In this document: in pieces, positions 1-55,447 of the stretch
Layout: every line of letters starts with the position of its first letter
Position numbering within the stretch: position 1 is the first letter of the stretch
Virus record (IMG/VR): IMGVR_UViG_3300033150_000500
Span: 1 to 55,447 of that record
Source: a virus
Lineage: Duplodnaviria; Caudoviricetes
DNA: 55,447 bases
Reading direction: 5' to 3' (one strand)
The notes under the pieces: model-generated
What the model was told of the DNA's origin: nothing
The model's input: the letters and a program-made list of their open reading frames with translations, nothing else
Databases searched by the model: none
Position numbers and translations under genes: made by a program

Positions 1-114
1 ATTGTGTACATTTCTTCATAAATAAAAAACCAGCCGTAGAATTGTAAAACGGTGCAATAATAACCGCATCACTCCTTTCGGTAGTGAAATTCATAGCTGG
101 ATTTATTTCGTTGT
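1..114. repeat. Terminal direct repeat, left copy (circular assembly overlap)
   Basis: 1-114 is identical to 55334-55447; the HNH-like gene and its leader read through the junction. Confidence 0.97.
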
Positions 115-135
115 GAATCATTATTGCTTGAATTT
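30..135 (-). ncRNA. Structured leader RNA, c4/CI-like antisense switch, upstream of HNH-like gene 54762-55352 (across the junction)
   Basis: Closing stem 30-35/95-100, GAAA-tetraloop hairpin 69-87, hairpin 50-66 whose loop is complementary to sites in 114-135. Confidence 0.55.
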
Positions 136-141
136 ACGTCT

Positions 142-172
142 GCAATATACAAAATGATTTGTTAATATGCAA
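142..172 (-). promoter_or_regulatory. Bacteroidota-type promoter
   Basis: Minus strand TTGC (169-172) and TATATTGC (142-149). Confidence 0.7.
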
Positions 173-180
173 GTTTTTTA

Positions 181-363
181 TTACTTATTTTCTTCTTTAT
201 AACAAATACCTTCAGATATTATAAATTCCCAATAAAATTTATAAGATGACCTTTCAGATTGTGGTTTACTAATAACTTCTACTTTTGTTTTTCTCGAAAA
301 CCCGACAAAGAATATTTTACCGATCTTTATTTCGTTTATATTTTCTACTTTAGTTAATTTCAT
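181..363 (-). CDS. Hypothetical protein, 60 aa
   Basis: ORF co-oriented and tightly packed in the operon. Confidence 0.6.
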   Translation of the reverse strand: MKLTKVENINEIKIGKIFFVGFSRKTKVEVISKPQSERSSYKFYWEFIISEGICYKEENK

Positions 364-369
364 CCCATT

Positions 370-885
370 TTAAGACTTAATAAAATTAAATTGTTGCTGT
401 ATTTTCCTTTCAATTAAACAAAGTGTATCATTATGATCACCCGCATGATTTACAATACATATTCCTATCTTTTCAAAACCCCTCTTTTTACCCATTCCCG
501 TTGTATCATATCCGTAACTGATAATAATTCCACCTTCTATTAAAATATCCGGCAATAGTGTCTTTATTTTTCTTAGTTCAGATGTATAAATTCCCATATA
601 TTTTTCTCTGCTTTTCCTTAAATTATACGGCGGGTCAAATACAATAGTGTTATATTCCCACCCATTTTCTTTTGCCATTTTAACAAACTCATAAGCATCC
701 ATATGATGATCAGCTGGCATTTCTTTATTTAGGTCAACACGTGTTTCATTAACACTTAATAACGTTTTCCCTGCAAACAAATTTAATACACTGCCAACAC
801 AATTTATCTCAGTCCATTGTTTTAATTTAGGCATTTCAAATGTATATTTTCTAGGCCCTTGTGATAAATATGTAAATTTAATCAT
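370..885 (-). CDS. DNA amino-methyltransferase (N6-A/N4-C type), small
   Basis: VLNLFAG SAM motif and VFDPPY catalytic motif; start placed at the MIKF ATG (885) just after the helicase stop. Confidence 0.75.
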   Translation of the reverse strand: MIKFTYLSQGPRKYTFEMPKLKQWTEINCVGSVLNLFAGKTLLSVNETRVDLNKEMPADHHMDAYEFVKMAKENGWEYNTIVFDPPYNLRKSREKYMGIYTSELRKIKTLLPDILIEGGIIISYGYDTTGMGKKRGFEKIGICIVNHAGDHNDTLCLIERKIQQQFNFIKS

Positions 886-886
886 A

Positions 887-1819
887 CTAAAATGGATTAT
901 CGTTTGTAAATAATTCATCAATATCAGCAGAACCCTGCCCGTAATCTTCATCAAACGGCGTTCCTTTTGCATCAAAATATCTGTTTCGTTGGCGGTTAAA
1001 ATTCAGGGTTACTTCACCACGCACCCCAACTATTTTCTGTTTTTTAATCTTTGCAAACTTTAAAATAATCTCATTGTTTTCAGGATCGCTTTCAGAATAT
1101 GGTCTATGGGTGAATATGATATTATCTGCGTTGTTATTCCATTTTACACCCCCTGCGATATGTCCCACGTTAGGCATATTAAAGTCGCCTAAATCGTTTG
1201 TGGTTACCGTAGAATTGGTATGAGTAATTATATCATAATATATATCGTTTCTTATCGCAAATCGCTTACAGGTCTTTAAAAACATACTAACATAGCGATC
1301 ATCCCTGCCCTGGGTTGCCTCCCAGTTATTTTCAAGCTGATCGAACGGGTCAATACAAACACCTTGCACGCCTGCGTCTTTTATCAGCAACTCAAAACGG
1401 TCATTAATATAATCAGGTGAAGGACTTGCGTCTTGTGGGTAGACATAGAAAAAATGCTTATTTACCCATTTCATCGCAGCGAAATAAACATCTTCATTCA
1501 TGTATTTTTTATTTGGATATAGGCCGGTAAGCATGTGTATTAAATCATCATAGAAAAAGTCAGGCGGGTCTTGTTCGGGTGAAAATACAGCAAACTTAGT
1601 ACCGTTGAATTTAGCTAAAAGCACGGCAAATTGAAAATATACCGTTGACTTACCATGCCCACCGATACCAGCAAATACAGTTACATCCTTTTTATACCAG
1701 TTATAATGTTTGTTGATTACAGAAAACCCAGTTGAAATAATGTCGCGTTCACGTTCACCCCGGAACCCGTCTATCATGGATTCGCGGCAGTCATCGCAAT
1801 ATGTGACGTCTTTAACCAC
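887..1819 (-). CDS. DnaB/Twinkle-like replicative helicase domain
   Basis: STGF, Walker A AGIGGHGKST, FSPEQ, Walker B VCIDP, ITH, ADN motifs; acidic tail ending NPF; no primase domain. Confidence 0.85.
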   Translation of the reverse strand: MVKDVTYCDDCRESMIDGFRGERERDIISTGFSVINKHYNWYKKDVTVFAGIGGHGKSTVYFQFAVLLAKFNGTKFAVFSPEQDPPDFFYDDLIHMLTGLYPNKKYMNEDVYFAAMKWVNKHFFYVYPQDASPSPDYINDRFELLIKDAGVQGVCIDPFDQLENNWEATQGRDDRYVSMFLKTCKRFAIRNDIYYDIITHTNSTVTTNDLGDFNMPNVGHIAGGVKWNNNADNIIFTHRPYSESDPENNEIILKFAKIKKQKIVGVRGEVTLNFNRQRNRYFDAKGTPFDEDYGQGSADIDELFTNDNPF

Positions 1820-1834
1820 TTGATTTAGCTTTAA

Positions 1835-2113
1835 TTAAATGTCAGTATTATCAATATCTAATAAATATATTAAATCCATCATTTCGCTTGCCTGCCATTC
1901 ATTTTCAATATTAAATCCTGTTTCGGTATCAAATAACTGATCCTGAATTTTTTCATCTTTTACCTTTACTCCCCACCAATTATGATCTGATGCTAAAGTT
2001 AATATATCCTTATTGTCTATTATGGTTTTTATTTTATCGCGAAAATTCATTTTATTAAACTTAATTGCCATCCGTTGGTATTGTTCTAAAGTAAATATTC
2101 TCATTTCTTCCAT
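1835..2113 (-). CDS. Hypothetical protein
   Basis: ORF in operon context. Confidence 0.7.
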   Translation of the reverse strand: MEEMRIFTLEQYQRMAIKFNKMNFRDKIKTIIDNKDILTLASDHNWWGVKVKDEKIQDQLFDTETGFNIENEWQASEMMDLIYLLDIDNTDI

Positions 2114-2117
2114 AGCT

Positions 2118-2408
2118 TTATTTTTTAACTAATTTTTCTTCCAGTTCATCAAGCTTAACCGTGTTCAGAAGTGCCATTTTAAGTGCTGAGTGTTCTATTC
2201 TGATTTCCCTTTGGTCGCCAAGTTCAAGCATTAACTGCTCGTTATCAAGTTCAATCTGCGAAATATGTTTTTCCTGAATTTCTGTTATCAGGTTAAAAGA
2301 TTTTACAGCCTCACTTATTAATTCTTTTCCGGCTTTGTCGGTCTGCACTTCTTTTAGACCTCGCAGGGCGTGGGAGTGTTTGCGCTTTATTGTTTCGTAG
2401 TCGGTCAT
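2118..2408 (-). CDS. Hypothetical coiled-coil protein
   Basis: ORF; TAATG overlap with the upstream methyltransferase. Confidence 0.7.
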   Translation of the reverse strand: MTDYETIKRKHSHALRGLKEVQTDKAGKELISEAVKSFNLITEIQEKHISQIELDNEQLMLELGDQREIRIEHSALKMALLNTVKLDELEEKLVKK

Positions 2409-3166
2409 TAAAATAATTGTAATTGCCTTTTATAATTATCCAACCTTTTACTTGCTGCATCAAAATATTCCTTATCTATCTCGTATGCTGTTAAATCAAA
2501 TCCTAAATCCCAACAGGCTATCGCTATTGAGCCTGAGCCTAAATGGGTGTCAATGATTTTAGGTTTTACAACACCATCACCTCTACATATATTACAGGTT
2601 TGAACATCACAATCAATAGATAAACTTTCAACCTCACCACTACCACCACATTGTTTACAAATAACATCCTTAGTATAATTATTAAGTAGCCATTTATAAA
2701 GATATACTGGCTTTTGTGTTGGATGTATTCTGTCTTTTCCCCCGCTTGTTTCCGCTTTACTGCTTTTAGTTACCTTTAATAATTGCCTATCAAATGAAGT
2801 CCACGCTAATTCTCCATGAGAAAAATTAAATGTTTTATCAAATAATTTATCCCAGAACACCCATCCCTTACTTGGTTTTAAATATTCAGTAAAATAATTA
2901 CCACCCCAAACAATTTGGTTTTTACTTATCCTAAATAACTCCTTCCAATATTCAGAGTTTGGGATTTTATTATCCCATTTTTTTTGGATATATTTATCCT
3001 TTTTATTCCACGTACTTGGTCTGTCTGGTTTCCTTATGCGTATATCACCATCAATACCTATCCCATACGGCGGATCAATAATGGCTAAATCGTACTCATT
3101 ATCCTGCATTAATTTCATGGCAGGTAGGCAGTCGGTATTATACAGATTTATACTTGCTCGTTCCAT
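2408..3166 (-). CDS. DNA methyltransferase, N6_N4 beta class, with inserted Zn finger
   Basis: DCL, IIDPPYG, HPTQKP and IIDTHLGSGS motifs; CKQCGGSG...CNICRGDG insertion. Confidence 0.9.
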   Translation of the reverse strand: MERASINLYNTDCLPAMKLMQDNEYDLAIIDPPYGIGIDGDIRIRKPDRPSTWNKKDKYIQKKWDNKIPNSEYWKELFRISKNQIVWGGNYFTEYLKPSKGWVFWDKLFDKTFNFSHGELAWTSFDRQLLKVTKSSKAETSGGKDRIHPTQKPVYLYKWLLNNYTKDVICKQCGGSGEVESLSIDCDVQTCNICRGDGVVKPKIIDTHLGSGSIAIACWDLGFDLTAYEIDKEYFDAASKRLDNYKRQLQLF

Positions 3167-4071
3167 TTTCCTAATGCTTTAACTTCTTTAATAAACCAAT
3201 CGGGATATTTTTGCCCGTCCATATCAAGCCAATCCATTCTAAATTCTTTATCAAGTGTTACCTGATCTAATGGCATAGGCATTGATGTATAATATATGAG
3301 TGGGTTTTCGCTGCGATCTTTTTTCTTAGGCTGTGATTCTGTTTTTATCCATTCTCTATCAAATCCTGACCAGCTATTTTCTGCTGCGATTTTAATACAT
3401 TCATTTGCTGACAAGCCGGATAATTCTATTTTAGATTTTAGTTTATTAAAAGCCGTTAGGCTGTTGGTTGCTTTTTTGTTTTTACGGACGTTTAGCCAGT
3501 CATTTAATATTTGCTTATCAATACCTATTTCTAAAAATGATTTTTTGAAGTCAAAATTTTCATCTTCATCTACTTCTTCATCTTCATCTTTATTTCTATT
3601 TATATATAGCTTAAGTTTTTGCTTAAGCACTTGCTTAAGCACTTGCTTGTTTTTTATATCAATAGAATTAATATCAATTTCCTTTTTAATAAACTCAATT
3701 TGGTCATTATCTACTTTAAACTCAGCTTTTAAAAATTTAATTATATATCCAAGTGTGCCAGATTTTGTACGTTTTTCTTTAAACAGCTTTCTTTTCCTTA
3801 AAATTTCATTTGCTTTACCATTCTCAAGTCTGCCATTTTCATTTTCTGGAAACTTTTGCTTAAGCACTTGCTCAAACACTTGCTTAAATCTTTCAAATTC
3901 AGAAACCCTCACATCAGCTAAATTTGCTAACTCTTCAATATCATTCGGTAGATTTCCTTTATCGTATTGATGAAGTATTAAATTCAAATACCATCCCCTT
4001 GTATCAGCTTGCATTTCTTTTGTGCTTACAAGCCACGTATCAATGTAAAATAAAACTGCTGGATCTTTCAT
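3148..4071 (-). CDS. Replication initiator (DUF1376/YdaU-like N-terminus, lambda O-like organisation)
   Basis: N-terminal PAVLFYIDTWL...RGWYLNLI; acidic linker; C-terminal DW..VRK.KK and NSWSG domain; internal iterons. Confidence 0.75.
   Translation of the reverse strand: MKDPAVLFYIDTWLVSTKEMQADTRGWYLNLILHQYDKGNLPNDIEELANLADVRVSEFERFKQVFEQVLKQKFPENENGRLENGKANEILRKRKLFKEKRTKSGTLGYIIKFLKAEFKVDNDQIEFIKKEIDINSIDIKNKQVLKQVLKQKLKLYINRNKDEDEEVDEDENFDFKKSFLEIGIDKQILNDWLNVRKNKKATNSLTAFNKLKSKIELSGLSANECIKIAAENSWSGFDREWIKTESQPKKKDRSENPLIYYTSMPMPLDQVTLDKEFRMDWLDMDGQKYPDWFIKEVKALGKWNEQV
3619..3648. repeat. 12-bp tandem repeats (TTGCTTAAGCAC), candidate ori iterons, block 1
   Basis: Seen directly; encode KQVLKQVLKQ inside the initiator gene. 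Confidence 0.6.
3856..3887. repeat. 12-bp tandem repeats, candidate ori iterons, block 2
   Basis: TTGCTTAAGCAC-TTGCTCAAACAC-TTGCTTAA. Confidence 0.55.
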
Positions 4072-4072
4072 T

Positions 4073-4200
4073 GTGTTACATTATAAAAGAAGCAACCAGT
4101 GCAGGGTGTAACACTAAACCGATCCAGCGGAAAGGAAGTCCTGCAAAGGTTGCCGATATTTAAAATATGATTTTCCAATATTAGATCAATTTAATGTTAC
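4073..4200 (-). ncRNA. Structured leader/antisense switch upstream of the replication initiator
   Basis: Stems 4092-4097/4148-4153 and 4100-4105/4140-4145; 4108-4124 pairs with 4184-4200 (17 bp, 3 G-U); 4107-4114 pairs with 4073-4080 next to the ATG. Confidence 0.55.
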
Positions 4201-4205
4201 GAAGT

Positions 4206-4213
4206 GCAATATA
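4206..4213 (-). promoter_or_regulatory. Bacteroidota-type -7 promoter element
   Basis: TATATTGC on the minus strand in an intergenic gap. Confidence 0.6.
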
Positions 4214-4256
4214 CGACATTTTTTGCTAAATTGATGGATTAGTTATTAACACTTAT

Positions 4257-4490
4257 TTATTCAGTAATTCCGATTTTATCCAGAAACTTTTTAGCGTATT
4301 CGCCTGCTCTTTTCATTGAAAACTCACCGCGATCTTTATTCTTATATTCAACTCTATTAATATCAGTTAACAATCTATCAACTAATTCGGTAGTTTCTTT
4401 TAGGTTTTCAAATCTATCATCATCGGTGTTTGTTTCACCTACCGGATCTATTTCACCGATTAATTTTTTAACAATATCGTAAATTTCCAT
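4257..4490 (-). CDS. Conserved-looking small phage hypothetical protein
   Basis: LIGEIDPVGETNTDDDRFENL-type sequence; operon context. Confidence 0.7.
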   Translation of the reverse strand: MEIYDIVKKLIGEIDPVGETNTDDDRFENLKETTELVDRLLTDINRVEYKNKDRGEFSMKRAGEYAKKFLDKIGITE

Positions 4491-4499
4491 AACTATATT

Positions 4500-4841
4500 T
4501 TATTTTAAATAATAATTACACTCAAAGAGTTCTACATTCGAGCAGTTGCAAATTACTGAATCATTGACCAGTATTCCGGCGTTCATAGGCCATTGCCAGC
4601 AGCTTACTATTAGCATAAGATCAATGTTGCCGTTGCTGTAAAATGTCGTATCAAAGTGGCCTGATATATAATGTTTATTGCAGGCATCGTTCATTCCGTA
4701 CCTGATGAAAGCACTGTCTGAGTTTACAAAGTAGCGTATGATGTACGTAGAATCGCAGGGGGTTATCGTTGGTTTAATACTCTCTTTTTCACAGCCCATA
4801 AATGGCAGGATGAATAAAAAAATAAGAAGTAGATTTTTCAT
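4500..4841 (-). CDS. Lipoprotein
   Basis: MKNLLLIFLFILPFMG-C lipobox followed by EKE. Confidence 0.75.
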   Translation of the reverse strand: MKNLLLIFLFILPFMGCEKESIKPTITPCDSTYIIRYFVNSDSAFIRYGMNDACNKHYISGHFDTTFYSNGNIDLMLIVSCWQWPMNAGILVNDSVICNCSNVELFECNYYLK

Positions 4842-4852
4842 AGCTTTAAGTT

Positions 4853-5257
4853 TTATTTAATTTTTACGCCAACACCCACAAGGGTATTGACTGTCCTAAA
4901 TTCATTTGTCCCTATCCCAAGCTGCAAATAGACACTTTTCCAGCCAAGTAAAGCCCCTAATTCACAGCCATAACCAACCCTGTTTTCAGCCTCATCGTAT
5001 AACGTACCAGAGCCGGCAGCATAAAGCATCACGGGGGTAGATAATGAAAAGGTAATCCCTGCCTGTCCCGAAGCGTCCGTTCCCTCAAAACGCCCTGCTA
5101 AATAAACACCTACCTTATCAGGCGTGGCAGTCATAGTAAAGCCTATCATTGGCTTATCTGAGTGACCGACCTGAACGCCCATAGTGATCTGGCAGGTTAC
5201 CATTGAAGGCGTTAGAAGTGTAATTATCAAAACTAAAATTAGTAGGGTTGTTTTCAT
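4853..5257 (-). CDS. Exported small beta-barrel-like outer-membrane protein
   Basis: Signal peptide ending VTC-Q; about 8 amphipathic Gly/aromatic strands ending VGVGVKIK. Confidence 0.6.
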   Translation of the reverse strand: MKTTLLILVLIITLLTPSMVTCQITMGVQVGHSDKPMIGFTMTATPDKVGVYLAGRFEGTDASGQAGITFSLSTPVMLYAAGSGTLYDEAENRVGYGCELGALLGWKSVYLQLGIGTNEFRTVNTLVGVGVKIK

Positions 5258-5271
5258 GGGTTTAGTTTTAA

Positions 5272-5481
5272 TTATTTATCATTCCGTAAATTATCCAGAT
5301 CAGCCACATTAGTTCTTTTTGTATAGTCATCAAATAAAGCGGCTCCGATTTTATCCCAGCTTATCCAAAATCTATCAGCTTTTATATTTCCTGTTTTAAG
5401 TGCTGCCTTTTTATTTAAGTGTAAGGTGACGCCACTTTTATTGGCGTTACTAAATTCTGTTATGATTATTTCTTTTTCCAT
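5272..5481 (-). CDS. Hypothetical protein
   Basis: ORF in operon context. Confidence 0.65.
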   Translation of the reverse strand: MEKEIIITEFSNANKSGVTLHLNKKAALKTGNIKADRFWISWDKIGAALFDDYTKRTNVADLDNLRNDK

Positions 5482-5485
5482 ATCT

Positions 5486-5986
5486 TTAAAGTTTAATATA
5501 TTTAGATTCCGGTTTACTCAATACTTCATACCTAACTTTCCCTTCTGCTGCTAATTGTCGCAAATATCGAAGGACTGTATCTGTATGTCTTTCCTTACAT
5601 TTTGCTTTATCCAGACAATAAGAGGCTAATTGAGTACCTGAGAACTTACCATTTTTACGGATGGCTTTCAGGTAAACCAGGATGTACTTGCGGATCTTTT
5701 GGCGGTCTGAGGTTTTGGGTTTAAGGTTTTTTGTGTAAGTTTTTCCCATATAACTGAACCATTTAGTGGTGAGGTCAAGATAGAATTTCTGGGCTTGTTC
5801 GTAGCTGTCTTCACTTCTGGAGGTTTTATTCCATTGAAAAGCTGATGAAATATAATCTCCAGGTTCGGTGGTATCCAAAAATTCATCAAAGGTTTTGTCT
5901 GCACGGAAGCCGTGTTCTTTAAAATCGTACTCAAATTCGGAGAGCATGTTTTCTAATCGCAGGAAGGTTTTAAATTTATCTTTCAT
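5486..5986 (-). CDS. Two-domain protein with C-terminal winged-helix-like domain
   Basis: DTVLRYLRQL..EGKVRYEV..SKY; N-terminal domain paralogous to 6543-6779. Confidence 0.6.
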   Translation of the reverse strand: MKDKFKTFLRLENMLSEFEYDFKEHGFRADKTFDEFLDTTEPGDYISSAFQWNKTSRSEDSYEQAQKFYLDLTTKWFSYMGKTYTKNLKPKTSDRQKIRKYILVYLKAIRKNGKFSGTQLASYCLDKAKCKERHTDTVLRYLRQLAAEGKVRYEVLSKPESKYIKL

Positions 5987-6012
5987 GGTATGTTATTTAG
6001 ATTGTTTATAAA

Positions 6013-6255
6013 TTAGAAGGGCAGATCATCTTTTTCATCCGGCTCTTTTTGCTCCGGGTTCGGTGTGAACTCTGAGGCATTGCCAAGTATAATACTGTCT
6101 TCATCCTTTTCGGTTTGCTGTTTAATCATGTAGTCGGAATATTGACTGTTTGGTGTTGGGATTAAAACTATGTTTAAGTAGTTTCCCTTTTTGCCTTTGA
6201 AGATGCGTTTCTGATCAACGGCATCCATGTTTATTTTGCCTGTAATTAGTTTCAT
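6013..6255 (-). CDS. Putative single-stranded DNA-binding protein
   Basis: GKKGNYLNI...ILGN core, acidic DDLPF tail, near the recombinase. Confidence 0.6.
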   Translation of the reverse strand: MKLITGKINMDAVDQKRIFKGKKGNYLNIVLIPTPNSQYSDYMIKQQTEKDEDSIILGNASEFTPNPEQKEPDEKDDLPF

Positions 6256-6262
6256 ATTTCTA

Positions 6263-6538
6263 TTATTTAAGTGTATTTGAGATTTCGTTTACGATTACCT
6301 TAAATTCTTTAATATATTCAACGATTGTCATTGTGTCTTTTTCGCTCAATGTGTCGGCTGTGATTCTCTTTAGTAGGCTTTCAAATGTGTAGCCGTAGCC
6401 TATTAATATAGTTGTTTCGTACTTATCCCCAGCTTTATGCTCCTTGCTTTTTTCTGTGGCTGTTACTGTTTTTGTTTTATAAAGATCAAAACGGTCTCCA
6501 TCTGATATAGCTGTATAATTTTTAAAAGTTAGCTTCAT
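6263..6538 (-). CDS. Hypothetical protein
   Basis: ORF in operon context. Confidence 0.7.
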   Translation of the reverse strand: MKLTFKNYTAISDGDRFDLYKTKTVTATEKSKEHKAGDKYETTILIGYGYTFESLLKRITADTLSEKDTMTIVEYIKEFKVIVNEISNTLK

Positions 6539-6542
6539 GTCT

Positions 6543-6779
6543 TTATTTTTTAGTGTTGTTTACGATTTTGCGCCAATCTTCATCAATTTCATCCCAAAAG
6601 TCATAGTTTTCTGGGGTCTGATCCCAATAAAAGGCACTTATTAATAAATCAATTCCACCCTCCTCACTCTTACTATCAGAATATTCATCAAATGTTATAT
6701 CTCTATCAGATTTAAGGTTTCTCTCAAATTTAGAAAATATCCTTTTTGACTTCAAAAATTTAATAAATTCATCTTTCAT
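6543..6779 (-). CDS. Hypothetical protein (start corrected to MKDEF)
   Basis: ATGA overlap with the upstream 49-aa ORF; paralog of the N-terminus of 5486-5986. Confidence 0.7.
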   Translation of the reverse strand: MKDEFIKFLKSKRIFSKFERNLKSDRDITFDEYSDSKSEEGGIDLLISAFYWDQTPENYDFWDEIDEDWRKIVNNTKK

Positions 6780-6925
6780 AATGTCGTATTTTGGAAGGTA
6801 CAACCGCACAAGACGCATTGCACTACATGGTTATTAATTCGCTTGAAACTCTGGCTCCCGCAGAAGCATTTTAGTTCTACTTCATCGGGCTGGAGTTCTA
6901 TTATTCTATTAAGTTCCGGGTTCAT
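6776..6925 (-). CDS. 49-aa zinc-ribbon protein (absent from the ORF track)
   Basis: MNPELNRIIELQPDEVELKCFCGSQSFKRINNHVVQCVLCGCTFQNTTL; fills the gap with overlapping start/stop. Confidence 0.75.
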   Translation of the reverse strand: MNPELNRIIELQPDEVELKCFCGSQSFKRINNHVVQCVLCGCTFQNTTL

Positions 6926-7580
6926 TAATTCTGTTATCAAGGTCTTCTTTTAATGTTGGCTTTTGATTATCTTTTAAATAAGTAATACAATTATTTGCTC
7001 TTTTAGATGTCATATTGGGAACCTCAGCCTCTATCCCTTCTTTTATGTTTGTTTCAATAGTTGAGTTATGAAGCAGTGCATCTATTTTAACCATTTGCCA
7101 ATCAAGTATCATTTCATTATCTGGTGTGTTTAAATCTGGTTGGTAGATGTCATCTGATTTTCTATTAAGATCACGCCCAAATAAAACCCCAAGTGATTTA
7201 GATGCGTTTTTCAAGCACTCGCTTTTAAGGTGCGGGAAGTCTTTAACAAGTGTATTATAAATTTTCTTATCTACCTGAGTTACGCTACTTCCTTTGGCTA
7301 ATTGAATAGGAACAGCGCCAGCCCCCTCTCTAATAATCCAGCCCACATCAGGAATAAATACGTGCAATTCCAGTGAGCCGATTATTTCGTTTACAATTAC
7401 CTCCCATCTGAAGTTTTTTATTTGCCACAATCCAGAATACACATTATCAAGCTGTGCCTCGATTATTCCAATGGGGATATACTTTGCACCCCTTGCCTGC
7501 GTATTTACTTTGATATGCTTTTTCTCTGGCTTTTTTCCGAGCCTTGCGATCACTTCATTATACTTCGCTATTTCACTCAT
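6909..7580 (-). CDS. Rad52/Sak-like single-strand annealing recombinase
   Basis: YIPIG.IE..LD...SG.W, GAGAV, SECLKNASKSLG..FGRDLNR. Confidence 0.7.
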   Translation of the reverse strand: MSEIAKYNEVIARLGKKPEKKHIKVNTQARGAKYIPIGIIEAQLDNVYSGLWQIKNFRWEVIVNEIIGSLELHVFIPDVGWIIREGAGAVPIQLAKGSSVTQVDKKIYNTLVKDFPHLKSECLKNASKSLGVLFGRDLNRKSDDIYQPDLNTPDNEMILDWQMVKIDALLHNSTIETNIKEGIEAEVPNMTSKRANNCITYLKDNQKPTLKEDLDNRINEPGT

Positions 7581-7692
7581 TGTTTTTTATTTAAGGTTTG
7601 TAATCTTTCAAGTCGTGCCTGCTCTGGCGCCCTTAATCTGCGTTTGCGTTTCAGGGTTTTGTAATATTGTATGTAGGATGGGATGTTCATAT

Positions 7693-7914
7693 TTAGATTT
7701 TATCAAAGTTTAACGTATAATTTAATTTACCACTTTCCTTACATTCGTTATAATGCTTTTCACATAAGCCAAACGTAGGCACATTTGGAACTCCTGTAAT
7801 AATTGTTGTCTGCTTTTCTTTACATCCGGCAACATTACACCTACTTACATTCCATTGTAAAAATAATGGTATCATCATTAATCCGCCGGCTACTTCATCT
7901 CTGATTATATTCAT
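7693..7914 (-). CDS. Small zinc-finger protein
   Basis: CNVAGC...LCEKH. Confidence 0.65.
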   Translation of the reverse strand: MNIIRDEVAGGLMMIPLFLQWNVSRCNVAGCKEKQTTIITGVPNVPTFGLCEKHYNECKESGKLNYTLNFDKI

Positions 7915-7918
7915 AGTT

Positions 7919-8398
7919 TTATATATTTATATCGTTTCCCATTTCCTTAACTTTACCCCTGTCAATTATCGCCCTGCCAATAACCAGCCTTTTAGCCGCC
8001 TGAGTTAATTTAAGCAGCTCTAAGGTGAGATATGGGTGTGAGGGTATCTGAGTGCCCACCTTGTCAAATTCGGCCCTGATGAGCTTAAAAATAATATCGC
8101 AAAGTTCTGAATCCTCTTTGTATTCCAACATTTTTTGCTTGTAATTTTCCTTCATTTTCCGCATACTCCAGCCTATATAATAAAAACTGTTTTCTTCCAG
8201 CAATATCTTACAGTATTTACACCGCACAAAACCATCCTCTTCTTTAATAAAGTCAGCAACTCCGCACTGGCATATCACATCGCTATCGGGATGCTCTAAA
8301 CATTCCCGGCACATTGGATGCTGGATGCCGTCTGAATCGGTTACCTGTATGATGTCGGTTGAGGGTTCGCTGCAAAAAGCGCATTTAGTTTCTTCCAT
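7919..8398 (-). CDS. Zinc-finger protein
   Basis: CAFC, CREC, CQC, CKYC. Confidence 0.65.
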   Translation of the reverse strand: MEETKCAFCSEPSTDIIQVTDSDGIQHPMCRECLEHPDSDVICQCGVADFIKEEDGFVRCKYCKILLEENSFYYIGWSMRKMKENYKQKMLEYKEDSELCDIIFKLIRAEFDKVGTQIPSHPYLTLELLKLTQAAKRLVIGRAIIDRGKVKEMGNDINI

Positions 8399-8726
8399 GA
8401 TTTTTGATTTTATGTAACTCTAATTTGTAAATTCCAGAAGCCTCAATCCAGATAGCATATATATGCCTTTTGCTTTTAGAAAAGTCCTTTTTTGTCGGTT
8501 GTACAGCATAAGCAAATCCATGTCCTGAAAATTTTACCATTGAAATAATACCGTAGCAAACAAGCGTATTATCATATTTATAATAAACCTTTACTTTATT
8601 TCCTTTTTTATATTCTGAAAATTTATCGGCATATTCCTTGCATTTTTTACTAATAGTTACACCGATATCTGATTGCATTGCCTCGAGCTTTAAAATCTCT
8701 TTTAATAATATTTCCTTTGTTTCCAT
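8385..8726 (-). CDS. Hypothetical protein (coiled coil plus SH3-like strands)
   Basis: ORF with AAACCTAAAATCATG leader. Confidence 0.65.
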   Translation of the reverse strand: METKEILLKEILKLEAMQSDIGVTISKKCKEYADKFSEYKKGNKVKVYYKYDNTLVCYGIISMVKFSGHGFAYAVQPTKKDFSKSKRHIYAIWIEASGIYKLELHKIKNHGRN

Positions 8727-8736
8727 GATTTTAGGT

Positions 8737-8883
8737 TTATACTAATTCAAATTTGGTTTTCACTCCATCTATCGTACAAGTGTAAACACCTTCCTTTTCT
8801 ATTATCGCGGTTGCAATTCCGAGCATCAGATTTGATAAGTGGTCTTGAAGTTCTGATGTACTTTTAATTTTAATTGTTTTCAT
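8737..8883 (-). CDS. 48-aa hypothetical protein (absent from the ORF track)
   Basis: MKTIKIKSTSELQDHL...KFELV; first ORF after promoter 8907-8938. Confidence 0.6.
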   Translation of the reverse strand: MKTIKIKSTSELQDHLSNLMLGIATAIIEKEGVYTCTIDGVKTKFELV

Positions 8884-8906
8884 GGTCTTAGGCTTTAATT
8901 ATGAAA

Positions 8907-8938
8907 CAAAGATATATCAAAAGGTGTTTAGAAACAAA
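8907..8938 (-). promoter_or_regulatory. Bacteroidota-type promoter
   Basis: TTTG (8935-8938) and TATCTTTG (8907-8914); flanked by 19-bp palindromes at 8926-8944 and 8961-8979. Confidence 0.75.
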
Positions 8939-8978
8939 CTAAATAAGGGATTTGGGCTTAATTTAAAATCAATCTAAA

Positions 8979-9578
8979 TTAATCAGCGTACTCCCATTTA
9001 AACCCGCCTGCTGTTTTTACCCTCCCCCTACAAGTGGACGATATGCCACTTTCAAATATACCGGTTTTTCTTTCTGCCTCTTTAATAGAATAATATTTTG
9101 CTACAAATGTTCCATTTTTCATTCTTTGAATAACAGCCCTGCATTGTTTTCGATTAATGCCATTTCTTATATTTGAGTAACTATTTTCAAGATTTTCCTT
9201 AAATGTAACTAATTGCAAATTACGTAATGTATATGGCCTATAATCATTTCTCCTATCACATGAGGGGATAAGCATTTTATTATATCCTGAACTTACCCAT
9301 TTGTCATATAGTTTCTTAAATTGAGGTTTTGATACTATCCAATTATATAACTTTTCTTTTGAATATGTTGGCGGGGGATGATTACGTAATTTAGAATTTG
9401 CAATTTGCTGTATATATATTTTTGTAGCAAGCCCCCATGGGGTTCTTTGAAATCTTAATAATTTTTCTCTACAACAATTAGCACATTCATAATTTAATTT
9501 GTCATTCGTATTCCTGTTTTTATAAAACTTAGAAACTGGCTTTTCTATCCCACACCTTGTACATACTTTTGTTTTCAT
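8979..9578 (-). CDS. Free-standing HNH-like homing endonuclease with C-terminal NUMOD1
   Basis: N-terminal CxxC..CxxC, PSCDRRNDYRPYTLRNL...EN nuclease-like motif, YSIKEAER.TG...I...C.G..KTAGGFKW NUMOD1. Confidence 0.75.
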   Translation of the reverse strand: MKTKVCTRCGIEKPVSKFYKNRNTNDKLNYECANCCREKLLRFQRTPWGLATKIYIQQIANSKLRNHPPPTYSKEKLYNWIVSKPQFKKLYDKWVSSGYNKMLIPSCDRRNDYRPYTLRNLQLVTFKENLENSYSNIRNGINRKQCRAVIQRMKNGTFVAKYYSIKEAERKTGIFESGISSTCRGRVKTAGGFKWEYAD

Positions 9579-9581
9579 TTT

Positions 9582-9674
9582 GTTTGGATTTAATAATGTT
9601 TGGAATGAAGAGTATGGGGCAACGGCTCCAAACTTACCGATGTCTGTGGGTAATTAATCCACATTAGCCCCATA
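9582..9674 (-). ncRNA. c4/CI-like antisense RNA with downstream target sites
   Basis: 8-bp closing stem 9613-9620/9667-9674, two inner hairpins; unpaired UAAUGU and GUUUGGA complementary to 9594-9604 and 9582-9588. Confidence 0.6.
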
Positions 9675-9705
9675 CAAATATACAATAATTATTTCAATAT
9701 ACAAA
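9675..9705 (-). promoter_or_regulatory. Bacteroidota-type promoter
   Basis: TTTG (9702-9705) and TATATTTG (9675-9682). Confidence 0.8.
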
Positions 9706-9715
9706 CTTTCTCTGT

Positions 9716-9748
9716 AAAAAACAGGAGGTGAAACCAAACACCCCCTGT
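9716..9748 (-). terminator. Intrinsic terminator
   Basis: Minus strand ACAGGGGGTG-loop-CACCTCCTGT followed by a T run. Confidence 0.75.
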
Positions 9749-9785
9749 CAAACCAAAACCTAAATCGCGCAATTAATGCGCCATG

Positions 9786-9809
9786 AAAAAACTGAGCAGA
9801 ACGCTCAGT
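9786..9809 (-). terminator. Hairpin plus U tract after the DUF5131-like gene
   Basis: ACTGAGC-GTTCT-GCTCAGT-TTTTT. Confidence 0.6.
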
Positions 9810-9817
9810 GCCTTAAA

Positions 9818-10468
9818 TTACTTTATTAATCGCTTTAAATTTTTCTTCTGTTTTACTATTGTAAACCTTTCAAGCTCGTTGATTAATTCCAAAATCTTTT
9901 CTTTAGATGGCTCCGGTAAATTATTCCCACCTGAATCAGCTCCGATATTTACTTGTACGGGTGAACATCCAGCGATTAGATTAACAAATTCCTGTAAATC
10001 AAAATCCATTATAGGCTCTATTGTGATATAAAGTGGCTGCCTTATTAATACCATTTCATTGAAACGGTCAAATGGTTTTGGGCTGTTTTGCATGATTTCA
10101 GGATAGTGCCTATTTGTTTCAACGGTAACACAAATATTTGTATTAAGCGGCATTATTCTGCGTATGTTTTTTGGGTTTTTAGTTTGGAATAAATACCTGT
10201 TTTCAAATTTATCACAATGGTTAATAGTATCAAAAATCCAATGCTCAGGAATTTTATCCGCAAACATATCACAGCTCGACCCAACAAAAATGAAGTTATC
10301 AGAACCCAAATCGGTTTTAAGCTCACTTTCATCAAACCTAACGGACGGTTGTTTTCCAAAACGTTTCATATAGCAATAGGAACAATCATGCGGACACGCC
10401 CCTTTAATCGTGTTCCAGGTATCCGTTATCCATGGATACATATTGCCTTTTGATTTATTTAGTCCCAT
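9818..10468 (-). CDS. Radical SAM protein, DUF5131 (phage Gp37/Gp68-like)
   Basis: TWN...GACPHDCSYCY CxxxCxxC motif, IFVGSSCDMF, FQTKNP, IEPI. Confidence 0.8.
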   Translation of the reverse strand: MGLNKSKGNMYPWITDTWNTIKGACPHDCSYCYMKRFGKQPSVRFDESELKTDLGSDNFIFVGSSCDMFADKIPEHWIFDTINHCDKFENRYLFQTKNPKNIRRIMPLNTNICVTVETNRHYPEIMQNSPKPFDRFNEMVLIRQPLYITIEPIMDFDLQEFVNLIAGCSPVQVNIGADSGGNNLPEPSKEKILELINELERFTIVKQKKNLKRLIK

Positions 10469-11109
10469 TATTTCAATAGCATTATAAATCCTACCTTTGC
10501 AAAATTAACATCTTCATATCTCATGTAACCTAACGATAAACCCCATCCTCTCCGGCTTTGAAACATCAGGCCAACGTCTATGGCTGTCCAGCTTGTCCAC
10601 TTTTGCAGGTCGTTACCTGCCATCAGATAGCCGTATAAATGATTCTTTTTTATTTCCTTGATCTTTTCAACTTCAACAATATGCTGTATGGTTTCCGATT
10701 TAGTATAAAGTTCGTAATTCGCAAACTGTATGCTTTTCAGGTAACCTTCAACTGTTAGCTTATAAGGCAATTTAAAATCAGGCGTTGTAAGGGTGTCCTC
10801 GTAGGTTCTGGAATAAACCTCTACCGTGTCGAAAACAAACTGACCTGTGAAGTCTGAGACCCTTTGATCGAAGATTTTATAAACAAGTACGGAATCCACT
10901 GCATGAAACTTTGTCTTTGTGATATAATACGGTATTTTAACGGTGTCGTATTTGATGATGGTTTCAGATTTGGCGTTAGCTAAATTGTTGTATTTCTTTT
11001 CGCAAGTTTCGAGTTTCGCACTTGTCTTTTTGTGGCTGCATTCTCGCATAACAGCTAATGCCATCATTCCGATGATCACAAATAAAAATAAGTAGTTTAT
11101 TATTTTCAT
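10468..11109 (-). CDS. Membrane-anchored periplasmic protein, spanin-like candidate
   Basis: N-terminal TM plus Cys, coiled coil, repeated DT/DS sequons, C-terminal amphipathic beta strands; in the lysis-like region. Confidence 0.45.
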   Translation of the reverse strand: MKIINYLFLFVIIGMMALAVMRECSHKKTSAKLETCEKKYNNLANAKSETIIKYDTVKIPYYITKTKFHAVDSVLVYKIFDQRVSDFTGQFVFDTVEVYSRTYEDTLTTPDFKLPYKLTVEGYLKSIQFANYELYTKSETIQHIVEVEKIKEIKKNHLYGYLMAGNDLQKWTSWTAIDVGLMFQSRRGWGLSLGYMRYEDVNFAKVGFIMLLK

Positions 11110-11121
11110 GGGTTTTAGTTT

Positions 11122-11463
11122 TTAGTTAATGCCTGTAAAATAATCATCTTGTGGATTTATCCATGCAAGTGTATCGTTTACATAATATTTATTCGTAGCT
11201 ATTTCCCTAAAAAATGTATCAGAATCAATAACTACTATTTTAACAGTTCTTATAAAATCAAGTCTGTATTTCCCATATACTGATGACATTGTGCGAGATG
11301 CAGAATCAAGTACAATTTCATTGCTCCAATCTGGCGGTGGTGAGACGGTATATAAACCCCACTCCTGCTCATCAATTACTGTATAATGGTTAATAATTCC
11401 ATATATGCCATACGTAAAACAAAATAATCCGATTAAAATAAGTGTTAAACTCATTGCTTTCAT
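11122..11463 (-). CDS. Membrane-anchored hypothetical protein
   Basis: N-terminal hydrophobic helix. Confidence 0.65.
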   Translation of the reverse strand: MKAMSLTLILIGLFCFTYGIYGIINHYTVIDEQEWGLYTVSPPPDWSNEIVLDSASRTMSSVYGKYRLDFIRTVKIVVIDSDTFFREIATNKYYVNDTLAWINPQDDYFTGIN

Positions 11464-11486
11464 GGTTCTAAGTTTTAGTTAAAATA

Positions 11487-11650
11487 ATGTCCATCGGGAA
11501 CGCCGCCGATTTCGGTCTTGCGTACATCCACACCCTTTAATGGGGGCTTGCTGTTTTTGAAAACGCCTGTACATAACGCTTTTAATAACTGGCTTGCGCG
11601 CGGCCATGCCATCTATTCATTATCAGCAAAAAAATTCTTTCAAAGGACAT
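11487..11650 (-). ncRNA. Candidate structured non-coding RNA, ~165 nt
   Basis: Own promoter, ends pair (AUGUCC/GGACAU), several GC-rich internal hairpins, no credible ORF. Confidence 0.55.
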
Positions 11651-11654
11651 ACTG

Positions 11655-11662
11655 CAAATATA
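11655..11662 (-). promoter_or_regulatory. Bacteroidota-type -7 element
   Basis: TATATTTG immediately before the RNA; palindrome at 11698-11716 upstream. Confidence 0.7.
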
Positions 11663-11715
11663 ATACATTTTCCCCGAATTGATACTTTTTGTCCTTAATT
11701 TATAATGAATCTAAG

Positions 11716-11946
11716 TTATTTTTTCAACTTATCTAATCCCATTTCGGTCATATTCTGGAATGTTTTTTGTCCAAGCGAGTAACCCAAAAGAATAATAACA
11801 GACGAGAAGACATCTCCAAACGCCACCCCATCACTAAACGCAGCGACAGTGATAAGCATAAAAGCAAGCATAGCAGCTATGAACGTCAACACTCTGCCTT
11901 GTGAAAATTTCCCTGAGCGATCGTAAAATATTTGTAGTATTTTCAT
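11716..11946 (-). CDS. Holin-like two-TM protein
   Basis: GKFSQGRV motif, two TM helices, basic C-terminus. Confidence 0.6.
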   Translation of the reverse strand: MKILQIFYDRSGKFSQGRVLTFIAAMLAFMLITVAAFSDGVAFGDVFSSVIILLGYSLGQKTFQNMTEMGLDKLKK

Positions 11947-12269
11947 TTCTTTGGAATTAATAGTTTATAAATTTCATTTGTTTGCTTGCGGATCTCGACA
12001 ATATCATCTTTGAGGTTTTCAAATTCCCTGATCTCGACTTTATTTTTCAGATCAGCTTGCACCCTGAGAATTACGCAGTCTTGCTTTTCGTTTTGGCTTA
12101 CCGTATATTCATCCTGTTCGATATTTTCCTGATCGACATATTCAACCGAAGCAGCCCCCTCTCGTTTTTCTTTGTTGGTTTCCCATATCGAAAAGGCCAT
12201 ATTCCCAATAACTACTAAGATGGCAGAGAATAACAAAACCAGCCATCCGTTTTTTAATTGCTTAATCAT
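11943..12269 (-). CDS. TM plus coiled-coil protein (lysis-region type)
   Basis: One TM then heptad repeats; start corrected to MIKQL by ATGA overlap. Confidence 0.6.
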   Translation of the reverse strand: MIKQLKNGWLVLLFSAILVVIGNMAFSIWETNKEKREGAASVEYVDQENIEQDEYTVSQNEKQDCVILRVQADLKNKVEIREFENLKDDIVEIRKQTNEIYKLLIPKK

Positions 12270-12604
12270 TTTATATATTTTTTTAAAAGGATTAATAGTA
12301 TCGCCAACATTACAAATAATATTCCACATGATAATAGGGGTTGGGTGTCTGTTATTGTAAAGAAGTAATCCGGTGGGTCAAACCGGAGCATCGAAAGTTC
12401 AAGTATTGCCATCATATAAAAGAACGCCGCTACGAGCAAATAAAGCACCCGGTAGTATCTACCATTTAAAAGTAAAGATAACGCCACAGAGCCAGCGAAA
12501 ACGTACTGAGTGGTGAAATAAACAACATTCCACACCTGGGAGCCATTCGACCAGAAGTCAAACAGCAAAATAAATACAGCGTATATGATTAAAATATATC
12601 TCAT
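12266..12604 (-). CDS. Four-TM membrane protein
   Basis: Four hydrophobic segments. Confidence 0.7.
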   Translation of the reverse strand: MRYILIIYAVFILLFDFWSNGSQVWNVVYFTTQYVFAGSVALSLLLNGRYYRVLYLLVAAFFYMMAILELSMLRFDPPDYFFTITDTQPLLSCGILFVMLAILLILLKKYIK

Positions 12605-12774
12605 TCCACTGGCGGATGCTTGCGTTTACACCAAGTATCTACGTTAATTCCTAAGATATTCAGAACCTCGTTATAAGATTCTACTTCGACCTGATCGTAA
12701 ATTAGTTCCATGACCTCATCCATGTCTTCAGGTGAGAGGTCTACGATTGCGTTTGCTATTTCTTGATTTGTCAT
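12601..12774 (-). CDS. 57-aa acidic protein ending KRKHPPVE (absent from the ORF track)
   Basis: MTNQEIANAIVDLSPEDMDEV...TWCKRKHPPVE; ATGA overlap with the 4-TM gene. Confidence 0.7.
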   Translation of the reverse strand: MTNQEIANAIVDLSPEDMDEVMELIYDQVEVESYNEVLNILGINVDTWCKRKHPPVE

Positions 12775-12778
12775 AATT

Positions 12779-13354
12779 TTAATGTTTAACTACGAATAAT
12801 GAAAGACTTTGAACAGTGAAAACATCTGCATCTGTATCAGAGGTTCCGTATATTTCTATGTAATCGTTGGTGGCAAGCTCGACAAGCCAATTCAATCCTG
12901 CCGACCTATCAACTGTTTGGGCTGTGTAAGTCTTAGTTTGATTACTTCCGGCGATTGGTGTCCCGTTTTCGGCTATTCTAAAATTCAAAACTTGTGCTGT
13001 TTCTCCGCTTTGAACTGTCAGATTGCAAACTACGGTAGCATGAATCGTAGTGGTTCCTGTATATGTCAGTCGTCCGTTTGATTCGGTAAAATAATTAAGG
13101 TGATCGCCTGTATAAGCCATTGCTCCTTCATATAGCTTTTCAAAGGTTCCGCCTGTTCCGATTGTTTGTATGCCGGGCGTAGAAATATAAGTCTGACCTC
13201 CTGCCTCGCCATTTATAATTATCCCTGTAACCATCAAATCACCTGTCACGCTTACATCAGGCGAAAACGTCCAGTTTCCATCTGATATATCCAAGTCCTG
13301 CGCTGCGCTGATTATCCCTGCCAGCAAAAGCACAATAAAGATTAGTTTTTTCAT
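12779..13354 (-). CDS. Fibre/spike-tip-like (C1q/BclA-like) protein with signal peptide
   Basis: Signal ending ISAA-Q; GRLTYTG and LVELATNDYIEIY jelly-roll pattern. Confidence 0.55.
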   Translation of the reverse strand: MKKLIFIVLLLAGIISAAQDLDISDGNWTFSPDVSVTGDLMVTGIIINGEAGGQTYISTPGIQTIGTGGTFEKLYEGAMAYTGDHLNYFTESNGRLTYTGTTTIHATVVCNLTVQSGETAQVLNFRIAENGTPIAGSNQTKTYTAQTVDRSAGLNWLVELATNDYIEIYGTSDTDADVFTVQSLSLFVVKH

Positions 13355-13358
13355 TTTC

Positions 13359-14411
13359 TTAATGTGTTACTTCAGTTAATTTGTAGCTCGCAACCCAGTA
13401 AACGGCATCACCGCCACTGGTTGCGTCTGATACCTCTACAGTCAGAAACTCCCCTGTATCGTCAGCCCTCGCGCGGCAATCAAAGTCAGCATCACTCTCA
13501 AATTGAGTGGTTACCGTTGAAAAATCTAAAGTGGTGTTGTTCGCTGCATCCCTCGAAATCCCACAATCAATTTTGTAATACCATTTTTTAGCGCAGTCCT
13601 CCGTTATTCCCACTACCCAGATAGTTACATTCCAAGCCGTTGAAGCTGCTATGGTTAGATCGGAGGCGTTAACCAATACCGATAATGGGAACCACGTAGC
13701 TGCTGAATGAGTTGTATCTGTCCCAACAACAACCGTTTCCGTCTGTGCATCTCCTGTGGCAACAAAACGTCCCCCAGCAATAGCCTGTGATGTTGGATGG
13801 TAGGTTTTAGAATAAAAACCAGATGCCGTACCAAAAACTTCAGTAGCTTCATTTAAATTTGAATTTAACTCCACGTAGCCAGCCAGTGCTATACCGCCAC
13901 TAAAATCCTCAATTATAAATCCGTCCCCTGTTGTTATAGATAGAAGTCCTGCGTGTCCATTGCTTGCCTCAAAGCTTATCCTCCCGCTATGGTTGTCAGC
14001 GTCACTACCTACCTTAATTACCTCTCTTGCAAAAATAGTATCTTCAGCAGTCACATTATCGCTTGCATTTATACTCCCAACAACATCCAATGCAGTTGCA
14101 GGGGTGGCTGTTCCAATACCGACATTGCCAGTATTATAATACAAATCAGTACCAGATTGAGTCCAGTAGCCAGCAGTCAAATCTACATAGTTGCCGTCAG
14201 TAATTACATCACTCATATCATGAGCGGTAGTATAGTAGCTTGTCACAAGATAAACATTGTCGTTACTCTGAACGGAAATCGTAGAATAGGCTGGTATTGC
14301 AATCGCAAAGTCTGTTGCAAGTGTTGGCATAGTCCATGAATTAGACTTTATTTGCCCGAATGTTACAACAGCTATCGCTATCGCAACAAAAAATAATAGT
14401 ATTTTTTTCAT
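13359..14411 (-). CDS. Tail-fibre-like protein with signal peptide
   Basis: Signal ending VTFG-Q; YWTQSGTDLYYNTGNVGIGTATPATALDVVG trimeric-fibre motif; beta-rich C-terminus. Confidence 0.6.
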   Translation of the reverse strand: MKKILLFFVAIAIAVVTFGQIKSNSWTMPTLATDFAIAIPAYSTISVQSNDNVYLVTSYYTTAHDMSDVITDGNYVDLTAGYWTQSGTDLYYNTGNVGIGTATPATALDVVGSINASDNVTAEDTIFAREVIKVGSDADNHSGRISFEASNGHAGLLSITTGDGFIIEDFSGGIALAGYVELNSNLNEATEVFGTASGFYSKTYHPTSQAIAGGRFVATGDAQTETVVVGTDTTHSAATWFPLSVLVNASDLTIAASTAWNVTIWVVGITEDCAKKWYYKIDCGISRDAANNTTLDFSTVTTQFESDADFDCRARADDTGEFLTVEVSDATSGGDAVYWVASYKLTEVTH

Positions 14412-14492
14412 ATCATTGATTATTTAAAAATTGTCATACCTAAGTAGCCCCAAACAAGGGCTATCAGAAATGACCAAACTTTCCTTTTTATA

Positions 14493-14870
14493 TTATAATT
14501 GTATCGAAACTTCGTGTCCGATAGCAAATGGCACAGCAAAAGTTACCACATTCCCAGCCCGTGTGTGTCCCCAAGACTGATACTGTCCATCAACGAAAAT
14601 CTTATAACCATTATTTAAAACTAACGTCCCCGTAGTGTCAAAAGCCGTTTGGTTTAAAGTGGTGGTGAAATCCATAGGGGCTGCACTATCAACAAATACA
14701 GCAATAGCCGGATTACCGTCATCATCCTCCACGATAATTAGTTTGATTAAGTCCTCAATGCTTAACTCGTCATTATCACAGTCAATATATGCGTTGCCGT
14801 CTGAGTCAACGGCAACCATCCTCAACAATGTTTCTACGTCAAGATTGTTGGCACAAGTTACATAAGCCAT
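14493..14870 (-). CDS. Putative virion protein with Cys/DxDGN repeats
   Basis: Two repeats then an IFVDGQ..VTF..P..G Ig-like end. Confidence 0.6.
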   Translation of the reverse strand: MAYVTCANNLDVETLLRMVAVDSDGNAYIDCDNDELSIEDLIKLIIVEDDDGNPAIAVFVDSAAPMDFTTTLNQTAFDTTGTLVLNNGYKIFVDGQYQSWGHTRAGNVVTFAVPFAIGHEVSIQL

Positions 14871-14872
14871 AG

Positions 14873-15256
14873 CTAAGTTATATTAGCAAGGTTAAAGGCT
14901 ACATTCCCGTCAGAATCATAAATAAATGTGTTCCTCGCAAACAGACCAATGCTTTCGTAGTCTGTACAGTCTGGAACGTCTTTCAGGGAAACACCATTAG
15001 CCCTGTCGGTAATTACTACCCGCAAGGCGGGCTTGTTGTCGTCAGCCATTTCAAGGGCTTGATGGAATAATTCCACGAAGTCGTCTTTTGTGTTACAAAC
15101 AATAACACCACTGTCACCAGCGGTCTTCGTCACAACACGAAAAGCGTACTGACCCGTTCCCAACAGAGCTATATTCATTACCTCTGCAAACAATGAAGCA
15201 AGCAAAGTAGGCATCCCAAACGAGTTGGTTGTGCAATCTATAAAGTTATCAGCCAT
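14873..15256 (-). CDS. Putative virion protein with three Cys/DxDGN-type repeats
   Basis: Repeats shared with 14493-14870. Confidence 0.6.
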   Translation of the reverse strand: MADNFIDCTTNSFGMPTLLASLFAEVMNIALLGTGQYAFRVVTKTAGDSGVIVCNTKDDFVELFHQALEMADDNKPALRVVITDRANGVSLKDVPDCTDYESIGLFARNTFIYDSDGNVAFNLANIT

Positions 15257-15268
15257 TTTTTACCTCCT

Positions 15269-15823
15269 TTAAACCATTGGGTTAGTAGTACGTGGCGGAG
15301 AAAATTTGCTCTCCCATTTAACTGTTCCCACAATTTTTTGAATAGACTTTTGTCCTCTTTCGATTTGATACTTCGCCTGAAGTGTACATTCGATTCCGGG
15401 GTTGCCACCAAAAAGAGCCTCGTTGGCAGAAAACCAAGAGTCAACAACAAGGTTGCATTCCAGCCACCGCATCAGTTCGTAGTTGTCGTCACTTACGTCA
15501 TCTATCTCAAAATTGATAACAAATGAAGCGGGCGACTGAATCTTACGACCCAAAGAAATTTCTATTTCTTCTGTTTCGGCAGGCGGCAAGTCAGCAATGA
15601 CCACCAGATCAATGATGGCGTCGGTGTCCGTTGCCGGGTCAAGAGCCTTACGGTCATTCCATACAGCAAGACTTTCCCAATCTAAAAGATCAGACCCATC
15701 ACGGGCTTTCAGGTAGATGTGATCTATCTCACCGAACAACACGTTAGGATCACAAAAATCAAAATCAACGTCCACTAAGTAGCTATCGCAGCCAGTAGGA
15801 CAAGTTGGATTGTTTAAACTCAT
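15269..15823 (-). CDS. Probable major tail (tube) protein
   Basis: 184 aa, acidic, beta-strand pattern with a loop (PPAETEEIEISLGRK) and final strand (IVGTVKW) typical of tube folds; long AT-rich leader; no other tube candidate. Confidence 0.45.
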   Translation of the reverse strand: MSLNNPTCPTGCDSYLVDVDFDFCDPNVLFGEIDHIYLKARDGSDLLDWESLAVWNDRKALDPATDTDAIIDLVVIADLPPAETEEIEISLGRKIQSPASFVINFEIDDVSDDNYELMRWLECNLVVDSWFSANEALFGGNPGIECTLQAKYQIERGQKSIQKIVGTVKWESKFSPPRTTNPMV

Positions 15824-15895
15824 AATTAATTAATTTTAAAAATTTTATACAATATTATACTAAAAAGTTAGTCAAAAAAATAACAATAAATAAAT

Positions 15896-16888
15896 TTATG
15901 TTACAACCTTATTTACTTCGTTACTATATCCATACTCACAAGAGTGCGTGTACCACTTTATACGAAAGTCCCAATCGCCAGCAGTGGGGCTTAATTGAAA
16001 CCCATCATTAAACACGGATGCTAATTGTGGGTCACCCAAATCAGTCCATACATCAGCAGCGTGAACACTCTTCTGTGCTTGGTAAAAATCACTTTCTACA
16101 CCAATGCCATAACAAGAAATTGTACAGTCGCCACCGCCATCATCAGTAACAGAACGTATAAATGGGAGTTTATAATAATATGGTAATGATTTAACAAGAA
16201 ATAGACAATCTGTCAATCCCGTTTCGCCAAATTGACCATTTTCTATTTCAATTAATTCCCATCCATTTGTTGAGCTATATTGATAAAACCCAAGCGGGTC
16301 ACCCGTGTACACACTGCTTCCACCTTCCAATGCGGTATAGAAAAACATTATAGTCCCGGAGCTAACAGGGTCTGTGCCATCCCAATGATCCTCACCACCA
16401 ACACCATCATCAGCGTCCTGTGGTATAACTGCAACGCCGGATTCAAGAGCCGAAACAACAGATTGCTGACAACCCGAATCCATGTTTGTATCACACCCTT
16501 TTCTTAGGATGTAACTTGTGGTAAACTTAATAGTCACTTCAGCCCAACACTCAATATCTGCATCCCATTTGGGCGTCACCTCTACATCTGAGGCATTAGA
16601 AGACTCACCATTTTTCAAAGTTATGGTTATCTGGTCGTGTAAAGCCATCAACGTAAGAGCATCCACCTGAAATTCTTGTGCATAAAACCTGATAGAATAT
16701 TTCTTCGCCCACTTTTGAAATGTAGGCTCAAACTCACCATCGCCGTTCTCTATGCCCTCCTCCAATAATTCGTATTCAGGCTTAGAAACATCGGCTTTAA
16801 GAAAGACCTTATTTCCAAAGGTATTGTGATAAACAATATCACCAAAGTCAACAGAATTTGAATACTCTATTAAGATATAATTATTCAT
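15896..16888 (-). CDS. Tail/baseplate structural protein
   Basis: Acidic, beta-rich, in the tail module; FN3-like end (WDFRIK...YSNEV). Confidence 0.55.
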   Translation of the reverse strand: MNNYILIEYSNSVDFGDIVYHNTFGNKVFLKADVSKPEYELLEEGIENGDGEFEPTFQKWAKKYSIRFYAQEFQVDALTLMALHDQITITLKNGESSNASDVEVTPKWDADIECWAEVTIKFTTSYILRKGCDTNMDSGCQQSVVSALESGVAVIPQDADDGVGGEDHWDGTDPVSSGTIMFFYTALEGGSSVYTGDPLGFYQYSSTNGWELIEIENGQFGETGLTDCLFLVKSLPYYYKLPFIRSVTDDGGGDCTISCYGIGVESDFYQAQKSVHAADVWTDLGDPQLASVFNDGFQLSPTAGDWDFRIKWYTHSCEYGYSNEVNKVVT

Positions 16889-17324
16889 AACTTATTACAG
16901 TTAATACTATGCTTATTTTCCCTGCCGTTGGTTCGCACTCTATTGTCAGGTCTGAGCCAATTTCCACGTTGCCGTTTTGTGCTACGATAACAAACTTATC
17001 CTGCGGAGATAAACACCCGTATTCTCCGCCTAAATTAATGGAAATGTCACTGCCCTGATAAATATAGTTTTCTATCTTTGCCAAAATTAATAACGGCACT
17101 TTCCCGTACTCGTAAGTGATAGAGTATTCCTGTTCGTTGCGTTTTTCGGTATATTCAAATTCAGCCGAAAAATTGTCAACTTTAAGCAAATGTCCGTCTT
17201 TAGCAAAGCCTATTAATACAGGCTTATCAGCCCATACAAACAAAGCACCACTTTCCTTGTTTAGCCAAATACCGTTAAACTCATTTATAGGGTCTTGTGT
17301 TTTTATAATTATCGGGTTATACAT
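16881..17324 (-). CDS. Putative tail-associated protein
   Basis: ORF in the tail module. Confidence 0.55.
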   Translation of the reverse strand: MYNPIIIKTQDPINEFNGIWLNKESGALFVWADKPVLIGFAKDGHLLKVDNFSAEFEYTEKRNEQEYSITYEYGKVPLLILAKIENYIYQGSDISINLGGEYGCLSPQDKFVIVAQNGNVEIGSDLTIECEPTAGKISIVLTVISYE

Positions 17325-17326
17325 AT

Positions 17327-17875
17327 TTATGTTTTTTGTTCGTAAAAGCCTTCAAATATCAATCTGAACGCCACATCTACGGCTACCGGAGAAAAATAAC
17401 CGTGATATAATTTCCTATTCGCATCAACAGCTTGCGTTCCGTCAACATACGGAACATTCACCCTCTGCCATGTTGCCCCGTATTTATGATAGCAGGTCAC
17501 AGGAAAAAAGTTATCCAAATCAATGGGTGTTACAGGAAGCGTACATTCCATATTTGTGAGATTCCCGACAGCGCCGGCAGTAGCAGAAACATCCAAAGTA
17601 AAATTTACCTTGTTCCCGACAACAATATATCTCGCCACATAACTTATCCCCACAGGCGTATTCCCTGTCCATATAAAGACAGGAACCCATGAAGCCCAAT
17701 CGCTGATAGCAGCACCAGTGGATTCAACCCACGCCGCAGCACCCGTTGTATGGTCTTCCAAAAAGAATAAAGTATTATCATCCTTGTTCCACCAAAAATT
17801 ACCTTGACGGAATCCATCACCATAGTCGTCATTAACCGTAGGGTCAGAAGCGGATATGTGTGTTGGTCTGTACAT
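17327..17875 (-). CDS. Tail fibre/receptor-binding-like protein
   Basis: SDPTVNDD...G.FWWN...TGAAAW fibre motif; W.P..TG..RY..VG..V...LPV head domain; TAATG overlap start. Confidence 0.6.
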   Translation of the reverse strand: MYRPTHISASDPTVNDDYGDGFRQGNFWWNKDDNTLFFLEDHTTGAAAWVESTGAAISDWASWVPVFIWTGNTPVGISYVARYIVVGNKVNFTLDVSATAGAVGNLTNMECTLPVTPIDLDNFFPVTCYHKYGATWQRVNVPYVDGTQAVDANRKLYHGYFSPVAVDVAFRLIFEGFYEQKT

Positions 17876-18552
17876 TATATATCCCAAATAATATAAGTAA
17901 TATTGATTGTTACCCTTGTGTCACCTGCTGTTGGATTGGCAGCACCGTCAAAGGTTGCCTGAACCTTTTTATTCACAGGAATATCAACCTCAGAAGTCCA
18001 CGTTCCCTTCGCCACATCGTCAGCAGCACCTTCAATGAAAGCATTCGCCCACTCGACAAAATGATTAGCACCTGTGTCGTACTCTAAAACAAATTTCTGC
18101 GCACCACATTCTAAAGCAACCGAATCATAATCAAGGCTGCAAGAAACAGAAACCACTTCTATGTAATATCCAGCACCGGGAGCAGCAATAATCTCAAACG
18201 GTGCAACGCCAGCGTTATTCAGATTTGCAGCATTGATATTTACCGCCTCAGTTACAACTAAATTAGAACCTATTGCATCATCCAAAATGTCAAGTGCATC
18301 CATAACGTCAGTAGAGGCATCAAGATAATTGCTTCCCACAGGTGGCACATAAGCACCAGCAGCACTAAGTCCAACGGAAGCCTCTATCACATTATCCTGT
18401 GCCACCCTTTCTGCCTTTTCAAGTTCATTTAAAACTGTTACCGTAATCTTTTTCGTTACATTCTGGTCTGCCTCTTGAATCTCACACCAATCAGCACCTT
18501 CAACACTTCCAGAAGCAAGTAAGTTTAATTCGCCTATTAATTTATTAGCCAT
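17875..18552 (-). CDS. Tail fibre/whisker-like protein
   Basis: KLIGEL...TKKIT N-terminal motif, DALDILDDAI helix, IIAAPGAG jelly-roll. Confidence 0.55.
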   Translation of the reverse strand: MANKLIGELNLLASGSVEGADWCEIQEADQNVTKKITVTVLNELEKAERVAQDNVIEASVGLSAAGAYVPPVGSNYLDASTDVMDALDILDDAIGSNLVVTEAVNINAANLNNAGVAPFEIIAAPGAGYYIEVVSVSCSLDYDSVALECGAQKFVLEYDTGANHFVEWANAFIEGAADDVAKGTWTSEVDIPVNKKVQATFDGAANPTAGDTRVTINITYIIWDI

Positions 18553-18559
18553 ATCAATA

Positions 18560-19066
18560 TTATTTTGTAATTCTTAATTCACCTGTATCCCATTCACGGA
18601 AGTTGCCACGACCTTTACTCCAAATCCTGAAGTCAGTTCCGTCAAAGCCACTCTGCACTACCTGGAATAATTCTGAATACCAAAAATATGTACCATCACC
18701 GAACTTCGCATAATAAACACATTCGTCAATAACACAATTCGCGCCATCCAAAATATCATTATTCCCCAAATAGGTTATATAGTCATATTCTCCAATAGTT
18801 TCTATTATCCAATCATCAGAACTGACAAAAGCTGTCAGGTCTGTTATTGCGTCTGTATGAACGTTTACTATCCATAAATTCGTTGTCGTGGACGGGTCGG
18901 AAGCCCTTTTAATCTGAAATGGCAACAAACGACAACCATAGCTTATCAGGTACTCGAAATGTGTAATATCGTCTGCGTCATAACGCCCACACCCCTTATA
19001 TCGGCTTTGTTTTTCTATGTCGTCATAGAAACGAAAAGGAAGAATAAGACCAGAATTTATATCCAT
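18560..19066 (-). CDS. Tail structural protein
   Basis: LLPFQI...YY...DG...YSELF; follows a promoter-like element. Confidence 0.55.
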   Translation of the reverse strand: MDINSGLILPFRFYDDIEKQSRYKGCGRYDADDITHFEYLISYGCRLLPFQIKRASDPSTTTNLWIVNVHTDAITDLTAFVSSDDWIIETIGEYDYITYLGNNDILDGANCVIDECVYYAKFGDGTYFWYSELFQVVQSGFDGTDFRIWSKGRGNFREWDTGELRITK

Positions 19067-19071
19067 AAATG

Positions 19072-19079
19072 CAAAAATA
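19072..19079 (-). promoter_or_regulatory. Possible -7 element (near-leaderless)
   Basis: TATTTTTG 5 nt before ATG 19066. Confidence 0.4.
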
Positions 19080-19115
19080 TATTAATTACTACGCCAATAC
19101 AATAACAATAAATAA

Positions 19116-20999
19116 TTATTGATAAGATAAAGAAAGCGTAAGCTGTTTGTCTTTTAATGTTAAACTTGCGGTTTCAATTCTCCCCTCACCGTATTCTGTT
19201 TTTACTAATTTGTACGGGTCAAGTTCATCACAATAATTAGTAATAATTTCATCCTGTATAAAATTACCTTCCACTGAATCAAATACAGTGCTTTTATTAT
19301 TCATAAATCCAACATCGAGGGGTCTGCCATATTTCCAGTAATTCTCTTGTACGCCAGACGCAGAAAGCGGTTCATTCAAAACAACCATGCCCGTAATTTC
19401 CCCAATATCTGATATAACATAAAACCCATTATCAGTAAGTTCTACTGCAACAAGCACGAATCCATCTTTCCCAACCGAATCTTGGTGTTCTAAAACATAC
19501 GCCATATCTGTAAATATATCGAAATCGTAATCAATGATATTGTCATCGCCCCAATTAGCAAGAGAAGACGCATACACCATTGGGACACCCCAAAAATCAT
19601 CCATACCAACATTGTTCACAATAAAACTCTCAATTCTCGGAAGTGATTTATTTTTATACGAAAATTTCTTTATTATTTTATCCGACTTTGGAATTTCTAT
19701 ATCGTATGTTTGATCACCATACGTTAATCCATTATTAAAATATTTTAAATGCTCTATTTGAAATTCACCATCGGAATTAATATACCAATAACAGTTTAAT
19801 AGCTTTATCCATTTCTCAATATCATTAAAAGAATAAAGTGCTTTTGTCGCGGGGTCACTTGTATCCGTCAAGTCGAGTATCTGAAATATATGAAGAAATC
19901 GAAGCTCGTTTAATTCGCCTGTTATTGGATTTGTTAAATTGTTAAAGAATGAACTTTTAAAGCTAAAATCTGGTGATATACCATACTCATCTAACATAAA
20001 CCAAACAACATCCCTAAATTGTCTTGCCCTGTTCGTGCTACTGGTTAAATCCTCTGCGCTTGTTATGAGAAAATAATCCCTGTTTCTATATGAATCACAA
20101 GTAAATATTGCACCAAGACTATCCATCCAATAATACGAAAACGGGTTATACGCCGTAGCAGAATACGAAACATCAGTAATTCCCCTATAATTTCTTACGT
20201 ATTTATGTTCTGGATTACCGCTATCAGGGGGATAAACACCCAAGTCCGTCCACCCGCCGGGATTATTTACCTGAATAACATAATCCCTTCTATATTCATA
20301 CGTATAATTGAAAATATAACTATCATCCCATTGACTTGGGTCTTCCGGGTCAAACCCACCACTCACACCATAAAAAACAACACCCTTCTCAACCAATACG
20401 TAATTATCATCTATGAAAGCCTCTGCGATTGTAGGGCTTTTAAATCCATTATTTTCACCATGGCACCCGTCAGTTTCAATAGTTTCAGTGCCACTTGTTG
20501 TGTACGTATCGTATTTATATTCGTTTTCATAATAGTGTAAAGAGAAAAATGCAGCCTGAACATCAAGTAGATTCTTCTCCTTCTCCATATTCTCAAGCAA
20601 GATGGTATATTCATCCCACACAATCAAATCAGAAAACTTTACAGAACAATTATCAAGATTCCATTTACCGACAATAATACTAAAAAACCCACGCCATACT
20701 TCTATCCAAACACCATTTTGTTTCTCTTTTATTATTAGTATTCTGTACTTCCCACTATCAGAACCAAGTCTTATTTCATTAACCCAATCATAATCATCTG
20801 CAATAAGAGAAAAATCACCATCAAGTTTTTTTCTAAAGAAAGCCCTGCCGTCATCCTTTCCCCATTTAAAAGAAAGATTATTCCATACAGGGGTAATCAT
20901 TCTTTCAAAAACATAATCATCAGAATCATACCTAACGGTATCAGTATATGAATCCGTTCGTGGCGTGTTCGGATTCCTATGTATCTCGAATTTATACAT
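19116..20999 (-). CDS. Baseplate hub/tail-tip protein
   Basis: 627 aa directly after the tape measure; LNCYWYI..GEFQIEH and G.G.IET hub-like motifs. Confidence 0.6.
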   Translation of the reverse strand: MYKFEIHRNPNTPRTDSYTDTVRYDSDDYVFERMITPVWNNLSFKWGKDDGRAFFRKKLDGDFSLIADDYDWVNEIRLGSDSGKYRILIIKEKQNGVWIEVWRGFFSIIVGKWNLDNCSVKFSDLIVWDEYTILLENMEKEKNLLDVQAAFFSLHYYENEYKYDTYTTSGTETIETDGCHGENNGFKSPTIAEAFIDDNYVLVEKGVVFYGVSGGFDPEDPSQWDDSYIFNYTYEYRRDYVIQVNNPGGWTDLGVYPPDSGNPEHKYVRNYRGITDVSYSATAYNPFSYYWMDSLGAIFTCDSYRNRDYFLITSAEDLTSSTNRARQFRDVVWFMLDEYGISPDFSFKSSFFNNLTNPITGELNELRFLHIFQILDLTDTSDPATKALYSFNDIEKWIKLLNCYWYINSDGEFQIEHLKYFNNGLTYGDQTYDIEIPKSDKIIKKFSYKNKSLPRIESFIVNNVGMDDFWGVPMVYASSLANWGDDNIIDYDFDIFTDMAYVLEHQDSVGKDGFVLVAVELTDNGFYVISDIGEITGMVVLNEPLSASGVQENYWKYGRPLDVGFMNNKSTVFDSVEGNFIQDEIITNYCDELDPYKLVKTEYGEGRIETASLTLKDKQLTLSLSYQ

Positions 21000-23900
21000 T
21001 CGTTATTCTTGTTTTAATCCCCGTTGTCACTATTCGTTTACCGTTATGAACAGAAACAGTTTGTTTGTTTGAATCAGACTCAAGTAAATCGTAAATTTTA
21101 TCCACAATCGCCATATCAATAACTGAACTCCCACCCTTCTCAAATGACGCTGAATTTAATACGTTTTGATTTATTACAGGAAGATTATCTTCATTTATTG
21201 CCCTTACAAGTTCAGGATGTTTGGCGTACATACTTTTTTGAATTACATACTCGCCACGCTCTGCTTCAATTACAGTACCGCCTTGAGAATGTGACTTTCC
21301 ATCAATTTCACCTCCAGCCCCATAAGCAGTCATGCTACTTGCGGTATTTTTTGATGCCGAAAACAAGCCAAGAAATGCAGCAACAGCGGTAGCAGCCAAA
21401 GCAAATCCAGCCCACGGAATAGGCGCATATATTTTTATTAAACTCGCAACCGCAGACATAAGGTTTATAGCCTGTGAAGCAACCTCTAACGCACGTTGTT
21501 TCTTCAGTGCAGCCTCACGGTCTTTTAATGCAGCAAGACGCATTTGTTGCAATTCCTCATATTCCTTTTTCTTTAGTGTTACATTGTTAGCATAACCCTC
21601 CATATAAAGGTCGTTCTCTATCTCTAATTCCCTTTGAACTTCCGCTATACGAGTATTTAAATCACTAACAATTCTTTCTGTTGTGTCCACCTGTGCATCA
21701 ACAATGGTTTCGAGTGAACGAATAACTTCGGAGGCAAGGCGTTTGTAAGCGCTAATTTCCTTGTTTATATTTCTTTCCACATCATCGGCGGTTGACGGGT
21801 CTGCGAGCATCGCATTTAGTTTCGCCAATTCCTCCCTTGCAATTTGTAATTCTATCGCAGCAGCACCGGAACGCTCAAGAAATGTTATGAGTTTTTCTTG
21901 CTGCTTTATGTCAAACTCAATCTGCTTTCTCCTTATTTCTTCCTTTGTAGCACCAGCATTTTTTAATAATTGTATTTCTGTATCGTGTCTTAATTTTTCA
22001 AGCTGTACTAATTTGTCAAATTTATTCCTTAATCCTTTTAAATATTCGTCATCAAACTTTTTAATTACCTCTTGGCGTTCCCTTTGATATGTTTCTTCTA
22101 ATTCAAGCAATAATGAATTTATGATTTTCGCCTGCTTTGTTGTTAATTCACCACTTTCAAGGTCTAACTCATAATTCAACCTTGCGTATTTTGTATTTAT
22201 CCTTAAAATCTCAAGTTCTCTTTCAAGTTCTGACTGAATACGATTCTCATTTTCTTCAAGCTCAAGCTGTTTTTGTAATGTGTATAATTTCCTTCTGTTT
22301 TTAATAGATTGTTCGTGAGCCTCTCGCAATAAATCCACATATATCGCCAACTGTCCAGACCTAAGTGCTAATTCTTTCTCACCCCATTTCTTGTATGCCT
22401 CGTATGATTCAACAAGAAAATCCAACTGCACTTCATTACCAGTAGCATAAGCAGTGGTAGCCAAATCACTTATCTCATCCAGTCCACGTTTATATTCTGT
22501 CTTAAACGCATCAAACGCTTTTTGCTGATCTTGCTTTTCTAACGCATCATAAACCTCTGTTACCTTCTCTTTGTAGCTCTCAAGAAAATTAAATACATCC
22601 GCATCCCCTTTATACTCCATAAGTAGCCGTTGCTCTTCTTTCAGCTTTTCAACTTTTGTGGCAGCTTCTCCTATCTCCGCAGACATTTTCAACCATACTA
22701 CCGCGCCAATGGGTGTGAATTTTGTATATTGTAATTTTAAAAAATCATATTGGTCATTCAAATCTTTGAGTTCTTTTTCGGCATCAGCTATTGCCTCACC
22801 CATAAGATCAATTCTATATGTTATCCTATCAACATTGAACTCATCACCAGTAACCCGAAGTTTTGACTTAAATTTTTCAACCGCATCTGCGGCGGCTATC
22901 ATACCAATAGCCGCCGGATTTATTGCCATAGCTATCCCTTTTAATGTATCTGCTAAACCTTCAAATGTATCTTGCATATATCCACCACCCTCTTGTACAG
23001 AAACAACAAGTGCTTTCCACGAAGCATTAGTTCTGTCAATCTGATATGCCAAAGTTTCCAATTGTATATTAGCCATTTCATCAATAGCACCATTTGCGTC
23101 ATCTTGAGCTTTTTTATACTCACGAATAGCGTCTATGCCATTCCAAAGAACAGTAAATAATGTCTGTGCTCTTCTTGGTATTGTTTGTAAAACTGTGTCA
23201 AATGCTATACCCTCTTCTTTCACATCCTCTAATGCGTCATAAAACTCATCAAATGTTCTTATGCCCTTACCAAGCATATTAGATAAATCAGATGAAGCAT
23301 CTATTAATTGTATATACACTTGCCTCATGCCAGTACCAGCAAGAGAGCCGTGAATACCAGCATCAGCCAACTTCGCCAAAGTTGCAGTAACCTCTTCTAA
23401 CGTCCAATTCATTTGTCTGGCAAGTGGTAATATATATTTGGCACTTTCCCTGAACTTGCTAACATCAAGTGCAGACGTTGTAAATGACTTCCCTAAAACA
23501 TCTACAAGCCTCGTTGTTTCAGACGCATCAAGACCTAATGCCCTTAATGATGACGATATAAGCAGTGCAGCAGAACCAAGTTCTTCGCCAGTAGCGGTAG
23601 CTAATTTCACAATACCACTCAACGCATTACTTATCTCGTTTACCGTAAACCCGAATTTACCAAGCTGAACCTCAACAGCAGTTATTTCCGTTGGGTTAAA
23701 TATGCTTTCAAATGATAACGCCCTTGCTGCGTTTGCTAACTTTTTTAATTCATCCTTAGTGGCACCAGTAATAGCCGCAACCCTCGCCATTCCAAGTTCA
23801 AAGTCTTTTATTGCATTAACTGTATTTCGCACACCCTGAATAATAGCATACGCACCAAAAACAGTAAGCATAACAGACCTTAACCTCAAGAAAAGCTGAC

Positions 23901-24297
23901 GGCCTAATGAAACCTGTTTGTTTAATCCAGCTTGTGCTACCTTTGCCTTGTTTGCACCACTTACGGTAGCCTTATATGATTTTTCTGCTTCATAACGCAA
24001 TCTCTTTCTCTTTTCAATTAACGATGAAAGTTGACCACGCTCCTCATTCGTCATTCGATTTTTCTTATTTCTAAGTCTTTCAATCTGTGATTCGGTTTTC
24101 CTTAACTCTGCGTTATATTCTACGGTTGCTTTCTTTACACGCCTTGTACCCGTAGCAGCCTGTGTCATGTTCTTTGTAGTCCTCTGACCCATTTGGTCAA
24201 TAGACTTATTAAGCCTGTCCACAGACGCAACAAGGTCTTTAATCGCAGTCTGCATCTGCGCTATCTCAAGATTTATCTTTAAAGTCCTTTCACTCAT
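20992..24297 (-). CDS. Tail tape measure protein (TP901-type core)
   Basis: 1101 aa, helical; FELGMARVAAITGAT and GIHGSLAGTGMR core; TM segments; GGEIDGKSHSQGG..EAERGEYV C-terminus. Confidence 0.93.
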   Translation of the reverse strand: MSERTLKINLEIAQMQTAIKDLVASVDRLNKSIDQMGQRTTKNMTQAATGTRRVKKATVEYNAELRKTESQIERLRNKKNRMTNEERGQLSSLIEKRKRLRYEAEKSYKATVSGANKAKVAQAGLNKQVSLGRQLFLRLRSVMLTVFGAYAIIQGVRNTVNAIKDFELGMARVAAITGATKDELKKLANAARALSFESIFNPTEITAVEVQLGKFGFTVNEISNALSGIVKLATATGEELGSAALLISSSLRALGLDASETTRLVDVLGKSFTTSALDVSKFRESAKYILPLARQMNWTLEEVTATLAKLADAGIHGSLAGTGMRQVYIQLIDASSDLSNMLGKGIRTFDEFYDALEDVKEEGIAFDTVLQTIPRRAQTLFTVLWNGIDAIREYKKAQDDANGAIDEMANIQLETLAYQIDRTNASWKALVVSVQEGGGYMQDTFEGLADTLKGIAMAINPAAIGMIAAADAVEKFKSKLRVTGDEFNVDRITYRIDLMGEAIADAEKELKDLNDQYDFLKLQYTKFTPIGAVVWLKMSAEIGEAATKVEKLKEEQRLLMEYKGDADVFNFLESYKEKVTEVYDALEKQDQQKAFDAFKTEYKRGLDEISDLATTAYATGNEVQLDFLVESYEAYKKWGEKELALRSGQLAIYVDLLREAHEQSIKNRRKLYTLQKQLELEENENRIQSELERELEILRINTKYARLNYELDLESGELTTKQAKIINSLLLELEETYQRERQEVIKKFDDEYLKGLRNKFDKLVQLEKLRHDTEIQLLKNAGATKEEIRRKQIEFDIKQQEKLITFLERSGAAAIELQIAREELAKLNAMLADPSTADDVERNINKEISAYKRLASEVIRSLETIVDAQVDTTERIVSDLNTRIAEVQRELEIENDLYMEGYANNVTLKKKEYEELQQMRLAALKDREAALKKQRALEVASQAINLMSAVASLIKIYAPIPWAGFALAATAVAAFLGLFSASKNTASSMTAYGAGGEIDGKSHSQGGTVIEAERGEYVIQKSMYAKHPELVRAINEDNLPVINQNVLNSASFEKGGSSVIDMAIVDKIYDLLESDSNKQTVSVHNGKRIVTTGIKTRITNV

Positions 24298-24458
24298 TTT
24301 GCTTTATCTTCTTTTTGTTGCGCAGCATTTGTTATTAAAAGTTTAAAAAAATCATCTACCCGTAATGCTTTCAATTCCGTGTATGTTATCGGGCTGCTCT
24401 TTGCCACCCTCAACAATAGCCCATTCCATAAGTTGTCAATGTCTATGACGACTTTTTT
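24294..24458 (-). CDS. -1 frameshift extension of the tail assembly chaperone (gpT-like)
   Basis: Open -1 frame after the A AAA AAG site, ending in an ATGA overlap with the tape measure. Confidence 0.75.
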   Translation of the reverse strand, partial: KKVVIDIDNLWNGLLLRVAKSSPITYTELKALRVDDFFKLLITNAAQQKEDKAK

Positions 24459-24970
24459 GTAGTATTGTTCACCATTTCCTCCGCCTTTTGAGAAATATCT
24501 TGGATAGTCTCGTTGTAAGCGGGAATAAAGCCTTCTACGAAATTGAAAGCCAACTGAAAAAAATCCTCTATGGCATAACCCTCCTTTTTCCAATTGTCAA
24601 TTTTTTCTTGTGTTACGCCCTCGTCAAAAACAGTCTTATCCTCGTCCTTAGAATTAACAAACAACGCACACAACTGCAATATTGGATGATCTCGCTTATC
24701 CAAATGTTCAGCTATTCCATTGAGCAGGTTATGAATAATCACAGCAGCATCAGCCACCTTGCTTTTATTCATATTGCCATAGGCCGTCTTTAGCTTGTCG
24801 TAGATGTTCTTAAAATCCTTGCCAAACCCTACGTGTGCCTGCAATCGTTCAAACTCAATGAACCGCTCAATAGACATCGTTTCTGCCTTGAAAGAATATG
24901 TGACACCGTTAGCCACAAACTCCTTTTTCTCGAAGTCAATTCTTTTTGTTTCTAATTGTTTTGTTTCCAT
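24443..24970 (-). CDS. Tail assembly chaperone (gpG-like)
   Basis: Position before the tape measure plus the slippery site. Confidence 0.75.
   Translation of the reverse strand: METKQLETKRIDFEKKEFVANGVTYSFKAETMSIERFIEFERLQAHVGFGKDFKNIYDKLKTAYGNMNKSKVADAAVIIHNLLNGIAEHLDKRDHPILQLCALFVNSKDEDKTVFDEGVTQEKIDNWKKEGYAIEDFFQLAFNFVEGFIPAYNETIQDISQKAEEMVNNTTKKSS
24452..24458 (-). other. Programmed -1 ribosomal frameshift slippery site A AAA AAG
   Basis: In frame (ACA AAA AAG), two codons before the TAG of 24443-24970. Confidence 0.75.
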
Positions 24971-25227
24971 ACATTAATTATTTCAACTATAAAAATTGTT
25001 AAACTTATAAATAATATTATCTCAATGTTAAACCCATATTTCCATAAGTACCACCATAAAGCCATCTGCCCCGCTATGCAATATTCACACCCGCCCAAAG
25101 GCTCACTCAACCATTCTGGAAAGCGAAGAATCAGCTTACCCCACCATCCAAATATCATTCCTTCCTTCGTTAGTATCATCACAAATACCCATGCTGCTAT
25201 CGCCAATAAAATACTGTCCCAAATCAT
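24952..25227 (-). CDS. Small membrane protein with CxxC (DUF1360-like)
   Basis: EGMIFG...PLGGCEYC; three hydrophobic segments. Confidence 0.55.
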   Translation of the reverse strand: MIWDSILLAIAAWVFVMILTKEGMIFGWWGKLILRFPEWLSEPLGGCEYCIAGQMALWWYLWKYGFNIEIILFISLTIFIVEIINVWKQNN

Positions 25228-25691
25228 AAGTACCTGCTAAATGCCTTTTCAACCATTGCAAACATTTCATCCTCGACCTTTTTCCATTCATCGTCAGTAA
25301 TATCTAAAATATTTTGACTTTCCTTGTCGCTATGTACATCCACAAGATGACTTCCGTTACTTGCCATCCCACCATCAGAAGAAAGCGTATAGGTAATCTT
25401 TGTCCCTGTTGTTTCTTCGTCTGTCACCTTGTAAGATTTCCACATCTCACCACTAAAGAAAAAATCTTTTAATCCTAACTGTCTTCCAGCTGCCTGTCTT
25501 TTCCTCGCCCAACTCCTACTATAAGGCGTGGAATATTTCTTCTTAACACCCGACCCTGACGACAATGTGCGACTGACGACCGTTGCCGGTATCTTATCCA
25601 TAATCGGTCTTAATAACGGCATTAATACCTCGCCAAAATTAGAAATCTTTAGCAAGTTACTCCTCTGTGTTTGTCCGTGTTGTGTGTACAT
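25224..25691 (-). CDS. Virion morphogenesis/neck protein
   Basis: YSRSWARKR..GRQ..KDFFFSGEMW motif; position. Confidence 0.55.
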   Translation of the reverse strand: MYTQHGQTQRSNLLKISNFGEVLMPLLRPIMDKIPATVVSRTLSSGSGVKKKYSTPYSRSWARKRQAAGRQLGLKDFFFSGEMWKSYKVTDEETTGTKITYTLSSDGGMASNGSHLVDVHSDKESQNILDITDDEWKKVEDEMFAMVEKAFSRYL

Positions 25692-26770
25692 TAATTATGT
25701 GTTATCGTCCAATTTCTGTTTGTTGTCATTTCGGTTATGTAAGCCAACGTAACACCGTCTGTTATCGCTACGTTAGCACCACCACTAATATCCAAAGTAC
25801 CATTGTTGACGCCTGTATTATAAAGATGTAAAACTAAAGCAATAAAATAAGCCTCGATTATAATATCGTTGTCGCTCAAATCTATGTACTCCAAACGAAT
25901 GTTCGTATCCGAAGGAATAGTAATATTGATAACATTTTGTGACACTGCTTCAATTTTTCTCAAATATTCTCTGCCATAATCAAGCCTGAAATAAGAGTCT
26001 TGCCCGACTTCTGGTGTAAAAGAAATCTGTTGGTCTTCGCCCGAATATTCGTGAAGTGCTTTCGCTGTTATAACAGTAAGGTCATCAGCATAAATTTTTG
26101 TTTGGTACTCACGCCCACTAACGCCAGCTATGTTAAACACCTTTGCATCATCCTGGCTAAAACTAATTAAAATCGGATCAACAGGCAGTGTACTCAACCC
26201 TTCTTCATAACAGTTTCTTGCAACCCTGTAACTAATATCAAAGTTCAAAACAAAATAATCATACGGGTATTTATAAAACTGACTTTCGGGTTCGTGATAC
26301 GTATAAGGTGAAAATATCTCACCCTTGTTGCCATCCTCGCCAGTACAATTACAAGTCACCACCGTAAGACACTCAAAGCTACCAATTTTGAACGGTATTG
26401 CCTGTTTAATTTCTGCAATCAAAAACGCAGGGTCATACATATCGGGGTCTACCTTTTGGTAATTAAACCAACAGACCAACTTTAACCCAGCCTCGTAAAT
26501 ATCATAGGCGTTGTGATCTTCTACCACAACAGGCGCAGACCCAAGTTCCCAATACATAATAGACTTCTTGTCTGAATCGGGTATTAGCTTACGCATATAC
26601 TGATTATCGCCTAAGACTTTATCCTGGTTGACCTCACAAGGATACGTCCTTAGTGTGTCCTTCTTCCCCCTCGCATCACTCATCACACGCACCAAGCCAC
26701 CTGTCCTGTCAGCAAAAGATAATCCGTCTAAATATGTTGTCGTTAATTTTCTCGCTATTTTATATAACAT
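25691..26770 (-). CDS. Tail completion/terminator-like protein with C-terminal extension
   Basis: Position; LKLVCWFN and YPYDYF.L strands; ~170-aa extra domain with LEYIDLSDN. Confidence 0.5.
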   Translation of the reverse strand: MLYKIARKLTTTYLDGLSFADRTGGLVRVMSDARGKKDTLRTYPCEVNQDKVLGDNQYMRKLIPDSDKKSIMYWELGSAPVVVEDHNAYDIYEAGLKLVCWFNYQKVDPDMYDPAFLIAEIKQAIPFKIGSFECLTVVTCNCTGEDGNKGEIFSPYTYHEPESQFYKYPYDYFVLNFDISYRVARNCYEEGLSTLPVDPILISFSQDDAKVFNIAGVSGREYQTKIYADDLTVITAKALHEYSGEDQQISFTPEVGQDSYFRLDYGREYLRKIEAVSQNVINITIPSDTNIRLEYIDLSDNDIIIEAYFIALVLHLYNTGVNNGTLDISGGANVAITDGVTLAYITEMTTNRNWTITHN

Positions 26771-27868
26771 TTAACTCCACATTGTATTAGACCCCATAAG
26801 TATTTCACGACCACATTCAAAGCAGTCGGTCTTCTGAACGTCTATATTTTTAACAATAAATTCTATCATTTCATTATATTCACCCATCCACCTTTCGTCC
26901 ATGTCGCCAAGAGTTTCTCCGTCAATCATTGTTTCAAAATTCAGGTTTTCACTCAGGGCAATATCACGCACAAGATTAGAAGCAGCCTTTAATCTGACAG
27001 CTTTCGCCATAGCCATATCTAAGGTGTCACCGATATAGTCCATTTCATCATAACACCATATTTCCTCTACCTTGCACCGCATCTTTAATCCCAACGATAA
27101 ACCAAAACACCTACTGTCAGAAGCCGGATTCAGGTCGCTGAAATCTGCCACATCCGTTAGGGTAACACCGGAAGCCTTTAAATAATCGGTAAAGCCAAAT
27201 TGCTTATTGCTTTGGGTCGCTGCTGGCGGACATAACGAACCACAGGCATCATAAAGTTTGTTGTCATAAGGCGTATTCGCTGCGTAAAGAAAAATAAAAT
27301 AATACTCTAAATTCTCAACATAGTCAGAGTGCATGGGTAAGGTAAGAGCGTCAATCGTATTCCCTTTAACCGCACCGGCAACGGTATTAACAGTATATGT
27401 TCCGTGTAAAGTATTCAGATTGTCGTAAACCAATACGTCAATAGTGCCTGTCGTATCAAACATTGTGGCTATGTCGCTCACCAATATCTCACCCCCCACA
27501 ATATCGTCACACTTCAAAACCAAGCCGTAGTATTTTCCTGCCGTCAAAGACAAGGCACTGTCACGCTTGACCTTCCCAATCCTGCCCTTAAATGGTCTGC
27601 GTTTTAGTTTATTGTATTCGGTAAGAATTGTGGTGGCATCAATACGAAAGTCAATAATAGCGTTGTCGCGGGCTTTCTCCATAAACGTAAATACGTTTTC
27701 CCCAACCTTACAGTTTAAGATTGCCTCAAACTTAGATAAAGGAATTATCTCGTCAAGGAAAAGCCCGCTATCTGAGGTGGTATAATCTGCGGACAAGCCC
27801 GTATAGTCGCTACAAGGCGTTCTGGTTAATCCTATAATATCCGCAAAACACGAAACCGAATCACTCAT
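26771..27868 (-). CDS. Head-tail adaptor-like protein
   Basis: First gene after the capsid; SDSGLFLDE motif; Cys-rich. Confidence 0.55.
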   Translation of the reverse strand: MSDSVSCFADIIGLTRTPCSDYTGLSADYTTSDSGLFLDEIIPLSKFEAILNCKVGENVFTFMEKARDNAIIDFRIDATTILTEYNKLKRRPFKGRIGKVKRDSALSLTAGKYYGLVLKCDDIVGGEILVSDIATMFDTTGTIDVLVYDNLNTLHGTYTVNTVAGAVKGNTIDALTLPMHSDYVENLEYYFIFLYAANTPYDNKLYDACGSLCPPAATQSNKQFGFTDYLKASGVTLTDVADFSDLNPASDSRCFGLSLGLKMRCKVEEIWCYDEMDYIGDTLDMAMAKAVRLKAASNLVRDIALSENLNFETMIDGETLGDMDERWMGEYNEMIEFIVKNIDVQKTDCFECGREILMGSNTMWS

Positions 27869-27884
27869 AATATGTATTTTTCAG

Positions 27885-27892
27885 CAAATATA
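27885..27892 (-). promoter_or_regulatory. Bacteroidota-type -7 element
   Basis: TATATTTG downstream of the capsid terminator. Confidence 0.6.
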
Positions 27893-27922
27893 TATCACTA
27901 ATTCTAAAATAAGTATAACCAT

Positions 27923-27951
27923 AAATAAAAAGCCCCACTTTCGCAGGGCTT
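27923..27951 (-). terminator. Intrinsic terminator after the major capsid gene
   Basis: AAGCCCTGC-GAAA-GTGGGGCTT-TTTATTT. Confidence 0.85.
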
Positions 27952-27996
27952 ACATGAAACAAAACAGCACTTACGATGCTGCACCGTAAATACTTA

Positions 27997-29007
27997 CTAT
28001 GGTGTAGCCCCGCAAACGAAACTTAATAGTCCCGTATTGTTGTCATCACAACCAGTTGGATTCCTGAACAGGTCAGCATTTAGCTTAATCTTGAAGTTAT
28101 GTTGGATTCTGTCGTCAGTCGTACATTCAGTCGTGTAATAAACATCATAACTAAATGGCAAGTAATCTGACTTCATCTGCCAACGTGTGAAAACGTCAGT
28201 CCTGTCAGGATTGATCGGATTCAATGCCCTTGAAGCCATCGCCAATGAACCCATTGAAAGCATATATGTTTTCAGGGTCGGATCATTAACACTGTCAATG
28301 TTGAACAGATCAAAATACATATCCATTCCACCGTACATGATCGCATCTCCTTTGCCGTCTGCGTTGGCGGCATTAGCTTTGGCAACCCACATTTGTTCGT
28401 ATAGGTTGTTGCCACTAAGCATCTTTGGTGTAGTGAACTGATTTAGTATAGCCACCCTTGAAAAGTAGGCAGCAAGTGAAGCGTTCCAGTAGGAGGGTGG
28501 AATATAGGTGTCAGCACCTACAACTGTGCCCTTACCAGCGGTAACGACATTCCAGCCCCGGAAGGCTTCAATTTGAGATACACAATATTGTGCAAAATTC
28601 TCTGTGATATTCTTGTCGGCAGTCAAGAATTGTTTTGCAATAGCACTCTTGATGTCGAACTCGTTATCATCAAAGTCAGCTTCGTCCTCTGAGAAGTTTA
28701 CGACCTTTTCATAAGTAAGGGCATATTCTTTCAGATTCGTAGAGCTTTTAGAACCACCAATGACACAGGTAACATTGTCTTCTACGGTCTGACCGCAGAC
28801 GTTTTGCCAGATAACCTCAACATCGACTACTTTACTTTTAGCCTTTGAGTTATAAACAGTGGCGGTCTGAACCGCCTGAACAGCCTTGATTACATCGTAA
28901 TTAGCTACATACTGTTGTTTAACTCTATCGTCAAATTTGATCTGGGCTGCACGTACTCTAATGTCATTAAGGATGGTTTCATCGAAATAACCAGCAGTTG
29001 TACTCAT
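27997..29007 (-). CDS. Major capsid protein
   Basis: 336 aa after the scaffold, followed by a strong terminator; double stop TAG TAA. Confidence 0.75.
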   Translation of the reverse strand: MSTTAGYFDETILNDIRVRAAQIKFDDRVKQQYVANYDVIKAVQAVQTATVYNSKAKSKVVDVEVIWQNVCGQTVEDNVTCVIGGSKSSTNLKEYALTYEKVVNFSEDEADFDDNEFDIKSAIAKQFLTADKNITENFAQYCVSQIEAFRGWNVVTAGKGTVVGADTYIPPSYWNASLAAYFSRVAILNQFTTPKMLSGNNLYEQMWVAKANAANADGKGDAIMYGGMDMYFDLFNIDSVNDPTLKTYMLSMGSLAMASRALNPINPDRTDVFTRWQMKSDYLPFSYDVYYTTECTTDDRIQHNFKIKLNADLFRNPTGCDDNNTGLLSFVCGATP

Positions 29008-29069
29008 TAAAATAAAAATTTGAAATTAATAGATTCCATCTGCTTTAGAGTGCAGCCATCTCCATCGGA

Positions 29070-29969
29070 TCAATCTTCCGCGTAGGTATATTTTGAGCCT
29101 ATCTCGACAAGTTTTTCACTGTCGCCACCAGCTTCATTTACCATTTTATTGTAGTCCTTTTTCGATAAAATATTTTTTGTTGGGTCAGGTCCTACTCCGC
29201 CCTGTGTATTCCCGGGTGCTTTCTTTGGATCTTGAACCTTAAAATCAAACAAGCTCTCAGCCTCGCTCTTTACAAAGGCATCAAAAACTATCGGGTTGCC
29301 GTGTCCATCCTCAAGTCGTGAATCACCATCTTTTATTACAATGTTTCCGTCTACAAATTCGTAATCAAAACCCTCGAACCTTGACAAGAACATTTCTGTT
29401 TGCTTTTTAGACCTTGCCGTGTCTTCAGATAGCACCGGATTAAGTTTTAAAAATGCCAGTTCAGCCCTATCTTTTACAAGTGAAACACTCTTGCCCTTCT
29501 CGACACCATTCTTAAAGGTATCAAACTCACCCTTTAATTCCTCAATCTGCACCTTAAAATTGTCGTTCATTTCCTTTTCTAACTTCAAAAACTCAGGGTT
29601 TGTTTTGATCTTTTCAAGTGTAATCTTGTTCCCGCTGTTCATTGATTCGCCAAATTCAGCGATAAGGTCTAATCCCCTCTTATCAGAATCCATACCAAAC
29701 TTATCCCTGACATCTTTCTCAAACTTTTCAAGGACTTCTTTCTTTGCCTTATTGTACCCTTCGTCAAATTTCTTTGTCGGATCACCTTTGGATTCTGCCC
29801 GTATCCGCTTGACTTTTTCTGCATCCATATCTATCAGGACGGTAGAGGCATCATCTTTCAACGCAAGCACATCGTCCTCGCCTTTGTCGTAAAGCAATTC
29901 TGTTAATTCTGTGTCTGTTTTGTTAAAGTATTTTGCAAATACATTTAAGATTAATTGCTGTTCGTTCAT
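29070..29969 (-). CDS. Capsid scaffolding protein
   Basis: Charged helical protein, FDEGYNKAK motif, Gly/Pro linker plus terminal helix. Confidence 0.7.
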   Translation of the reverse strand: MNEQQLILNVFAKYFNKTDTELTELLYDKGEDDVLALKDDASTVLIDMDAEKVKRIRAESKGDPTKKFDEGYNKAKKEVLEKFEKDVRDKFGMDSDKRGLDLIAEFGESMNSGNKITLEKIKTNPEFLKLEKEMNDNFKVQIEELKGEFDTFKNGVEKGKSVSLVKDRAELAFLKLNPVLSEDTARSKKQTEMFLSRFEGFDYEFVDGNIVIKDGDSRLEDGHGNPIVFDAFVKSEAESLFDFKVQDPKKAPGNTQGGVGPDPTKNILSKKDYNKMVNEAGGDSEKLVEIGSKYTYAED

Positions 29970-30253
29970 ATTTCTTCATATTTTTGTTTAAGTTTTTTCA
30001 AACCTGTATTCCAACGGAAATCTATGTTAGCATCACGTAATGCCTGACGGTAAAAGACCAGATCATCAACAGGTTCTTCCGGCTTTTCAAACTCCACAAC
30101 AGAAATTTCCTCAATCTCTATCTTTGTCTGAGTAATCTCGTCAGTGTCGTCAATGATAGTATAGTGCCTGTTGTCACCACGTTTACGCATAGTATCCCAT
30201 TGCTTACGGGTTATGTCATGTAGGTCACCAGTGTTCTTACTTTTTACTTTCAT
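29966..30253 (-). CDS. Small protein with C-terminal HeH/LEM-like motif
   Basis: LRDANIDFRWNTGLKKL; paralog of 30237-30515. Confidence 0.6.
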   Translation of the reverse strand: MKVKSKNTGDLHDITRKQWDTMRKRGDNRHYTIIDDTDEITQTKIEIEEISVVEFEKPEEPVDDLVFYRQALRDANIDFRWNTGLKKLKQKYEEI

Positions 30254-30515
30254 CGTATTTTATTTTAAGTTTTGTCCGTCCTGTTTTTGGATGAAATTTT
30301 ATACCCTTTGCTGTCAACTCTGCTCTCATCTCATCATCTGTCGGGTACAGGTCTTCGTCTGTTGCAACATCAACAATATCTATTTTTTGGGATTCCACTG
30401 TTGCTGCTTCTGATTTTACTCCAACTTTTACCCATCCATGTTTTTCTGGATTTCCTAAATCCCAAGCCCGTTGAGAGAAATTCCCCTCAAGGTTGCCTTT
30501 CATTGCTTTAATCAT
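30237..30515 (-). CDS. Small protein with C-terminal HeH/LEM-like motif
   Basis: LTAKGIKFHPKTGRTKL. Confidence 0.6.
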   Translation of the reverse strand: MIKAMKGNLEGNFSQRAWDLGNPEKHGWVKVGVKSEAATVESQKIDIVDVATDEDLYPTDDEMRAELTAKGIKFHPKTGRTKLKIKYDESKK

Positions 30516-30535
30516 AATTTAAGTATTTAAGTTCG

Positions 30536-30543
30536 CAAATATA
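30536..30543 (-). promoter_or_regulatory. Bacteroidota-type -7 element for the scaffold/capsid genes
   Basis: TATATTTG in an intergenic gap. Confidence 0.65.
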
Positions 30544-30555
30544 GTAAATAAATTG

Positions 30556-30804
30556 TTATTTGTCAAGTTTTCGGAAAACTTTAAATTCTTTGTGCATAAT
30601 ATACCACTTCAGTATTGCATGATCCATAGGGTAATTATCCTCACATAAATTGTAATCTTCCATAAACAACTCTACGCACCTTTTCAGTGTTACCGTAGGC
30701 ATCCCACGTTTCATGCCGATTACAAATGAAAACATCAAAAGGTCTAATGCTTCATACATTATCAGCTTTGGAACATCAATGTAATACTTTTTTTTCTTTG
30801 GCAT
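30556..30804 (-). CDS. Hypothetical protein
   Basis: ORF in operon context. Confidence 0.65.
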   Translation of the reverse strand: MPKKKKYYIDVPKLIMYEALDLLMFSFVIGMKRGMPTVTLKRCVELFMEDYNLCEDNYPMDHAILKWYIMHKEFKVFRKLDK

Positions 30805-31477
30805 CCCACATTCTTTTTACTTCATTAATATATTTCTTTCTCTGCTTTGATGTCAGCCTTGCTCGTTCTTTGTTGGTTAAAGAGTTTAATGTTTTGCTTC
30901 CAAAATCCAAATGCTTTACAAAAGCAGAACACACTAAAGCGTGTTTAATTCCACCGATTTTCAATTGTTCGGCATAGATGTTATCTGAATACCAAAAATC
31001 AACTGCGGTGTTAAACCCACCAAGTTTCTTAAACATTTTCCTTTCCACCCCTATACACCAGCCGGGAATATTCACCCCAACCTGATAGCCAACCTGTATA
31101 AAGTTCCCGTCCTTGAAATGTCGCGGGTGACTTACAGGACAGTAGGGACTAAGTGATTTATAACCCATCCTAAAAACCTTGTAACATTCATCAGCCCACC
31201 CGTCCGTAAACTCGAGATCATTGTTACAGAAAAACACATAATCACTCGTTGAAAGCGAAAACCCCTTGTTCATGGATTCATTGTAATTAAAGTCACCATG
31301 CTGGTAGAAAAATGTTGTCGTATTTTTGAATTTTACATCTATATCAAAACTTTCAAGAACAATTATATTTACTTTAACATTATTCTTTGCCTTCTTTAGA
31401 GATTTTATACAGTCAACTGTTATCTGCTTATGCTTCTTTGTCTTGCTATAAGCAAGAATTATAACGTCAAAGACCAT
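30776..31477 (-). CDS. Glycosyltransferase family 2
   Basis: DVIIL, FNYNESMNKG, YVFFCNND, GGF...FWYSD. Confidence 0.85.
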   Translation of the reverse strand: MVFDVIILAYSKTKKHKQITVDCIKSLKKAKNNVKVNIIVLESFDIDVKFKNTTTFFYQHGDFNYNESMNKGFSLSTSDYVFFCNNDLEFTDGWADECYKVFRMGYKSLSPYCPVSHPRHFKDGNFIQVGYQVGVNIPGWCIGVERKMFKKLGGFNTAVDFWYSDNIYAEQLKIGGIKHALVCSAFVKHLDFGSKTLNSLTNKERARLTSKQRKKYINEVKRMWDAKEKKVLH

Positions 31478-31730
31478 CTGTTTTATATTTTTTAATTAGA
31501 TCGGCAATACGACAAATACTACCCTCTATGTCATAGTAACATTCTTCTTGAACAATTATACCATGCCCATTATTATCCCAAGCAACAAATGTTTCATATT
31601 CTATCATCCCTATGGGTATTAAATCCCCGGTATTATCCGTACCATAATTAGGATAATGTCCATTATCTTTAATAATAATTATATCCAAAACCCCAAGACA
31701 AGTATCAATTTTTATGTTTTTATGTTTCAT
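31467..31730 (-). CDS. Hypothetical protein
   Basis: Overlapping start/stop within the cluster. Confidence 0.6.
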   Translation of the reverse strand: MKHKNIKIDTCLGVLDIIIIKDNGHYPNYGTDNTGDLIPIGMIEYETFVAWDNNGHGIIVQEECYYDIEGSICRIADLIKKYKTDGL

Positions 31731-32281
31731 TGTGTTTCGCTGGTTTTGTGATTAAAGTCATAAAAGTACAAAACTTTATTAATAAAAGCCTGACTTTTTA
31801 TTAACGGTTTTAGCCTTTTGGCATAGTCTGCGTCCTCGCTGAAGTTTATCTTCGGGAATCCAACCTTCAAAGCCAATTCTCTTTTCACGCACATGATATG
31901 ATTCGTAATCCGTTCATAATGATCTTTATGGTCTGAATCACACGTATATCTCGCATCATAGTAAACCCTTTTATACTTACTGCCGTTCACCGAACAATTC
32001 ACGCCAAAATTAATAACATCTGTTCCACTTTCTATTCCTTTTAAAATCAAAGAAACATAGTCGTCTGTTACCTTATCATCATCGTCCACAAATACCACAT
32101 ATTCACCTTGCGCAAGATTTAGAAGATCATTACGCTTTTGACCCACGCTTCGTTGTTTGTTGTCACCCAAATAAAGCACCTCTACGTCTTTTATCGTCTG
32201 TGGAAGCAATTTATCAAGCAACTTTGGTAGAAATGTTTTTGCCCTTGACGGTACTGTACAAATTAAAATACTTAGTTTCAT
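31727..32281 (-). CDS. Glycosyltransferase family 2
   Basis: KLSILICT, GQKRN..L..AQGEYVVFVDDDD, FSED. Confidence 0.9.
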   Translation of the reverse strand: MKLSILICTVPSRAKTFLPKLLDKLLPQTIKDVEVLYLGDNKQRSVGQKRNDLLNLAQGEYVVFVDDDDKVTDDYVSLILKGIESGTDVINFGVNCSVNGSKYKRVYYDARYTCDSDHKDHYERITNHIMCVKRELALKVGFPKINFSEDADYAKRLKPLIKSQAFINKVLYFYDFNHKTSETQ

Positions 32282-32403
32282 TTTACTCTGCTTATATTTT
32301 TACCACCACATCTCGGACACTTACAATTACATCCACATCCTTGATGCGTAAACCTTAACGGCTGCCCGTTTTCCGTACAATGCTTACACTGATAAACCTT
32401 CAT
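32278..32403 (-). CDS. 41-aa Cys-rich zinc-ribbon protein (absent from the ORF track)
   Basis: MKVYQCKHCTENGQPLRFTHQGCGCNCKCPRCGGKNISRVK; ATGA overlap with the GT2. Confidence 0.7.
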   Translation of the reverse strand: MKVYQCKHCTENGQPLRFTHQGCGCNCKCPRCGGKNISRVK

Positions 32404-32977
32404 TGAACTCGTCTATTGAAATCAAGTTTAAGTATGCTTTCCTGTTTTTAGCAAACTCCTCAAACGAAATATTGTCATCATCAAGAGGTGTCTGTTTGCC
32501 ATCCATTATCACGCCACAGCCCTGATCGGTGTCCACCACAAACATTTCCAAGCCTTTTACTGTGCGGAATTTCAACCACGCCCTCCATACCGTTCCGTTC
32601 CAATCTCCGACATGAGGCATCGGGTATTCCTGGTTTTTTTCTTCCTGCGGATTACAGTCGTGAACTACGATAGCACCATCGGGTGATATGCAACACATGG
32701 CATTTGAAATATCTTTTACAACCTGATTTTTTTCGTGTAAGCCGTCCACAAAAACAATGTCAAAAATATCTGTATTTTGAGCAAAGAACTCATCCGATGT
32801 CATTTCGTAGAACTCATTGGAGTTTTCATCTTTATGTTCTGTCGGCTCAGGGTCAACGCCAACCTTAAACTCGCATACTACGTTCTGCAAACACATATCA
32901 TTTTGCGTCCCGATTTCAAGATACTGCTTGTAGCCATATCTTTGTATTAGCTTATTTATTACTTCATAACGCCGCAT
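32384..32977 (-). CDS. Class I SAM-dependent methyltransferase (Methyltransf_24-like)
   Basis: YLEIG, GVDP, TSDEFF, FDIVFVDGLH, IVVHD, WNGTVW. Confidence 0.85.
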   Translation of the reverse strand: MRRYEVINKLIQRYGYKQYLEIGTQNDMCLQNVVCEFKVGVDPEPTEHKDENSNEFYEMTSDEFFAQNTDIFDIVFVDGLHEKNQVVKDISNAMCCISPDGAIVVHDCNPQEEKNQEYPMPHVGDWNGTVWRAWLKFRTVKGLEMFVVDTDQGCGVIMDGKQTPLDDDNISFEEFAKNRKAYLNLISIDEFNEGLSV

Positions 32978-33878
32978 ACCATTCTACTGTTTTATCTAAT
33001 CCATCCGCAAAGTTAGTAAATTCCATTAAGAAATCCTCTTTTATTAATGAGTTGTCTATGTTAAAGTTCCTGACATCACCAAACATCTCATCACCGTAGA
33101 CAAGTCCGCTGTCGTAAGTTCTTTCGTGAACCATTTTTGCAAGCTCATTTATGCTTACCTTTATCCCTGAAGCACAGTTGTAAATCCTGTTATCCATCTT
33201 TTCGCAAGCAACAATGTTGGCATGAACAACATCACCGACATAAGTAAATGAGCGTACCTGCTCACCGTCACCATGAATAAGTATAGGCTCCCCACTAACA
33301 ACTTTGCGTAAGAATATAGGTATTACGCCACCATGATCAGAGCTGTCTTGTTTTTCACCGTAAACATGGAAGTACCTCAATATTGTGTACTCAATTCCAT
33401 GTAAGTCGCCAAAGGCAGCCACGTACTTTTCCCCTGCCATCTTGCTTACCCCGTAATAACTGACAGGATTAAGCGGTGTAAATTCCGTTATCATCCCACC
33501 AACCTCTCCATATACAGACCCGGTAGAAGCGTGTACAATCTTATTTACTCCATTGTCAACCATAGACAGTAAGACGTTCAATGTGCCTCCTGCATTGATT
33601 TCACAGTCTTCAACAGGACTTCTCTCACAGACGGTCTTTTTGGCTGCCATCTGGTTAAAAACAACGTCAACGCCTTTCATGGAGAAATCTAATACCTTGC
33701 GATCTCTCACGTCACCATGAATAAATTTAAACTTTTTATTTTTTCTCAGGTGTGAAATGTTTATCGTCTTCCCTGTCGAAAGATTATCATAACAGATAAC
33801 CTTATCACCTCTTTCTAAAAGTGCTTCGCATAGGTGTGAACCTATAAATCCCGCACCGCCCGTTACCAATGCTTTCAT
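32964..33878 (-). CDS. NAD-dependent nucleotide-sugar epimerase (extended SDR)
   Basis: GGAGFIGS, ASTGSVYG, YGVSK, GDGEQVRSFTYVGD. Confidence 0.93.
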   Translation of the reverse strand: MKALVTGGAGFIGSHLCEALLERGDKVICYDNLSTGKTINISHLRKNKKFKFIHGDVRDRKVLDFSMKGVDVVFNQMAAKKTVCERSPVEDCEINAGGTLNVLLSMVDNGVNKIVHASTGSVYGEVGGMITEFTPLNPVSYYGVSKMAGEKYVAAFGDLHGIEYTILRYFHVYGEKQDSSDHGGVIPIFLRKVVSGEPILIHGDGEQVRSFTYVGDVVHANIVACEKMDNRIYNCASGIKVSINELAKMVHERTYDSGLVYGDEMFGDVRNFNIDNSLIKEDFLMEFTNFADGLDKTVEWYAAL

Positions 33879-34054
33879 AGCTTTTTAAATTTATAATTCA
33901 AAACATTCTTAATAGAATCTGACATTTCTTTCGTGTTTAACATCAATGCCCCGCCAAGGGTTATAAACATATCCCAACATTCATTATCTGTAATTGTTGG
34001 CAATACACTATTAACTTCTTTCTTGAATTTATCATATTGCTCACTTGCTTTCAT
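33875..34054 (-). CDS. 59-aa hypothetical protein (absent from the ORF track)
   Basis: MKASEQYDKF...YKFKKL; ATGA overlaps at both ends. Confidence 0.65.
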   Translation of the reverse strand: MKASEQYDKFKKEVNSVLPTITDNECWDMFITLGGALMLNTKEMSDSIKNVLNYKFKKL

Positions 34055-34551
34055 AAATAATTATTATATAGTTCATATATATACTCGTTATTTTTCTTAA
34101 ATATTTTTATCGCCTCTCGATTTGGGATATGTTTATGTTTGGACACATTTATCTTTTGTGGCTCAATGTATTCTTTACCCAAATAGTCAGTAAGTTTTTT
34201 AATGTCTTCGTCATACCTTTCATATATACCAACAAATTCCACACCATCTAACGGCGGCAAAAACCTAAGCATAGTAGACGGCTCACTCTTGAAATATTCA
34301 TCAACATCTGGCATATCCTTGTATTGTTTGGTATAATTATAATACGACAACTGTTGCTGATATGGCTCTCTTAAAAATAAAATATAATCCATGTTGTCAA
34401 GATAATAATGACCGTAAGCTATTTCATACCCGTCAGTATTATATGCTAAAGCATTATTATAAACAGTAAGCATTTTATCACCATACCACTCACGAAAAAC
34501 ATACCGCAGTGATGTCCCACCAGTTCGTGGGATATGGACAAACATTTTCAC
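34051..34551 (-). CDS. Sulfotransferase family 2-like protein
   Basis: FVHIPRTGGTS 5'-PSB loop, FLREP...SYY 3'-PB motif, FVGIYE. Confidence 0.8.
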   Translation of the reverse strand: MKMFVHIPRTGGTSLRYVFREWYGDKMLTVYNNALAYNTDGYEIAYGHYYLDNMDYILFLREPYQQQLSYYNYTKQYKDMPDVDEYFKSEPSTMLRFLPPLDGVEFVGIYERYDEDIKKLTDYLGKEYIEPQKINVSKHKHIPNREAIKIFKKNNEYIYELYNNYL

Positions 34552-34856
34552 AATACCACTATTTTTGGATATACTTTTTCTTTATCAGTCATGCCATACA
34601 ATAATATATGTACCCGGTCACCAATTTTGAAATGATTGGCAGCAGCACCGTTCAGGCAAACCTCTCCGCCCTCACCCGAAATAACATACGTTTCCCAATG
34701 ATTTCCCGTATCTATACAATTAACGTGAACCATATCGTACTCTTTAAAGTCAACTAATGCCATCAAATCTCGTCCTAACGTAATACTGCCATCATAATCA
34801 AGGTTCGCACCTGTTACAGTTGTTGTTAATTTAGCAATTAATTTTTGTACATACAT
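34548..34856 (-). CDS. panD: Pyruvoyl-dependent decarboxylase, aspartate 1-decarboxylase family (divergent)
   Basis: K9, ANLDYDG/SIT self-cleavage site, ETYVI, CLNGAAA, GDRVHI. Confidence 0.9.
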   Translation of the reverse strand: MYVQKLIAKLTTTVTGANLDYDGSITLGRDLMALVDFKEYDMVHVNCIDTGNHWETYVISGEGGEVCLNGAAANHFKIGDRVHILLYGMTDKEKVYPKIVVL

Positions 34857-35563
34857 TTTAGCATCTCCTTAAATTTTTCAGCAATTAATAATAATTCCTC
34901 TTTTGGTCTGCCATATAATATATTATATGAAGCAGTTTCGTTTACATCAATAATATATAATTTCCCATCGTCATCACGCATAATGTCAAGATCAGCAAAG
35001 TCAATCCCAAATAATCCACAAAATGTAAGTATATCTTGGCTTTCTAATGACGTAAACGGACTTACCACCTCGCAACCATCATAATAACCAACTATGCCTT
35101 TAGGGAAATGTAGTAATCTTGGTACTGTGCGTTCCCAGCAAATCACAATCTCACCACCAATAATCGTACACCTGTATTCTTTTGTTGGCGTACCACCAAG
35201 AACCCTTTGGTAAATAAAACCCTCCTCGTTGTCTGGCTTATCTAATATTCCAGATAATTCCTTATTGGCATGATGAATTGACTTTTTCACACACCGCCCA
35301 CTTTTGACAATGGAAGAATATTTAAAAACAATCTCAAACGCCCCGTCTATTGATTTTTTGTCGGTAGAACAAATTGTGTTGTTTATTACTGGTATATCTG
35401 ACTTAAAATCCACCACATTCCCATAACTATTTTTAAAATCGAAATATATCACATAATCATACTCGTCATTTATATCATTCGTCTGCTTAATGCCAAGAAC
35501 ATTTAATATGGCATCAAGTTTATGATAAAACGCCCTGTCTGGATATACGAGTATTGTTTTCAT
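34838..35563 (-). CDS. ATP-grasp ligase-like protein
   Basis: DK, VKKS, IYQR, EYR, GIDFADLDIMRD..GKLYIIDVN. Confidence 0.75.
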   Translation of the reverse strand: MKTILVYPDRAFYHKLDAILNVLGIKQTNDINDEYDYVIYFDFKNSYGNVVDFKSDIPVINNTICSTDKKSIDGAFEIVFKYSSIVKSGRCVKKSIHHANKELSGILDKPDNEEGFIYQRVLGGTPTKEYRCTIIGGEIVICWERTVPRLLHFPKGIVGYYDGCEVVSPFTSLESQDILTFCGLFGIDFADLDIMRDDDGKLYIIDVNETASYNILYGRPKEELLLIAEKFKEMLKCMYKN

Positions 35564-36273
35564 GCTTTGTCGTTTGTTCCATGTTTATAAACCGAAAATA
35601 TATCACCTTGTAATAAATCCCAATATGGCGTTGCGAAATTATGAACCGTTAAACTTTCCGTGGGTGCTTTTATTGTTCGACCCAAAGAAATCTCAACCCT
35701 TATATTGTCCAGCTTCCACCTAACGTAATCAAAACTGAGTTGGTCACGGTAGCTACCGGTCATCACTTGATGCCACCATTCACGCTCAAAATCTTCCATA
35801 GTTACATTATTATGCCTGCCAATAATCCCACAAGCATTTAGTCCGTAATTTTCAGGGAAACCCTCTGCACGATACCTCGCCATCTGCGGGATAAAATTTA
35901 ACGAATTGTCAATGCCCTCTTTTTCTATTATTTTTGCCTCCTCGTAAATACAAGTCCTACAAGGGTGCTTCATCATATTGAAATCTTTTCCGTAGTCGAT
36001 ATCTAATTTATTCAAGTCACCGTCAACGTGAATCTGCCCGCCAATCATAAGCGAATAATCGTATTCTTTGGGAACAAATAAATGCGAGTTAATGTAAACG
36101 TATCGTGCCGCTAAATAATCCGGCAACGGAGTTGTGACCACCCTAATATCCCAAACATTACTTTTAATGTCAGTTCTGTTGGTAAACATCAAATAGTCCC
36201 ACCCTTCACTTTTGAACGGCTCATGCGGCTTATCGTGGTCACCAAAATGTATTGTATAAAGACACTTTTTCAT
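35560..36273 (-). CDS. DUF616 (TOD1/MUCI70-like) glycosyltransferase
   Basis: YT..FGD.D, FTN, HPCRTCIYEEA, SYRDQLSF. Confidence 0.8.
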   Translation of the reverse strand: MKKCLYTIHFGDHDKPHEPFKSEGWDYLMFTNRTDIKSNVWDIRVVTTPLPDYLAARYVYINSHLFVPKEYDYSLMIGGQIHVDGDLNKLDIDYGKDFNMMKHPCRTCIYEEAKIIEKEGIDNSLNFIPQMARYRAEGFPENYGLNACGIIGRHNNVTMEDFEREWWHQVMTGSYRDQLSFDYVRWKLDNIRVEISLGRTIKAPTESLTVHNFATPYWDLLQGDIFSVYKHGTNDKA

Positions 36274-36537
36274 TTAACTTTTCTTCTTTTTCTTTTCTTT
36301 AATAACATTCCATTTCCCACTTTTGCAATCCAATCGAATCTCTATTTTTAATGCGTCTAACATTAAATGAATACAGCTCTCAAGATTCAGGTATGGTATT
36401 AACTTAAATTTAGACCTGCCATCCGTCCACCCCTCCATACGTCCACCAGTATGATTTAAACACGCTTTTTCAAGGTATTCTATCCTTGACAATAATTCCT
36501 CATTCCTAATACGGCTTCTTTTCTTAAATATCTTCAT
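36274..36537 (-). CDS. Hypothetical protein
   Basis: ORF in operon context. Confidence 0.6.
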   Translation of the reverse strand: MKIFKKRSRIRNEELLSRIEYLEKACLNHTGGRMEGWTDGRSKFKLIPYLNLESCIHLMLDALKIEIRLDCKSGKWNVIKEKKKKKS

Positions 36538-36574
36538 AATTATAATCCATTTAAATGTTTATAAATACACCTTT

Positions 36575-36880
36575 TCATTTACCTGTTTTTTCGTAATATT
36601 CCAAATCATCAACATCACAAATAGAACGAGTGGGGCATCCACCATAAGTCAGAAACAACACCCCTTCTTTAAATCTCACAGATCGTGAACCCTTTTCAAA
36701 CATCTGTTCTCCTGCGTATGCCGGATTTGTCCATGCTTTCTTCCACCCCAAATCCAAAAGCTCTTGTGTGGTAAACGCATGAAATAATTTACCTAATTGC
36801 ACCATATATTCTTCGTCTATTGCATCTTTCTTTTGAGCAATTTCCTGCTTTAGCACAATTATCTTTTCCCTGTTTTTCAT
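36575..36880 (-). CDS. Hypothetical protein
   Basis: ORF in operon context. Confidence 0.65.
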   Translation of the reverse strand: MKNREKIIVLKQEIAQKKDAIDEEYMVQLGKLFHAFTTQELLDLGWKKAWTNPAYAGEQMFEKGSRSVRFKEGVLFLTYGGCPTRSICDVDDLEYYEKTGK

Positions 36881-37155
36881 AACGTCTTTAAATGTTTATA
36901 AAGTTCATGCCAGCCGTCTATCTTGACTTTGCATAATTCAATCCTGGATTCAATCAGATTCTTTCGTGCATCACCGTGAGCAATCTTGTATTTGTCACCG
37001 CCTATATGTTCTACGTGGCAGTCCATAACCAAAAGATTCAACAATGAAGCAGCATCTTTTTTTCCCTGACCTACAAAGTGCATAAACTCCTTGAACGTGA
37101 AATTTCGCCCAAGAGTTAGCTTTCGTATGTCGTATGCTATGTCTTTAAGTGCCAT
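36877..37155 (-). CDS. Hypothetical protein, possible winged helix
   Basis: FTFKEF...LLNLLV..HVEHIGGDKY. Confidence 0.55.
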   Translation of the reverse strand: MALKDIAYDIRKLTLGRNFTFKEFMHFVGQGKKDAASLLNLLVMDCHVEHIGGDKYKIAHGDARKNLIESRIELCKVKIDGWHELYKHLKTL

Positions 37156-37156
37156 A

Positions 37157-37411
37157 TTAACACAAATTATCTACGTATTTTTTTATTTCATCAATCGTAG
37201 CCCCCTTATCAATCATATCACCAATATCTGATTTTATAGTATTGTAATAAAAATCTGCTTGTGCTGAATCTATTTCAGAATAAATGATATTAACATCGTA
37301 ATCAGTATAACTCATTCTGCTATTCGTGGCATAACATAGAACACAACTATAATCATATTGCAACCTATCGTAATCTAATGCTTTGCGAAAAAATCTTATT
37401 ATTCTTTTCAT
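37157..37411 (-). CDS. Hypothetical protein
   Basis: ORF in operon context. Confidence 0.6.
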   Translation of the reverse strand: MKRIIRFFRKALDYDRLQYDYSCVLCYATNSRMSYTDYDVNIIYSEIDSAQADFYYNTIKSDIGDMIDKGATIDEIKKYVDNLC

Positions 37412-37412
37412 C

Positions 37413-38051
37413 TTAGTGGTCTAATAATCCCGGAACATGGCAAACTCCAAATCCTGCCGTGTTCAAGCGTTTATAATTATCACTTATTACCTTTAATGTA
37501 TTTACAAAATTCCAATCATGTAAATATGTTGTTTTCTCATTCCACCACGCATTCATATCTACCTTATGACAAATATTTGATGTCCCACATTGACCCTGCG
37601 TATGTATCGAACAAACATGGCGGTCAAACTGCTCTGTCTTTTTATTCCAACTCATATCATCGAACCAATACCAATCACAGTCGGTCATCTCTATTTGTAA
37701 TGATTCCAAATAACCATCAAGGTACAAATCATCAACGTCCAAATAAATAGCATATTCGCCTTTTGCCTTCTGAAGCCCTGCGTTTCTCGCCCTGCCTGAA
37801 GAGCCAGCGTTACGCTTTGAGCCTCGCACCTTTTTGTATTGAATCTTAAAGAGATTAATGTTCTTATTCCCGTAAAAGTTGTTCCTGATTATCTCTATGG
37901 TTTTATCACAGCCATCAGCTACAATTATCAACTCAAAATCTTTTTGGGTTAAAACAGAATTAACAGCCCTGACAATCTTTTCGTCACGGTTGCTTGCTGC
38001 TCGTTTGTACTCGCCCAAGAATGAGGGCATTATGACTGAGAATTTAGGCAT
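37413..38051 (-). CDS. Glycosyltransferase family 2
   Basis: FSVIMPS, ELIIVADG, ARNAGL..AKGEYAIYLDVDD, HDW. Confidence 0.9.
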   Translation of the reverse strand: MPKFSVIMPSFLGEYKRAASNRDEKIVRAVNSVLTQKDFELIIVADGCDKTIEIIRNNFYGNKNINLFKIQYKKVRGSKRNAGSSGRARNAGLQKAKGEYAIYLDVDDLYLDGYLESLQIEMTDCDWYWFDDMSWNKKTEQFDRHVCSIHTQGQCGTSNICHKVDMNAWWNEKTTYLHDWNFVNTLKVISDNYKRLNTAGFGVCHVPGLLDH

Positions 38052-38204
38052 TATGTAAGCTCCCTCTTAAATATTGCGTATGGTGGCGAATCAACTGTTT
38101 CAATACATTCCCATCCGGCCTTTCCATGTTTATTTAAAAACCGAATCCAATCGCTGTGGTCACTGCCATACTTATTCCCCTCATCAAATTTAAAAATTTC
38201 ATAC

Positions 38205-38480
38205 TCAAATTTCTTCATTTATTTCTTTATCTAAGTTTGCTTTAGCTGTGTGAAAAATCTTACCCGTGTATTTGTAGGTTTTAAAATAATATTCACTAAC
38301 CCAAAAATATTTATTCTTTTTACGGATTACCATTGACGTTATCCCCGTGCTTTCTGTGAACTCGTCAGCACCCTTTTTGGCTAATTCCAACGTCCCGTCT
38401 TCGACAACCATATTACTACGCTTGCCTAATAAGGATCGCATTGCCTTAATCTGTTCTAACTGCTGTTTTGTTACTGTCAT
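38205..38480 (-). CDS. Hypothetical protein
   Basis: C-terminal half resembles 38662-38829. Confidence 0.65.
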   Translation of the reverse strand: MTVTKQQLEQIKAMRSLLGKRSNMVVEDGTLELAKKGADEFTESTGITSMVIRKKNKYFWVSEYYFKTYKYTGKIFHTAKANLDKEINEEI

Positions 38481-38674
38481 ACTATTGTTTTTTCATCTGA
38501 AAGCTCATGTTCAAAACACTATTCTCCGTTTTCGTAGCTCGTTGAAACGAAATATTCGACACCGCTTAGCGTCCCAAATTTCATATTAATAATAATACCC
38601 TTCCGGCTTTCAGGAGTGATGTGATAAACTTCCTGCAACATTTCAAATTTGTGTTCAAATGTTATTTTTCCCAT
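38477..38674 (-). pseudogene. 65-codon gene interrupted by an in-frame TAG at 38519-38521
   Basis: MGKITFEHKF...SYENGE*CFEHELSDEKTIV; the read-through TGA overlaps the next ATG. Confidence 0.55.
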
Positions 38675-38829
38675 GATGTACTAAATATTATATTTCCTTT
38701 TCCGTGATAGCTTCCAAAATAGTCGTGGCAAAACCACTCAAATGTTCCATCCAAAAATAGCACATGAGCGTATTGCCCGACTTCTGCCGTGTATTTTATT
38801 GCTTTATTTATTGCTTTACTTTTCTCCAT
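38662..38829 (-). CDS. 55-aa hypothetical protein (absent from the ORF track)
   Basis: MEKSKAINKAIKYTAEVG...FEWFCHDYFGSYHGKGNIIFSTSWEK. Confidence 0.6.
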   Translation of the reverse strand: MEKSKAINKAIKYTAEVGQYAHVLFLDGTFEWFCHDYFGSYHGKGNIIFSTSWEK

Positions 38830-39407
38830 TGTGAACCTCCTGCAAATTTTCTTCTACCATTGCAACACGCAGAAATATTAGAATGATGAATCTCTGTTTT
38901 TCTTGCCGCACTATTAATTGAATAATATTTTGCAATATCAACATTACCAATAAATTGAATAATTGAAATACATTGTTTTGTATTAATTCCATTCAATGAA
39001 TCTGACATATATCGTTGATTATTCTCTCTCCACGTAACAACCCTTAAATTATCAAGTGTATAGGGCTTATAATCATCAAGCCTGTCGCACGATGGTCTTA
39101 ATCTTGTATTATATCCAGATTCTTTCCAATTATCATATAACTCATGGAATACACGCTGAGAAAACATCCATTCTCGTAATTCACCAAGCGTATATGTTGG
39201 CATTGGGTCGCCACGCTTTCTTGATGTTGCTCTTTGCGTTGAATATATAGTAGATATTAAACCATCTTTTGTTTTTTGGTATTCTTGAATAGCAATATTT
39301 TTACAGTCATTACACCAAGAACATTTCCCATCTTTTGTTTCTGGATGTCTATTAAACCGATTAATTGGTTTCGGCTCACCACACTTTGTACAAATCTTAG
39401 TTTCCAT
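38808..39407 (-). CDS. Free-standing HNH-like homing endonuclease with NUMOD1
   Basis: Same architecture as 8979-9578 (RPSCDRLDDYKPYTLDNL..TW.EN); start placed at METKIC. Confidence 0.75.
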   Translation of the reverse strand: METKICTKCGEPKPINRFNRHPETKDGKCSWCNDCKNIAIQEYQKTKDGLISTIYSTQRATSRKRGDPMPTYTLGELREWMFSQRVFHELYDNWKESGYNTRLRPSCDRLDDYKPYTLDNLRVVTWRENNQRYMSDSLNGINTKQCISIIQFIGNVDIAKYYSINSAARKTEIHHSNISACCNGRRKFAGGSQWRKVKQ

Positions 39408-39408
39408 A

Positions 39409-40200
39409 TTATTTCTTTTTAAGCTCTTCCTTTGCTCGTTCATCTGTTATGAATAATGGATAATGCCTACAACCCCACCTGCCTCTGTCTATTAGTGGGT
39501 TATAGTCATCGACATTGGGGTATCCGGGAAGCGTTGAATCGTTTTTCCAATCATCAATATTGTCTTTATTAAAAACAAGATCGTTACGCTTTATACAAAA
39601 CTCACGGCTTGTTGAAATAAGCCCGCCAGCATAAATAAAATATTTAAGACCATTTTGTTCTGCGTGTGCAGAAGATAAAATTGCATCGAACTGCATAACG
39701 CTGTCGTATAGGAAGTTACGATAATATCTATTCAGGACGCCACTGCGGTCTTTTAAGCCCAATATATCCCTCATACCCAAACGTATCGTTCCCATGCTCC
39801 TATGCGAAGAAATACTACCAAGTAAATAATTCTTTACCTGTTGCTTTACGGGTTCTAAAACAGACACGCTTTGCAGGTAGTTTTCCATCCTTGTCATTAG
39901 CGCATCAAACCCTTTAAAACTTTTAGCATCTAAACCCAAAGAATCGAAATAATCCACATAGAATTTATCCAGCCCTCTCAAATGTGTAGTTATTCTTTTT
40001 AGAAATGGTAATTGTGAATTTTTGTTGAAGGTGATAAAGGCATTGTCGATTTTACCCACAAGTGAAATGTTCTTTGAATTAAACACAGCCTTTCCGTCTA
40101 CGAAAAGCAACCCAACAATTACAGCCATGATCTCGTCATACAAGTCACGTTCAAGCTGTTCTGTTTCTTTTTCAACCTTATTTACAAACTCATCAATCAT
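39409..40200 (-). CDS. Minor head morphogenesis protein (SPP1 gp7/Mu F-like)
   Basis: YFIYAGG..SREFC and RGRWGCRH motifs; after the portal. Confidence 0.75.
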   Translation of the reverse strand: MIDEFVNKVEKETEQLERDLYDEIMAVIVGLLFVDGKAVFNSKNISLVGKIDNAFITFNKNSQLPFLKRITTHLRGLDKFYVDYFDSLGLDAKSFKGFDALMTRMENYLQSVSVLEPVKQQVKNYLLGSISSHRSMGTIRLGMRDILGLKDRSGVLNRYYRNFLYDSVMQFDAILSSAHAEQNGLKYFIYAGGLISTSREFCIKRNDLVFNKDNIDDWKNDSTLPGYPNVDDYNPLIDRGRWGCRHYPLFITDERAKEELKKK

Positions 40201-40202
40201 TC

Positions 40203-40376
40203 TTAATATATTGCAACAATTTCATCACACGCAATAATTAACATTGTAATACCAGAACCCTTATCAAACAAACGTATAAATTCTGGCGTTTCGCCGCCCA
40301 TAAGCTGCTTAGATATAGCATCTGCATTTTCAACAGAAACATTAATTTCTTTTTTGTTTTTAAATAAAATTTTCAT
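40203..40376 (-). CDS. 57-aa hypothetical protein (absent from the ORF track)
   Basis: MKILFKNKKEINVS...DEIVAIY; fills the gap. Confidence 0.6.
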   Translation of the reverse strand: MKILFKNKKEINVSVENADAISKQLMGGETPEFIRLFDKGSGITMLIIACDEIVAIY

Positions 40377-40387
40377 AGTTTTAGTTT

Positions 40388-42223
40388 TTAGTCAACAATT
40401 TCTTTTATTTCAGGCATCGGTTCTTCTTTACGCTCTTTAATTACGGCATTGACACGCTTTTCGATTACCGTCCACTGTTTTGAGCGTGCAAGCTCGTAAA
40501 AGCTAACATTCTTTTTAGTGTAATCAATTTCAATTTCATTAAATATCCACCCGTAGATTTCCCACAACACCCTGCTAAAATTAGTATTAGGAACGGTGGA
40601 TAAAATCATGGCAATCTGCTCCTGTGTTTTCCCACTGTAAGGATAAAATGCCTCTTTTGTCTTGTACCGCCTGTAACCTATCGGGTCGTCAGTATAAATA
40701 ATCCTTGCGATGTCATCTTGAATGCCTTGCTTGATAAACGGGTCTGCTTTGGAATCTGCCACCATCTTTAAATCGTTATACAGGTCATTTAAACTTTTCA
40801 TCTTAAAGTCACGGCTGAATATGTACGAGTAGACAAGTTTTTTGTCCATGTCCGTAATATTTGAGATGGTCATTATCGAAAACCCCCACATATAAGAATA
40901 TGCCATAGCCATCGGGTACAAGGCGTCATATACGTTCTGAAGGTCAATATTTTTACCTGTTGCTGTTTCTGCGATCTGCTGGCGGGAAAAAATCTCAGAA
41001 TTATAAATAGCTTCTTTACACTGTGCCGTCAAGCTCTTAATATACTCGTCCTGGAATTTGATTAAATCAACAGGCGGATATTTGTAAGTAATAATATTAT
41101 CCAGGCTCACGAGGTCTTCCTTATCTCTTGGCATTGAAAGCTCTATTACTTCCTGTGCAGAGGTAGATGTCTTCTGTAAGCCAGTACCACTACACTCACC
41201 ACACAGGCTGTTGTCAGGCAACCGCCCCTTATTACAGTTTGCGGCCTTACACTCACCAATATATTGTACTTTCTGCGGAAACGCAGTAAGGCACATAGTA
41301 AGGTCTAACTCGGAGTTAGCCTTAATGGTTTTCATTAATATCGGTATGGCTTCATCAATAGGAGAAATACAAGTCCGCCCCCTTGTTACAATGTCGTACT
41401 CAAAACCAACCCTTGCGGCAGGGACAAAGTCCAGTTCTGATTTCAGGATGTTAATGCGGTAAATTTTATTTTTAATTTCAATATATTTAGCACCTTTTAT
41501 GTATTCATCTGAAATACCTTGAAGTTCGTCTGCGTCTTCCTGACTTAACTGGTCAAAGACAATGGCGTATGACGGATAGTACATTGTATATCTTTTCAGC
41601 ACAGTTTTACCCTCGTTGTCTTCCTGTACCCTCTCAGGAATCCCACCCGCACCTTTCTCAAACTCATTTAACACAACAAGGAATTGCAATATGTTATTGT
41701 CAAACTGATAATAAATAGCCTCGTGTGCGCTAACCTCAAACGGGTATGGTTTTGCCCGTTCTTTCGTGTTATCAAACTCACCCCACTCATAAACAATAAA
41801 AGAATTAGGGTCTGTGTAGGTAAGCTCAATCCATCTCTTATTCAGGTATTGATCCATTGACTTGTCGCCCCAAAACTTATCTAAAATCCCATCAAGTTTG
41901 TGCAGCTTTTTGTTTTCGTTGTCGTCTTCGTACATCAGCACCCTCTGGACGCCGTTGCTTCGTGGTATCTTGTAGGCCGGCTTCATAAGGTTTTTAGAAA
42001 CCGTCTTTGTGATGTGCATGGTAATGTCCTCACGCTGTTTAAACTGTTTCACACTTTCTCTTTGGTCAAACCTTCGCATCAACGGAGCCATGTCTTCTCC
42101 GGTTATCAGCCTTGTCAGATTTTTGGCGTATTCTGTTACCCTGTCATAATCACGGTGTCTTTTTTCGCCACCAATGATGTCGATTAAAAGCGAAATAGCT
42201 TTATCATTTGTTAATTTCCTCAT
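40388..42223 (-). CDS. Portal protein with an internal Zn-finger insertion
   Basis: 611 aa after the terminase genes; DPNS, ETATG motifs; CKAANC...CGECSGTG. Confidence 0.8.
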   Translation of the reverse strand: MRKLTNDKAISLLIDIIGGEKRHRDYDRVTEYAKNLTRLITGEDMAPLMRRFDQRESVKQFKQREDITMHITKTVSKNLMKPAYKIPRSNGVQRVLMYEDDNENKKLHKLDGILDKFWGDKSMDQYLNKRWIELTYTDPNSFIVYEWGEFDNTKERAKPYPFEVSAHEAIYYQFDNNILQFLVVLNEFEKGAGGIPERVQEDNEGKTVLKRYTMYYPSYAIVFDQLSQEDADELQGISDEYIKGAKYIEIKNKIYRINILKSELDFVPAARVGFEYDIVTRGRTCISPIDEAIPILMKTIKANSELDLTMCLTAFPQKVQYIGECKAANCNKGRLPDNSLCGECSGTGLQKTSTSAQEVIELSMPRDKEDLVSLDNIITYKYPPVDLIKFQDEYIKSLTAQCKEAIYNSEIFSRQQIAETATGKNIDLQNVYDALYPMAMAYSYMWGFSIMTISNITDMDKKLVYSYIFSRDFKMKSLNDLYNDLKMVADSKADPFIKQGIQDDIARIIYTDDPIGYRRYKTKEAFYPYSGKTQEQIAMILSTVPNTNFSRVLWEIYGWIFNEIEIDYTKKNVSFYELARSKQWTVIEKRVNAVIKERKEEPMPEIKEIVD

Positions 42224-42527
42224 GCGTAATATCTATTGTATTTTGTTGTTCAATTTTTTCGGGTGTTGCCGCAATCATATTTACTGTTATGCTTGTCGGC
42301 ATCTTGTTCTCGTTTTCTATTCGTGCCATCTTAGGTAAATCAAATTCTAATAATTTAATATATACCTCAACATAGTCTTTATCTTTGAGTTCCTTCCACG
42401 CTTTCTCAAAATCCTTTTCACCTTTTCGTAACATCTTTTGCACAAAGGTCTTTGTGGCGATAGTTTTTTTGTTCAAACCCCCGGAAGGACGACCTGCTTT
42501 CTTTATATGTCCTTTTTCAAATTTCAT
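42204..42527 (-). CDS. Terminase small subunit-like protein
   Basis: KFEKG...GRPSG..NKKT N-terminus, helical core, PK..R.E tail. Confidence 0.6.
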   Translation of the reverse strand: MKFEKGHIKKAGRPSGGLNKKTIATKTFVQKMLRKGEKDFEKAWKELKDKDYVEVYIKLLEFDLPKMARIENENKMPTSITVNMIAATPEKIEQQNTIDITHEEINK

Positions 42528-42531
42528 TTTG

Positions 42532-42539
42532 CAAATATA
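42532..42539 (-). promoter_or_regulatory. -7 element 4 nt before ATG (probably leaderless late promoter)
   Basis: TATATTTG-CAAA-ATG. Confidence 0.6.
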
Positions 42540-42569
42540 TTCCTTTTTTGACCAAAAATCAAGTTTTTA

Positions 42570-43880
42570 TCACGTTTTTCTCCCAAAACCCCTGAATTTT
42601 GTCTCAAATGCACTACAAAGCAAGTAATCCATCGTATCTGAGGCGTGACCATATTTCTCATATAATACCCCTGCTTTGTTTTTTACCATCTTTTTGTGTT
42701 TCTTACCCGTTGCGTCCTCCAAAACGTTAATCATGTCGGTAATCATTAGGTCGCATGAGGGGTCAAAGAATACATTTATGTCTTTATAGCCTCCCCCAAG
42801 ACAGCGGTTAATAAAATCACGCCTCGTATTAAACAGGGGGTTACGTTTTGGCACACGCATAGACCAGTTACGCATATATGATTTTAATTCGTGTTCTATG
42901 ATGTCGTAATTATGTACTTTTGATGTTGTTGACCTTGCCCTGCCCGAAGCATCACCGTAAACATAAATCCCAACCTCATATTCGGGGTATCTCTCCTGAA
43001 AGGCATCGCAAACATCCTGTGTGGAATTAAGCGGGTTCTCTAAAGCCAGGATATCAAAGCACCCGACATTATAAACACTATCTACCTCGTAGATGTGCCA
43101 CAGGCTTGCCGTCATGTGCGGTGAAATATTGAAATCCCATGAAATATGTATCGGCAGGTCTATGTTATAACTGATAGGCTTTACGTTTTTATCCATGTCA
43201 AAGCAAGCATAGAAGTCACTTCCAAGACGTATTCTTCCCCACTTGCCCTCGACATAAATCCTTCTCATGTTCGGATCGTGTGCCACCTCCTGCTCAAGAA
43301 CCTCGATGTACTGGTCGTCCAGAAACAGATTCATCTTGTAATTCGACCACATCGTAAACACTTTATCGCTTTGCTTTTCAAAGAACCTTTCGTGAATCCA
43401 ATGGTCAATAGAAATAGGGTTAAATGTGCCTATGATCTGCTTATAAGAATCCGTCCGACCTCTCAGGCGTAAATCCAGTTGGTTAAATTCTTCATGTTCA
43501 AGTTCGGTAAATTCTTCGCACCAGATACCTGTTATGCCGTGTATTGATTTTAGTTTTTCGCTGTCATCCAACCCTGTTGTGATGATCTCGTTCCCGTTGG
43601 AGAACGTGAAGGTCATTTTAGTGTTATTTATAGAAACGTGCTTACCAATTCCGAAGTCATTGATGACCTGTTTTATCAAAGTAAACACACTGCCCTCGAT
43701 AGTGGTTTTGAATTTTCTTACGACAAGGAATTTATGTCTTTCGCTGCGGGTACACCTTTCGACTATCTTTTGTGCGACTGCGTGGCTCTTTCCTGACCCC
43801 GCGCCTCCCCAAACCACCAGGTATCTAAGGATTGAATCGAAAACAGGCTGAAAAGCGGGGTTGAAAAGTACGTTAGACAT
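42570..43880 (-). CDS. terL: Terminase large subunit (PBSX-family ATPase)
   Basis: WGGAGSGKS Walker A, GLDD.EKLKS, IWCEE, RLRG, TFNP; nuclease WDFN, GDASG, GHASDTMDY. Confidence 0.95.
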   Translation of the reverse strand: MSNVLFNPAFQPVFDSILRYLVVWGGAGSGKSHAVAQKIVERCTRSERHKFLVVRKFKTTIEGSVFTLIKQVINDFGIGKHVSINNTKMTFTFSNGNEIITTGLDDSEKLKSIHGITGIWCEEFTELEHEEFNQLDLRLRGRTDSYKQIIGTFNPISIDHWIHERFFEKQSDKVFTMWSNYKMNLFLDDQYIEVLEQEVAHDPNMRRIYVEGKWGRIRLGSDFYACFDMDKNVKPISYNIDLPIHISWDFNISPHMTASLWHIYEVDSVYNVGCFDILALENPLNSTQDVCDAFQERYPEYEVGIYVYGDASGRARSTTSKVHNYDIIEHELKSYMRNWSMRVPKRNPLFNTRRDFINRCLGGGYKDINVFFDPSCDLMITDMINVLEDATGKKHKKMVKNKAGVLYEKYGHASDTMDYLLCSAFETKFRGFGRKT

Positions 43881-44076
43881 TTACAATTAAATGTTATTTC
43901 ATAATCAAGTATAGACCTAATGTTATTATCCCAATAACAAATGCTGTTATCCCAAATACCAGCAAGGCGAGTAAAACACCACGTAACATAGTCGCAATAA
44001 TAAATATAGCAACAAATGGGGACAAAATAAGCAAAATTCCTATTATGGCTTTCAGTTTTAATGTGTTATTCATTAT

Positions 44077-44331
44077 TTATCTTTTTAAATTATCAAGTAA
44101 TATTTTATCAATATGTTGGAAAACAGATTCAGGTCTTTCCCAATTTTCTTCTGCATATTTCACAACCTCATCAAACCATTCAGGGAACCAATCGAGATGG
44201 CCTTGTGGCAACGTGTCTGCTAATACATAATATTGTTGTATGTGGAATAATTCACCATGAGAATTACTGTTATATATCCTTTGTGCATATTTTTCTATTC
44301 CCAGTTTTTCTAATATTTTAACAAATTCCAT
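44077..44331 (-). CDS. Hypothetical protein
   Basis: ORF in operon context. Confidence 0.65.
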   Translation of the reverse strand: MEFVKILEKLGIEKYAQRIYNSNSHGELFHIQQYYVLADTLPQGHLDWFPEWFDEVVKYAEENWERPESVFQHIDKILLDNLKR

Positions 44332-44332
44332 T

Positions 44333-44518
44333 TTATCCCCCCTTTTTATTTATCTTTTCAAGACACAATAACTCTATTTCCTTTTTATCAATAACTGTCA
44401 AAATTATATCCGTGAAATCAACGCCCTTGTAAAACAATTTGTCAACACTGAAACCGTTATCGGTCTGCTGGCCGTGAACGTTAAAAGTGAAACCCTTGTA
44501 CGTTATTGTTAGTATCAT
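44333..44518 (-). CDS. Hypothetical protein
   Basis: ORF in operon context. Confidence 0.6.
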   Translation of the reverse strand: MILTITYKGFTFNVHGQQTDNGFSVDKLFYKGVDFTDIILTVIDKKEIELLCLEKINKKGG

Positions 44519-44529
44519 AAAAGTAAATA

Positions 44530-44760
44530 CTACTCTTTATTCAATGTTTTAAATTTAGTGGTTTCTAATTCACTATGGAAACGATAACCACAACAGTCTT
44601 TTGGTAACTCATCCATTTCAATATACATCAATCTCTCGCTCCTTCTTGCAAGATGATAAAAATTAACCCTGCATTTAAAGTCCTCGTATTCCATGTCTTT
44701 CCAAAAAATAAACTTTCTTGTGGCAAGGTTTAGGATTACATAATTTTTCTTCTTTTTCAT
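44530..44760 (-). CDS. Hypothetical protein
   Basis: ORF in operon context. Confidence 0.6.
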   Translation of the reverse strand: MKKKKNYVILNLATRKFIFWKDMEYEDFKCRVNFYHLARRSERLMYIEMDELPKDCCGYRFHSELETTKFKTLNKE

Positions 44761-44797
44761 TACTTTAAGGTTTTAAGTTTGTATTTTATATTTCCAA

Positions 44798-44965
44798 TCA
44801 TATTACCTCTATTTTTTTTACAATAACACCTTTATACTCAAAGCACCCATCAACAGCATTTCGCTCTATGTAGGAATAAACACCCTTGCCCCAGCCGTAG
44901 CGCCTCATCAGGCCACTAATGTTGCGATAGCCGACGCCATCGACTATGTAAATGCTATTTTTCAT
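44798..44965 (-). CDS. 55-aa hypothetical protein (absent from the ORF track)
   Basis: MKNSIYIVDGVGYRNISGLMRRYGWGK... Confidence 0.55.
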   Translation of the reverse strand: MKNSIYIVDGVGYRNISGLMRRYGWGKGVYSYIERNAVDGCFEYKGVIVKKIEVI

Positions 44966-45272
44966 CTATCTCGATCTTTACACTGTAAACAGGAATACCA
45001 CCTCCGGCTATGGATTTATTAATAATCTCAGATGTTACTACAACTTCTGTTATAGCACAATCCTGTAATTCGTTAAATTTAAAAATAAGCCTTTTAATTT
45101 CTCCACTTAGTTTTGATACTGTTATTTCATCTTTTATGAGTTCATAGGAGTGAAGGGACATCCATCTATGGTAATCAGTTGCAAAACCCATTATTACTTT
45201 TGGCTTCCATGTTTCCGCAGTGTAATTACCACCTGTAAATTCTTCAAAATATTCTTCTACTTTCGTTTTCAT
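44955..45272 (-). CDS. Hypothetical protein
   Basis: ORF with AAAACCTT leader. Confidence 0.65.
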   Translation of the reverse strand: MKTKVEEYFEEFTGGNYTAETWKPKVIMGFATDYHRWMSLHSYELIKDEITVSKLSGEIKRLIFKFNELQDCAITEVVVTSEIINKSIAGGGIPVYSVKIEIDEK

Positions 45273-45377
45273 AGCTGTAAGGTTTTTAGTTTGTTTTTAT
45301 ATTCTCGGAATCTATCATACGATTTGTATGCGTAGGCAGTCTTCTGGATAATCTATTCTTTGCATGTCTTAAAGTTT

Positions 45378-45644
45378 TTAAATTGTTCTATCGCCTTCAA
45401 AAACATCAATCCATAAATGTGAAACTCCGTGCTTATGATTAAAATCGGTTTTACCGCCTATCAAAGAACGGTCATAGTATTCTAATTTCCACATTGGCGC
45501 TTTCTTCCCCACACGTTTATTATGAATATCATAAATAAGAGAATGTGCGTAGCGCTCAACCGCCAACTGGTCTGTTGACGCCCATAGGTTTTTCTGAAAC
45601 CTAAAATGATCATACGTTACTTCTGCTAATACATATATTTTCAT
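45378..45644 (-). CDS. Hypothetical protein
   Basis: ORF in operon context. Confidence 0.6.
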   Translation of the reverse strand: MKIYVLAEVTYDHFRFQKNLWASTDQLAVERYAHSLIYDIHNKRVGKKAPMWKLEYYDRSLIGGKTDFNHKHGVSHLWIDVFEGDRTI

Positions 45645-45892
45645 AATTACAAATTCATGTCTTAATTCTTATGTGGTAAGAAACCAAATCTGATTTTAAA
45701 CCAGATACTATCATTTTAATTATTCCTTTCTATTATTTAAACCTTTTTGAAATATCTCCCTAAATGCCTTTTCGGATTTATTAAGACATCGAAGTGCCAT
45801 TACAGATAGAACAATTATTATCAGTAATGGTATGGTTGTTACTATTGATACTATTATTTTTTGTTCCATGATATTAAAATTTTAAGTTTCTG

Positions 45893-45923
45893 CAAACATA
45901 CAACAATAAAATCTACAAAGCAA
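45893..45923 (-). promoter_or_regulatory. Bacteroidota-type promoter
   Basis: TTGC (45920-45923) and TATGTTTG (45893-45900). Confidence 0.65.
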
Positions 45924-46280
45924 GAAAAAACGCAACTATTTTCTGCATACGTGGACAAAACGCGGTGGAAATTCCACATCTTAAAGCGCTTTAGTATCAC
46001 TAATGCTCCCAAATCAGGCAAAAAAAATCACGGAAAGCAGCAAAAAAAATTAACAGGGTGGAAAAATGTGGGGGGGATACCCAAACCACTCTCACCGCTT
46101 CTCTGCTGGGGGTGTACCCCTATTAATCATAATGATAATTATAGGACATCGGTTTTGCTGAGTATCAACGCTTTATATATTGAGTATATTACATACGTAC
46201 GAATTATGACAGCATGGCAGATGTTGAATCATGGTATCTGTGAGCCGGTTTATCTTGGAAGTTTATATCTATAATTTAAA

Positions 46281-46331
46281 TACCACCTCCATATAGTAAT
46301 TAACTAATATACTACCTCAGTGTAGTAATTA
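46281..46331. repeat. Imperfect 22-bp direct repeat in the large non-coding region
   Basis: TACCACCTCCATATAGTAATTA (46281-46302) and TACTACCTCAGTGTAGTAATTA (46310-46331). Confidence 0.6.
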
Positions 46332-46519
46332 CATTTGTAGCTGTGTAGCTAAGGAAATAGAGTACAATGTAGTTTGTAGCTGTTCTTAGCCTGCTGGAGA
46401 GCTTTAAATATCTTTTTGGTATGGTAGGATAGAAAGAAAGTAGGGTATCTTAGAAGGCTTAATAAGTGCATTGGGAAGGAATTGGTGATACTAAAGCGCT
46501 AAATCACTATTAAACTAAT

Positions 46520-46549
46520 AAAAAAGCCTGATAAGTTAATACCAAGCTT
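46520..46549 (-). terminator. Intrinsic terminator ending the early operon
   Basis: AAGCTTGGTA-loop-TATCAGGCTT-TTTT. Confidence 0.7.
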
Positions 46550-46581
46550 GAGTTATTTAAATGTGTGAAGTGTTATAGAAA

Positions 46582-46884
46582 TTAAAGTATTGTAAAACTG
46601 TTTTTATCTTTAACCTCCACTATTATCGTATTGCCTCTATACAAACTCCTCCTTTTATCGTAAGACTTGGATATATAACATCCCATATCAATATTCGGCC
46701 TCTCTACGCCGACAAGGTGCTGGTGTGTTATAACATCCAATCCCTTTGTATGTGGGCTTTCGCTTGTGTCTGTTACCATTAAAGCGTAAAACTCATTCCG
46801 CTTTAGCTTTCTTGGATTATTCACTATCTCAATAAATCTTAATCCGCTTTCTTCGCAAACTTTTTCATGTGTCGTTGTTTTCAT
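46582..46884 (-). CDS. Early hypothetical protein
   Basis: ORF with AAACCT-type leader. Confidence 0.65.
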   Translation of the reverse strand: MKTTTHEKVCEESGLRFIEIVNNPRKLKRNEFYALMVTDTSESPHTKGLDVITHQHLVGVERPNIDMGCYISKSYDKRRSLYRGNTIIVEVKDKNSFTIL

Positions 46885-46915
46885 AATTCTATATTTAGAG
46901 GTTTATAGTTTTAAA

Positions 46916-47221
46916 TTACATTATCTTTGAAGTACATCCCTGATAGGTGTAATTAGTATGCAGTCTTTCATCTTCGTACACCTCAAATATGGCTACATTA
47001 TTGGTATCTTCAATAAAGTGCTTATATTCCCACGCCTGCTCAAATGTAATATTATCAAGTGTATTACTTTCCCATCCAAAATCAAGTGCATCCTGCCAAC
47101 AATCACTTATTGTGGCATCAAACATAGATTTGAACTCATCTTTGATAATGTCGAGGTCAAAACTCACAAACACCTGTTTGGCTATTTGTTGACCGTTTTT
47201 ATAAATTCCTATTTTGTACAT
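46916..47221 (-). CDS. Early hypothetical acidic protein
   Basis: ORF in operon context. Confidence 0.65.
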   Translation of the reverse strand: MYKIGIYKNGQQIAKQVFVSFDLDIIKDEFKSMFDATISDCWQDALDFGWESNTLDNITFEQAWEYKHFIEDTNNVAIFEVYEDERLHTNYTYQGCTSKIM

Positions 47222-47236
47222 GGTTTATATCTCCTA

Positions 47237-47683
47237 TTAATTAAATTGGTTAATTTCAGTAACTCCTTTATAATAACGCTCATGCTTGATAATTAAAGTA
47301 TCTAAATTAATAGTATAGAGCCATTCAATATCTCCGTGTATGCATGTGGTAGGCTCATAGGCTCCGACCTTCCATTTTTCCAGCGGCTCACATGGCATCA
47401 TACCTCTTCCGAATTTCTTATCGCAAAGGGCATCCCGTTTATCATAGTCTACCTTTCTCCTTTCCTCGTACTTAATCTGGTTGTCCCGATATTCAGCGGC
47501 TCCAATAATGATAAGCCAGCCCGCGGCCTGAGAAATGTTGTTTCTTATTTTGCCTTCCTTTATCCATTTGATAAACTTTTTCAATGTCGGCAGGGTTCCT
47601 TCAGGGTAGCCGTCTGAGTGTCTGTAAAAATACAGTTTGTCTCCGGTGTTGTCTGTTAAGATGATGTTTGCTCTTGTACTCAT
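47237..47683 (-). CDS. Conserved-looking early phage protein
   Basis: MSTRANI...YRHSDGYPEG...HGDIEWLYTI motif set. Confidence 0.7.
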   Translation of the reverse strand: MSTRANIILTDNTGDKLYFYRHSDGYPEGTLPTLKKFIKWIKEGKIRNNISQAAGWLIIIGAAEYRDNQIKYEERRKVDYDKRDALCDKKFGRGMMPCEPLEKWKVGAYEPTTCIHGDIEWLYTINLDTLIIKHERYYKGVTEINQFN

Positions 47684-47718
47684 GGTTTCTTAGGTTTTAG
47701 TTAAAATTTAATTTTGGT

Positions 47719-47988
47719 TTATGCCTCTACAATTACAGCTTCACTTTGATCGTAAGACAGTGAACAGCCTCTGGTGTATAATATACCATACTTCGCATAA
47801 TCTGGCTCTTCTGCCCTTAATGATTGATAAGCATCTGATAGTGTTTTTACAGCTTCCTTTTTTGTGTTGAAGATGATTTTAAATCCGTTAAACCTGGCTT
47901 TCTCTTCTTTTGAATTTATAGTTCGGATTTTATTGCGCAGGATGTAATTTCCTGAGATTCCTCCGGTAATTATAATTATTGTTCTCAT
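47719..47988 (-). CDS. Early hypothetical protein
   Basis: ORF in operon context. Confidence 0.65.
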   Translation of the reverse strand: MRTIIIITGGISGNYILRNKIRTINSKEEKARFNGFKIIFNTKKEAVKTLSDAYQSLRAEEPDYAKYGILYTRGCSLSYDQSEAVIVEA

Positions 47989-47992
47989 GGCT

Positions 47993-48298
47993 CTAAAATT
48001 TAATTTTTGTTTTAATTTTTGTATCCCTGTATATTTTTAGCTCGTAAGGGTTCACATATCCGTCTTGGGTTAATACCCTGTGATCCATTAATTCGATTAA
48101 CCAGGGATATGAAAAGCGTCCCCACTTGCCTTTTTGTATGATATAGCAGAACAAGATCAGCACTTCATCTGATTTGAGTGTTCCTGTTTCATATTCTATC
48201 ACATAATCTTTGAATTGCTCAGTGTCTAAATGAATAGTAATTTCCTTTTCTTCCTCTTCGATTATTTCCGGGGTTATTTCCTTTTTCCAGTTAAACAT
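47993..48298 (-). CDS. Early hypothetical protein
   Basis: ORF in operon context. Confidence 0.6.
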   Translation of the reverse strand: MFNWKKEITPEIIEEEEKEITIHLDTEQFKDYVIEYETGTLKSDEVLILFCYIIQKGKWGRFSYPWLIELMDHRVLTQDGYVNPYELKIYRDTKIKTKIKF

Positions 48299-48751
48299 TC
48301 CATACCTCCCGCTTTAAACAGTTTTCTTGTTTGCTTGTACGATATATAATGTTGTTTTGTCTGCAATACCTTGAAAGTGCAACCCTGTAATCAACATTGT
48401 GTTGTTTCATTCTTTTTTCGTAAGTTTCTGTTTTCATAATAATTAGTTTTTAGCGGAGGTTTTATTCCTCCCATAATATTAAATCTCCATCGCTATCTAA
48501 GCTAATATCTTCCCACTTTCCCATATTTGTATATTTCCTTCTAATATTATCAGTATCCTTTTTATCAAAATACTCTAATATTTTTTGATTATCTGCATCG
48601 ATTACTTTTTTCATGGCTTCTGGTTTTTATTCTGCTCACTCCCTCATAAATTAAGGCAGTGGCAAAGGTTAATATTAAAGTTATAATAACTGCATTGTTG
48701 ATCGTGAATGTTAATAGTGTTTCGTTCATGGTTTTAGGTTTTAATTATTAA

Positions 48752-49366
48752 TTAGTAACTTTCAATTTCACCAGTTTCTAAAAATGTTATTCCCCTACTT
48801 AATATTTCATCTTCTGCAAATTCGTCTGAATCCTGGTATTCCATATCTCCGACAATCCCAGCCTTCCACGCCTCTAAACAGTCTTCAATTAATTCTTTCA
48901 ATGTAATATTATAAGGGTTTTTAATAAATTCCCTCATTGGGTGTATTATATCATCATCACCGCAATAACCAGTAAAAGGGCAACAAGTTTCTATATATTG
49001 TATTTTTGAATATCTATCATATTTCCATTTGCTATTTTCGCGTTTTTCATATTTCCCGTATGGTTTTCTTTCATACAATATATGATAAAAGTTATTTAAA
49101 ATAAACGTTCTCAGTCTTATTTCTGTTAGCTCTTCCTGTTCCTGAGTAAAGTTATTTTCTTTCATTGTACAATACGAATAACTATATGGAGAAACCGCGT
49201 AATCATGTTTTATTCCAAATTCCCTTGCAAATTCTTTTAGTGAAGCACTCCATTCATCCATCCAAAAATACTCATCGTTCCCGTCTTTATAATTAGATAT
49301 TGCGTATTCCTTTGCTTGATCAGATAACTCATCAAATTCGTAAACATTGATAGTTTTTGTTTCCAT
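48752..49366 (-). CDS. Acidic early protein
   Basis: VYEFDELSDQAKE.AI...CPFTGYC.D...EY..SDE...F.E.G; first gene after the promoter. Confidence 0.7.
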   Translation of the reverse strand: METKTINVYEFDELSDQAKEYAISNYKDGNDEYFWMDEWSASLKEFAREFGIKHDYAVSPYSYSYCTMKENNFTQEQEELTEIRLRTFILNNFYHILYERKPYGKYEKRENSKWKYDRYSKIQYIETCCPFTGYCGDDDIIHPMREFIKNPYNITLKELIEDCLEAWKAGIVGDMEYQDSDEFAEDEILSRGITFLETGEIESY

Positions 49367-49390
49367 GTGGCTTAGGTTTTAAAGTTTATG

Positions 49391-49398
49391 CAAATGTA
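49391..49398 (-). promoter_or_regulatory. Bacteroidota-type -7 element
   Basis: TACATTTG. Confidence 0.55.
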
Positions 49399-49697
49399 CA
49401 TTCAAAACCCCGCCAATCAAAACCCTGTAAATCAATTACTTATATTTCAAAGAACGATATAACAAATTAAACCACAGTGAGTTACATTCCTTATTTAGAA
49501 TGATTAACTCAAATGCAGTTTATATCCCGTCTAAATAGATTTCAGTATTGCGTTACCTGAATACCAAAACTTAATTTTTTTTATTGGAAGAAGCTGAATA
49601 CCAGCCCTTTAAAAAGCAAATCTCTGTCCACTGGGGCTTTTTCGTTTTTTTACTATCCACATAAATATCCCATTTTTCTAAAATTATCTAAACTATT

Positions 49698-49728
49698 GCA
49701 AGATACAAATTTTTTGTGGGAAATGCAA
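49698..49728 (-). promoter_or_regulatory. Bacteroidota-type promoter heading a ~330-nt non-coding leader
   Basis: TTGC (49725-49728) and TATCTTGC (49698-49705). Confidence 0.6.
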
Positions 49729-50027
49729 GTTTTTTAACGACTATTTAGTGGGAAATTTTGTACCAGTTAGCACCTTTAGGGATAAAGTAAATTCCAAATA
49801 TAATTAGTTAAAATAAATGCCGCATATCCGCCCATTAATATCCCGGCAGGTATCGTAAATACATCCAAAAGTACATCTAATATTTCAGATATTATCTTCA
49901 TTTTCTTTTGCATTACGATAGTTTCTCACTATCCATATAATTAAAAATGTGTAACTGATAAAAGCGATTACGGCTGCTATGATTAGGTATGTCATTTTGT
50001 TTCTCCTTTCGTTATTAAATTTATATA

Positions 50028-50222
50028 TTATTCGTTAAAAGTTCTTATTATTTCATCGCAATTCTCGCAAAAATGAACAATTATATGTTTCTCTATGGTA
50101 CTAATATTTGTTCTTGGCTTTTCCTCTTTTCCGTTTTCATATGATTCCGCATCAGCTTCTAAATAAGCATAACCAGACATTAATAAAGTTTGTGTTCCAC
50201 ATTTATCACAGTAATGTGCCAT
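50028..50222 (-). CDS. Small zinc-finger protein
   Basis: CDKCG...CENC. Confidence 0.65.
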   Translation of the reverse strand: MAHYCDKCGTQTLLMSGYAYLEADAESYENGKEEKPRTNISTIEKHIIVHFCENCDEIIRTFNE

Positions 50223-50232
50223 TTTAATAATT

Positions 50233-50538
50233 TTATAGTTTTTTCTCTAAATCTCTTAATGCTTGTTCTAATTCATTCACAGCTAAAAGCCACTGTAAGT
50301 TCGTTGGCTGCCCGCTTGCTATTCCCTCCTGTTCGCAGGCATGGAGGCGTAAGAGGCGTTTGGCTGCTTCAATTAGTTTTGTATTATCTGATGGGTGGGA
50401 TTCTAATTCTATAATAATCTGTAAGGCATTTTCCTTGACTTTTTCAATATCATTCAATGTAAATGCTAATGAATCGTTAGCAGTTCCGCTTATTAAGCCA
50501 ATTATTGATTTTGCTAATACAAGTATTTTGTTTTTCAT
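50233..50538 (-). CDS. Hypothetical protein
   Basis: ORF in operon context. Confidence 0.6.
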   Translation of the reverse strand: MKNKILVLAKSIIGLISGTANDSLAFTLNDIEKVKENALQIIIELESHPSDNTKLIEAAKRLLRLHACEQEGIASGQPTNLQWLLAVNELEQALRDLEKKL

Positions 50539-50697
50539 TCCTTGTCCTTTCCTTTCTGCTCCGGGTGAGATAGCTTGTTTAAAATAAACTCTATTTCACT
50601 TGGTTTTATAAAAATAGGAATACCCATTTTCTCGTCCAATTCATCTTCACTCATTTCATGGTGATATTGTAATTGTCGTTTAAGGCTTTTTACTAAT

Positions 50698-51327
50698 TTA
50701 TCTTTCATCACTATCTCCTTTCGTTAATTCGGTAGATTTCTTGAAATTCTCAAAAGCTAAACCAATACCACTAAATAAATCACTTGTGCAATGTTCTTTA
50801 CACCAATATAAAAACTCGCTTATTTCATCTTTTATTACCCTCTCATGTGTTTGGGGTGGGGTGCGGGATAAATGTTTAATTCTATGATTATTAGTTTCAA
50901 AATAAGTATCTACAAACTCACCGCTTTCACGCTTATCATGCCCTAATAAAGTATGGGATTCATGTTCGTAATGTCGTATGCTGTCAAGGAAGTGAATTAA
51001 TAGTTTTCTAATTTTTTCCTCCGTTATGGCTTTGAGGGGCTGTTCTGTCTGTGGTGGATTAAAAATGTGTTCAGAACAATACCATCCATCATCACAATGA
51101 TAAAGACCGCCTGCCTCTTTAAGATTTTTACCACACACCTTACACTCATCACCCAACGGCTGTGTGAGGGAGTCGGTGATAGCATCGCAATTATTCTGTG
51201 CATCTTTTACTGCCTCATAACTTTCATCTGTAAACTGCTCACCACTTTTTATCATTGATGTTAATAATGATAAAGTTTTTAATATTTGATTTATCTTTGT
51301 TTTCATATTGTTATTTTTTAGTTCCAT
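50698..51327 (-). CDS. Multi-module hypothetical protein with a Zn finger
   Basis: CKVCG...YCSEH; start may be the second ATG. Confidence 0.6.
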   Translation of the reverse strand: MELKNNNMKTKINQILKTLSLLTSMIKSGEQFTDESYEAVKDAQNNCDAITDSLTQPLGDECKVCGKNLKEAGGLYHCDDGWYCSEHIFNPPQTEQPLKAITEEKIRKLLIHFLDSIRHYEHESHTLLGHDKRESGEFVDTYFETNNHRIKHLSRTPPQTHERVIKDEISEFLYWCKEHCTSDLFSGIGLAFENFKKSTELTKGDSDER

Positions 51328-51872
51328 TTAATCGGACAAATAAAATCATGGTCTATTGGGTTTCTTAAACAGGGATACAGCCTATACCCAACATCCACCT
51401 TTTTACCCGCTCTACAGCTATAGGTTTTGCCGTCAAGGGTAAGATGCCAGAATCCCATTGAGTGCCTTATATCGCATAAATACGTCCCATTTTTTAAGGT
51501 ATCAATTATGAATCTGATCGGATCAGAATCGCAATAAACATACATTCCAAATATTTTCAAGCCATCCTTGCACAAATAACCTAATCTGCATGAGTTTTTA
51601 TGGTGGTGTCCTTCGCTAATTCCGGGCAGCTTACTCCAATTTCCAGTAAAATCCATTATGTAAGTATCGTTTACTTTAAAGAAATAATTGATAGAATGAT
51701 CATTGATAAATACATAAGGCATCCTGTTTGGGTGGATATTCCCGGATTTAATCGTGTAAAGAGTAAAACCTTCGCTGTCTTTTTTGCAAGAAAGCAGAAG
51801 TAATAAAAATCCTATCCATACAATCGCAAGGACGGTAAACCACTTGACTGTGTATTTTTGTTCGGTGTTCAT
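51318..51872 (-). CDS. Lipoprotein/membrane-anchored beta-sandwich protein
   Basis: LLLLLS-CKK lipobox-like; WSKLPG...HH.NSCRLG...YVY. Confidence 0.6.
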   Translation of the reverse strand: MNTEQKYTVKWFTVLAIVWIGFLLLLLSCKKDSEGFTLYTIKSGNIHPNRMPYVFINDHSINYFFKVNDTYIMDFTGNWSKLPGISEGHHHKNSCRLGYLCKDGLKIFGMYVYCDSDPIRFIIDTLKNGTYLCDIRHSMGFWHLTLDGKTYSCRAGKKVDVGYRLYPCLRNPIDHDFICPIKWN

Positions 51873-52055
51873 TTAGTTTTGATTAATTTTTTCCTGTTTC
51901 ATAATATATAATCTACAAGTTATATCATCCCCTCGATATACAGTTTTACCATCTCTATTAACTACAATAGTCGGCATAAAGCAATCAATACTCTGAATTA
52001 TTCGCAATCCAGTTACTGTTTCCTGCCTTTTTATTTCCTTAAAAATCTTTCTCAT
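51873..52055 (-). CDS. Hypothetical protein
   Basis: TAATG overlap. Confidence 0.6.
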   Translation of the reverse strand: MRKIFKEIKRQETVTGLRIIQSIDCFMPTIVVNRDGKTVYRGDDITCRLYIMKQEKINQN

Positions 52056-52399
52056 TAGTGTCCAAATTTGTTTTTTAAGTAATATTTTGTCGTTCGTTCT
52101 CCAAACTTTTCAAAGTGAGGACGGGGATCTTCCATAAATTCAGCATGTACCATCTTTAAAAATTCAAGGTACTGCTTTTTGTCGCCAAATTCAAGATGAT
52201 GTTCCCTACATAATGCCATCAGATTTTTGATATCATCCTGTTTTATACTCCCGCCCATGCCACGCCTTCGGATATGATGAACGTCTTTTGCCGGGTTTCC
52301 GCAAATTTCACATGGCACGTTAAATGATTCATCAGGCGGGAAGTCGAAATGCTTGTAATATATGACAGTATGATTTTTCATGGTTTTAGCTTCAAGCAT
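52055..52399 (-). CDS. HNH endonuclease
   Basis: CEICG...DVHHI...NLMALCREHH. Confidence 0.85.
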   Translation of the reverse strand: MLEAKTMKNHTVIYYKHFDFPPDESFNVPCEICGNPAKDVHHIRRRGMGGSIKQDDIKNLMALCREHHLEFGDKKQYLEFLKMVHAEFMEDPRPHFEKFGERTTKYYLKNKFGH

Positions 52400-52596
52400 T
52401 GTTTATTTTGTTTTTATACCAACTTGCACCGTTTATCCAAACTTCTTGTATAGCAAAATTCTTACTTATTTTCTTTGCACCCTTCCTTATTTCATCATCA
52501 CTCAATGAGTGCAAGTTTCATAATCAGCACTTGTGGCATCTGGGTTGTTTTCAACAAATTTCTTAAATGCCTCTTTTCGTATTTTTAAATCTTCCA

Positions 52597-52959
52597 TTAC
52601 ACCTCATGGTCTAAGTATCTGTTTACGCTTTGCAATCCATTCAATTCGGCTTGTATCGCACTCATTCCCACTATCGCAGCTTTATATTCTGATTCCGCAA
52701 TTTCTATTTCTAATTTTTCTGAATATACTAAACCTCTCGCAACCTTCTCGATCAGTGTAGCTGGAAGGTTGTCTATTTTTGTGCCATAAATATCATCAAT
52801 AGCATTTGCCTTTAGCTTTGCAATAGTGATGGCAAGTGCCTTTTCATAATTAGCTACCGCCTTAGCTTTTCGCTGCGCACGTTCTAAGATTAATTTACGC
52901 CCCTTTTCAAGCAGTTCGATCTTTTCGGTTATCCGTTGGCTTATTTCAACTATTTCCAT
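52597..52959 (-). CDS. Coiled-coil hypothetical protein
   Basis: Helical; PATLIEKVARG. Confidence 0.7.
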   Translation of the reverse strand: MEIVEISQRITEKIELLEKGRKLILERAQRKAKAVANYEKALAITIAKLKANAIDDIYGTKIDNLPATLIEKVARGLVYSEKLEIEIAESEYKAAIVGMSAIQAELNGLQSVNRYLDHEV

Positions 52960-53104
52960 AATTTTTTGAATTTCATTGCTTTATTTTCTATTTTTATATA
53001 AAACACAATCTTTACATCCCTTATTATGCCAATTTTCACATTCTTTAAAGGCTGCATCCGTTACAATACCGCATTTTTTTCTTGAACATTTTACAGTGTA
53101 TGTA

Positions 53105-53392
53105 TTATTTTTCATTTATTTCCTTTAGGTCGTTAAATTTTATCAATGCTATTTTATACAGAGTATTTCCCTCGATCAACTTCAGCCCGTGAAGCACAGT
53201 CACCCGGCAATGTCCGATTCTATCTGCGATTACTTGCTGGATGTATCCCTGCTCGGTGGCAAGGTGGTAGAATATTGCCCTCGCTGCGACGTTCTCCTGC
53301 TTCCTGCAATGCTTTTTCATATCCCGAAGGCTTATGCCTGAAGTGCGGGTTATGTCGCGCAGGATTGAGTTTAAGTCGGGGTTGTTAGTCAT
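53105..53392 (-). CDS. HTH protein resembling the DnaA C-terminal domain
   Basis: RK.ENVAARAIFYHLA...IA..IGH.RVTVLHG. Confidence 0.7.
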   Translation of the reverse strand: MTNNPDLNSILRDITRTSGISLRDMKKHCRKQENVAARAIFYHLATEQGYIQQVIADRIGHCRVTVLHGLKLIEGNTLYKIALIKFNDLKEINEK

Positions 53393-53401
53393 TTTTAAGT
53401 A

Positions 53402-53677
53402 TTAATAAGATACGTTTGCAAATGTTTTACCCGCTGAGGTCATAATGTAATGCTCAGCACCTTTATTCCATAATGGAATCTGTTTGCCTTTTTGGTCAAC
53501 AATAAAAGCATATATAGCTTTATATTCGCCATCTTCAATCTCACCAAATTGTTTTTTGTACACTCTTATTGATTCTTTAAACTCTTCATTGTGCGTTCCC
53601 CTCCTTATGAGGTGATAGGCTTCGCCAAGTGCAGTATTGTACTCACTTCTTTTGTTCAGTTCTCTTAAAATAAACAT
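53402..53677 (-). CDS. Hypothetical protein
   Basis: YIMTSAGKTFAN-type C-terminus. Confidence 0.65.
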   Translation of the reverse strand: MFILRELNKRSEYNTALGEAYHLIRRGTHNEEFKESIRVYKKQFGEIEDGEYKAIYAFIVDQKGKQIPLWNKGAEHYIMTSAGKTFANVSY

Positions 53678-53728
53678 ATCTGTATGTATTTATGTATTCA
53701 GCATGCTTTTACCCGATGCTGATTAAGG

Positions 53729-54079
53729 TTAGTTATGATGCTTCCGCCAAGTTCCATTAACCCGGCGAAGGGCGTTTTTATATTCTTTGTTTTTCCATAC
53801 TCTTATGTGAAATTCATCACCTTCAATAACGTGAGTAAATTGCGGATCCTCAAAAGTTGATTTATAATATTCAACAAATCCGTATAATTTCCGATCACGC
53901 ATTGCGTAAAGCGTTCTGATTCGGTGAATTTTGTCTATTTCCTTGTCTGAAATGTTCGGGAAGTGTGACTGGATTTCTTCGACCTTTTCAAAAAGCAGAT
54001 CAGGGTGACCTTTGCGCTTGTACTTTGAAAAAAGGATGGTGCGGTTGTCGATTAGTTTTACGTTATTTGGGTATATCAT
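53729..54079 (-). CDS. Hypothetical protein
   Basis: ATGA overlap. Confidence 0.6.
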   Translation of the reverse strand: MIYPNNVKLIDNRTILFSKYKRKGHPDLLFEKVEEIQSHFPNISDKEIDKIHRIRTLYAMRDRKLYGFVEYYKSTFEDPQFTHVIEGDEFHIRVWKNKEYKNALRRVNGTWRKHHN

Positions 54080-54423
54080 ATTGATATGCTTTTTTTGATA
54101 ATGCTTCTTAATGTTGTTTCTGAATAGTCAATACCGTCAAGATTTAGAATGACTTTTTCTTCTTTGCGTTCCCAAAGCAAATTACCTTTAACAAATAATG
54201 ATTCCGTAGTATAATATTTTTGTTCAAATACTGCATTTACGGTTTCGACATTATACCCTGGCGCTGATATTAAGCCTTCCTCCCAATAACGTAAATAATC
54301 ATACCCACGCTTGTCTTCATACAGTATAATACCTTCACCACAAAAATGATTTAACATAACGACAGCAAGTCTGCCATCGGTAAATTCAAAAAGCATTCCT
54401 GACTTTAAATTTGATTTTTTCAT
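54076..54423 (-). CDS. Hypothetical protein (start corrected to MKKSNLKSGM)
   Basis: The upstream in-frame start overlaps the promoter; LKSGM...LLWER motif. Confidence 0.7.
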   Translation of the reverse strand: MKKSNLKSGMLFEFTDGRLAVVMLNHFCGEGIILYEDKRGYDYLRYWEEGLISAPGYNVETVNAVFEQKYYTTESLFVKGNLLWERKEEKVILNLDGIDYSETTLRSIIKKSISI

Positions 54424-54445
54424 AATTTTAAGTTTTAATTTGACT

Positions 54446-54476
54446 GCAATATACAACCTTTATTTACATTTTGCAA
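54446..54476 (-). promoter_or_regulatory. Bacteroidota-type promoter
   Basis: TTGC (54473-54476) and TATATTGC (54446-54453); palindrome at 54499-54517. Confidence 0.7.
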
Positions 54477-54521
54477 GCTTTATTAACATTTAACCGCAGT
54501 TTATTTTCAGTCTAAATAGCA

Positions 54522-54722
54522 TTAACCCCCGTTCATCAGCACCCTGTCCCGGTATTTCTGCCAGTTTTTAGGCTTCATGAAGACAAATACAGCATTATCT
54601 TTGTTGTCATTCCAGCGCCTTATGAGGTTTTCCAACGTTAAAATAGTTTCATTTCGCTCAGGACTTTCGGGTAGGGTTTTGAGCCATTTGATGTTTTGTT
54701 TTATGGTGGGTTTTTCGGTCAT
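54522..54722 (-). CDS. Hypothetical protein
   Basis: ORF in operon context. Confidence 0.6.
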   Translation of the reverse strand: MTEKPTIKQNIKWLKTLPESPERNETILTLENLIRRWNDNKDNAVFVFMKPKNWQKYRDRVLMNGG

Positions 54723-54761
54723 TTCAATAATAATGTTGTTTAATTTTATAATATTTAACTA

Positions 54762-55352
54762 TTAAGCATACTTCCAAATAAATCCTCCTCCTGTTTTTGT
54801 TTTATTCCTACACACTGAGGATATACTACCCTCCCCTATTCCTGTTTCCCTCCCCGCCTGGCTCATTGAATAATATTCTTTTATAAATTTCCCCTCTTTT
54901 GTTAGCTGAATAACAGCCTTGCTATCTTTATTATTTATCCCATTTCGTCTATCACTATCTGCCTTTTTGTTGTTTTCGTCCCATGTCATTATTTGTAAAT
55001 TATCAAGTGTATAGGGTTTATAATCATCTTTACGGTCAAAGGACGGCTTTAACATTATGTCATAATTAGATAATACCCACCCATTAAATAATTTACTGAA
55101 TATGCTTTGCCCTAAAGCCCATATACGTAATTGTGCGATTGTGTATAATGGTAGTGGATGGTTCCTTTTTACTGATTGTGCCTTTTGGGAAGAATAAATC
55201 CTGCCGATCATCCCCACTTCTGTTTTCCTGTATAGTTGTAATTTCTTTTGTTTACATGATTTACAATAATATGAAAGTCCATCATTACTCCCCTTGCTTT
55301 TATGAAACTCATTCAGTGGCTTTAATTCTTTGCATTGTGTACATTTCTTCAT
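54762..55352 (-). CDS. Free-standing HNH-like homing endonuclease with NUMOD1
   Basis: KPSFDRKDDYKPYTLDNL..TW.EN; start placed at MKKCTQC by alignment with the paralogs. Confidence 0.75.
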   Translation of the reverse strand: MKKCTQCKELKPLNEFHKSKGSNDGLSYYCKSCKQKKLQLYRKTEVGMIGRIYSSQKAQSVKRNHPLPLYTIAQLRIWALGQSIFSKLFNGWVLSNYDIMLKPSFDRKDDYKPYTLDNLQIMTWDENNKKADSDRRNGINNKDSKAVIQLTKEGKFIKEYYSMSQAGRETGIGEGSISSVCRNKTKTGGGFIWKYA

Positions 55353-55447
55353 AAATAAAAAACCAGCCGTAGAATTGTAAAACGGTGCAATAATAACCGC
55401 ATCACTCCTTTCGGTAGTGAAATTCATAGCTGGATTTATTTCGTTGT
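55334..55447. repeat. Terminal direct repeat, right copy
   Basis: Identical to 1-114. Confidence 0.97.

Follow-up and report, generated by a model that had tools for sequence, protein, structure and literature searches.

Sugar-adding and sugar-decorating enzymes encoded among the head genes of an uncultured phage lineage

Gene layout between the portal and putative capsid genes

The window, by which we mean the whole stretch of DNA that was analysed, corresponds to a complete virus record of 55,447 bp that carries terminal repeats and has every gene on the minus strand. Between the terminase and portal genes on one side and the putative scaffold and capsid genes on the other, nine enzymes are encoded that add or decorate sugars. 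All nine had been named by the first-pass annotation, and the ORF list together with family and structure searches confirmed each of them at the following positions:

42570-43880, minus strand: TerL, terminase large subunit (Pfam Terminase_3, 3.8e-48)
40388-42223, minus strand: portal protein (8-orthologue profile against the PDB portal protein 9wwa, 1.7e-8)
39409-40200, minus strand: putative minor head protein (conservation in relatives)
38808-39443, minus strand: HNH/endonuclease VII-like gene (phrog_1035, 1.1e-23; Pfam I-HmuI NUMOD-like)
37413-38051, minus strand: glycosyltransferase (GT) GT2_A, first cassette gene (Pfam PF00535, 6.2e-14)
36274-37411, minus strand: four small ORFs of 84, 92, 101 and 87 aa with no assigned function (ORF list)
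35560-36273, minus strand: DUF616/TOD1_MUCI70-type GT (PF04765, 2.3e-7; phrog_26101 glycosyltransferase, 3.8e-21)
34838-35563, minus strand: RimK-like ATP-grasp ligase (ESM Atlas structure; weak NCBIfam matches)
34548-34856, minus strand: PanD-family pyruvoyl-dependent decarboxylase (PF02261, 7.5e-26; PDB aspartate decarboxylase 3oug, 2.1e-13)
34051-34551, minus strand: minimal PAPS-type sulfotransferase, 166 aa (phrog_3347, E 1e-4; AlphaFold and Foldseek)
32964-33878, minus strand: SDR, nucleotide-sugar 4-epimerase-like (PF01370, 2.1e-59)
32384-32977, minus strand: class-I SAM methyltransferase, Methyltransf_24 (PF13578, 3.7e-8)
31727-32281, minus strand: GT2_B (PF00535, 8.8e-9; phrog_8858, 6.4e-51)
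31467-31730, minus strand: 87-aa ORF between GT2_B and GT2_C, no assigned function
30776-31477, minus strand: GT2_C, last cassette enzyme (PF00535, 1.8e-5; phrog_22332, 1.2e-25)
30556-30804, minus strand: 82-aa ORF, companion of GT2_C
29070-29969, minus strand: putative scaffold, 299 aa (gene order, conservation in relatives)
27997-29007, minus strand: putative major capsid protein, 336 aa (gene order, conservation, adjacent hairpin)
20992-24297, minus strand: tape measure

The operon-like packing with overlapping genes described previously was also borne out: of the 14 junctions between 38051 and 30556, eight are overlaps of 4–29 nt, three are gaps of 0–1 nt and the other three are gaps of 37, 102 and 172 nt. 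The scaffold and capsid genes are assigned putatively, from gene order, conservation in relatives and a strong terminator-like hairpin (27951-27930) directly 3′ of the 336-aa ORF. Neither ORF had a match in Pfam, PHROG, PDB or cultured phages that would name it, and the AF2 model of the putative capsid protein was poor (pLDDT 42). Similarly, no family match in Pfam or PHROG was found for the putative minor head protein of the window, orthologues of which are kept in relatives either 3′ of the portal gene or 3′ of the GT cassette; the orthologue in one relative (L003) carries a fused ADP-ribosyltransferase domain. The HNH/endonuclease VII-like gene, which separates the minor head gene from the cassette and is absent from the sister phage L002, is a mobile insert outside the pathway.

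Among the small ORFs, those of 87 aa (36274-36537) and 101 aa upstream of the DUF616 gene belong to no Pfam family, and L002 lacks both this 87-aa ORF and the 84-aa ORF (37157-37411). The other 87-aa ORF (31467-31730) belongs to no Pfam, PHROG or NCBIfam family and had no tblastn match in L002 at E 1e-3 or better. The 82-aa ORF has a homologue directly 3′ of GT2_C in L006 and in several other loci.

Assignment of the enzymes

GT2_C scored 25.2 bits with PF00535, for which the cut-off is 23.3. The DUF616 protein scored 30.9 bits against the PF04765 cut-off of 21.4, with a match confined to the C-terminal 134 of the 314 positions in the profile. A plant member of the DUF616 family, MUCI70, is described as having galacturonosyltransferase activity (PMC10576798), and the DUF616 GT of the window is possibly a uronic-acid transferase.

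The ATP-grasp protein belongs to no Pfam family and gave only weak RimK/MptN matches in NCBIfam (E 0.04-0.05), and the ESM Atlas model of the exact protein resembles the RimK/LysX/glutathione-synthetase ATP-grasp clusters with TM values of 0.74-0.78. Only five homologues were found among 5.8 billion clustered proteins. We propose that this enzyme is an amidoligase; the ATP-grasp domain of Campylobacter jejuni Cj1438, which is fused to a GT2 domain, is reported to amidate glucuronate at its C6 carboxylate (PMC11800379). In the PanD-family protein the Gly-Ser cleavage site aligns with that of 3oug, and 138-142 of the 143 best representatives retain the expected residue at each of the Lys, Tyr, Gly-Ser, Thr, Tyr and Asn positions. 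The position equivalent to Arg54 is Arg in 124 and His in 12 of the same 143 sequences, and the window protein has His there, which makes beta-alanine a plausible, not a secure, amine product. The PanD genes of cultured phages sit in replication modules, as in Achromobacter phage 2-1, where the gene is beside that for DNA polymerase, and in Jace, where it adjoins a gene for an ATP-binding protein.

By sequence, the sulfotransferase matched phrog_3347 only (E 1e-4). Its AlphaFold (AF2) model had a mean pLDDT of 92.6, and the top Foldseek matches of this model in the PDB were all PAPS sulfotransferases (probability 1.00, TMq 0.56-0.64, best E 1.6e-4); its ESM Atlas features likewise led to PF03567 clusters. 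Across 10 homologues the segments HIPRTGGTS and FLREP...SYYNY do not vary. The closest solved structure to the SDR is the UDP-glucose 4-epimerase 4zrm (1.7e-56), followed by the WbpP/WbgU UDP-HexNAc 4-epimerases.

Conserved ends and a variable middle of the cassette

Orthologues of GT2_A, 30-48% identical and with an invariant YLDxDD motif in their alignment, led us to 52 viral loci, in which the portal gene was located by HMM. A portal match lay on the strand of GT2_A in 47 of these loci, and in 43 GT2_A was 0-7 ORFs downstream of it (no intervening ORF in 13 loci, one in 17, two in 6 and three to seven in 7). GT2_C was found in 31 of the 52; many of the others end just past GT2_A. Portal and GT2_A distances were correlated (Mantel r 0.85, 44 pairs), so the two proteins co-diverge. 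With the set made non-redundant at 90% portal identity (33 phages), r was 0.83, a value reached in none of 2000 permutations, and the median distance was 0.52 for both proteins. The homologues are thus not scattered, in keeping with the linkage to head genes that the first-pass annotation had suggested. These phages form a large uncultured lineage, in the head module of which GT2_A and GT2_C are old genes passed on by vertical descent. The host of this lineage is probably a member of the Bacteroidota. Seven portal relatives span the region from portal to scaffold/capsid; three have GTs there (L002, L003 and L006) and four have none (L005, L007, L011 and L012), so the cassette is dispensable for head assembly.

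The enzymes between GT2_A and GT2_C differ from phage to phage, in which the inner cassette resembles O-antigen clusters, which differ between strains. The 51 cargo proteins encoded from portal to scaffold in related phages included, by Pfam, GT2 (11), DUF5131 (4), Methyltransf_24 (3), TylF (2) and GT1 (2), with one epimerase, GT17, radical SAM, MptE-like and Sulfotransfer_2 protein each. The cassette of L006 encodes six GTs, a B12-radical-SAM enzyme and an SDR. The sister phage, about 95% identical to the window, lacks the sulfotransferase, which is a strain-variable accessory gene, and the DUF616/ATP-grasp/PanD block is special to the window phage and this sister. Elsewhere, DUF616 and SDR homologues lie upstream of the terminase in other relatives (in L112 and L113 a 52%-identical DUF616 homologue adjoins the SDR, upstream of TerL), a 28%-identical ATP-grasp homologue follows a GT trio in L021, a 26%-identical sulfotransferase homologue follows GT2_C in L061, and in L114, L115, L153 and L165 a methyltransferase homologue immediately precedes a GT2_B-family gene. 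The earlier list of enzymes holds, and the pathway they form is not a fixed unit.

Relatives of GT2_B are encoded in at least 498 viral loci. Among cultured phages (50,697 records) the family is confined to 39 records from Mycobacterium phages and 22 from Gordonia phages. GT2_B is 41% identical to the N-terminus of Che8 gp108 and 44.5% identical to LittleE gp15, which is encoded directly 3′ of the capsid gene in a cluster of four GTs. GT2_C is 32% identical to the C-terminus of LittleE gp17, and gave no match to the C-terminal half of Che8 gp108 (3.5%). In L142 a 698-aa fusion of GT2_B and GT2_C domains (hhalign 99.4%) lies directly 3′ of an SPP1-type coat protein gene (PDB 4an5, 1.2e-48), and in L096 a GT2_B-family member lies between a putative portal gene (size, order) and an HK97-type capsid gene (PDB 2gp1, 2.4e-12). 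GT2_B is a member of a phage-wide family associated with capsid genes; that unrelated phages have members of this family next to proven capsid genes upholds the proposed association with head genes.

A proposed glycan on virion proteins and the alternatives

Virion proteins of Che8, Corndog and Myrna are reported to be glycosylated (PMC12363180; PMC12619734), and in Corndog the portal and protease genes flank a methyltransferase and three GTs (PMC4351075; record annotation). Che8 gp110 and Corndog gp38 are termed essential for capsid glycosylation (PMC12363180). No homologue of these two was found in the window phage (hhalign probability below 1% for GT2_A, GT2_C and DUF616), and tblastn with the window proteins gave no match in the Corndog region.

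The best explanation of the cassette, which we regard as an even call, is that virion proteins are glycosylated in the cytoplasm and that the glycan includes a uronic acid, amidated with an amine of the phage's own making. The cassette, phage-encoded and expressed late, would attach a decorated glycan to virion proteins of the phage itself while these are in the cytoplasm of the host, and would have two layers: a core of GT2_A, the middle GT2 and GT2_C with its 82-aa partner, and a variable inner part, here the DUF616 GT, the ATP-grasp and PanD-like enzymes, the sulfotransferase, the SDR and the methyltransferase. In the first step, soluble GT-A enzymes would build a short chain on the acceptor protein from host UDP-sugars, one of which the SDR would epimerise. 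DUF616 would then add a uronic acid, the carboxylate of which the ATP-grasp enzyme would amidate with beta-alanine or a related amine supplied by the PanD-like enzyme. Finally, the glycan would be capped by the methyltransferase and, in this strain alone, by the sulfotransferase as well. In this scheme we infer the acceptor protein, each sugar with its donor, the sequence of steps, the amine, the host, the identity of the capsid gene and the union of all decorations in one product. Among orthologues of the putative capsid protein, no Ser/Thr-rich extension sets phages that have the cassette apart from those that lack it.

The main alternative named by the first-pass annotation is that the cassette remodels a host O-glycan precursor in the cytoplasm. 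Glycans linked to Und-PP are likewise built by soluble GT2 enzymes, at the cytoplasmic face of the membrane, and the curated NCBIfam models that come closest, PglI, TuaG and WcaA, are enzymes of this kind, all matched far below their cut-offs. Lysogenic serotype conversion of the GtrABC type is unlikely: no cassette protein contains a hydrophobic 19-mer, and such segments occur in 19 of the 119 minus-strand ORFs of the genome, with at most three per ORF, so the absence of a flippase, polymerase and polytopic GT noted by the first-pass annotation holds; in addition, the scanned ORFs include no integrase or recombinase family, and the record is complete, with terminal repeats. DNA hypermodification through hydroxymethyl-pyrimidine fits poorly, as had been argued before, since no thymidylate-synthase-like or hydroxymethylase family was found among the scanned ORFs of at least 200 aa.

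Taken as a whole, the earlier interpretation, a multi-sugar glycan that is sulfated, methylated and amidated and most likely carried by virion proteins, is partly supported. Glycan coating of a phage's own particle has so far been shown only for phages of mycobacteria; what is new here is the old, inherited place of the first and last GTs in the head module of this uncultured lineage.

Genome layout and the enzymes of the cassette

The window, which is the whole virus record (55,447 bp), has direct terminal repeats and is rated complete. All of its plausible ORFs of at least 100 aa are carried by the minus strand, and it contains no tRNA genes. Read along that strand, small early-looking genes are followed by the terminase, portal, minor head and HNH genes, the glycan cassette, the scaffold and capsid ORFs, the tape measure gene, and then the tail, lysis and replication genes.

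Features of the window, in minus-strand order (coordinates, strand, product)
42570-43880, minus strand: large terminase, TerL (Pfam Terminase_3, 3.8e-48)
40388-42223, minus strand: portal protein, 611 aa (profile of 8 orthologues versus PDB portal protein 9wwa, 1.7e-8)
39409-40200, minus strand: putative minor head protein, 263 aa, between the portal and HNH genes
30556-38051, minus strand: glycan cassette
37413-38051, minus strand: GT2_A, the first family-2 glycosyltransferase (GT2) of the cassette
35560-36273, minus strand: DUF616 protein
34838-35563, minus strand: ATP-grasp enzyme
34548-34856, minus strand: PanD-family decarboxylase
34051-34551, minus strand: sulfotransferase
32964-33878, minus strand: SDR (4-epimerase-like)
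32384-32977, minus strand: methyltransferase (Methyltransf_24)
31727-32281, minus strand: GT2_B, the middle GT2
30776-31477, minus strand: GT2_C, the last GT2
27997-29969, minus strand: putative scaffold and capsid (299-aa and 336-aa ORFs)
26771-27868, minus strand: 365-aa neighbour of the putative capsid
after the capsid ORF, minus strand: tape measure protein, 1101 aa
370-4071, minus strand: replication genes, last in the order

The first-pass annotation had placed the cassette between the portal gene and the genes for scaffold and capsid. Its position downstream of the portal was confirmed, whereas the other boundary is formed by putative genes: we infer that the 299-aa and 336-aa ORFs encode scaffold and capsid from synteny and from a strong terminator-like hairpin located directly 3' of the 336-aa ORF. 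Overlaps occur at eight of the 14 junctions within the cassette and gaps of just 0-1 nt at another three; the DUF616, ATP-grasp, PanD and sulfotransferase genes are joined by overlaps of 4, 19 and 4 nt. The enzymes are small and soluble. No cassette protein contains a hydrophobic 19-mer and no ORF of the genome contains more than three, in agreement with the initial claim that no flippase, polymerase or polytopic transferase is present. The ORFs scanned against families comprised all of those of at least 200 aa and only a minority of those below 100 aa. Integrase or recombinase families were not found among them, nor were a thymidylate-synthase-like hydroxymethylase, 5-hmdU kinase, DNA polymerase or base-exchange enzyme, so that for the scanned ORFs (all of those of at least 200 aa) the reported absence of a pyrimidine-hydroxymethylation gene stands.

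All of the enzymes previously listed for the cassette were recovered, six of them as plain Pfam matches. The SDR is nearest to UDP-hexose and UDP-HexNAc 4-epimerases. The 241-aa ATP-grasp enzyme had no Pfam match and no PDB sequence match, and its sequence-only (NCBIfam) matches were weak. Its fold was recognized in the ESM Atlas model of the exact protein (pTM 0.80), which aligned over residues 1-241 (TM 0.74-0.78) to RimK/LysX/glutathione-synthetase clusters, with PF08443 present in 46-100% of their members. Just five homologues were found among 5.8 billion clustered proteins. In viral contigs, its only relatives were that of the near-identical sister phage (L002) and a protein of 625 aa on an unrelated contig, whose context was uninformative. 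The 166-aa sulfotransferase gave one weak PHROG match by sequence, and its fold was recognized in an AF2 model (pLDDT 92.6) built from 10 homologues. All of the Foldseek matches listed against the PDB were PAPS sulfotransferases (11 at E <=0.001, TMq up to 0.64), led by heparan-sulfate 3-O- and 2-O-sulfotransferases. The segments HIPRTGGTS and FLREP..Q.SYYNY are invariant in the 10 homologues, and we take them to resemble the 5'-phosphosulfate and 3'-phosphate binding motifs of PAPS sulfotransferases.

The 102-aa PanD protein is like aspartate 1-decarboxylase PanD (PF02261, TIGR00223) in size, fold family, self-cleavage site and conserved positions. Aligned to PDB entries 3oug and 2c45, it keeps the Gly-Ser self-cleavage site, and it has the catalytic Lys, Tyr, Thr-Tyr and Asn positions that are kept in 138-142 of 143 relatives (those shorter than 260 aa among the best 150 listed in a search of 1.84 billion proteins). 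It differs in having His at the position equivalent to Arg54 (among the 143 relatives, R in 124, H in 12 and another residue in 7), in scoring below the curated TIGR00223 equivalog cut-off (74.7 versus 106 bits) while passing the PF02261 domain cut-off (90.7 versus 25), and in being encoded in a sugar cluster rather than with the pantothenate pathway. In E. coli PanD, Arg54 binds the distal carboxylate of the substrate. Judged from its sequence, the window protein is very probably an active pyruvoyl decarboxylase; since its substrate is not certain, neither is the amine that it makes. In cultured phages, the homologues are encoded outside sugar clusters: in Achromobacter phage 2-1 (L018) and phage Jace (L017) they lie in replication modules, directly upstream of a DNA polymerase gene or beside an 'ATP binding protein' and a ParB-like gene. 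These phage PanDs may have a role in nucleotide or DNA chemistry.

Outside the cassette, two DNA methyltransferase genes lie at 370-975 and 2408-3166 (phrog_11619, 2e-32; phrog_67, 9e-33), beside helicase/primosomal genes. Three paralogous HNH/endonuclease VII-like genes are found at 38808-39443, 8979-9578 and 54762-55427 (phrog_1035, E 1e-23, 9e-15 and 7e-27, respectively); the first of these, in the head module, is missing in L002, as expected of a mobile homing endonuclease. The ORF at 9818-10468 encodes a DUF5131 (phage Gp37/Gp68, radical-SAM-like) protein, a family also represented by four of 51 portal-scaffold cargo proteins of related phages. A run of proteins of 213, 113, 191 and 350 aa with an N-terminal hydrophobic segment (10468-14411) and small proteins with two or three hydrophobic segments (11716-12604) are probably lysis genes and secreted or lipoprotein-like genes. 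TAnnTTTG, which we take to be the Bacteroidota -7 promoter element, occurs in intergenic gaps at 38192, 40276, 42539, 30543 and 27892, just upstream of GT2_A, the minor head gene, a 107-aa gene, a 92-aa gene and the 365-aa gene, respectively; overall it was not clearly enriched, with 50 sense versus 42 antisense occurrences in the window. In a sequencing-run index, two DNA runs from one study shared 0.10 of the window's words and no RNA run matched, a result with no bearing on expression or habitat.

Related phages and the place of the cassette in the head module

Portal pattern scans identified L002 (83-99% nucleotide identity in blocks) and nine distant relatives (31-37% portal identity), one of which is on a contig of 65 kb that was binned with a Chitinophagaceae genome. 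Megablast revealed no near-identical cultured phage, and TerL had only ~30% identity to its counterparts in cultured phages, those of Flavobacterium phages. Together with Bacteroidia-labelled GT2_B homologues and with Shine-Dalgarno cores that are not enriched upstream of genes (8/63 versus 11.6% at random positions), these indirect clues suggest that the host is probably a member of Bacteroidota.

L002 has the same cassette but no sulfotransferase ORF, no HNH gene and neither of two small ORFs of 84 and 87 aa; a different 87-aa ORF, the one between GT2_B and GT2_C, had no match in L002 at E <=0.001. In all, four indels distinguish the window from its sister. Seven relatives span the region from portal to scaffold/capsid. 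Glycosyltransferases are present there in three of them (L002, L003 and L006) and not in the other four (L005, L007, L011 and L012), where six-frame searches with the GT2_A, GT2_B and GT2_C models gave no match. The slot in L003 holds an MptE-like protein and three GT2s; in L006, GT2_A and GT2_C enclose four further GT2s, a GT17, a B12-binding radical-SAM enzyme and an SDR. The first gene of all three cassettes is a GT2_A orthologue and the last enzyme is a GT2_C orthologue. The radical-SAM enzyme of L006 (the same locus as L032; 12921-14024) lies amid six glycosyltransferases, including the GT17, a family rare in bacteria, which points to sugars that are C-methylated or unusual in some other way.

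A scan with the GT2_A alignment yielded 52 viral loci, three of which were contigs already found via the portal. A portal HMM match was present on the GT2_A strand in 47 loci, and in 43 of these GT2_A follows the portal at a distance of 0-7 ORFs (0 ORFs, 13 loci; 1, 17; 2, 6; 3-7, 7). The exceptions were two loci with glycosyltransferase genes upstream of the terminase, two incomplete loci and five loci without a same-strand portal. The usual order is terminase, portal, GT2_A, a GT2 of 203-246 aa, GT2_C, an ORF of the 82-aa type, minor head, scaffold and capsid; GT2_C was found in 31 of the 52 loci and the middle 203-246-aa family in 29, with one member confirmed as a Pfam GT2. Among 51 other cargo proteins of the slot, sugar enzymes predominate: Pfam assigned 11 to GT2, four to DUF5131, three to Methyltransf_24, two to TylF, two to GT1 and one each to epimerase, GT17, radical SAM, MptE-like and Sulfotransfer_2. 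Decorating enzymes recur as separate add-ons, because an ATP-grasp homologue follows the glycosyltransferase trio in L021, where PanD is absent, and in L061 a homologue of the sulfotransferase comes after GT2_C.

Pairwise distances of portal and GT2_A were correlated (r 0.85, 44 phages), also among 33 phages made non-redundant at 90% portal identity (r 0.83, with none of 2000 permutations as high), and the median distance was 0.52 for both proteins. In a quick portal tree, the cassette-bearing phages fell into a clade of 25 (support 100) and a clade of 8 (support 88), with the cassette-free phages outside both; the clade of 8 includes the window, and there the minor head gene precedes the cassette. 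Co-divergence with the portal and the distribution of the clades argue that the core glycosyltransferase is a head-module-like gene and not a recent moron. The linkage to head genes proposed from the window alone is therefore far stronger and wider than could be seen there. In 401 sampled Bacteroidota genomes, the best match to GT2_A had E 3.8e-23, 116 genomes had matches at E <=1e-15, and the similarity was mostly to the generic N-terminal half. Since these genomes show generic GT2 similarity only, GT2_A looks phage-specific.

The 299-aa and 336-aa ORFs had no naming match in families, the PDB or cultured phages. For the 336-aa putative capsid, tblastn against cultured phages gave no match, profiles of this protein and of its 365-aa neighbour found nothing meaningful among PDB sequences, and an AlphaFold model made with six orthologues had a pLDDT of 42, too low for a fold search. 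Because of this low pLDDT and the lack of PDB-sequence and cultured-phage matches, we keep the label 'putative' for the capsid. No Ser/Thr-rich extension of the capsid orthologues distinguishes cassette-bearing from cassette-free phages. The 365-aa protein (26771-27868), encoded directly after the putative capsid gene, is conserved among its orthologues (alignment A6), with invariant cysteines that include a CG motif and a C-terminal CxxC; it has no family or PDB match. It may serve as a decoration protein or as a second protein of the head, which would make it a candidate glycan acceptor. In L007, a phage without the glycan cassette, a DUF6734 protein (15051-15896, 1.6e-35) is encoded between the putative capsid gene and the gene of the 365-aa type. 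The minor head orthologue of L003 (14798-16390) is about twice as long (530 aa) and has a C-terminal ADP-ribosyltransferase domain (PF03496, 3.9e-8), so that in sequence it looks like a head-packaged effector fusion; the counterpart in L012 lies at 13864-15384.

The GT2_B family and glycosylation systems of other phages

GT2_B does not represent the usual middle GT2 of the lineage. This assignment was rejected, as a profile of 120 GT2_B homologues misses the 203-246-aa family at E <=0.001; given the absence of a profile match, the two are different GT2 families that occupy one slot. Among cultured phages, relatives of GT2_B were confined to records of Mycobacterium phages (39) and Gordonia phages (22), with 40-48% identity. 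The family is common in metagenomes, which yielded 174 proteins at E <=1e-20; two of these were labelled as coming from Bacteroidia genomes. GT2_B relatives are encoded by at least 498 viral loci. We kept 80, and annotated 79 loci with our own HMMs and three PDB look-ups only. Four (L104, L112, L113 and L116) belong to the window's lineage; the order GT2_A, GT2_B, GT2_C is seen in the first three, and L116 has an extra 203-aa ORF after GT2_A. GT2_B is followed by GT2_C in 17 of the 79 loci and immediately preceded by a Methyltransf_24 gene in four, and in L112 and L113 a DUF616 gene (52% identical) and an SDR gene are found just upstream of the terminase. A 698-aa protein of L142 combines an N-terminus of the GT2_B type with a C-terminus of the GT2_C type (hhalign 99.4%), and its gene directly follows that of an SPP1-type coat protein (PDB 4an5, 1.2e-48). 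In L096, a member of the GT2_B family is encoded upstream of an HK97-type capsid gene (PDB 2gp1, 2.4e-12). The PDB look-up of a 340-aa protein of L135 gave nothing.

To our knowledge, virion glycosylation by phage-encoded enzymes has been shown in mycobacteriophages only. It shields their particles from antibodies, and was reportedly described for Che8 (cluster F), Corndog (cluster O) and Myrna (cluster C) by Freeman et al. 2023 (Cell Host Microbe); Che8 gp108 reportedly has a role in the glycosylation of Che8. Glycosylated virion proteins of these three phages are described in excerpts of two papers, with the glycans at the C-termini of capsid and tail-tube subunits (PMC12363180, PMC12619734), and Che8 gp110 and Corndog gp38 are given as essential for capsid glycosylation (PMC12363180). 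Corndog has a methyltransferase and three glycosyltransferases between the portal and the protease (PMC4351075), as the annotation of its record also shows.

The cassette is like the regions of Che8, Corndog and mycobacteriophage LittleE in that soluble phage glycosyltransferases and a methyltransferase are encoded in or beside the virion structural genes, and GT2_B is 41-48% identical to glycosyltransferases of the 61 Mycobacterium and Gordonia records. Its homologue LittleE gp15 (44.5%) is encoded directly after the capsid gene in a four-glycosyltransferase cluster, and the C-terminal part of LittleE gp17 has 32% identity to GT2_C. The N-terminal half of Che8 gp108 is 41% identical to GT2_B (E 2e-28); a relationship of GT2_C to the C-terminus of gp108 was rejected by hhalign. 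No homologue of Che8 gp110 or Corndog gp38 was found, the hhalign probability being 0.05-0.26% for GT2_A, GT2_C and DUF616, and in tblastn none of 30 window proteins matched the Corndog region, Che8 gp109 or Che8 gp110. The priming enzyme of the cassette must therefore be another one, and the cassette is not a strict member of the Che8/Corndog system. By analogy, it probably works like that system, with which it shares one enzyme family. The two differ further in host (probably Bacteroidota versus Actinomycetota) and in that the virion glycans of Che8 and Corndog were observed, whereas the window system is known from genes; among the regions compared, including that of LittleE, DUF616, ATP-grasp, PanD, sulfotransferase and epimerase are annotated in the window only. 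Searches of the open-access literature retrieved no paper joining phage, aspartate decarboxylase, ATP-grasp and glycosyltransferase and, by that wording, none on a phage-glycosylated major capsid protein; among the papers listed on glycan shields, the sole one about a phage was a note on the actinobacteriophage Maravista, and no mention of 'capsid glycosylation' was found among the Bacteroides-phage papers listed.

Possible functions of the cassette

The reading that we favor, with moderate confidence, is cytoplasmic glycosylation of virion proteins, in which a uronic acid would be amidated with a phage-made amine. The only DUF616-family activity that we found described is that of MUCI70, a galacturonosyltransferase (excerpts of PMC10576798). 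By analogy, the DUF616 protein would add a uronic acid, the ATP-grasp enzyme would amidate it with the PanD product, and the glycan would then be methylated and, in this strain, sulfated, which makes a coherent order of reactions. The capsule cluster of C. jejuni HS:2 likewise combines a GT2, a uronate ATP-grasp amidoligase and amine-making enzymes, and the GT2-fused ATP-grasp domain of Cj1438 is described there as amidating the C6 carboxylate of glucuronate (excerpts of PMC11800379). The phage differs in having no export or polymerization genes, in its amine source (a PanD-type decarboxylase instead of the serinol/ethanolamine phosphate pathway) and, by description, in its ligase, which is RimK-like whereas Cj1438C is called TupA-like. 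The interpretation offered in the first-pass annotation is supported in part: linkage to head genes held, the acceptor, the product and the capsid identity are putative, and the enzyme that defines the known system (gp110/gp38) is missing. A more specific proposal, which we put forward tentatively, is that a lineage of uncultured, probably Bacteroidota phages glycosylates its own capsid with strain-variable glycans, made by a portal-inherited cassette that diversifies like an O-antigen locus; here the coat would be acidic or zwitterionic and glycosaminoglycan-like, with a uronic acid amidated via the His-variant PanD, O-methylated and, in this strain, sulfated.

It is unlikely, on present evidence, that the soluble glycosyltransferases instead remodel the host envelope by acting at the cytoplasmic face on lipid-linked precursors of O-glycan, LPS or capsule, the altered glycan being exported by host flippases, which could serve to block adsorption of progeny or competing phages to infected cells and debris. 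GT2s of this size commonly use Und-PP-linked acceptors, and the nearest NCBIfam models are PglI, TuaG, WcaA and EpsD, but these matches were far under the cut-offs. The phage-borne GT2 is common to the cassette and to the GtrABC modules with which temperate phages convert the O-antigen serotype, and phrog_22739 'GtrB-like' matches residues 1-118 of GT2_A (5.5e-10). However, the window encodes neither a GtrA-like flippase nor a polytopic transferase of the GtrC type, none of its glycosyltransferases has a C-terminal membrane anchor, and polymerase and ligase are absent as well; the cassette belongs to the head operon instead of adjoining an attachment site, in a genome that has terminal repeats and whose scanned ORFs include no integrase. 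Bacterial polysaccharide clusters typically encode epimerase, methyltransferase, sulfotransferase and amidoligase (excerpts of PMC11800379), and in four of the seven portal relatives the cassette is dispensable for head assembly. Against this, core glycosyltransferases that are fixed in the head module and diverge with the portal would be unusual for a host-interaction moron, GT2_A finds only generic, N-terminal similarity (best E 3.8e-23) in the 401 Bacteroidota genomes, and genes of the GT2_B family adjoin capsid genes in unrelated phages.

Less probable still is a split of functions, in which the glycosyltransferases modify virion proteins while the ATP-grasp enzyme and PanD put beta-alanine or another amine on a protein carboxylate (a C-terminus or acidic side chain, of virion or host). 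RimK-type and tubulin-tyrosine-ligase-type ligases add to protein carboxylates, and the ATP-grasp enzyme is similar to clusters of the RimK/LysX/TTL/R2K type, whose members ligate peptides or proteins; its homologue in L021 occurs without PanD. R2K-type ATP-grasp ligases of jumbo phages were predicted to be protein modifiers (excerpts of PMC7824862), but a glycan-amidating ATP-grasp domain fused to a GT2 is also known (excerpts of PMC11800379), the DUF616, ATP-grasp, PanD and sulfotransferase genes are translationally coupled inside a sugar cluster, and no target protein is evident.

We consider it improbable that the cassette makes a free product, whether a soluble or secreted glycoconjugate or a small molecule aiding infection, or that it is unrelated cargo at an insertion hotspot. 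The portal-scaffold slot of relatives does also hold HNH endonucleases and DUF5131 proteins (the latter four of the 51 cargo proteins) and, in L009, a fibre-repeat protein and, in L012, five small genes of unknown function, and the four indels relative to the sister phage would fit a hotspot. Sugar enzymes nevertheless predominate among the cargo, GT2_B and GT2_C are fused in L142, the pairs Methyltransf_24-GT2_B, GT2_B-GT2_C and DUF616-SDR recur in other phages, and the overlapping stop and start codons argue for a single co-translated unit. Modification of phage DNA by a glycan or an amino-acid-derived adduct as an escape from restriction is very unlikely: phage glycosyltransferases are best known from DNA glucosylation (excerpts of PMC12619734 and PMC12801897), PanD homologues occur in the replication modules of Achromobacter phage 2-1 and Jace, and the window has two DNA methyltransferase genes, but the scanned ORFs include no hydroxymethylase, kinase, DNA polymerase or base-exchange enzyme, and the cassette is part of the head module, at a great distance from the replication genes, with its core staying there in 43 of 52 related contigs.

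As minimal enzymes, the His-variant PanD and the sulfotransferase of 166 aa also merit attention. If a lineage of such phages does glycosylate its capsid, this would provide the first case of virion glycosylation beyond the actinobacteriophages, as well as the first phage particle known to be sulfated or beta-alanylated. Should the cassette glycosylate virions, the trait would be widespread in environmental phages of another bacterial phylum and, because of the co-divergence with the portal, old; its chemistry would be richer than that of the known examples, with amidation, methylation and sulfation added, and the variable central part of the cassette would be equivalent, on the phage side, to serotype loci. 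The question would then arise of what selects for diversity of the particle surface in sediments and waters, where there are no antibodies; candidate forces are attachment to mucus or to particles, resistance to proteases or grazers, and avoidance of host decoys.

Follow-up and report, generated by a model that had tools for sequence, protein, structure and literature searches.

To our knowledge, PanD has been treated as a one-substrate enzyme, and it is annotated everywhere as aspartate 1-decarboxylase. CrpG, the beta-methylaspartate alpha-decarboxylase of cryptophycin synthesis, is a PanD homologue. On the side of the ATP-grasp ligases, RimK, LysX and ArgX add amino acids to a C-terminal glutamate of proteins, and the amines used by Cj1438 of C. 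jejuni are said to be supplied by PLP enzymes and not by an enzyme of the pyruvoyl type. The available extract of PMC3314653 describes Arg54 as strictly conserved in ADC and responsible for substrate specificity, lists His11 and Asn112 among the other strictly conserved residues, and describes the canonical active site as small; in the extract of PMC3975893, Arg54 contacts the beta-carboxylate of isoasparagine. CrpG is mentioned together with ADC as a self-processing pyruvoyl enzyme in the extract of PMC6471175, and the extract of PMC11800379 assigns the amidation of capsular glucuronate, at its C6 carboxylate, to the C-terminal ATP-grasp domain of Cj1438.

The phage locus described here resembles each of these systems in part. 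Its PanD-like protein would be comparable to CrpG in having an altered substrate and feeding a secondary pathway (PMC6471175, extract), a likeness by description; however, CrpG still acts on an aspartate derivative bearing a side-chain carboxylate. The proposed pathway logic is the same as that of Cj1438, an ATP-grasp enzyme encoded among glycan genes that converts a sugar carboxylate to an amide (PMC11800379, extract), but Cj1438 is of the TupA-like ATP-grasp family and the phage ligase belongs to another. RimK, LysX and ArgX are the best structural and profile matches of the phage ligase, with the nucleotide- and Mg-binding positions conserved, although the identity is only 12-16% and the phage ligase is shorter (241 aa).

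The window analysed, that is, the whole stretch of 55,447 bp, is a virus record representing a complete phage genome, in which the PanD-like and ligase ORFs lie inside a co-directional glycan-building gene block (Table 1). The terminase gene lies to one side of this block and the tape-measure gene to the other. In Pfam and PHROGs, no named family was obtained for the presumed portal, head and capsid ORFs, with two weak or function-unknown PHROG matches only, and the label "structural module" is therefore drawn from the terminase and tape-measure genes alone. A promoter and terminator scan of positions 29500-39500 remained at the level of shuffled sequence (43 versus 38 +/- 5.9 and 7 versus 4.8 +/- 2.4, respectively). 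As a search for a tyrosine integrase found none in the phage, lysogenic conversion seems unlikely.

Table 1. Predicted features of the glycan-building gene block, in ascending order of position in the window
Feature	Position	Strand	Evidence
GT2 glycosyltransferase	30776..31477	(-)	PF00535 E 1.8e-5; phrog_22332 E 1.2e-25
GT2 glycosyltransferase	31727..32281	(-)	PF00535 E 8.8e-9; phrog_8858 E 6.4e-51
Class I SAM methyltransferase (Methyltransf_24)	32384..32977	(-)	PF13578 E 3.7e-8
NAD-dependent NDP-sugar 4-epimerase/dehydratase (SDR)	32964..33878	(-)	PF01370 E 2.1e-59
59-aa ORF in the co-directional block	33875..34054	(-)	ORF list; 4-nt overlap with each neighbour
Possible sulfotransferase (tentative), 166 aa	34051..34551	(-)	phrog_3347 galactose-3-O-sulfotransferase, E 1e-4 only
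PanD-fold pyruvoyl-type amino-acid decarboxylase, His-Trp subfamily, short form, 102 aa	34548..34856	(-)	PF02261 E 7.5e-26; H53 = Arg54 of 2c45
Compact ATP-grasp ligase, family without a Pfam model, 241 aa	34838..35563	(-)	Predicted fold, Foldseek and RimK profile match
TOD1/MUCI70 (DUF616)-like glycosyltransferase	35560..36273	(-)	PF04765 E 2.3e-7; phrog_26101 glycosyltransferase E 3.8e-21
GT2 glycosyltransferase, upstream end of the block	37413..38051	(-)	PF00535 E 6.2e-14; phrog_22739 GtrB-like E 5.5e-10

Within the block, the TOD1/MUCI70-like glycosyltransferase has relatives in Cellulophaga phages, and the best PDB match of the SDR was the UDP-glucose 4-epimerase 4zrm (E 1.7e-56), followed by WbpP and WbgU. 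The possible sulfotransferase had no match in Pfam, NCBIfam or PDB; PAPS-loop-like motifs were read in it by eye. Neither a UDP-glucose dehydrogenase nor any other uronic-acid-forming enzyme is encoded by the phage, and the SDR is a generic NDP-sugar enzyme, so the uronic acid that a preceding sequence-only reading of this DNA had named as a possible acceptor was a guess.

The PanD-like protein matched PF02261 over residues 1-101 (90.7 bits against a cut-off of 25, E 7.5e-26), and its closest solved structure was 3oug (E 2.1e-13). Canonical bacterial PanDs, in comparison, reached 157-174 bits on the Pfam model versus 90.6 for the phage protein, and on the NCBIfam panD equivalog model TIGR00223 the phage protein obtained 74.7 bits, a sub-equivalog score below the cut-off of 106. 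In the alignment to PanD of M. tuberculosis (2c45), T56-Y57 fell on Thr57-Tyr58 and G23-S24 on Gly24-Ser25, and K9 and N69-G-A-A-A (Asn72-Gly-Ala-Ala of PanD) were retained; the equivalents of the self-cleavage Gly-Ser, Thr57, Lys9 and Tyr58 were all kept in the alignments to 2c45 and 3oug and are invariant in the clade. In contrast to these shared features, H53 fell on Arg54, and His-Trp thus replaces the Arg54-Phe/Leu55 of PanD. One residue is deleted in the window protein and in the five relatives closest to it, which removes the position of His11; since deeper clade members keep K-I-H, the clade is not defined by this deletion. At 102 residues, the phage protein stops short of Asn112 and has no C-terminal tail, versus 110-140 aa in most relatives. 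The divergent PanD of the sequence-only reading, which retained Lys9, the Gly-Ser site, the TY pair and NGAAA, exchanged Arg54 for His and had a deletion at His11, was thus recovered in each of these respects.

Across the clade, and at identities as low as 52%, K9, Y21, G23-S24, T56-Y57, N69-G-A-A-A and I84 show little or no variation, and this conservation of catalytic and processing residues speaks for a functional enzyme. Most probably, the 102-aa protein is an amino-acid alpha-decarboxylase of the PanD fold that processes itself and depends on a pyruvoyl group. As it falls below the TIGR00223 cut-off and the specificity Arg is replaced, the comparison supports the earlier view that it is not an ordinary pantothenate-pathway PanD. 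A shifted substrate may reasonably be inferred from the Arg-to-His change; however, His is able to hydrogen-bond or ion-pair with a carboxylate, and thus aspartate stays a possible substrate.

The exchange is not confined to this phage. His-Trp was present in 36 of the 124 relatives examined, and all of the remaining 88 carried Arg; a count over 95 other PanD loci gave 83 Arg and 12 His-Trp. A quick tree placed 87 of the 88 Arg rows on one side of a branch with a support of 95. Judged from these alignments, His-Trp can be taken as the signature of a distinct PanD subfamily, which was found in phages and uncultured bacteria. For the short form, IMG/VR yielded just one near-identical sibling contig, and the metagenome scan revealed no close relative. 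The subfamily is also set apart by its surroundings. With panB and panC queries verified by Pfam, neither gene was detected in the flanks of 18 other His-Trp loci, versus 54 of 80 Arg-type loci (Fisher p 5e-8), and when only loci of at least 6 kb were considered the counts were 0 of 12 versus 20 of 31. In the window, the lack of panB and panC remarked on earlier holds over the complete 55,447-bp record, in which neither had a match.

Single-sequence searches of Pfam, NCBIfam, PHROGs and PDB with the 241-aa protein gave no match, and a comparison with 50,697 phage records by tblastn returned nothing useful. An AlphaFold model built from 88 relatives had a pLDDT of 90.3, and its best Foldseek match in the PDB was ArgX (E 1.4e-9), followed by MdnC, PsnB, LysX, RimK and Ddl, all ATP-grasp among the top matches listed (TM 0.56-0.65); the best match in BFVD had an E of 1.3e-13 and a TM of 0.80. 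The family profile matched RimK (E 3.9e-4), and a D-x-N stretch of the ligase aligned to the E-V-N of RimK. K94 and D206 are invariant in the 88 relatives, and conservation reaches 90% or more at D193, N208, R131 and Y118-Q119; among these conserved residues are presumably the ATP-binding Lys and the Mg-binding acidic and Asn residues. As modelled, the neighbour is a real ATP-grasp ligase with the three-domain fold, nearest to ArgX, LysX and RimK, which agrees with the original assignment of the overlapping ORF.

At E <= 0.01, the 88 relatives matched seven families, among them RimK (five relatives), YheCD (three) and Ins134_P3_kin (one), and the TupA-like family was not one of the seven. The ligase family comprises at least 575 relatives. 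Fusions to a Wzx-like Polysacc_synt domain were found in five of the ten bacterial relatives scanned, all within the eight of at least 403 aa. The neighbours of the family are mixed (n = 119), including MBL-fold proteins (13), GT4 (8), GT2 (4) and PLP decarboxylases (2), and no PanD homologue was found within 10 kb in 79 bacterial loci.

An AAGGAG motif is located 8 nt upstream of the ATG of the PanD-like ORF. The ligase ORF shares 19 nt with the PanD-like ORF and 4 nt (ATGA) with the glycosyltransferase-like gene upstream, and the gene downstream of the PanD-like ORF overlaps the latter by 4 nt (GTGA). This arrangement supports a predicted translational coupling of the ligase to the decarboxylase in an array of closely spaced, co-directional genes. 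A decarboxylase of 77% identity and a ligase of 56% identity were each found on a 2562-bp contig, and a second decarboxylase and ligase each on a 1251-bp contig; the pairing is seen in this phage only, and in these two relatives we infer it only from the equal length of the contigs carrying the two genes. Adjacency in phage genomes does not always mean a functional link. A complex prediction for the ligase and the decarboxylase scored 0.12 against a mark of 0.32, a value that speaks neither for nor against an interaction.

Taken together, our preferred explanation is that a His-Trp PanD and a RimK/LysX-like ligase form an amine-supply and amide-ligation step in a phage glycan pathway, a reading that we consider about evenly balanced between right and wrong. 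The activities are those predicted from the two protein families. The decarboxylase would convert an amino acid to a small primary amine, namely beta-alanine if aspartate is still accepted despite the His, or, with a shifted specificity, a different amine. The ligase would use ATP to form an acyl-phosphate and join the amine to a carboxylate by an amide bond, and this amide may decorate the sugar or glycan that the four glycosyltransferases nearby build together with the NDP-sugar epimerase and the methyltransferase. The role of the pair is probably to produce a small amine and attach it, and not to contribute to vitamin B5 synthesis. Against this reading, among twenty other His-Trp loci fetched outside this phage, none carried the ATP-grasp family of the window ligase, and queries with nine further cluster proteins of the window found no homologue in any of them. 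The Arg-to-His change therefore does not track with ATP-grasp or glycosyltransferase neighbours, a link that the sequence-only reading had proposed as a test. Of the original interpretation, then, the non-pantothenate PanD and the real, coupled ATP-grasp ligase in a glycan block have stood, while the neighbour tracking and the uronic acid have not. A literature search, with supplementary files outside its scope, returned no paper on a PanD/ATP-grasp combination or on PanD in glycan clusters.

An alternative hypothesis is that the gene is an ordinary auxiliary metabolic gene, whose product is an aspartate 1-decarboxylase that raises beta-alanine and hence pantothenate and CoA in the infected cell, the ATP-grasp adjacency being incidental. 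A single rate-limiting enzyme may suffice for an auxiliary role even where panB and panC are missing, every catalytic and processing residue is kept, and Arg-type PanD genes are present on viral contigs and in named phages such as Achromobacter phage 2-1 and Gordonia phage Jace. Moreover, in a sample annotated by Pfam, His-Trp genes on clearly bacterial contigs were found beside DapF, histidine kinases and penicillin amidase, which would be in keeping with a cellular metabolic role; two conserved neighbours of other His-Trp genes had no match in a PDB search. However, this hypothesis is at odds with the contrast in panB/panC linkage between His-Trp and Arg-type loci, with the sub-equivalog score, with the absence of the specificity Arg from every His-Trp member and with the 19-nt translational overlap that joins the gene to the ligase among the glycan genes, and we regard it as unlikely.

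Less probable still is that the order of the two steps is reversed, the ATP-grasp enzyme attaching an amino acid via its side chain (e.g., the beta-carboxyl of aspartate onto an amino sugar) and the PanD-like enzyme then removing the alpha-carboxyl from the resulting conjugate. The enzyme could in that case do without a cationic Arg towards the side chain, and the loss of Arg54 with the gain of an adjacent Trp would suit a neutral, bulkier substituent on it. The short C-terminus also counts in favour of this order. Decarboxylation after conjugation is known pyruvoyl chemistry, phosphatidylserine decarboxylase being an example. On the other hand, the His-Trp enzymes of the other loci fetched are without a linked ligase of this ATP-grasp family, and the PanD cleft is described as admitting small molecules only (PMC3314653, extract).

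We consider it very improbable that the block serves DNA hypermodification, adding sugars and an amine derived from an amino acid to the bases of the phage DNA. In the phage loci sampled with Pfam, other His-Trp genes adjoin UvrD-like and SNF2 helicases, a 5'-3' exonuclease, ThyX and a PP-loop ATPase-like protein, and thymidine hypermodification pathways include amino-acid decarboxylation on appended groups. Nevertheless, the complete genome encodes no thymidylate-synthase-like hydroxymethylase, TET/JBP dioxygenase or C5 DNA methylase (PF00303, PF12851 and PF00145), the block sits between terminase and tape-measure genes, and its combination of GT2 enzymes, SDR epimerase and methyltransferase is typical of glycan synthesis. 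A search of the literature on pyruvoyl enzymes in phage DNA hypermodification found nothing relevant. Finally, the loss of the three strictly conserved residues Arg54, His11 and Asn112 might point to a PanD-fold protein that is catalytically inactive or has a structural role only; this is hardly credible, given that the cleavage site and the equivalents of Thr57, Tyr58, Lys9 and Asn72 are invariant in 20 short-form members.

What is new here is a coherent PanD subfamily with a swapped specificity Arg and without a pantothenate-gene link in the loci examined. With this His-Trp subfamily, the case for a new pyruvoyl decarboxylase activity can be put to a direct test, in an enzyme of just 102 aa. 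One biochemical study could assign function to two unannotated families, and the same study could reveal how a phage builds an amide-decorated glycan. More tentatively, and with doubt outweighing confidence, the His-Trp PanDs may constitute a new specificity class that supplies an amine other than beta-alanine, or decarboxylates an attached amino acid, for an ATP-grasp-made amide on a phage-built glycan, possibly that of the phage's own virion; if so, PanD-fold enzymes with a substrate other than aspartate or methylaspartate would be known for the first time.

In the glycan block of this phage, a PanD-fold subfamily without the specificity arginine is joined to an uncurated ATP-grasp family. 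The block (38051 to 30776) lies between the terminase and tape-measure genes and consists of co-directional genes that mostly overlap or abut, the largest gaps being 37 and 102 nt. It starts with a GT2 glycosyltransferase, four small ORFs, a TOD1/MUCI70-like glycosyltransferase, the ligase and the decarboxylase, continues with a possible sulfotransferase (weak match, E 1e-4), a 59-aa ORF, an SDR NDP-sugar 4-epimerase/dehydratase and a Methyltransf_24 methyltransferase, and ends with a GT2, an 87-aa ORF and a further GT2. The ligase ORF shares 19 nt with the decarboxylase gene and 4 nt with its own upstream neighbour. No match to UDP-glucose dehydrogenase was found in the complete window genome.

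Features of the phage genome and their coordinates
Feature	Position (strand)	Size	Match or remark
PanD-like decarboxylase	34548-34856(-)	102 aa	good ribosome-binding site
ATP-grasp ligase	34838-35563(-)	241 aa	
Four small ORFs, first GT2 to DUF616-like glycosyltransferase	36274-37411(-)	84-101 aa	no assigned function
Terminase large subunit	42570-43880		phrog_3717, E 8.8e-65
Tape-measure protein	20992-24297		
Presumed portal, head(-maturation) and capsid ORFs	25691-29969(-), 39409-42223(-)		no named Pfam or PHROG family
Endonuclease VII/HNH-like paralogue	8979-9578(-)		phrog_1035, E 9e-15
Endonuclease VII/HNH-like paralogue	38808-39443(-)		phrog_1035, E 1e-23
Endonuclease VII/HNH-like paralogue	54762-55427(-)		phrog_1035, E 7e-27

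The decarboxylase matched Pfam Asp_decarbox along its entire length (E 7.5e-26) and solved PanD structures (best 3oug, E 2.1e-13), and scored 74.7 bits, against a threshold of 106, with the NCBI panD equivalog model. Alignment to M. tuberculosis PanD placed G23-S24 on Gly24-Ser25, H53 on Arg54 and T56-Y57 on Thr57-Tyr58; Lys9 and N-G-A-A-A are kept. As the alignment and the motif positions agree, the residue statements of the sequence-only reading, including a PanD-like ORF with Arg54 changed to His, were all correct. Only the window protein and its five closest relatives have lost one residue at the His11 position; deeper members of the clade retain K-I-H.

Of 124 PanD relatives, made up of the 120 top-ranking sequences from a profile search, three members of clusters and one match obtained before, 88 carry Arg with Phe, Leu or Ile as the next residue. 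His-Trp replaces this pair in a short group of 20, including the window protein, with T-G-x-H-W-E-T-Y and NGAAAxHF (Ser-Trp in one member), and in a long group of 16 with H-W-E-T-Y and N-G-x-P-A. In a quick maximum-likelihood tree, two label changes suffice for the three groups; one branch (SH-aLRT 95) holds 87 of the 88 Arg rows and another (96) the long His-Trp group. The 95 non-self PanD loci from IMG/VR and metagenomes comprised 12 of the His-Trp and 83 of the Arg type, and a pattern search of IMG/VR added eight further His-Trp homologues, one of which shares its contig with a locus included before and two of which are near-identical to each other.

The His-Trp subfamily is not purely viral. 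On the L040 contig the neighbours of the gene are a histidine kinase, DapF and a TPR protein; on the L062 contig they are a penicillin amidase and a hybrid kinase. The pattern was absent from 401 genomes sampled from the phylum of a Bacteroidales MAG and from 401 sampled from that of a Hirschia genome, each a sample only. Members of the long group (116-135 aa; IMG/VR loci L004, L007/L182, L011, L184, L186-L189 and L192; metagenome loci L020, L021, L034, L035, L040, L062, L067, L096 and L098) occur on bacterial-looking contigs as well as on phage contigs as long as 281 kb, and are annotated at source as aspartate 1-decarboxylase; panB or panC was never found adjoining their genes at these loci. 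The bacterial-type His-Trp PanD gene has next to it, in convergent orientation, a conserved ORF of 500-540 aa (L040:10350-11957(-), L034:6771-8396(-), L021:6650-8158(-)), with no Pfam match for the L040 and L034 copies and no PDB match for the L040 copy.

The panB and panC queries came from one of the retrieved loci and were confirmed with Pfam (E 1.7e-118 and 6.4e-111); one or the other gene was found in the available flanks of 54 of 80 non-redundant Arg-type loci versus none of 18 His-Trp loci (p 5e-8), although the 18 include mutual close relatives and the independent observations are thus fewer. Counting only loci of 6 kb or longer gave 20/31 and 0/12 (p 1e-4). This contrast is the strongest evidence for a departure of the His-Trp subfamily from the pantothenate pathway. 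Five Arg-type IMG/VR loci with adjoining panB and panC (L008, L009, L010, L014 and L017) may be host fragments.

Searched with the single ligase sequence, domain and profile libraries and the PDB gave no recognition. An exhaustive search recovered 575 relatives at E <=0.001, and a model built from an alignment of 88 of them reached a pLDDT of 90.3. The top Foldseek matches listed against the PDB were ATP-grasp enzymes only (best E 1.4e-9); the matches listed were ArgX, MdnC, PsnB, LysX/ArgX, RimK, Ddl, an inositol-phosphate kinase domain, synapsin and PruB. The family profile matched RimK (E 3.9e-4), the family D-x-N being aligned to the E-V-N of RimK, and K94 and D206 are invariant. Only 9 of the 88 relatives touched any Pfam ATP-grasp model, and none matched the TupA-like model. 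Given this fold, the RimK match, the invariant residues and the few Pfam matches, the ORF encodes a true ATP-grasp protein, and its family is uncurated.

Wzx-like Polysacc_synt domains precede the ligase domain in fusions in five of ten relatives scanned, all among the eight of at least 403 aa. GTDB species genomes hold the family at no fewer than 560 tblastn-confirmed places in many phyla. Metallo-beta-lactamase-fold proteins with a winged-helix domain made up 13 of the 119 immediate neighbours scanned at bacterial ligase-family loci (L100-L178), and a gene of approximately 300 aa directly follows the ligase-family gene in many Caulobacterales and Hyphomonadaceae loci. The closest viral structural match of the model, BFVD A0A5B8IEU7 (E 1.3e-13, TM 0.80), an uncharacterised protein of the giant virus Mimiviridae sp. 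ChoanoV1, surpasses every solved structure.

The proposal that the Arg-to-His change tracks with ATP-grasp/GT neighbours did not hold, as the ligase family was missing from all 95 non-self PanD loci and all eight pattern-found His-Trp loci. The nine other cluster proteins of the window used as queries had no homologue at the His-Trp loci (E <=1e-4), and no PanD homologue lay within 10 kb at any of 79 bacterial ligase-family loci, the neighbours of which are heterogeneous. The vicinity of other phage His-Trp genes includes helicases (UvrD-like and SNF2), a 5'-3' exonuclease, ThyX, a Hint-containing protein and a collagen-repeat protein. The last two are encoded on the viral contig L182 (281,566 bp): a protein of 547 aa carrying a Hint (intein-like) module directly upstream of the His-Trp PanD gene (L182:5758-7401(-)), and a collagen-triple-helix-repeat protein two genes downstream (L182:3944-4975(-)). 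Thus, since other PanD and His-Trp loci lack the ligase and ligase loci lack PanD, the pairing is particular to the short group, and its support outside this phage is a coincidence of contig size only: contigs of 2562 bp are the source of both a decarboxylase (77% identical) and a ligase (56% identical), and contigs of 1251 bp that of both members of a second pair.

The complete virus record (55,447 bp) has direct terminal repeats, and its sizeable ORFs are all on the minus strand. Primase/helicase, replication initiator and DNA methyltransferases are found in the early region, and a search of the genome for a tyrosine integrase found none. The structural proteins are very divergent, and the presumed portal, head and capsid ORFs gave two PHROG matches only, weak or of unknown function. 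The three endonuclease VII/HNH-like paralogues, which look like homing endonucleases, are dispersed over the genome, one of them separating the head genes from the glycan block. Because the closest named terminases (approximately 30% identity) are from Flavobacterium phages and the genes closest to the DUF616-like glycosyltransferase from Cellulophaga phages, Bacteroidota may be guessed as the host, and no more than guessed.

ATP-grasp enzymes form amides via acyl-phosphates. Arg54 of the neighbouring subunit is described as binding the substrate side-chain carboxylate and setting specificity (PMC3975893, PMC3314653), the substrate range of ADC as narrow (PMC6471175), and the capsular glucuronate of C. 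jejuni as amidated by an ATP-grasp enzyme (PMC11800379). Combining this knowledge with the gene anatomy, we give an even chance to a scheme in which a working pyruvoyl decarboxylase would supply a small amine, which the ligase translated together with it would join via an amide bond within the phage-encoded glycan pathway. That the substrate has changed from aspartate is a matter of roughly even odds. The observations of the sequence-only reading are confirmed, and its interpretation is supported in part.

An incidental auxiliary gene making beta-alanine is an unlikely alternative, and panB and panC are absent from the complete window genome, as the sequence-only reading had held. Ligation preceding decarboxylation is more doubtful still. 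DNA hypermodification is highly improbable, and the complete window genome had no match to a thymidylate-synthase-like enzyme, a TET/JBP enzyme or a C5 DNA methylase; a dead enzyme is the least credible reading. With amine supply and amide ligation as the favoured reading, the decarboxylase-ligase case is small, clean and directly testable.
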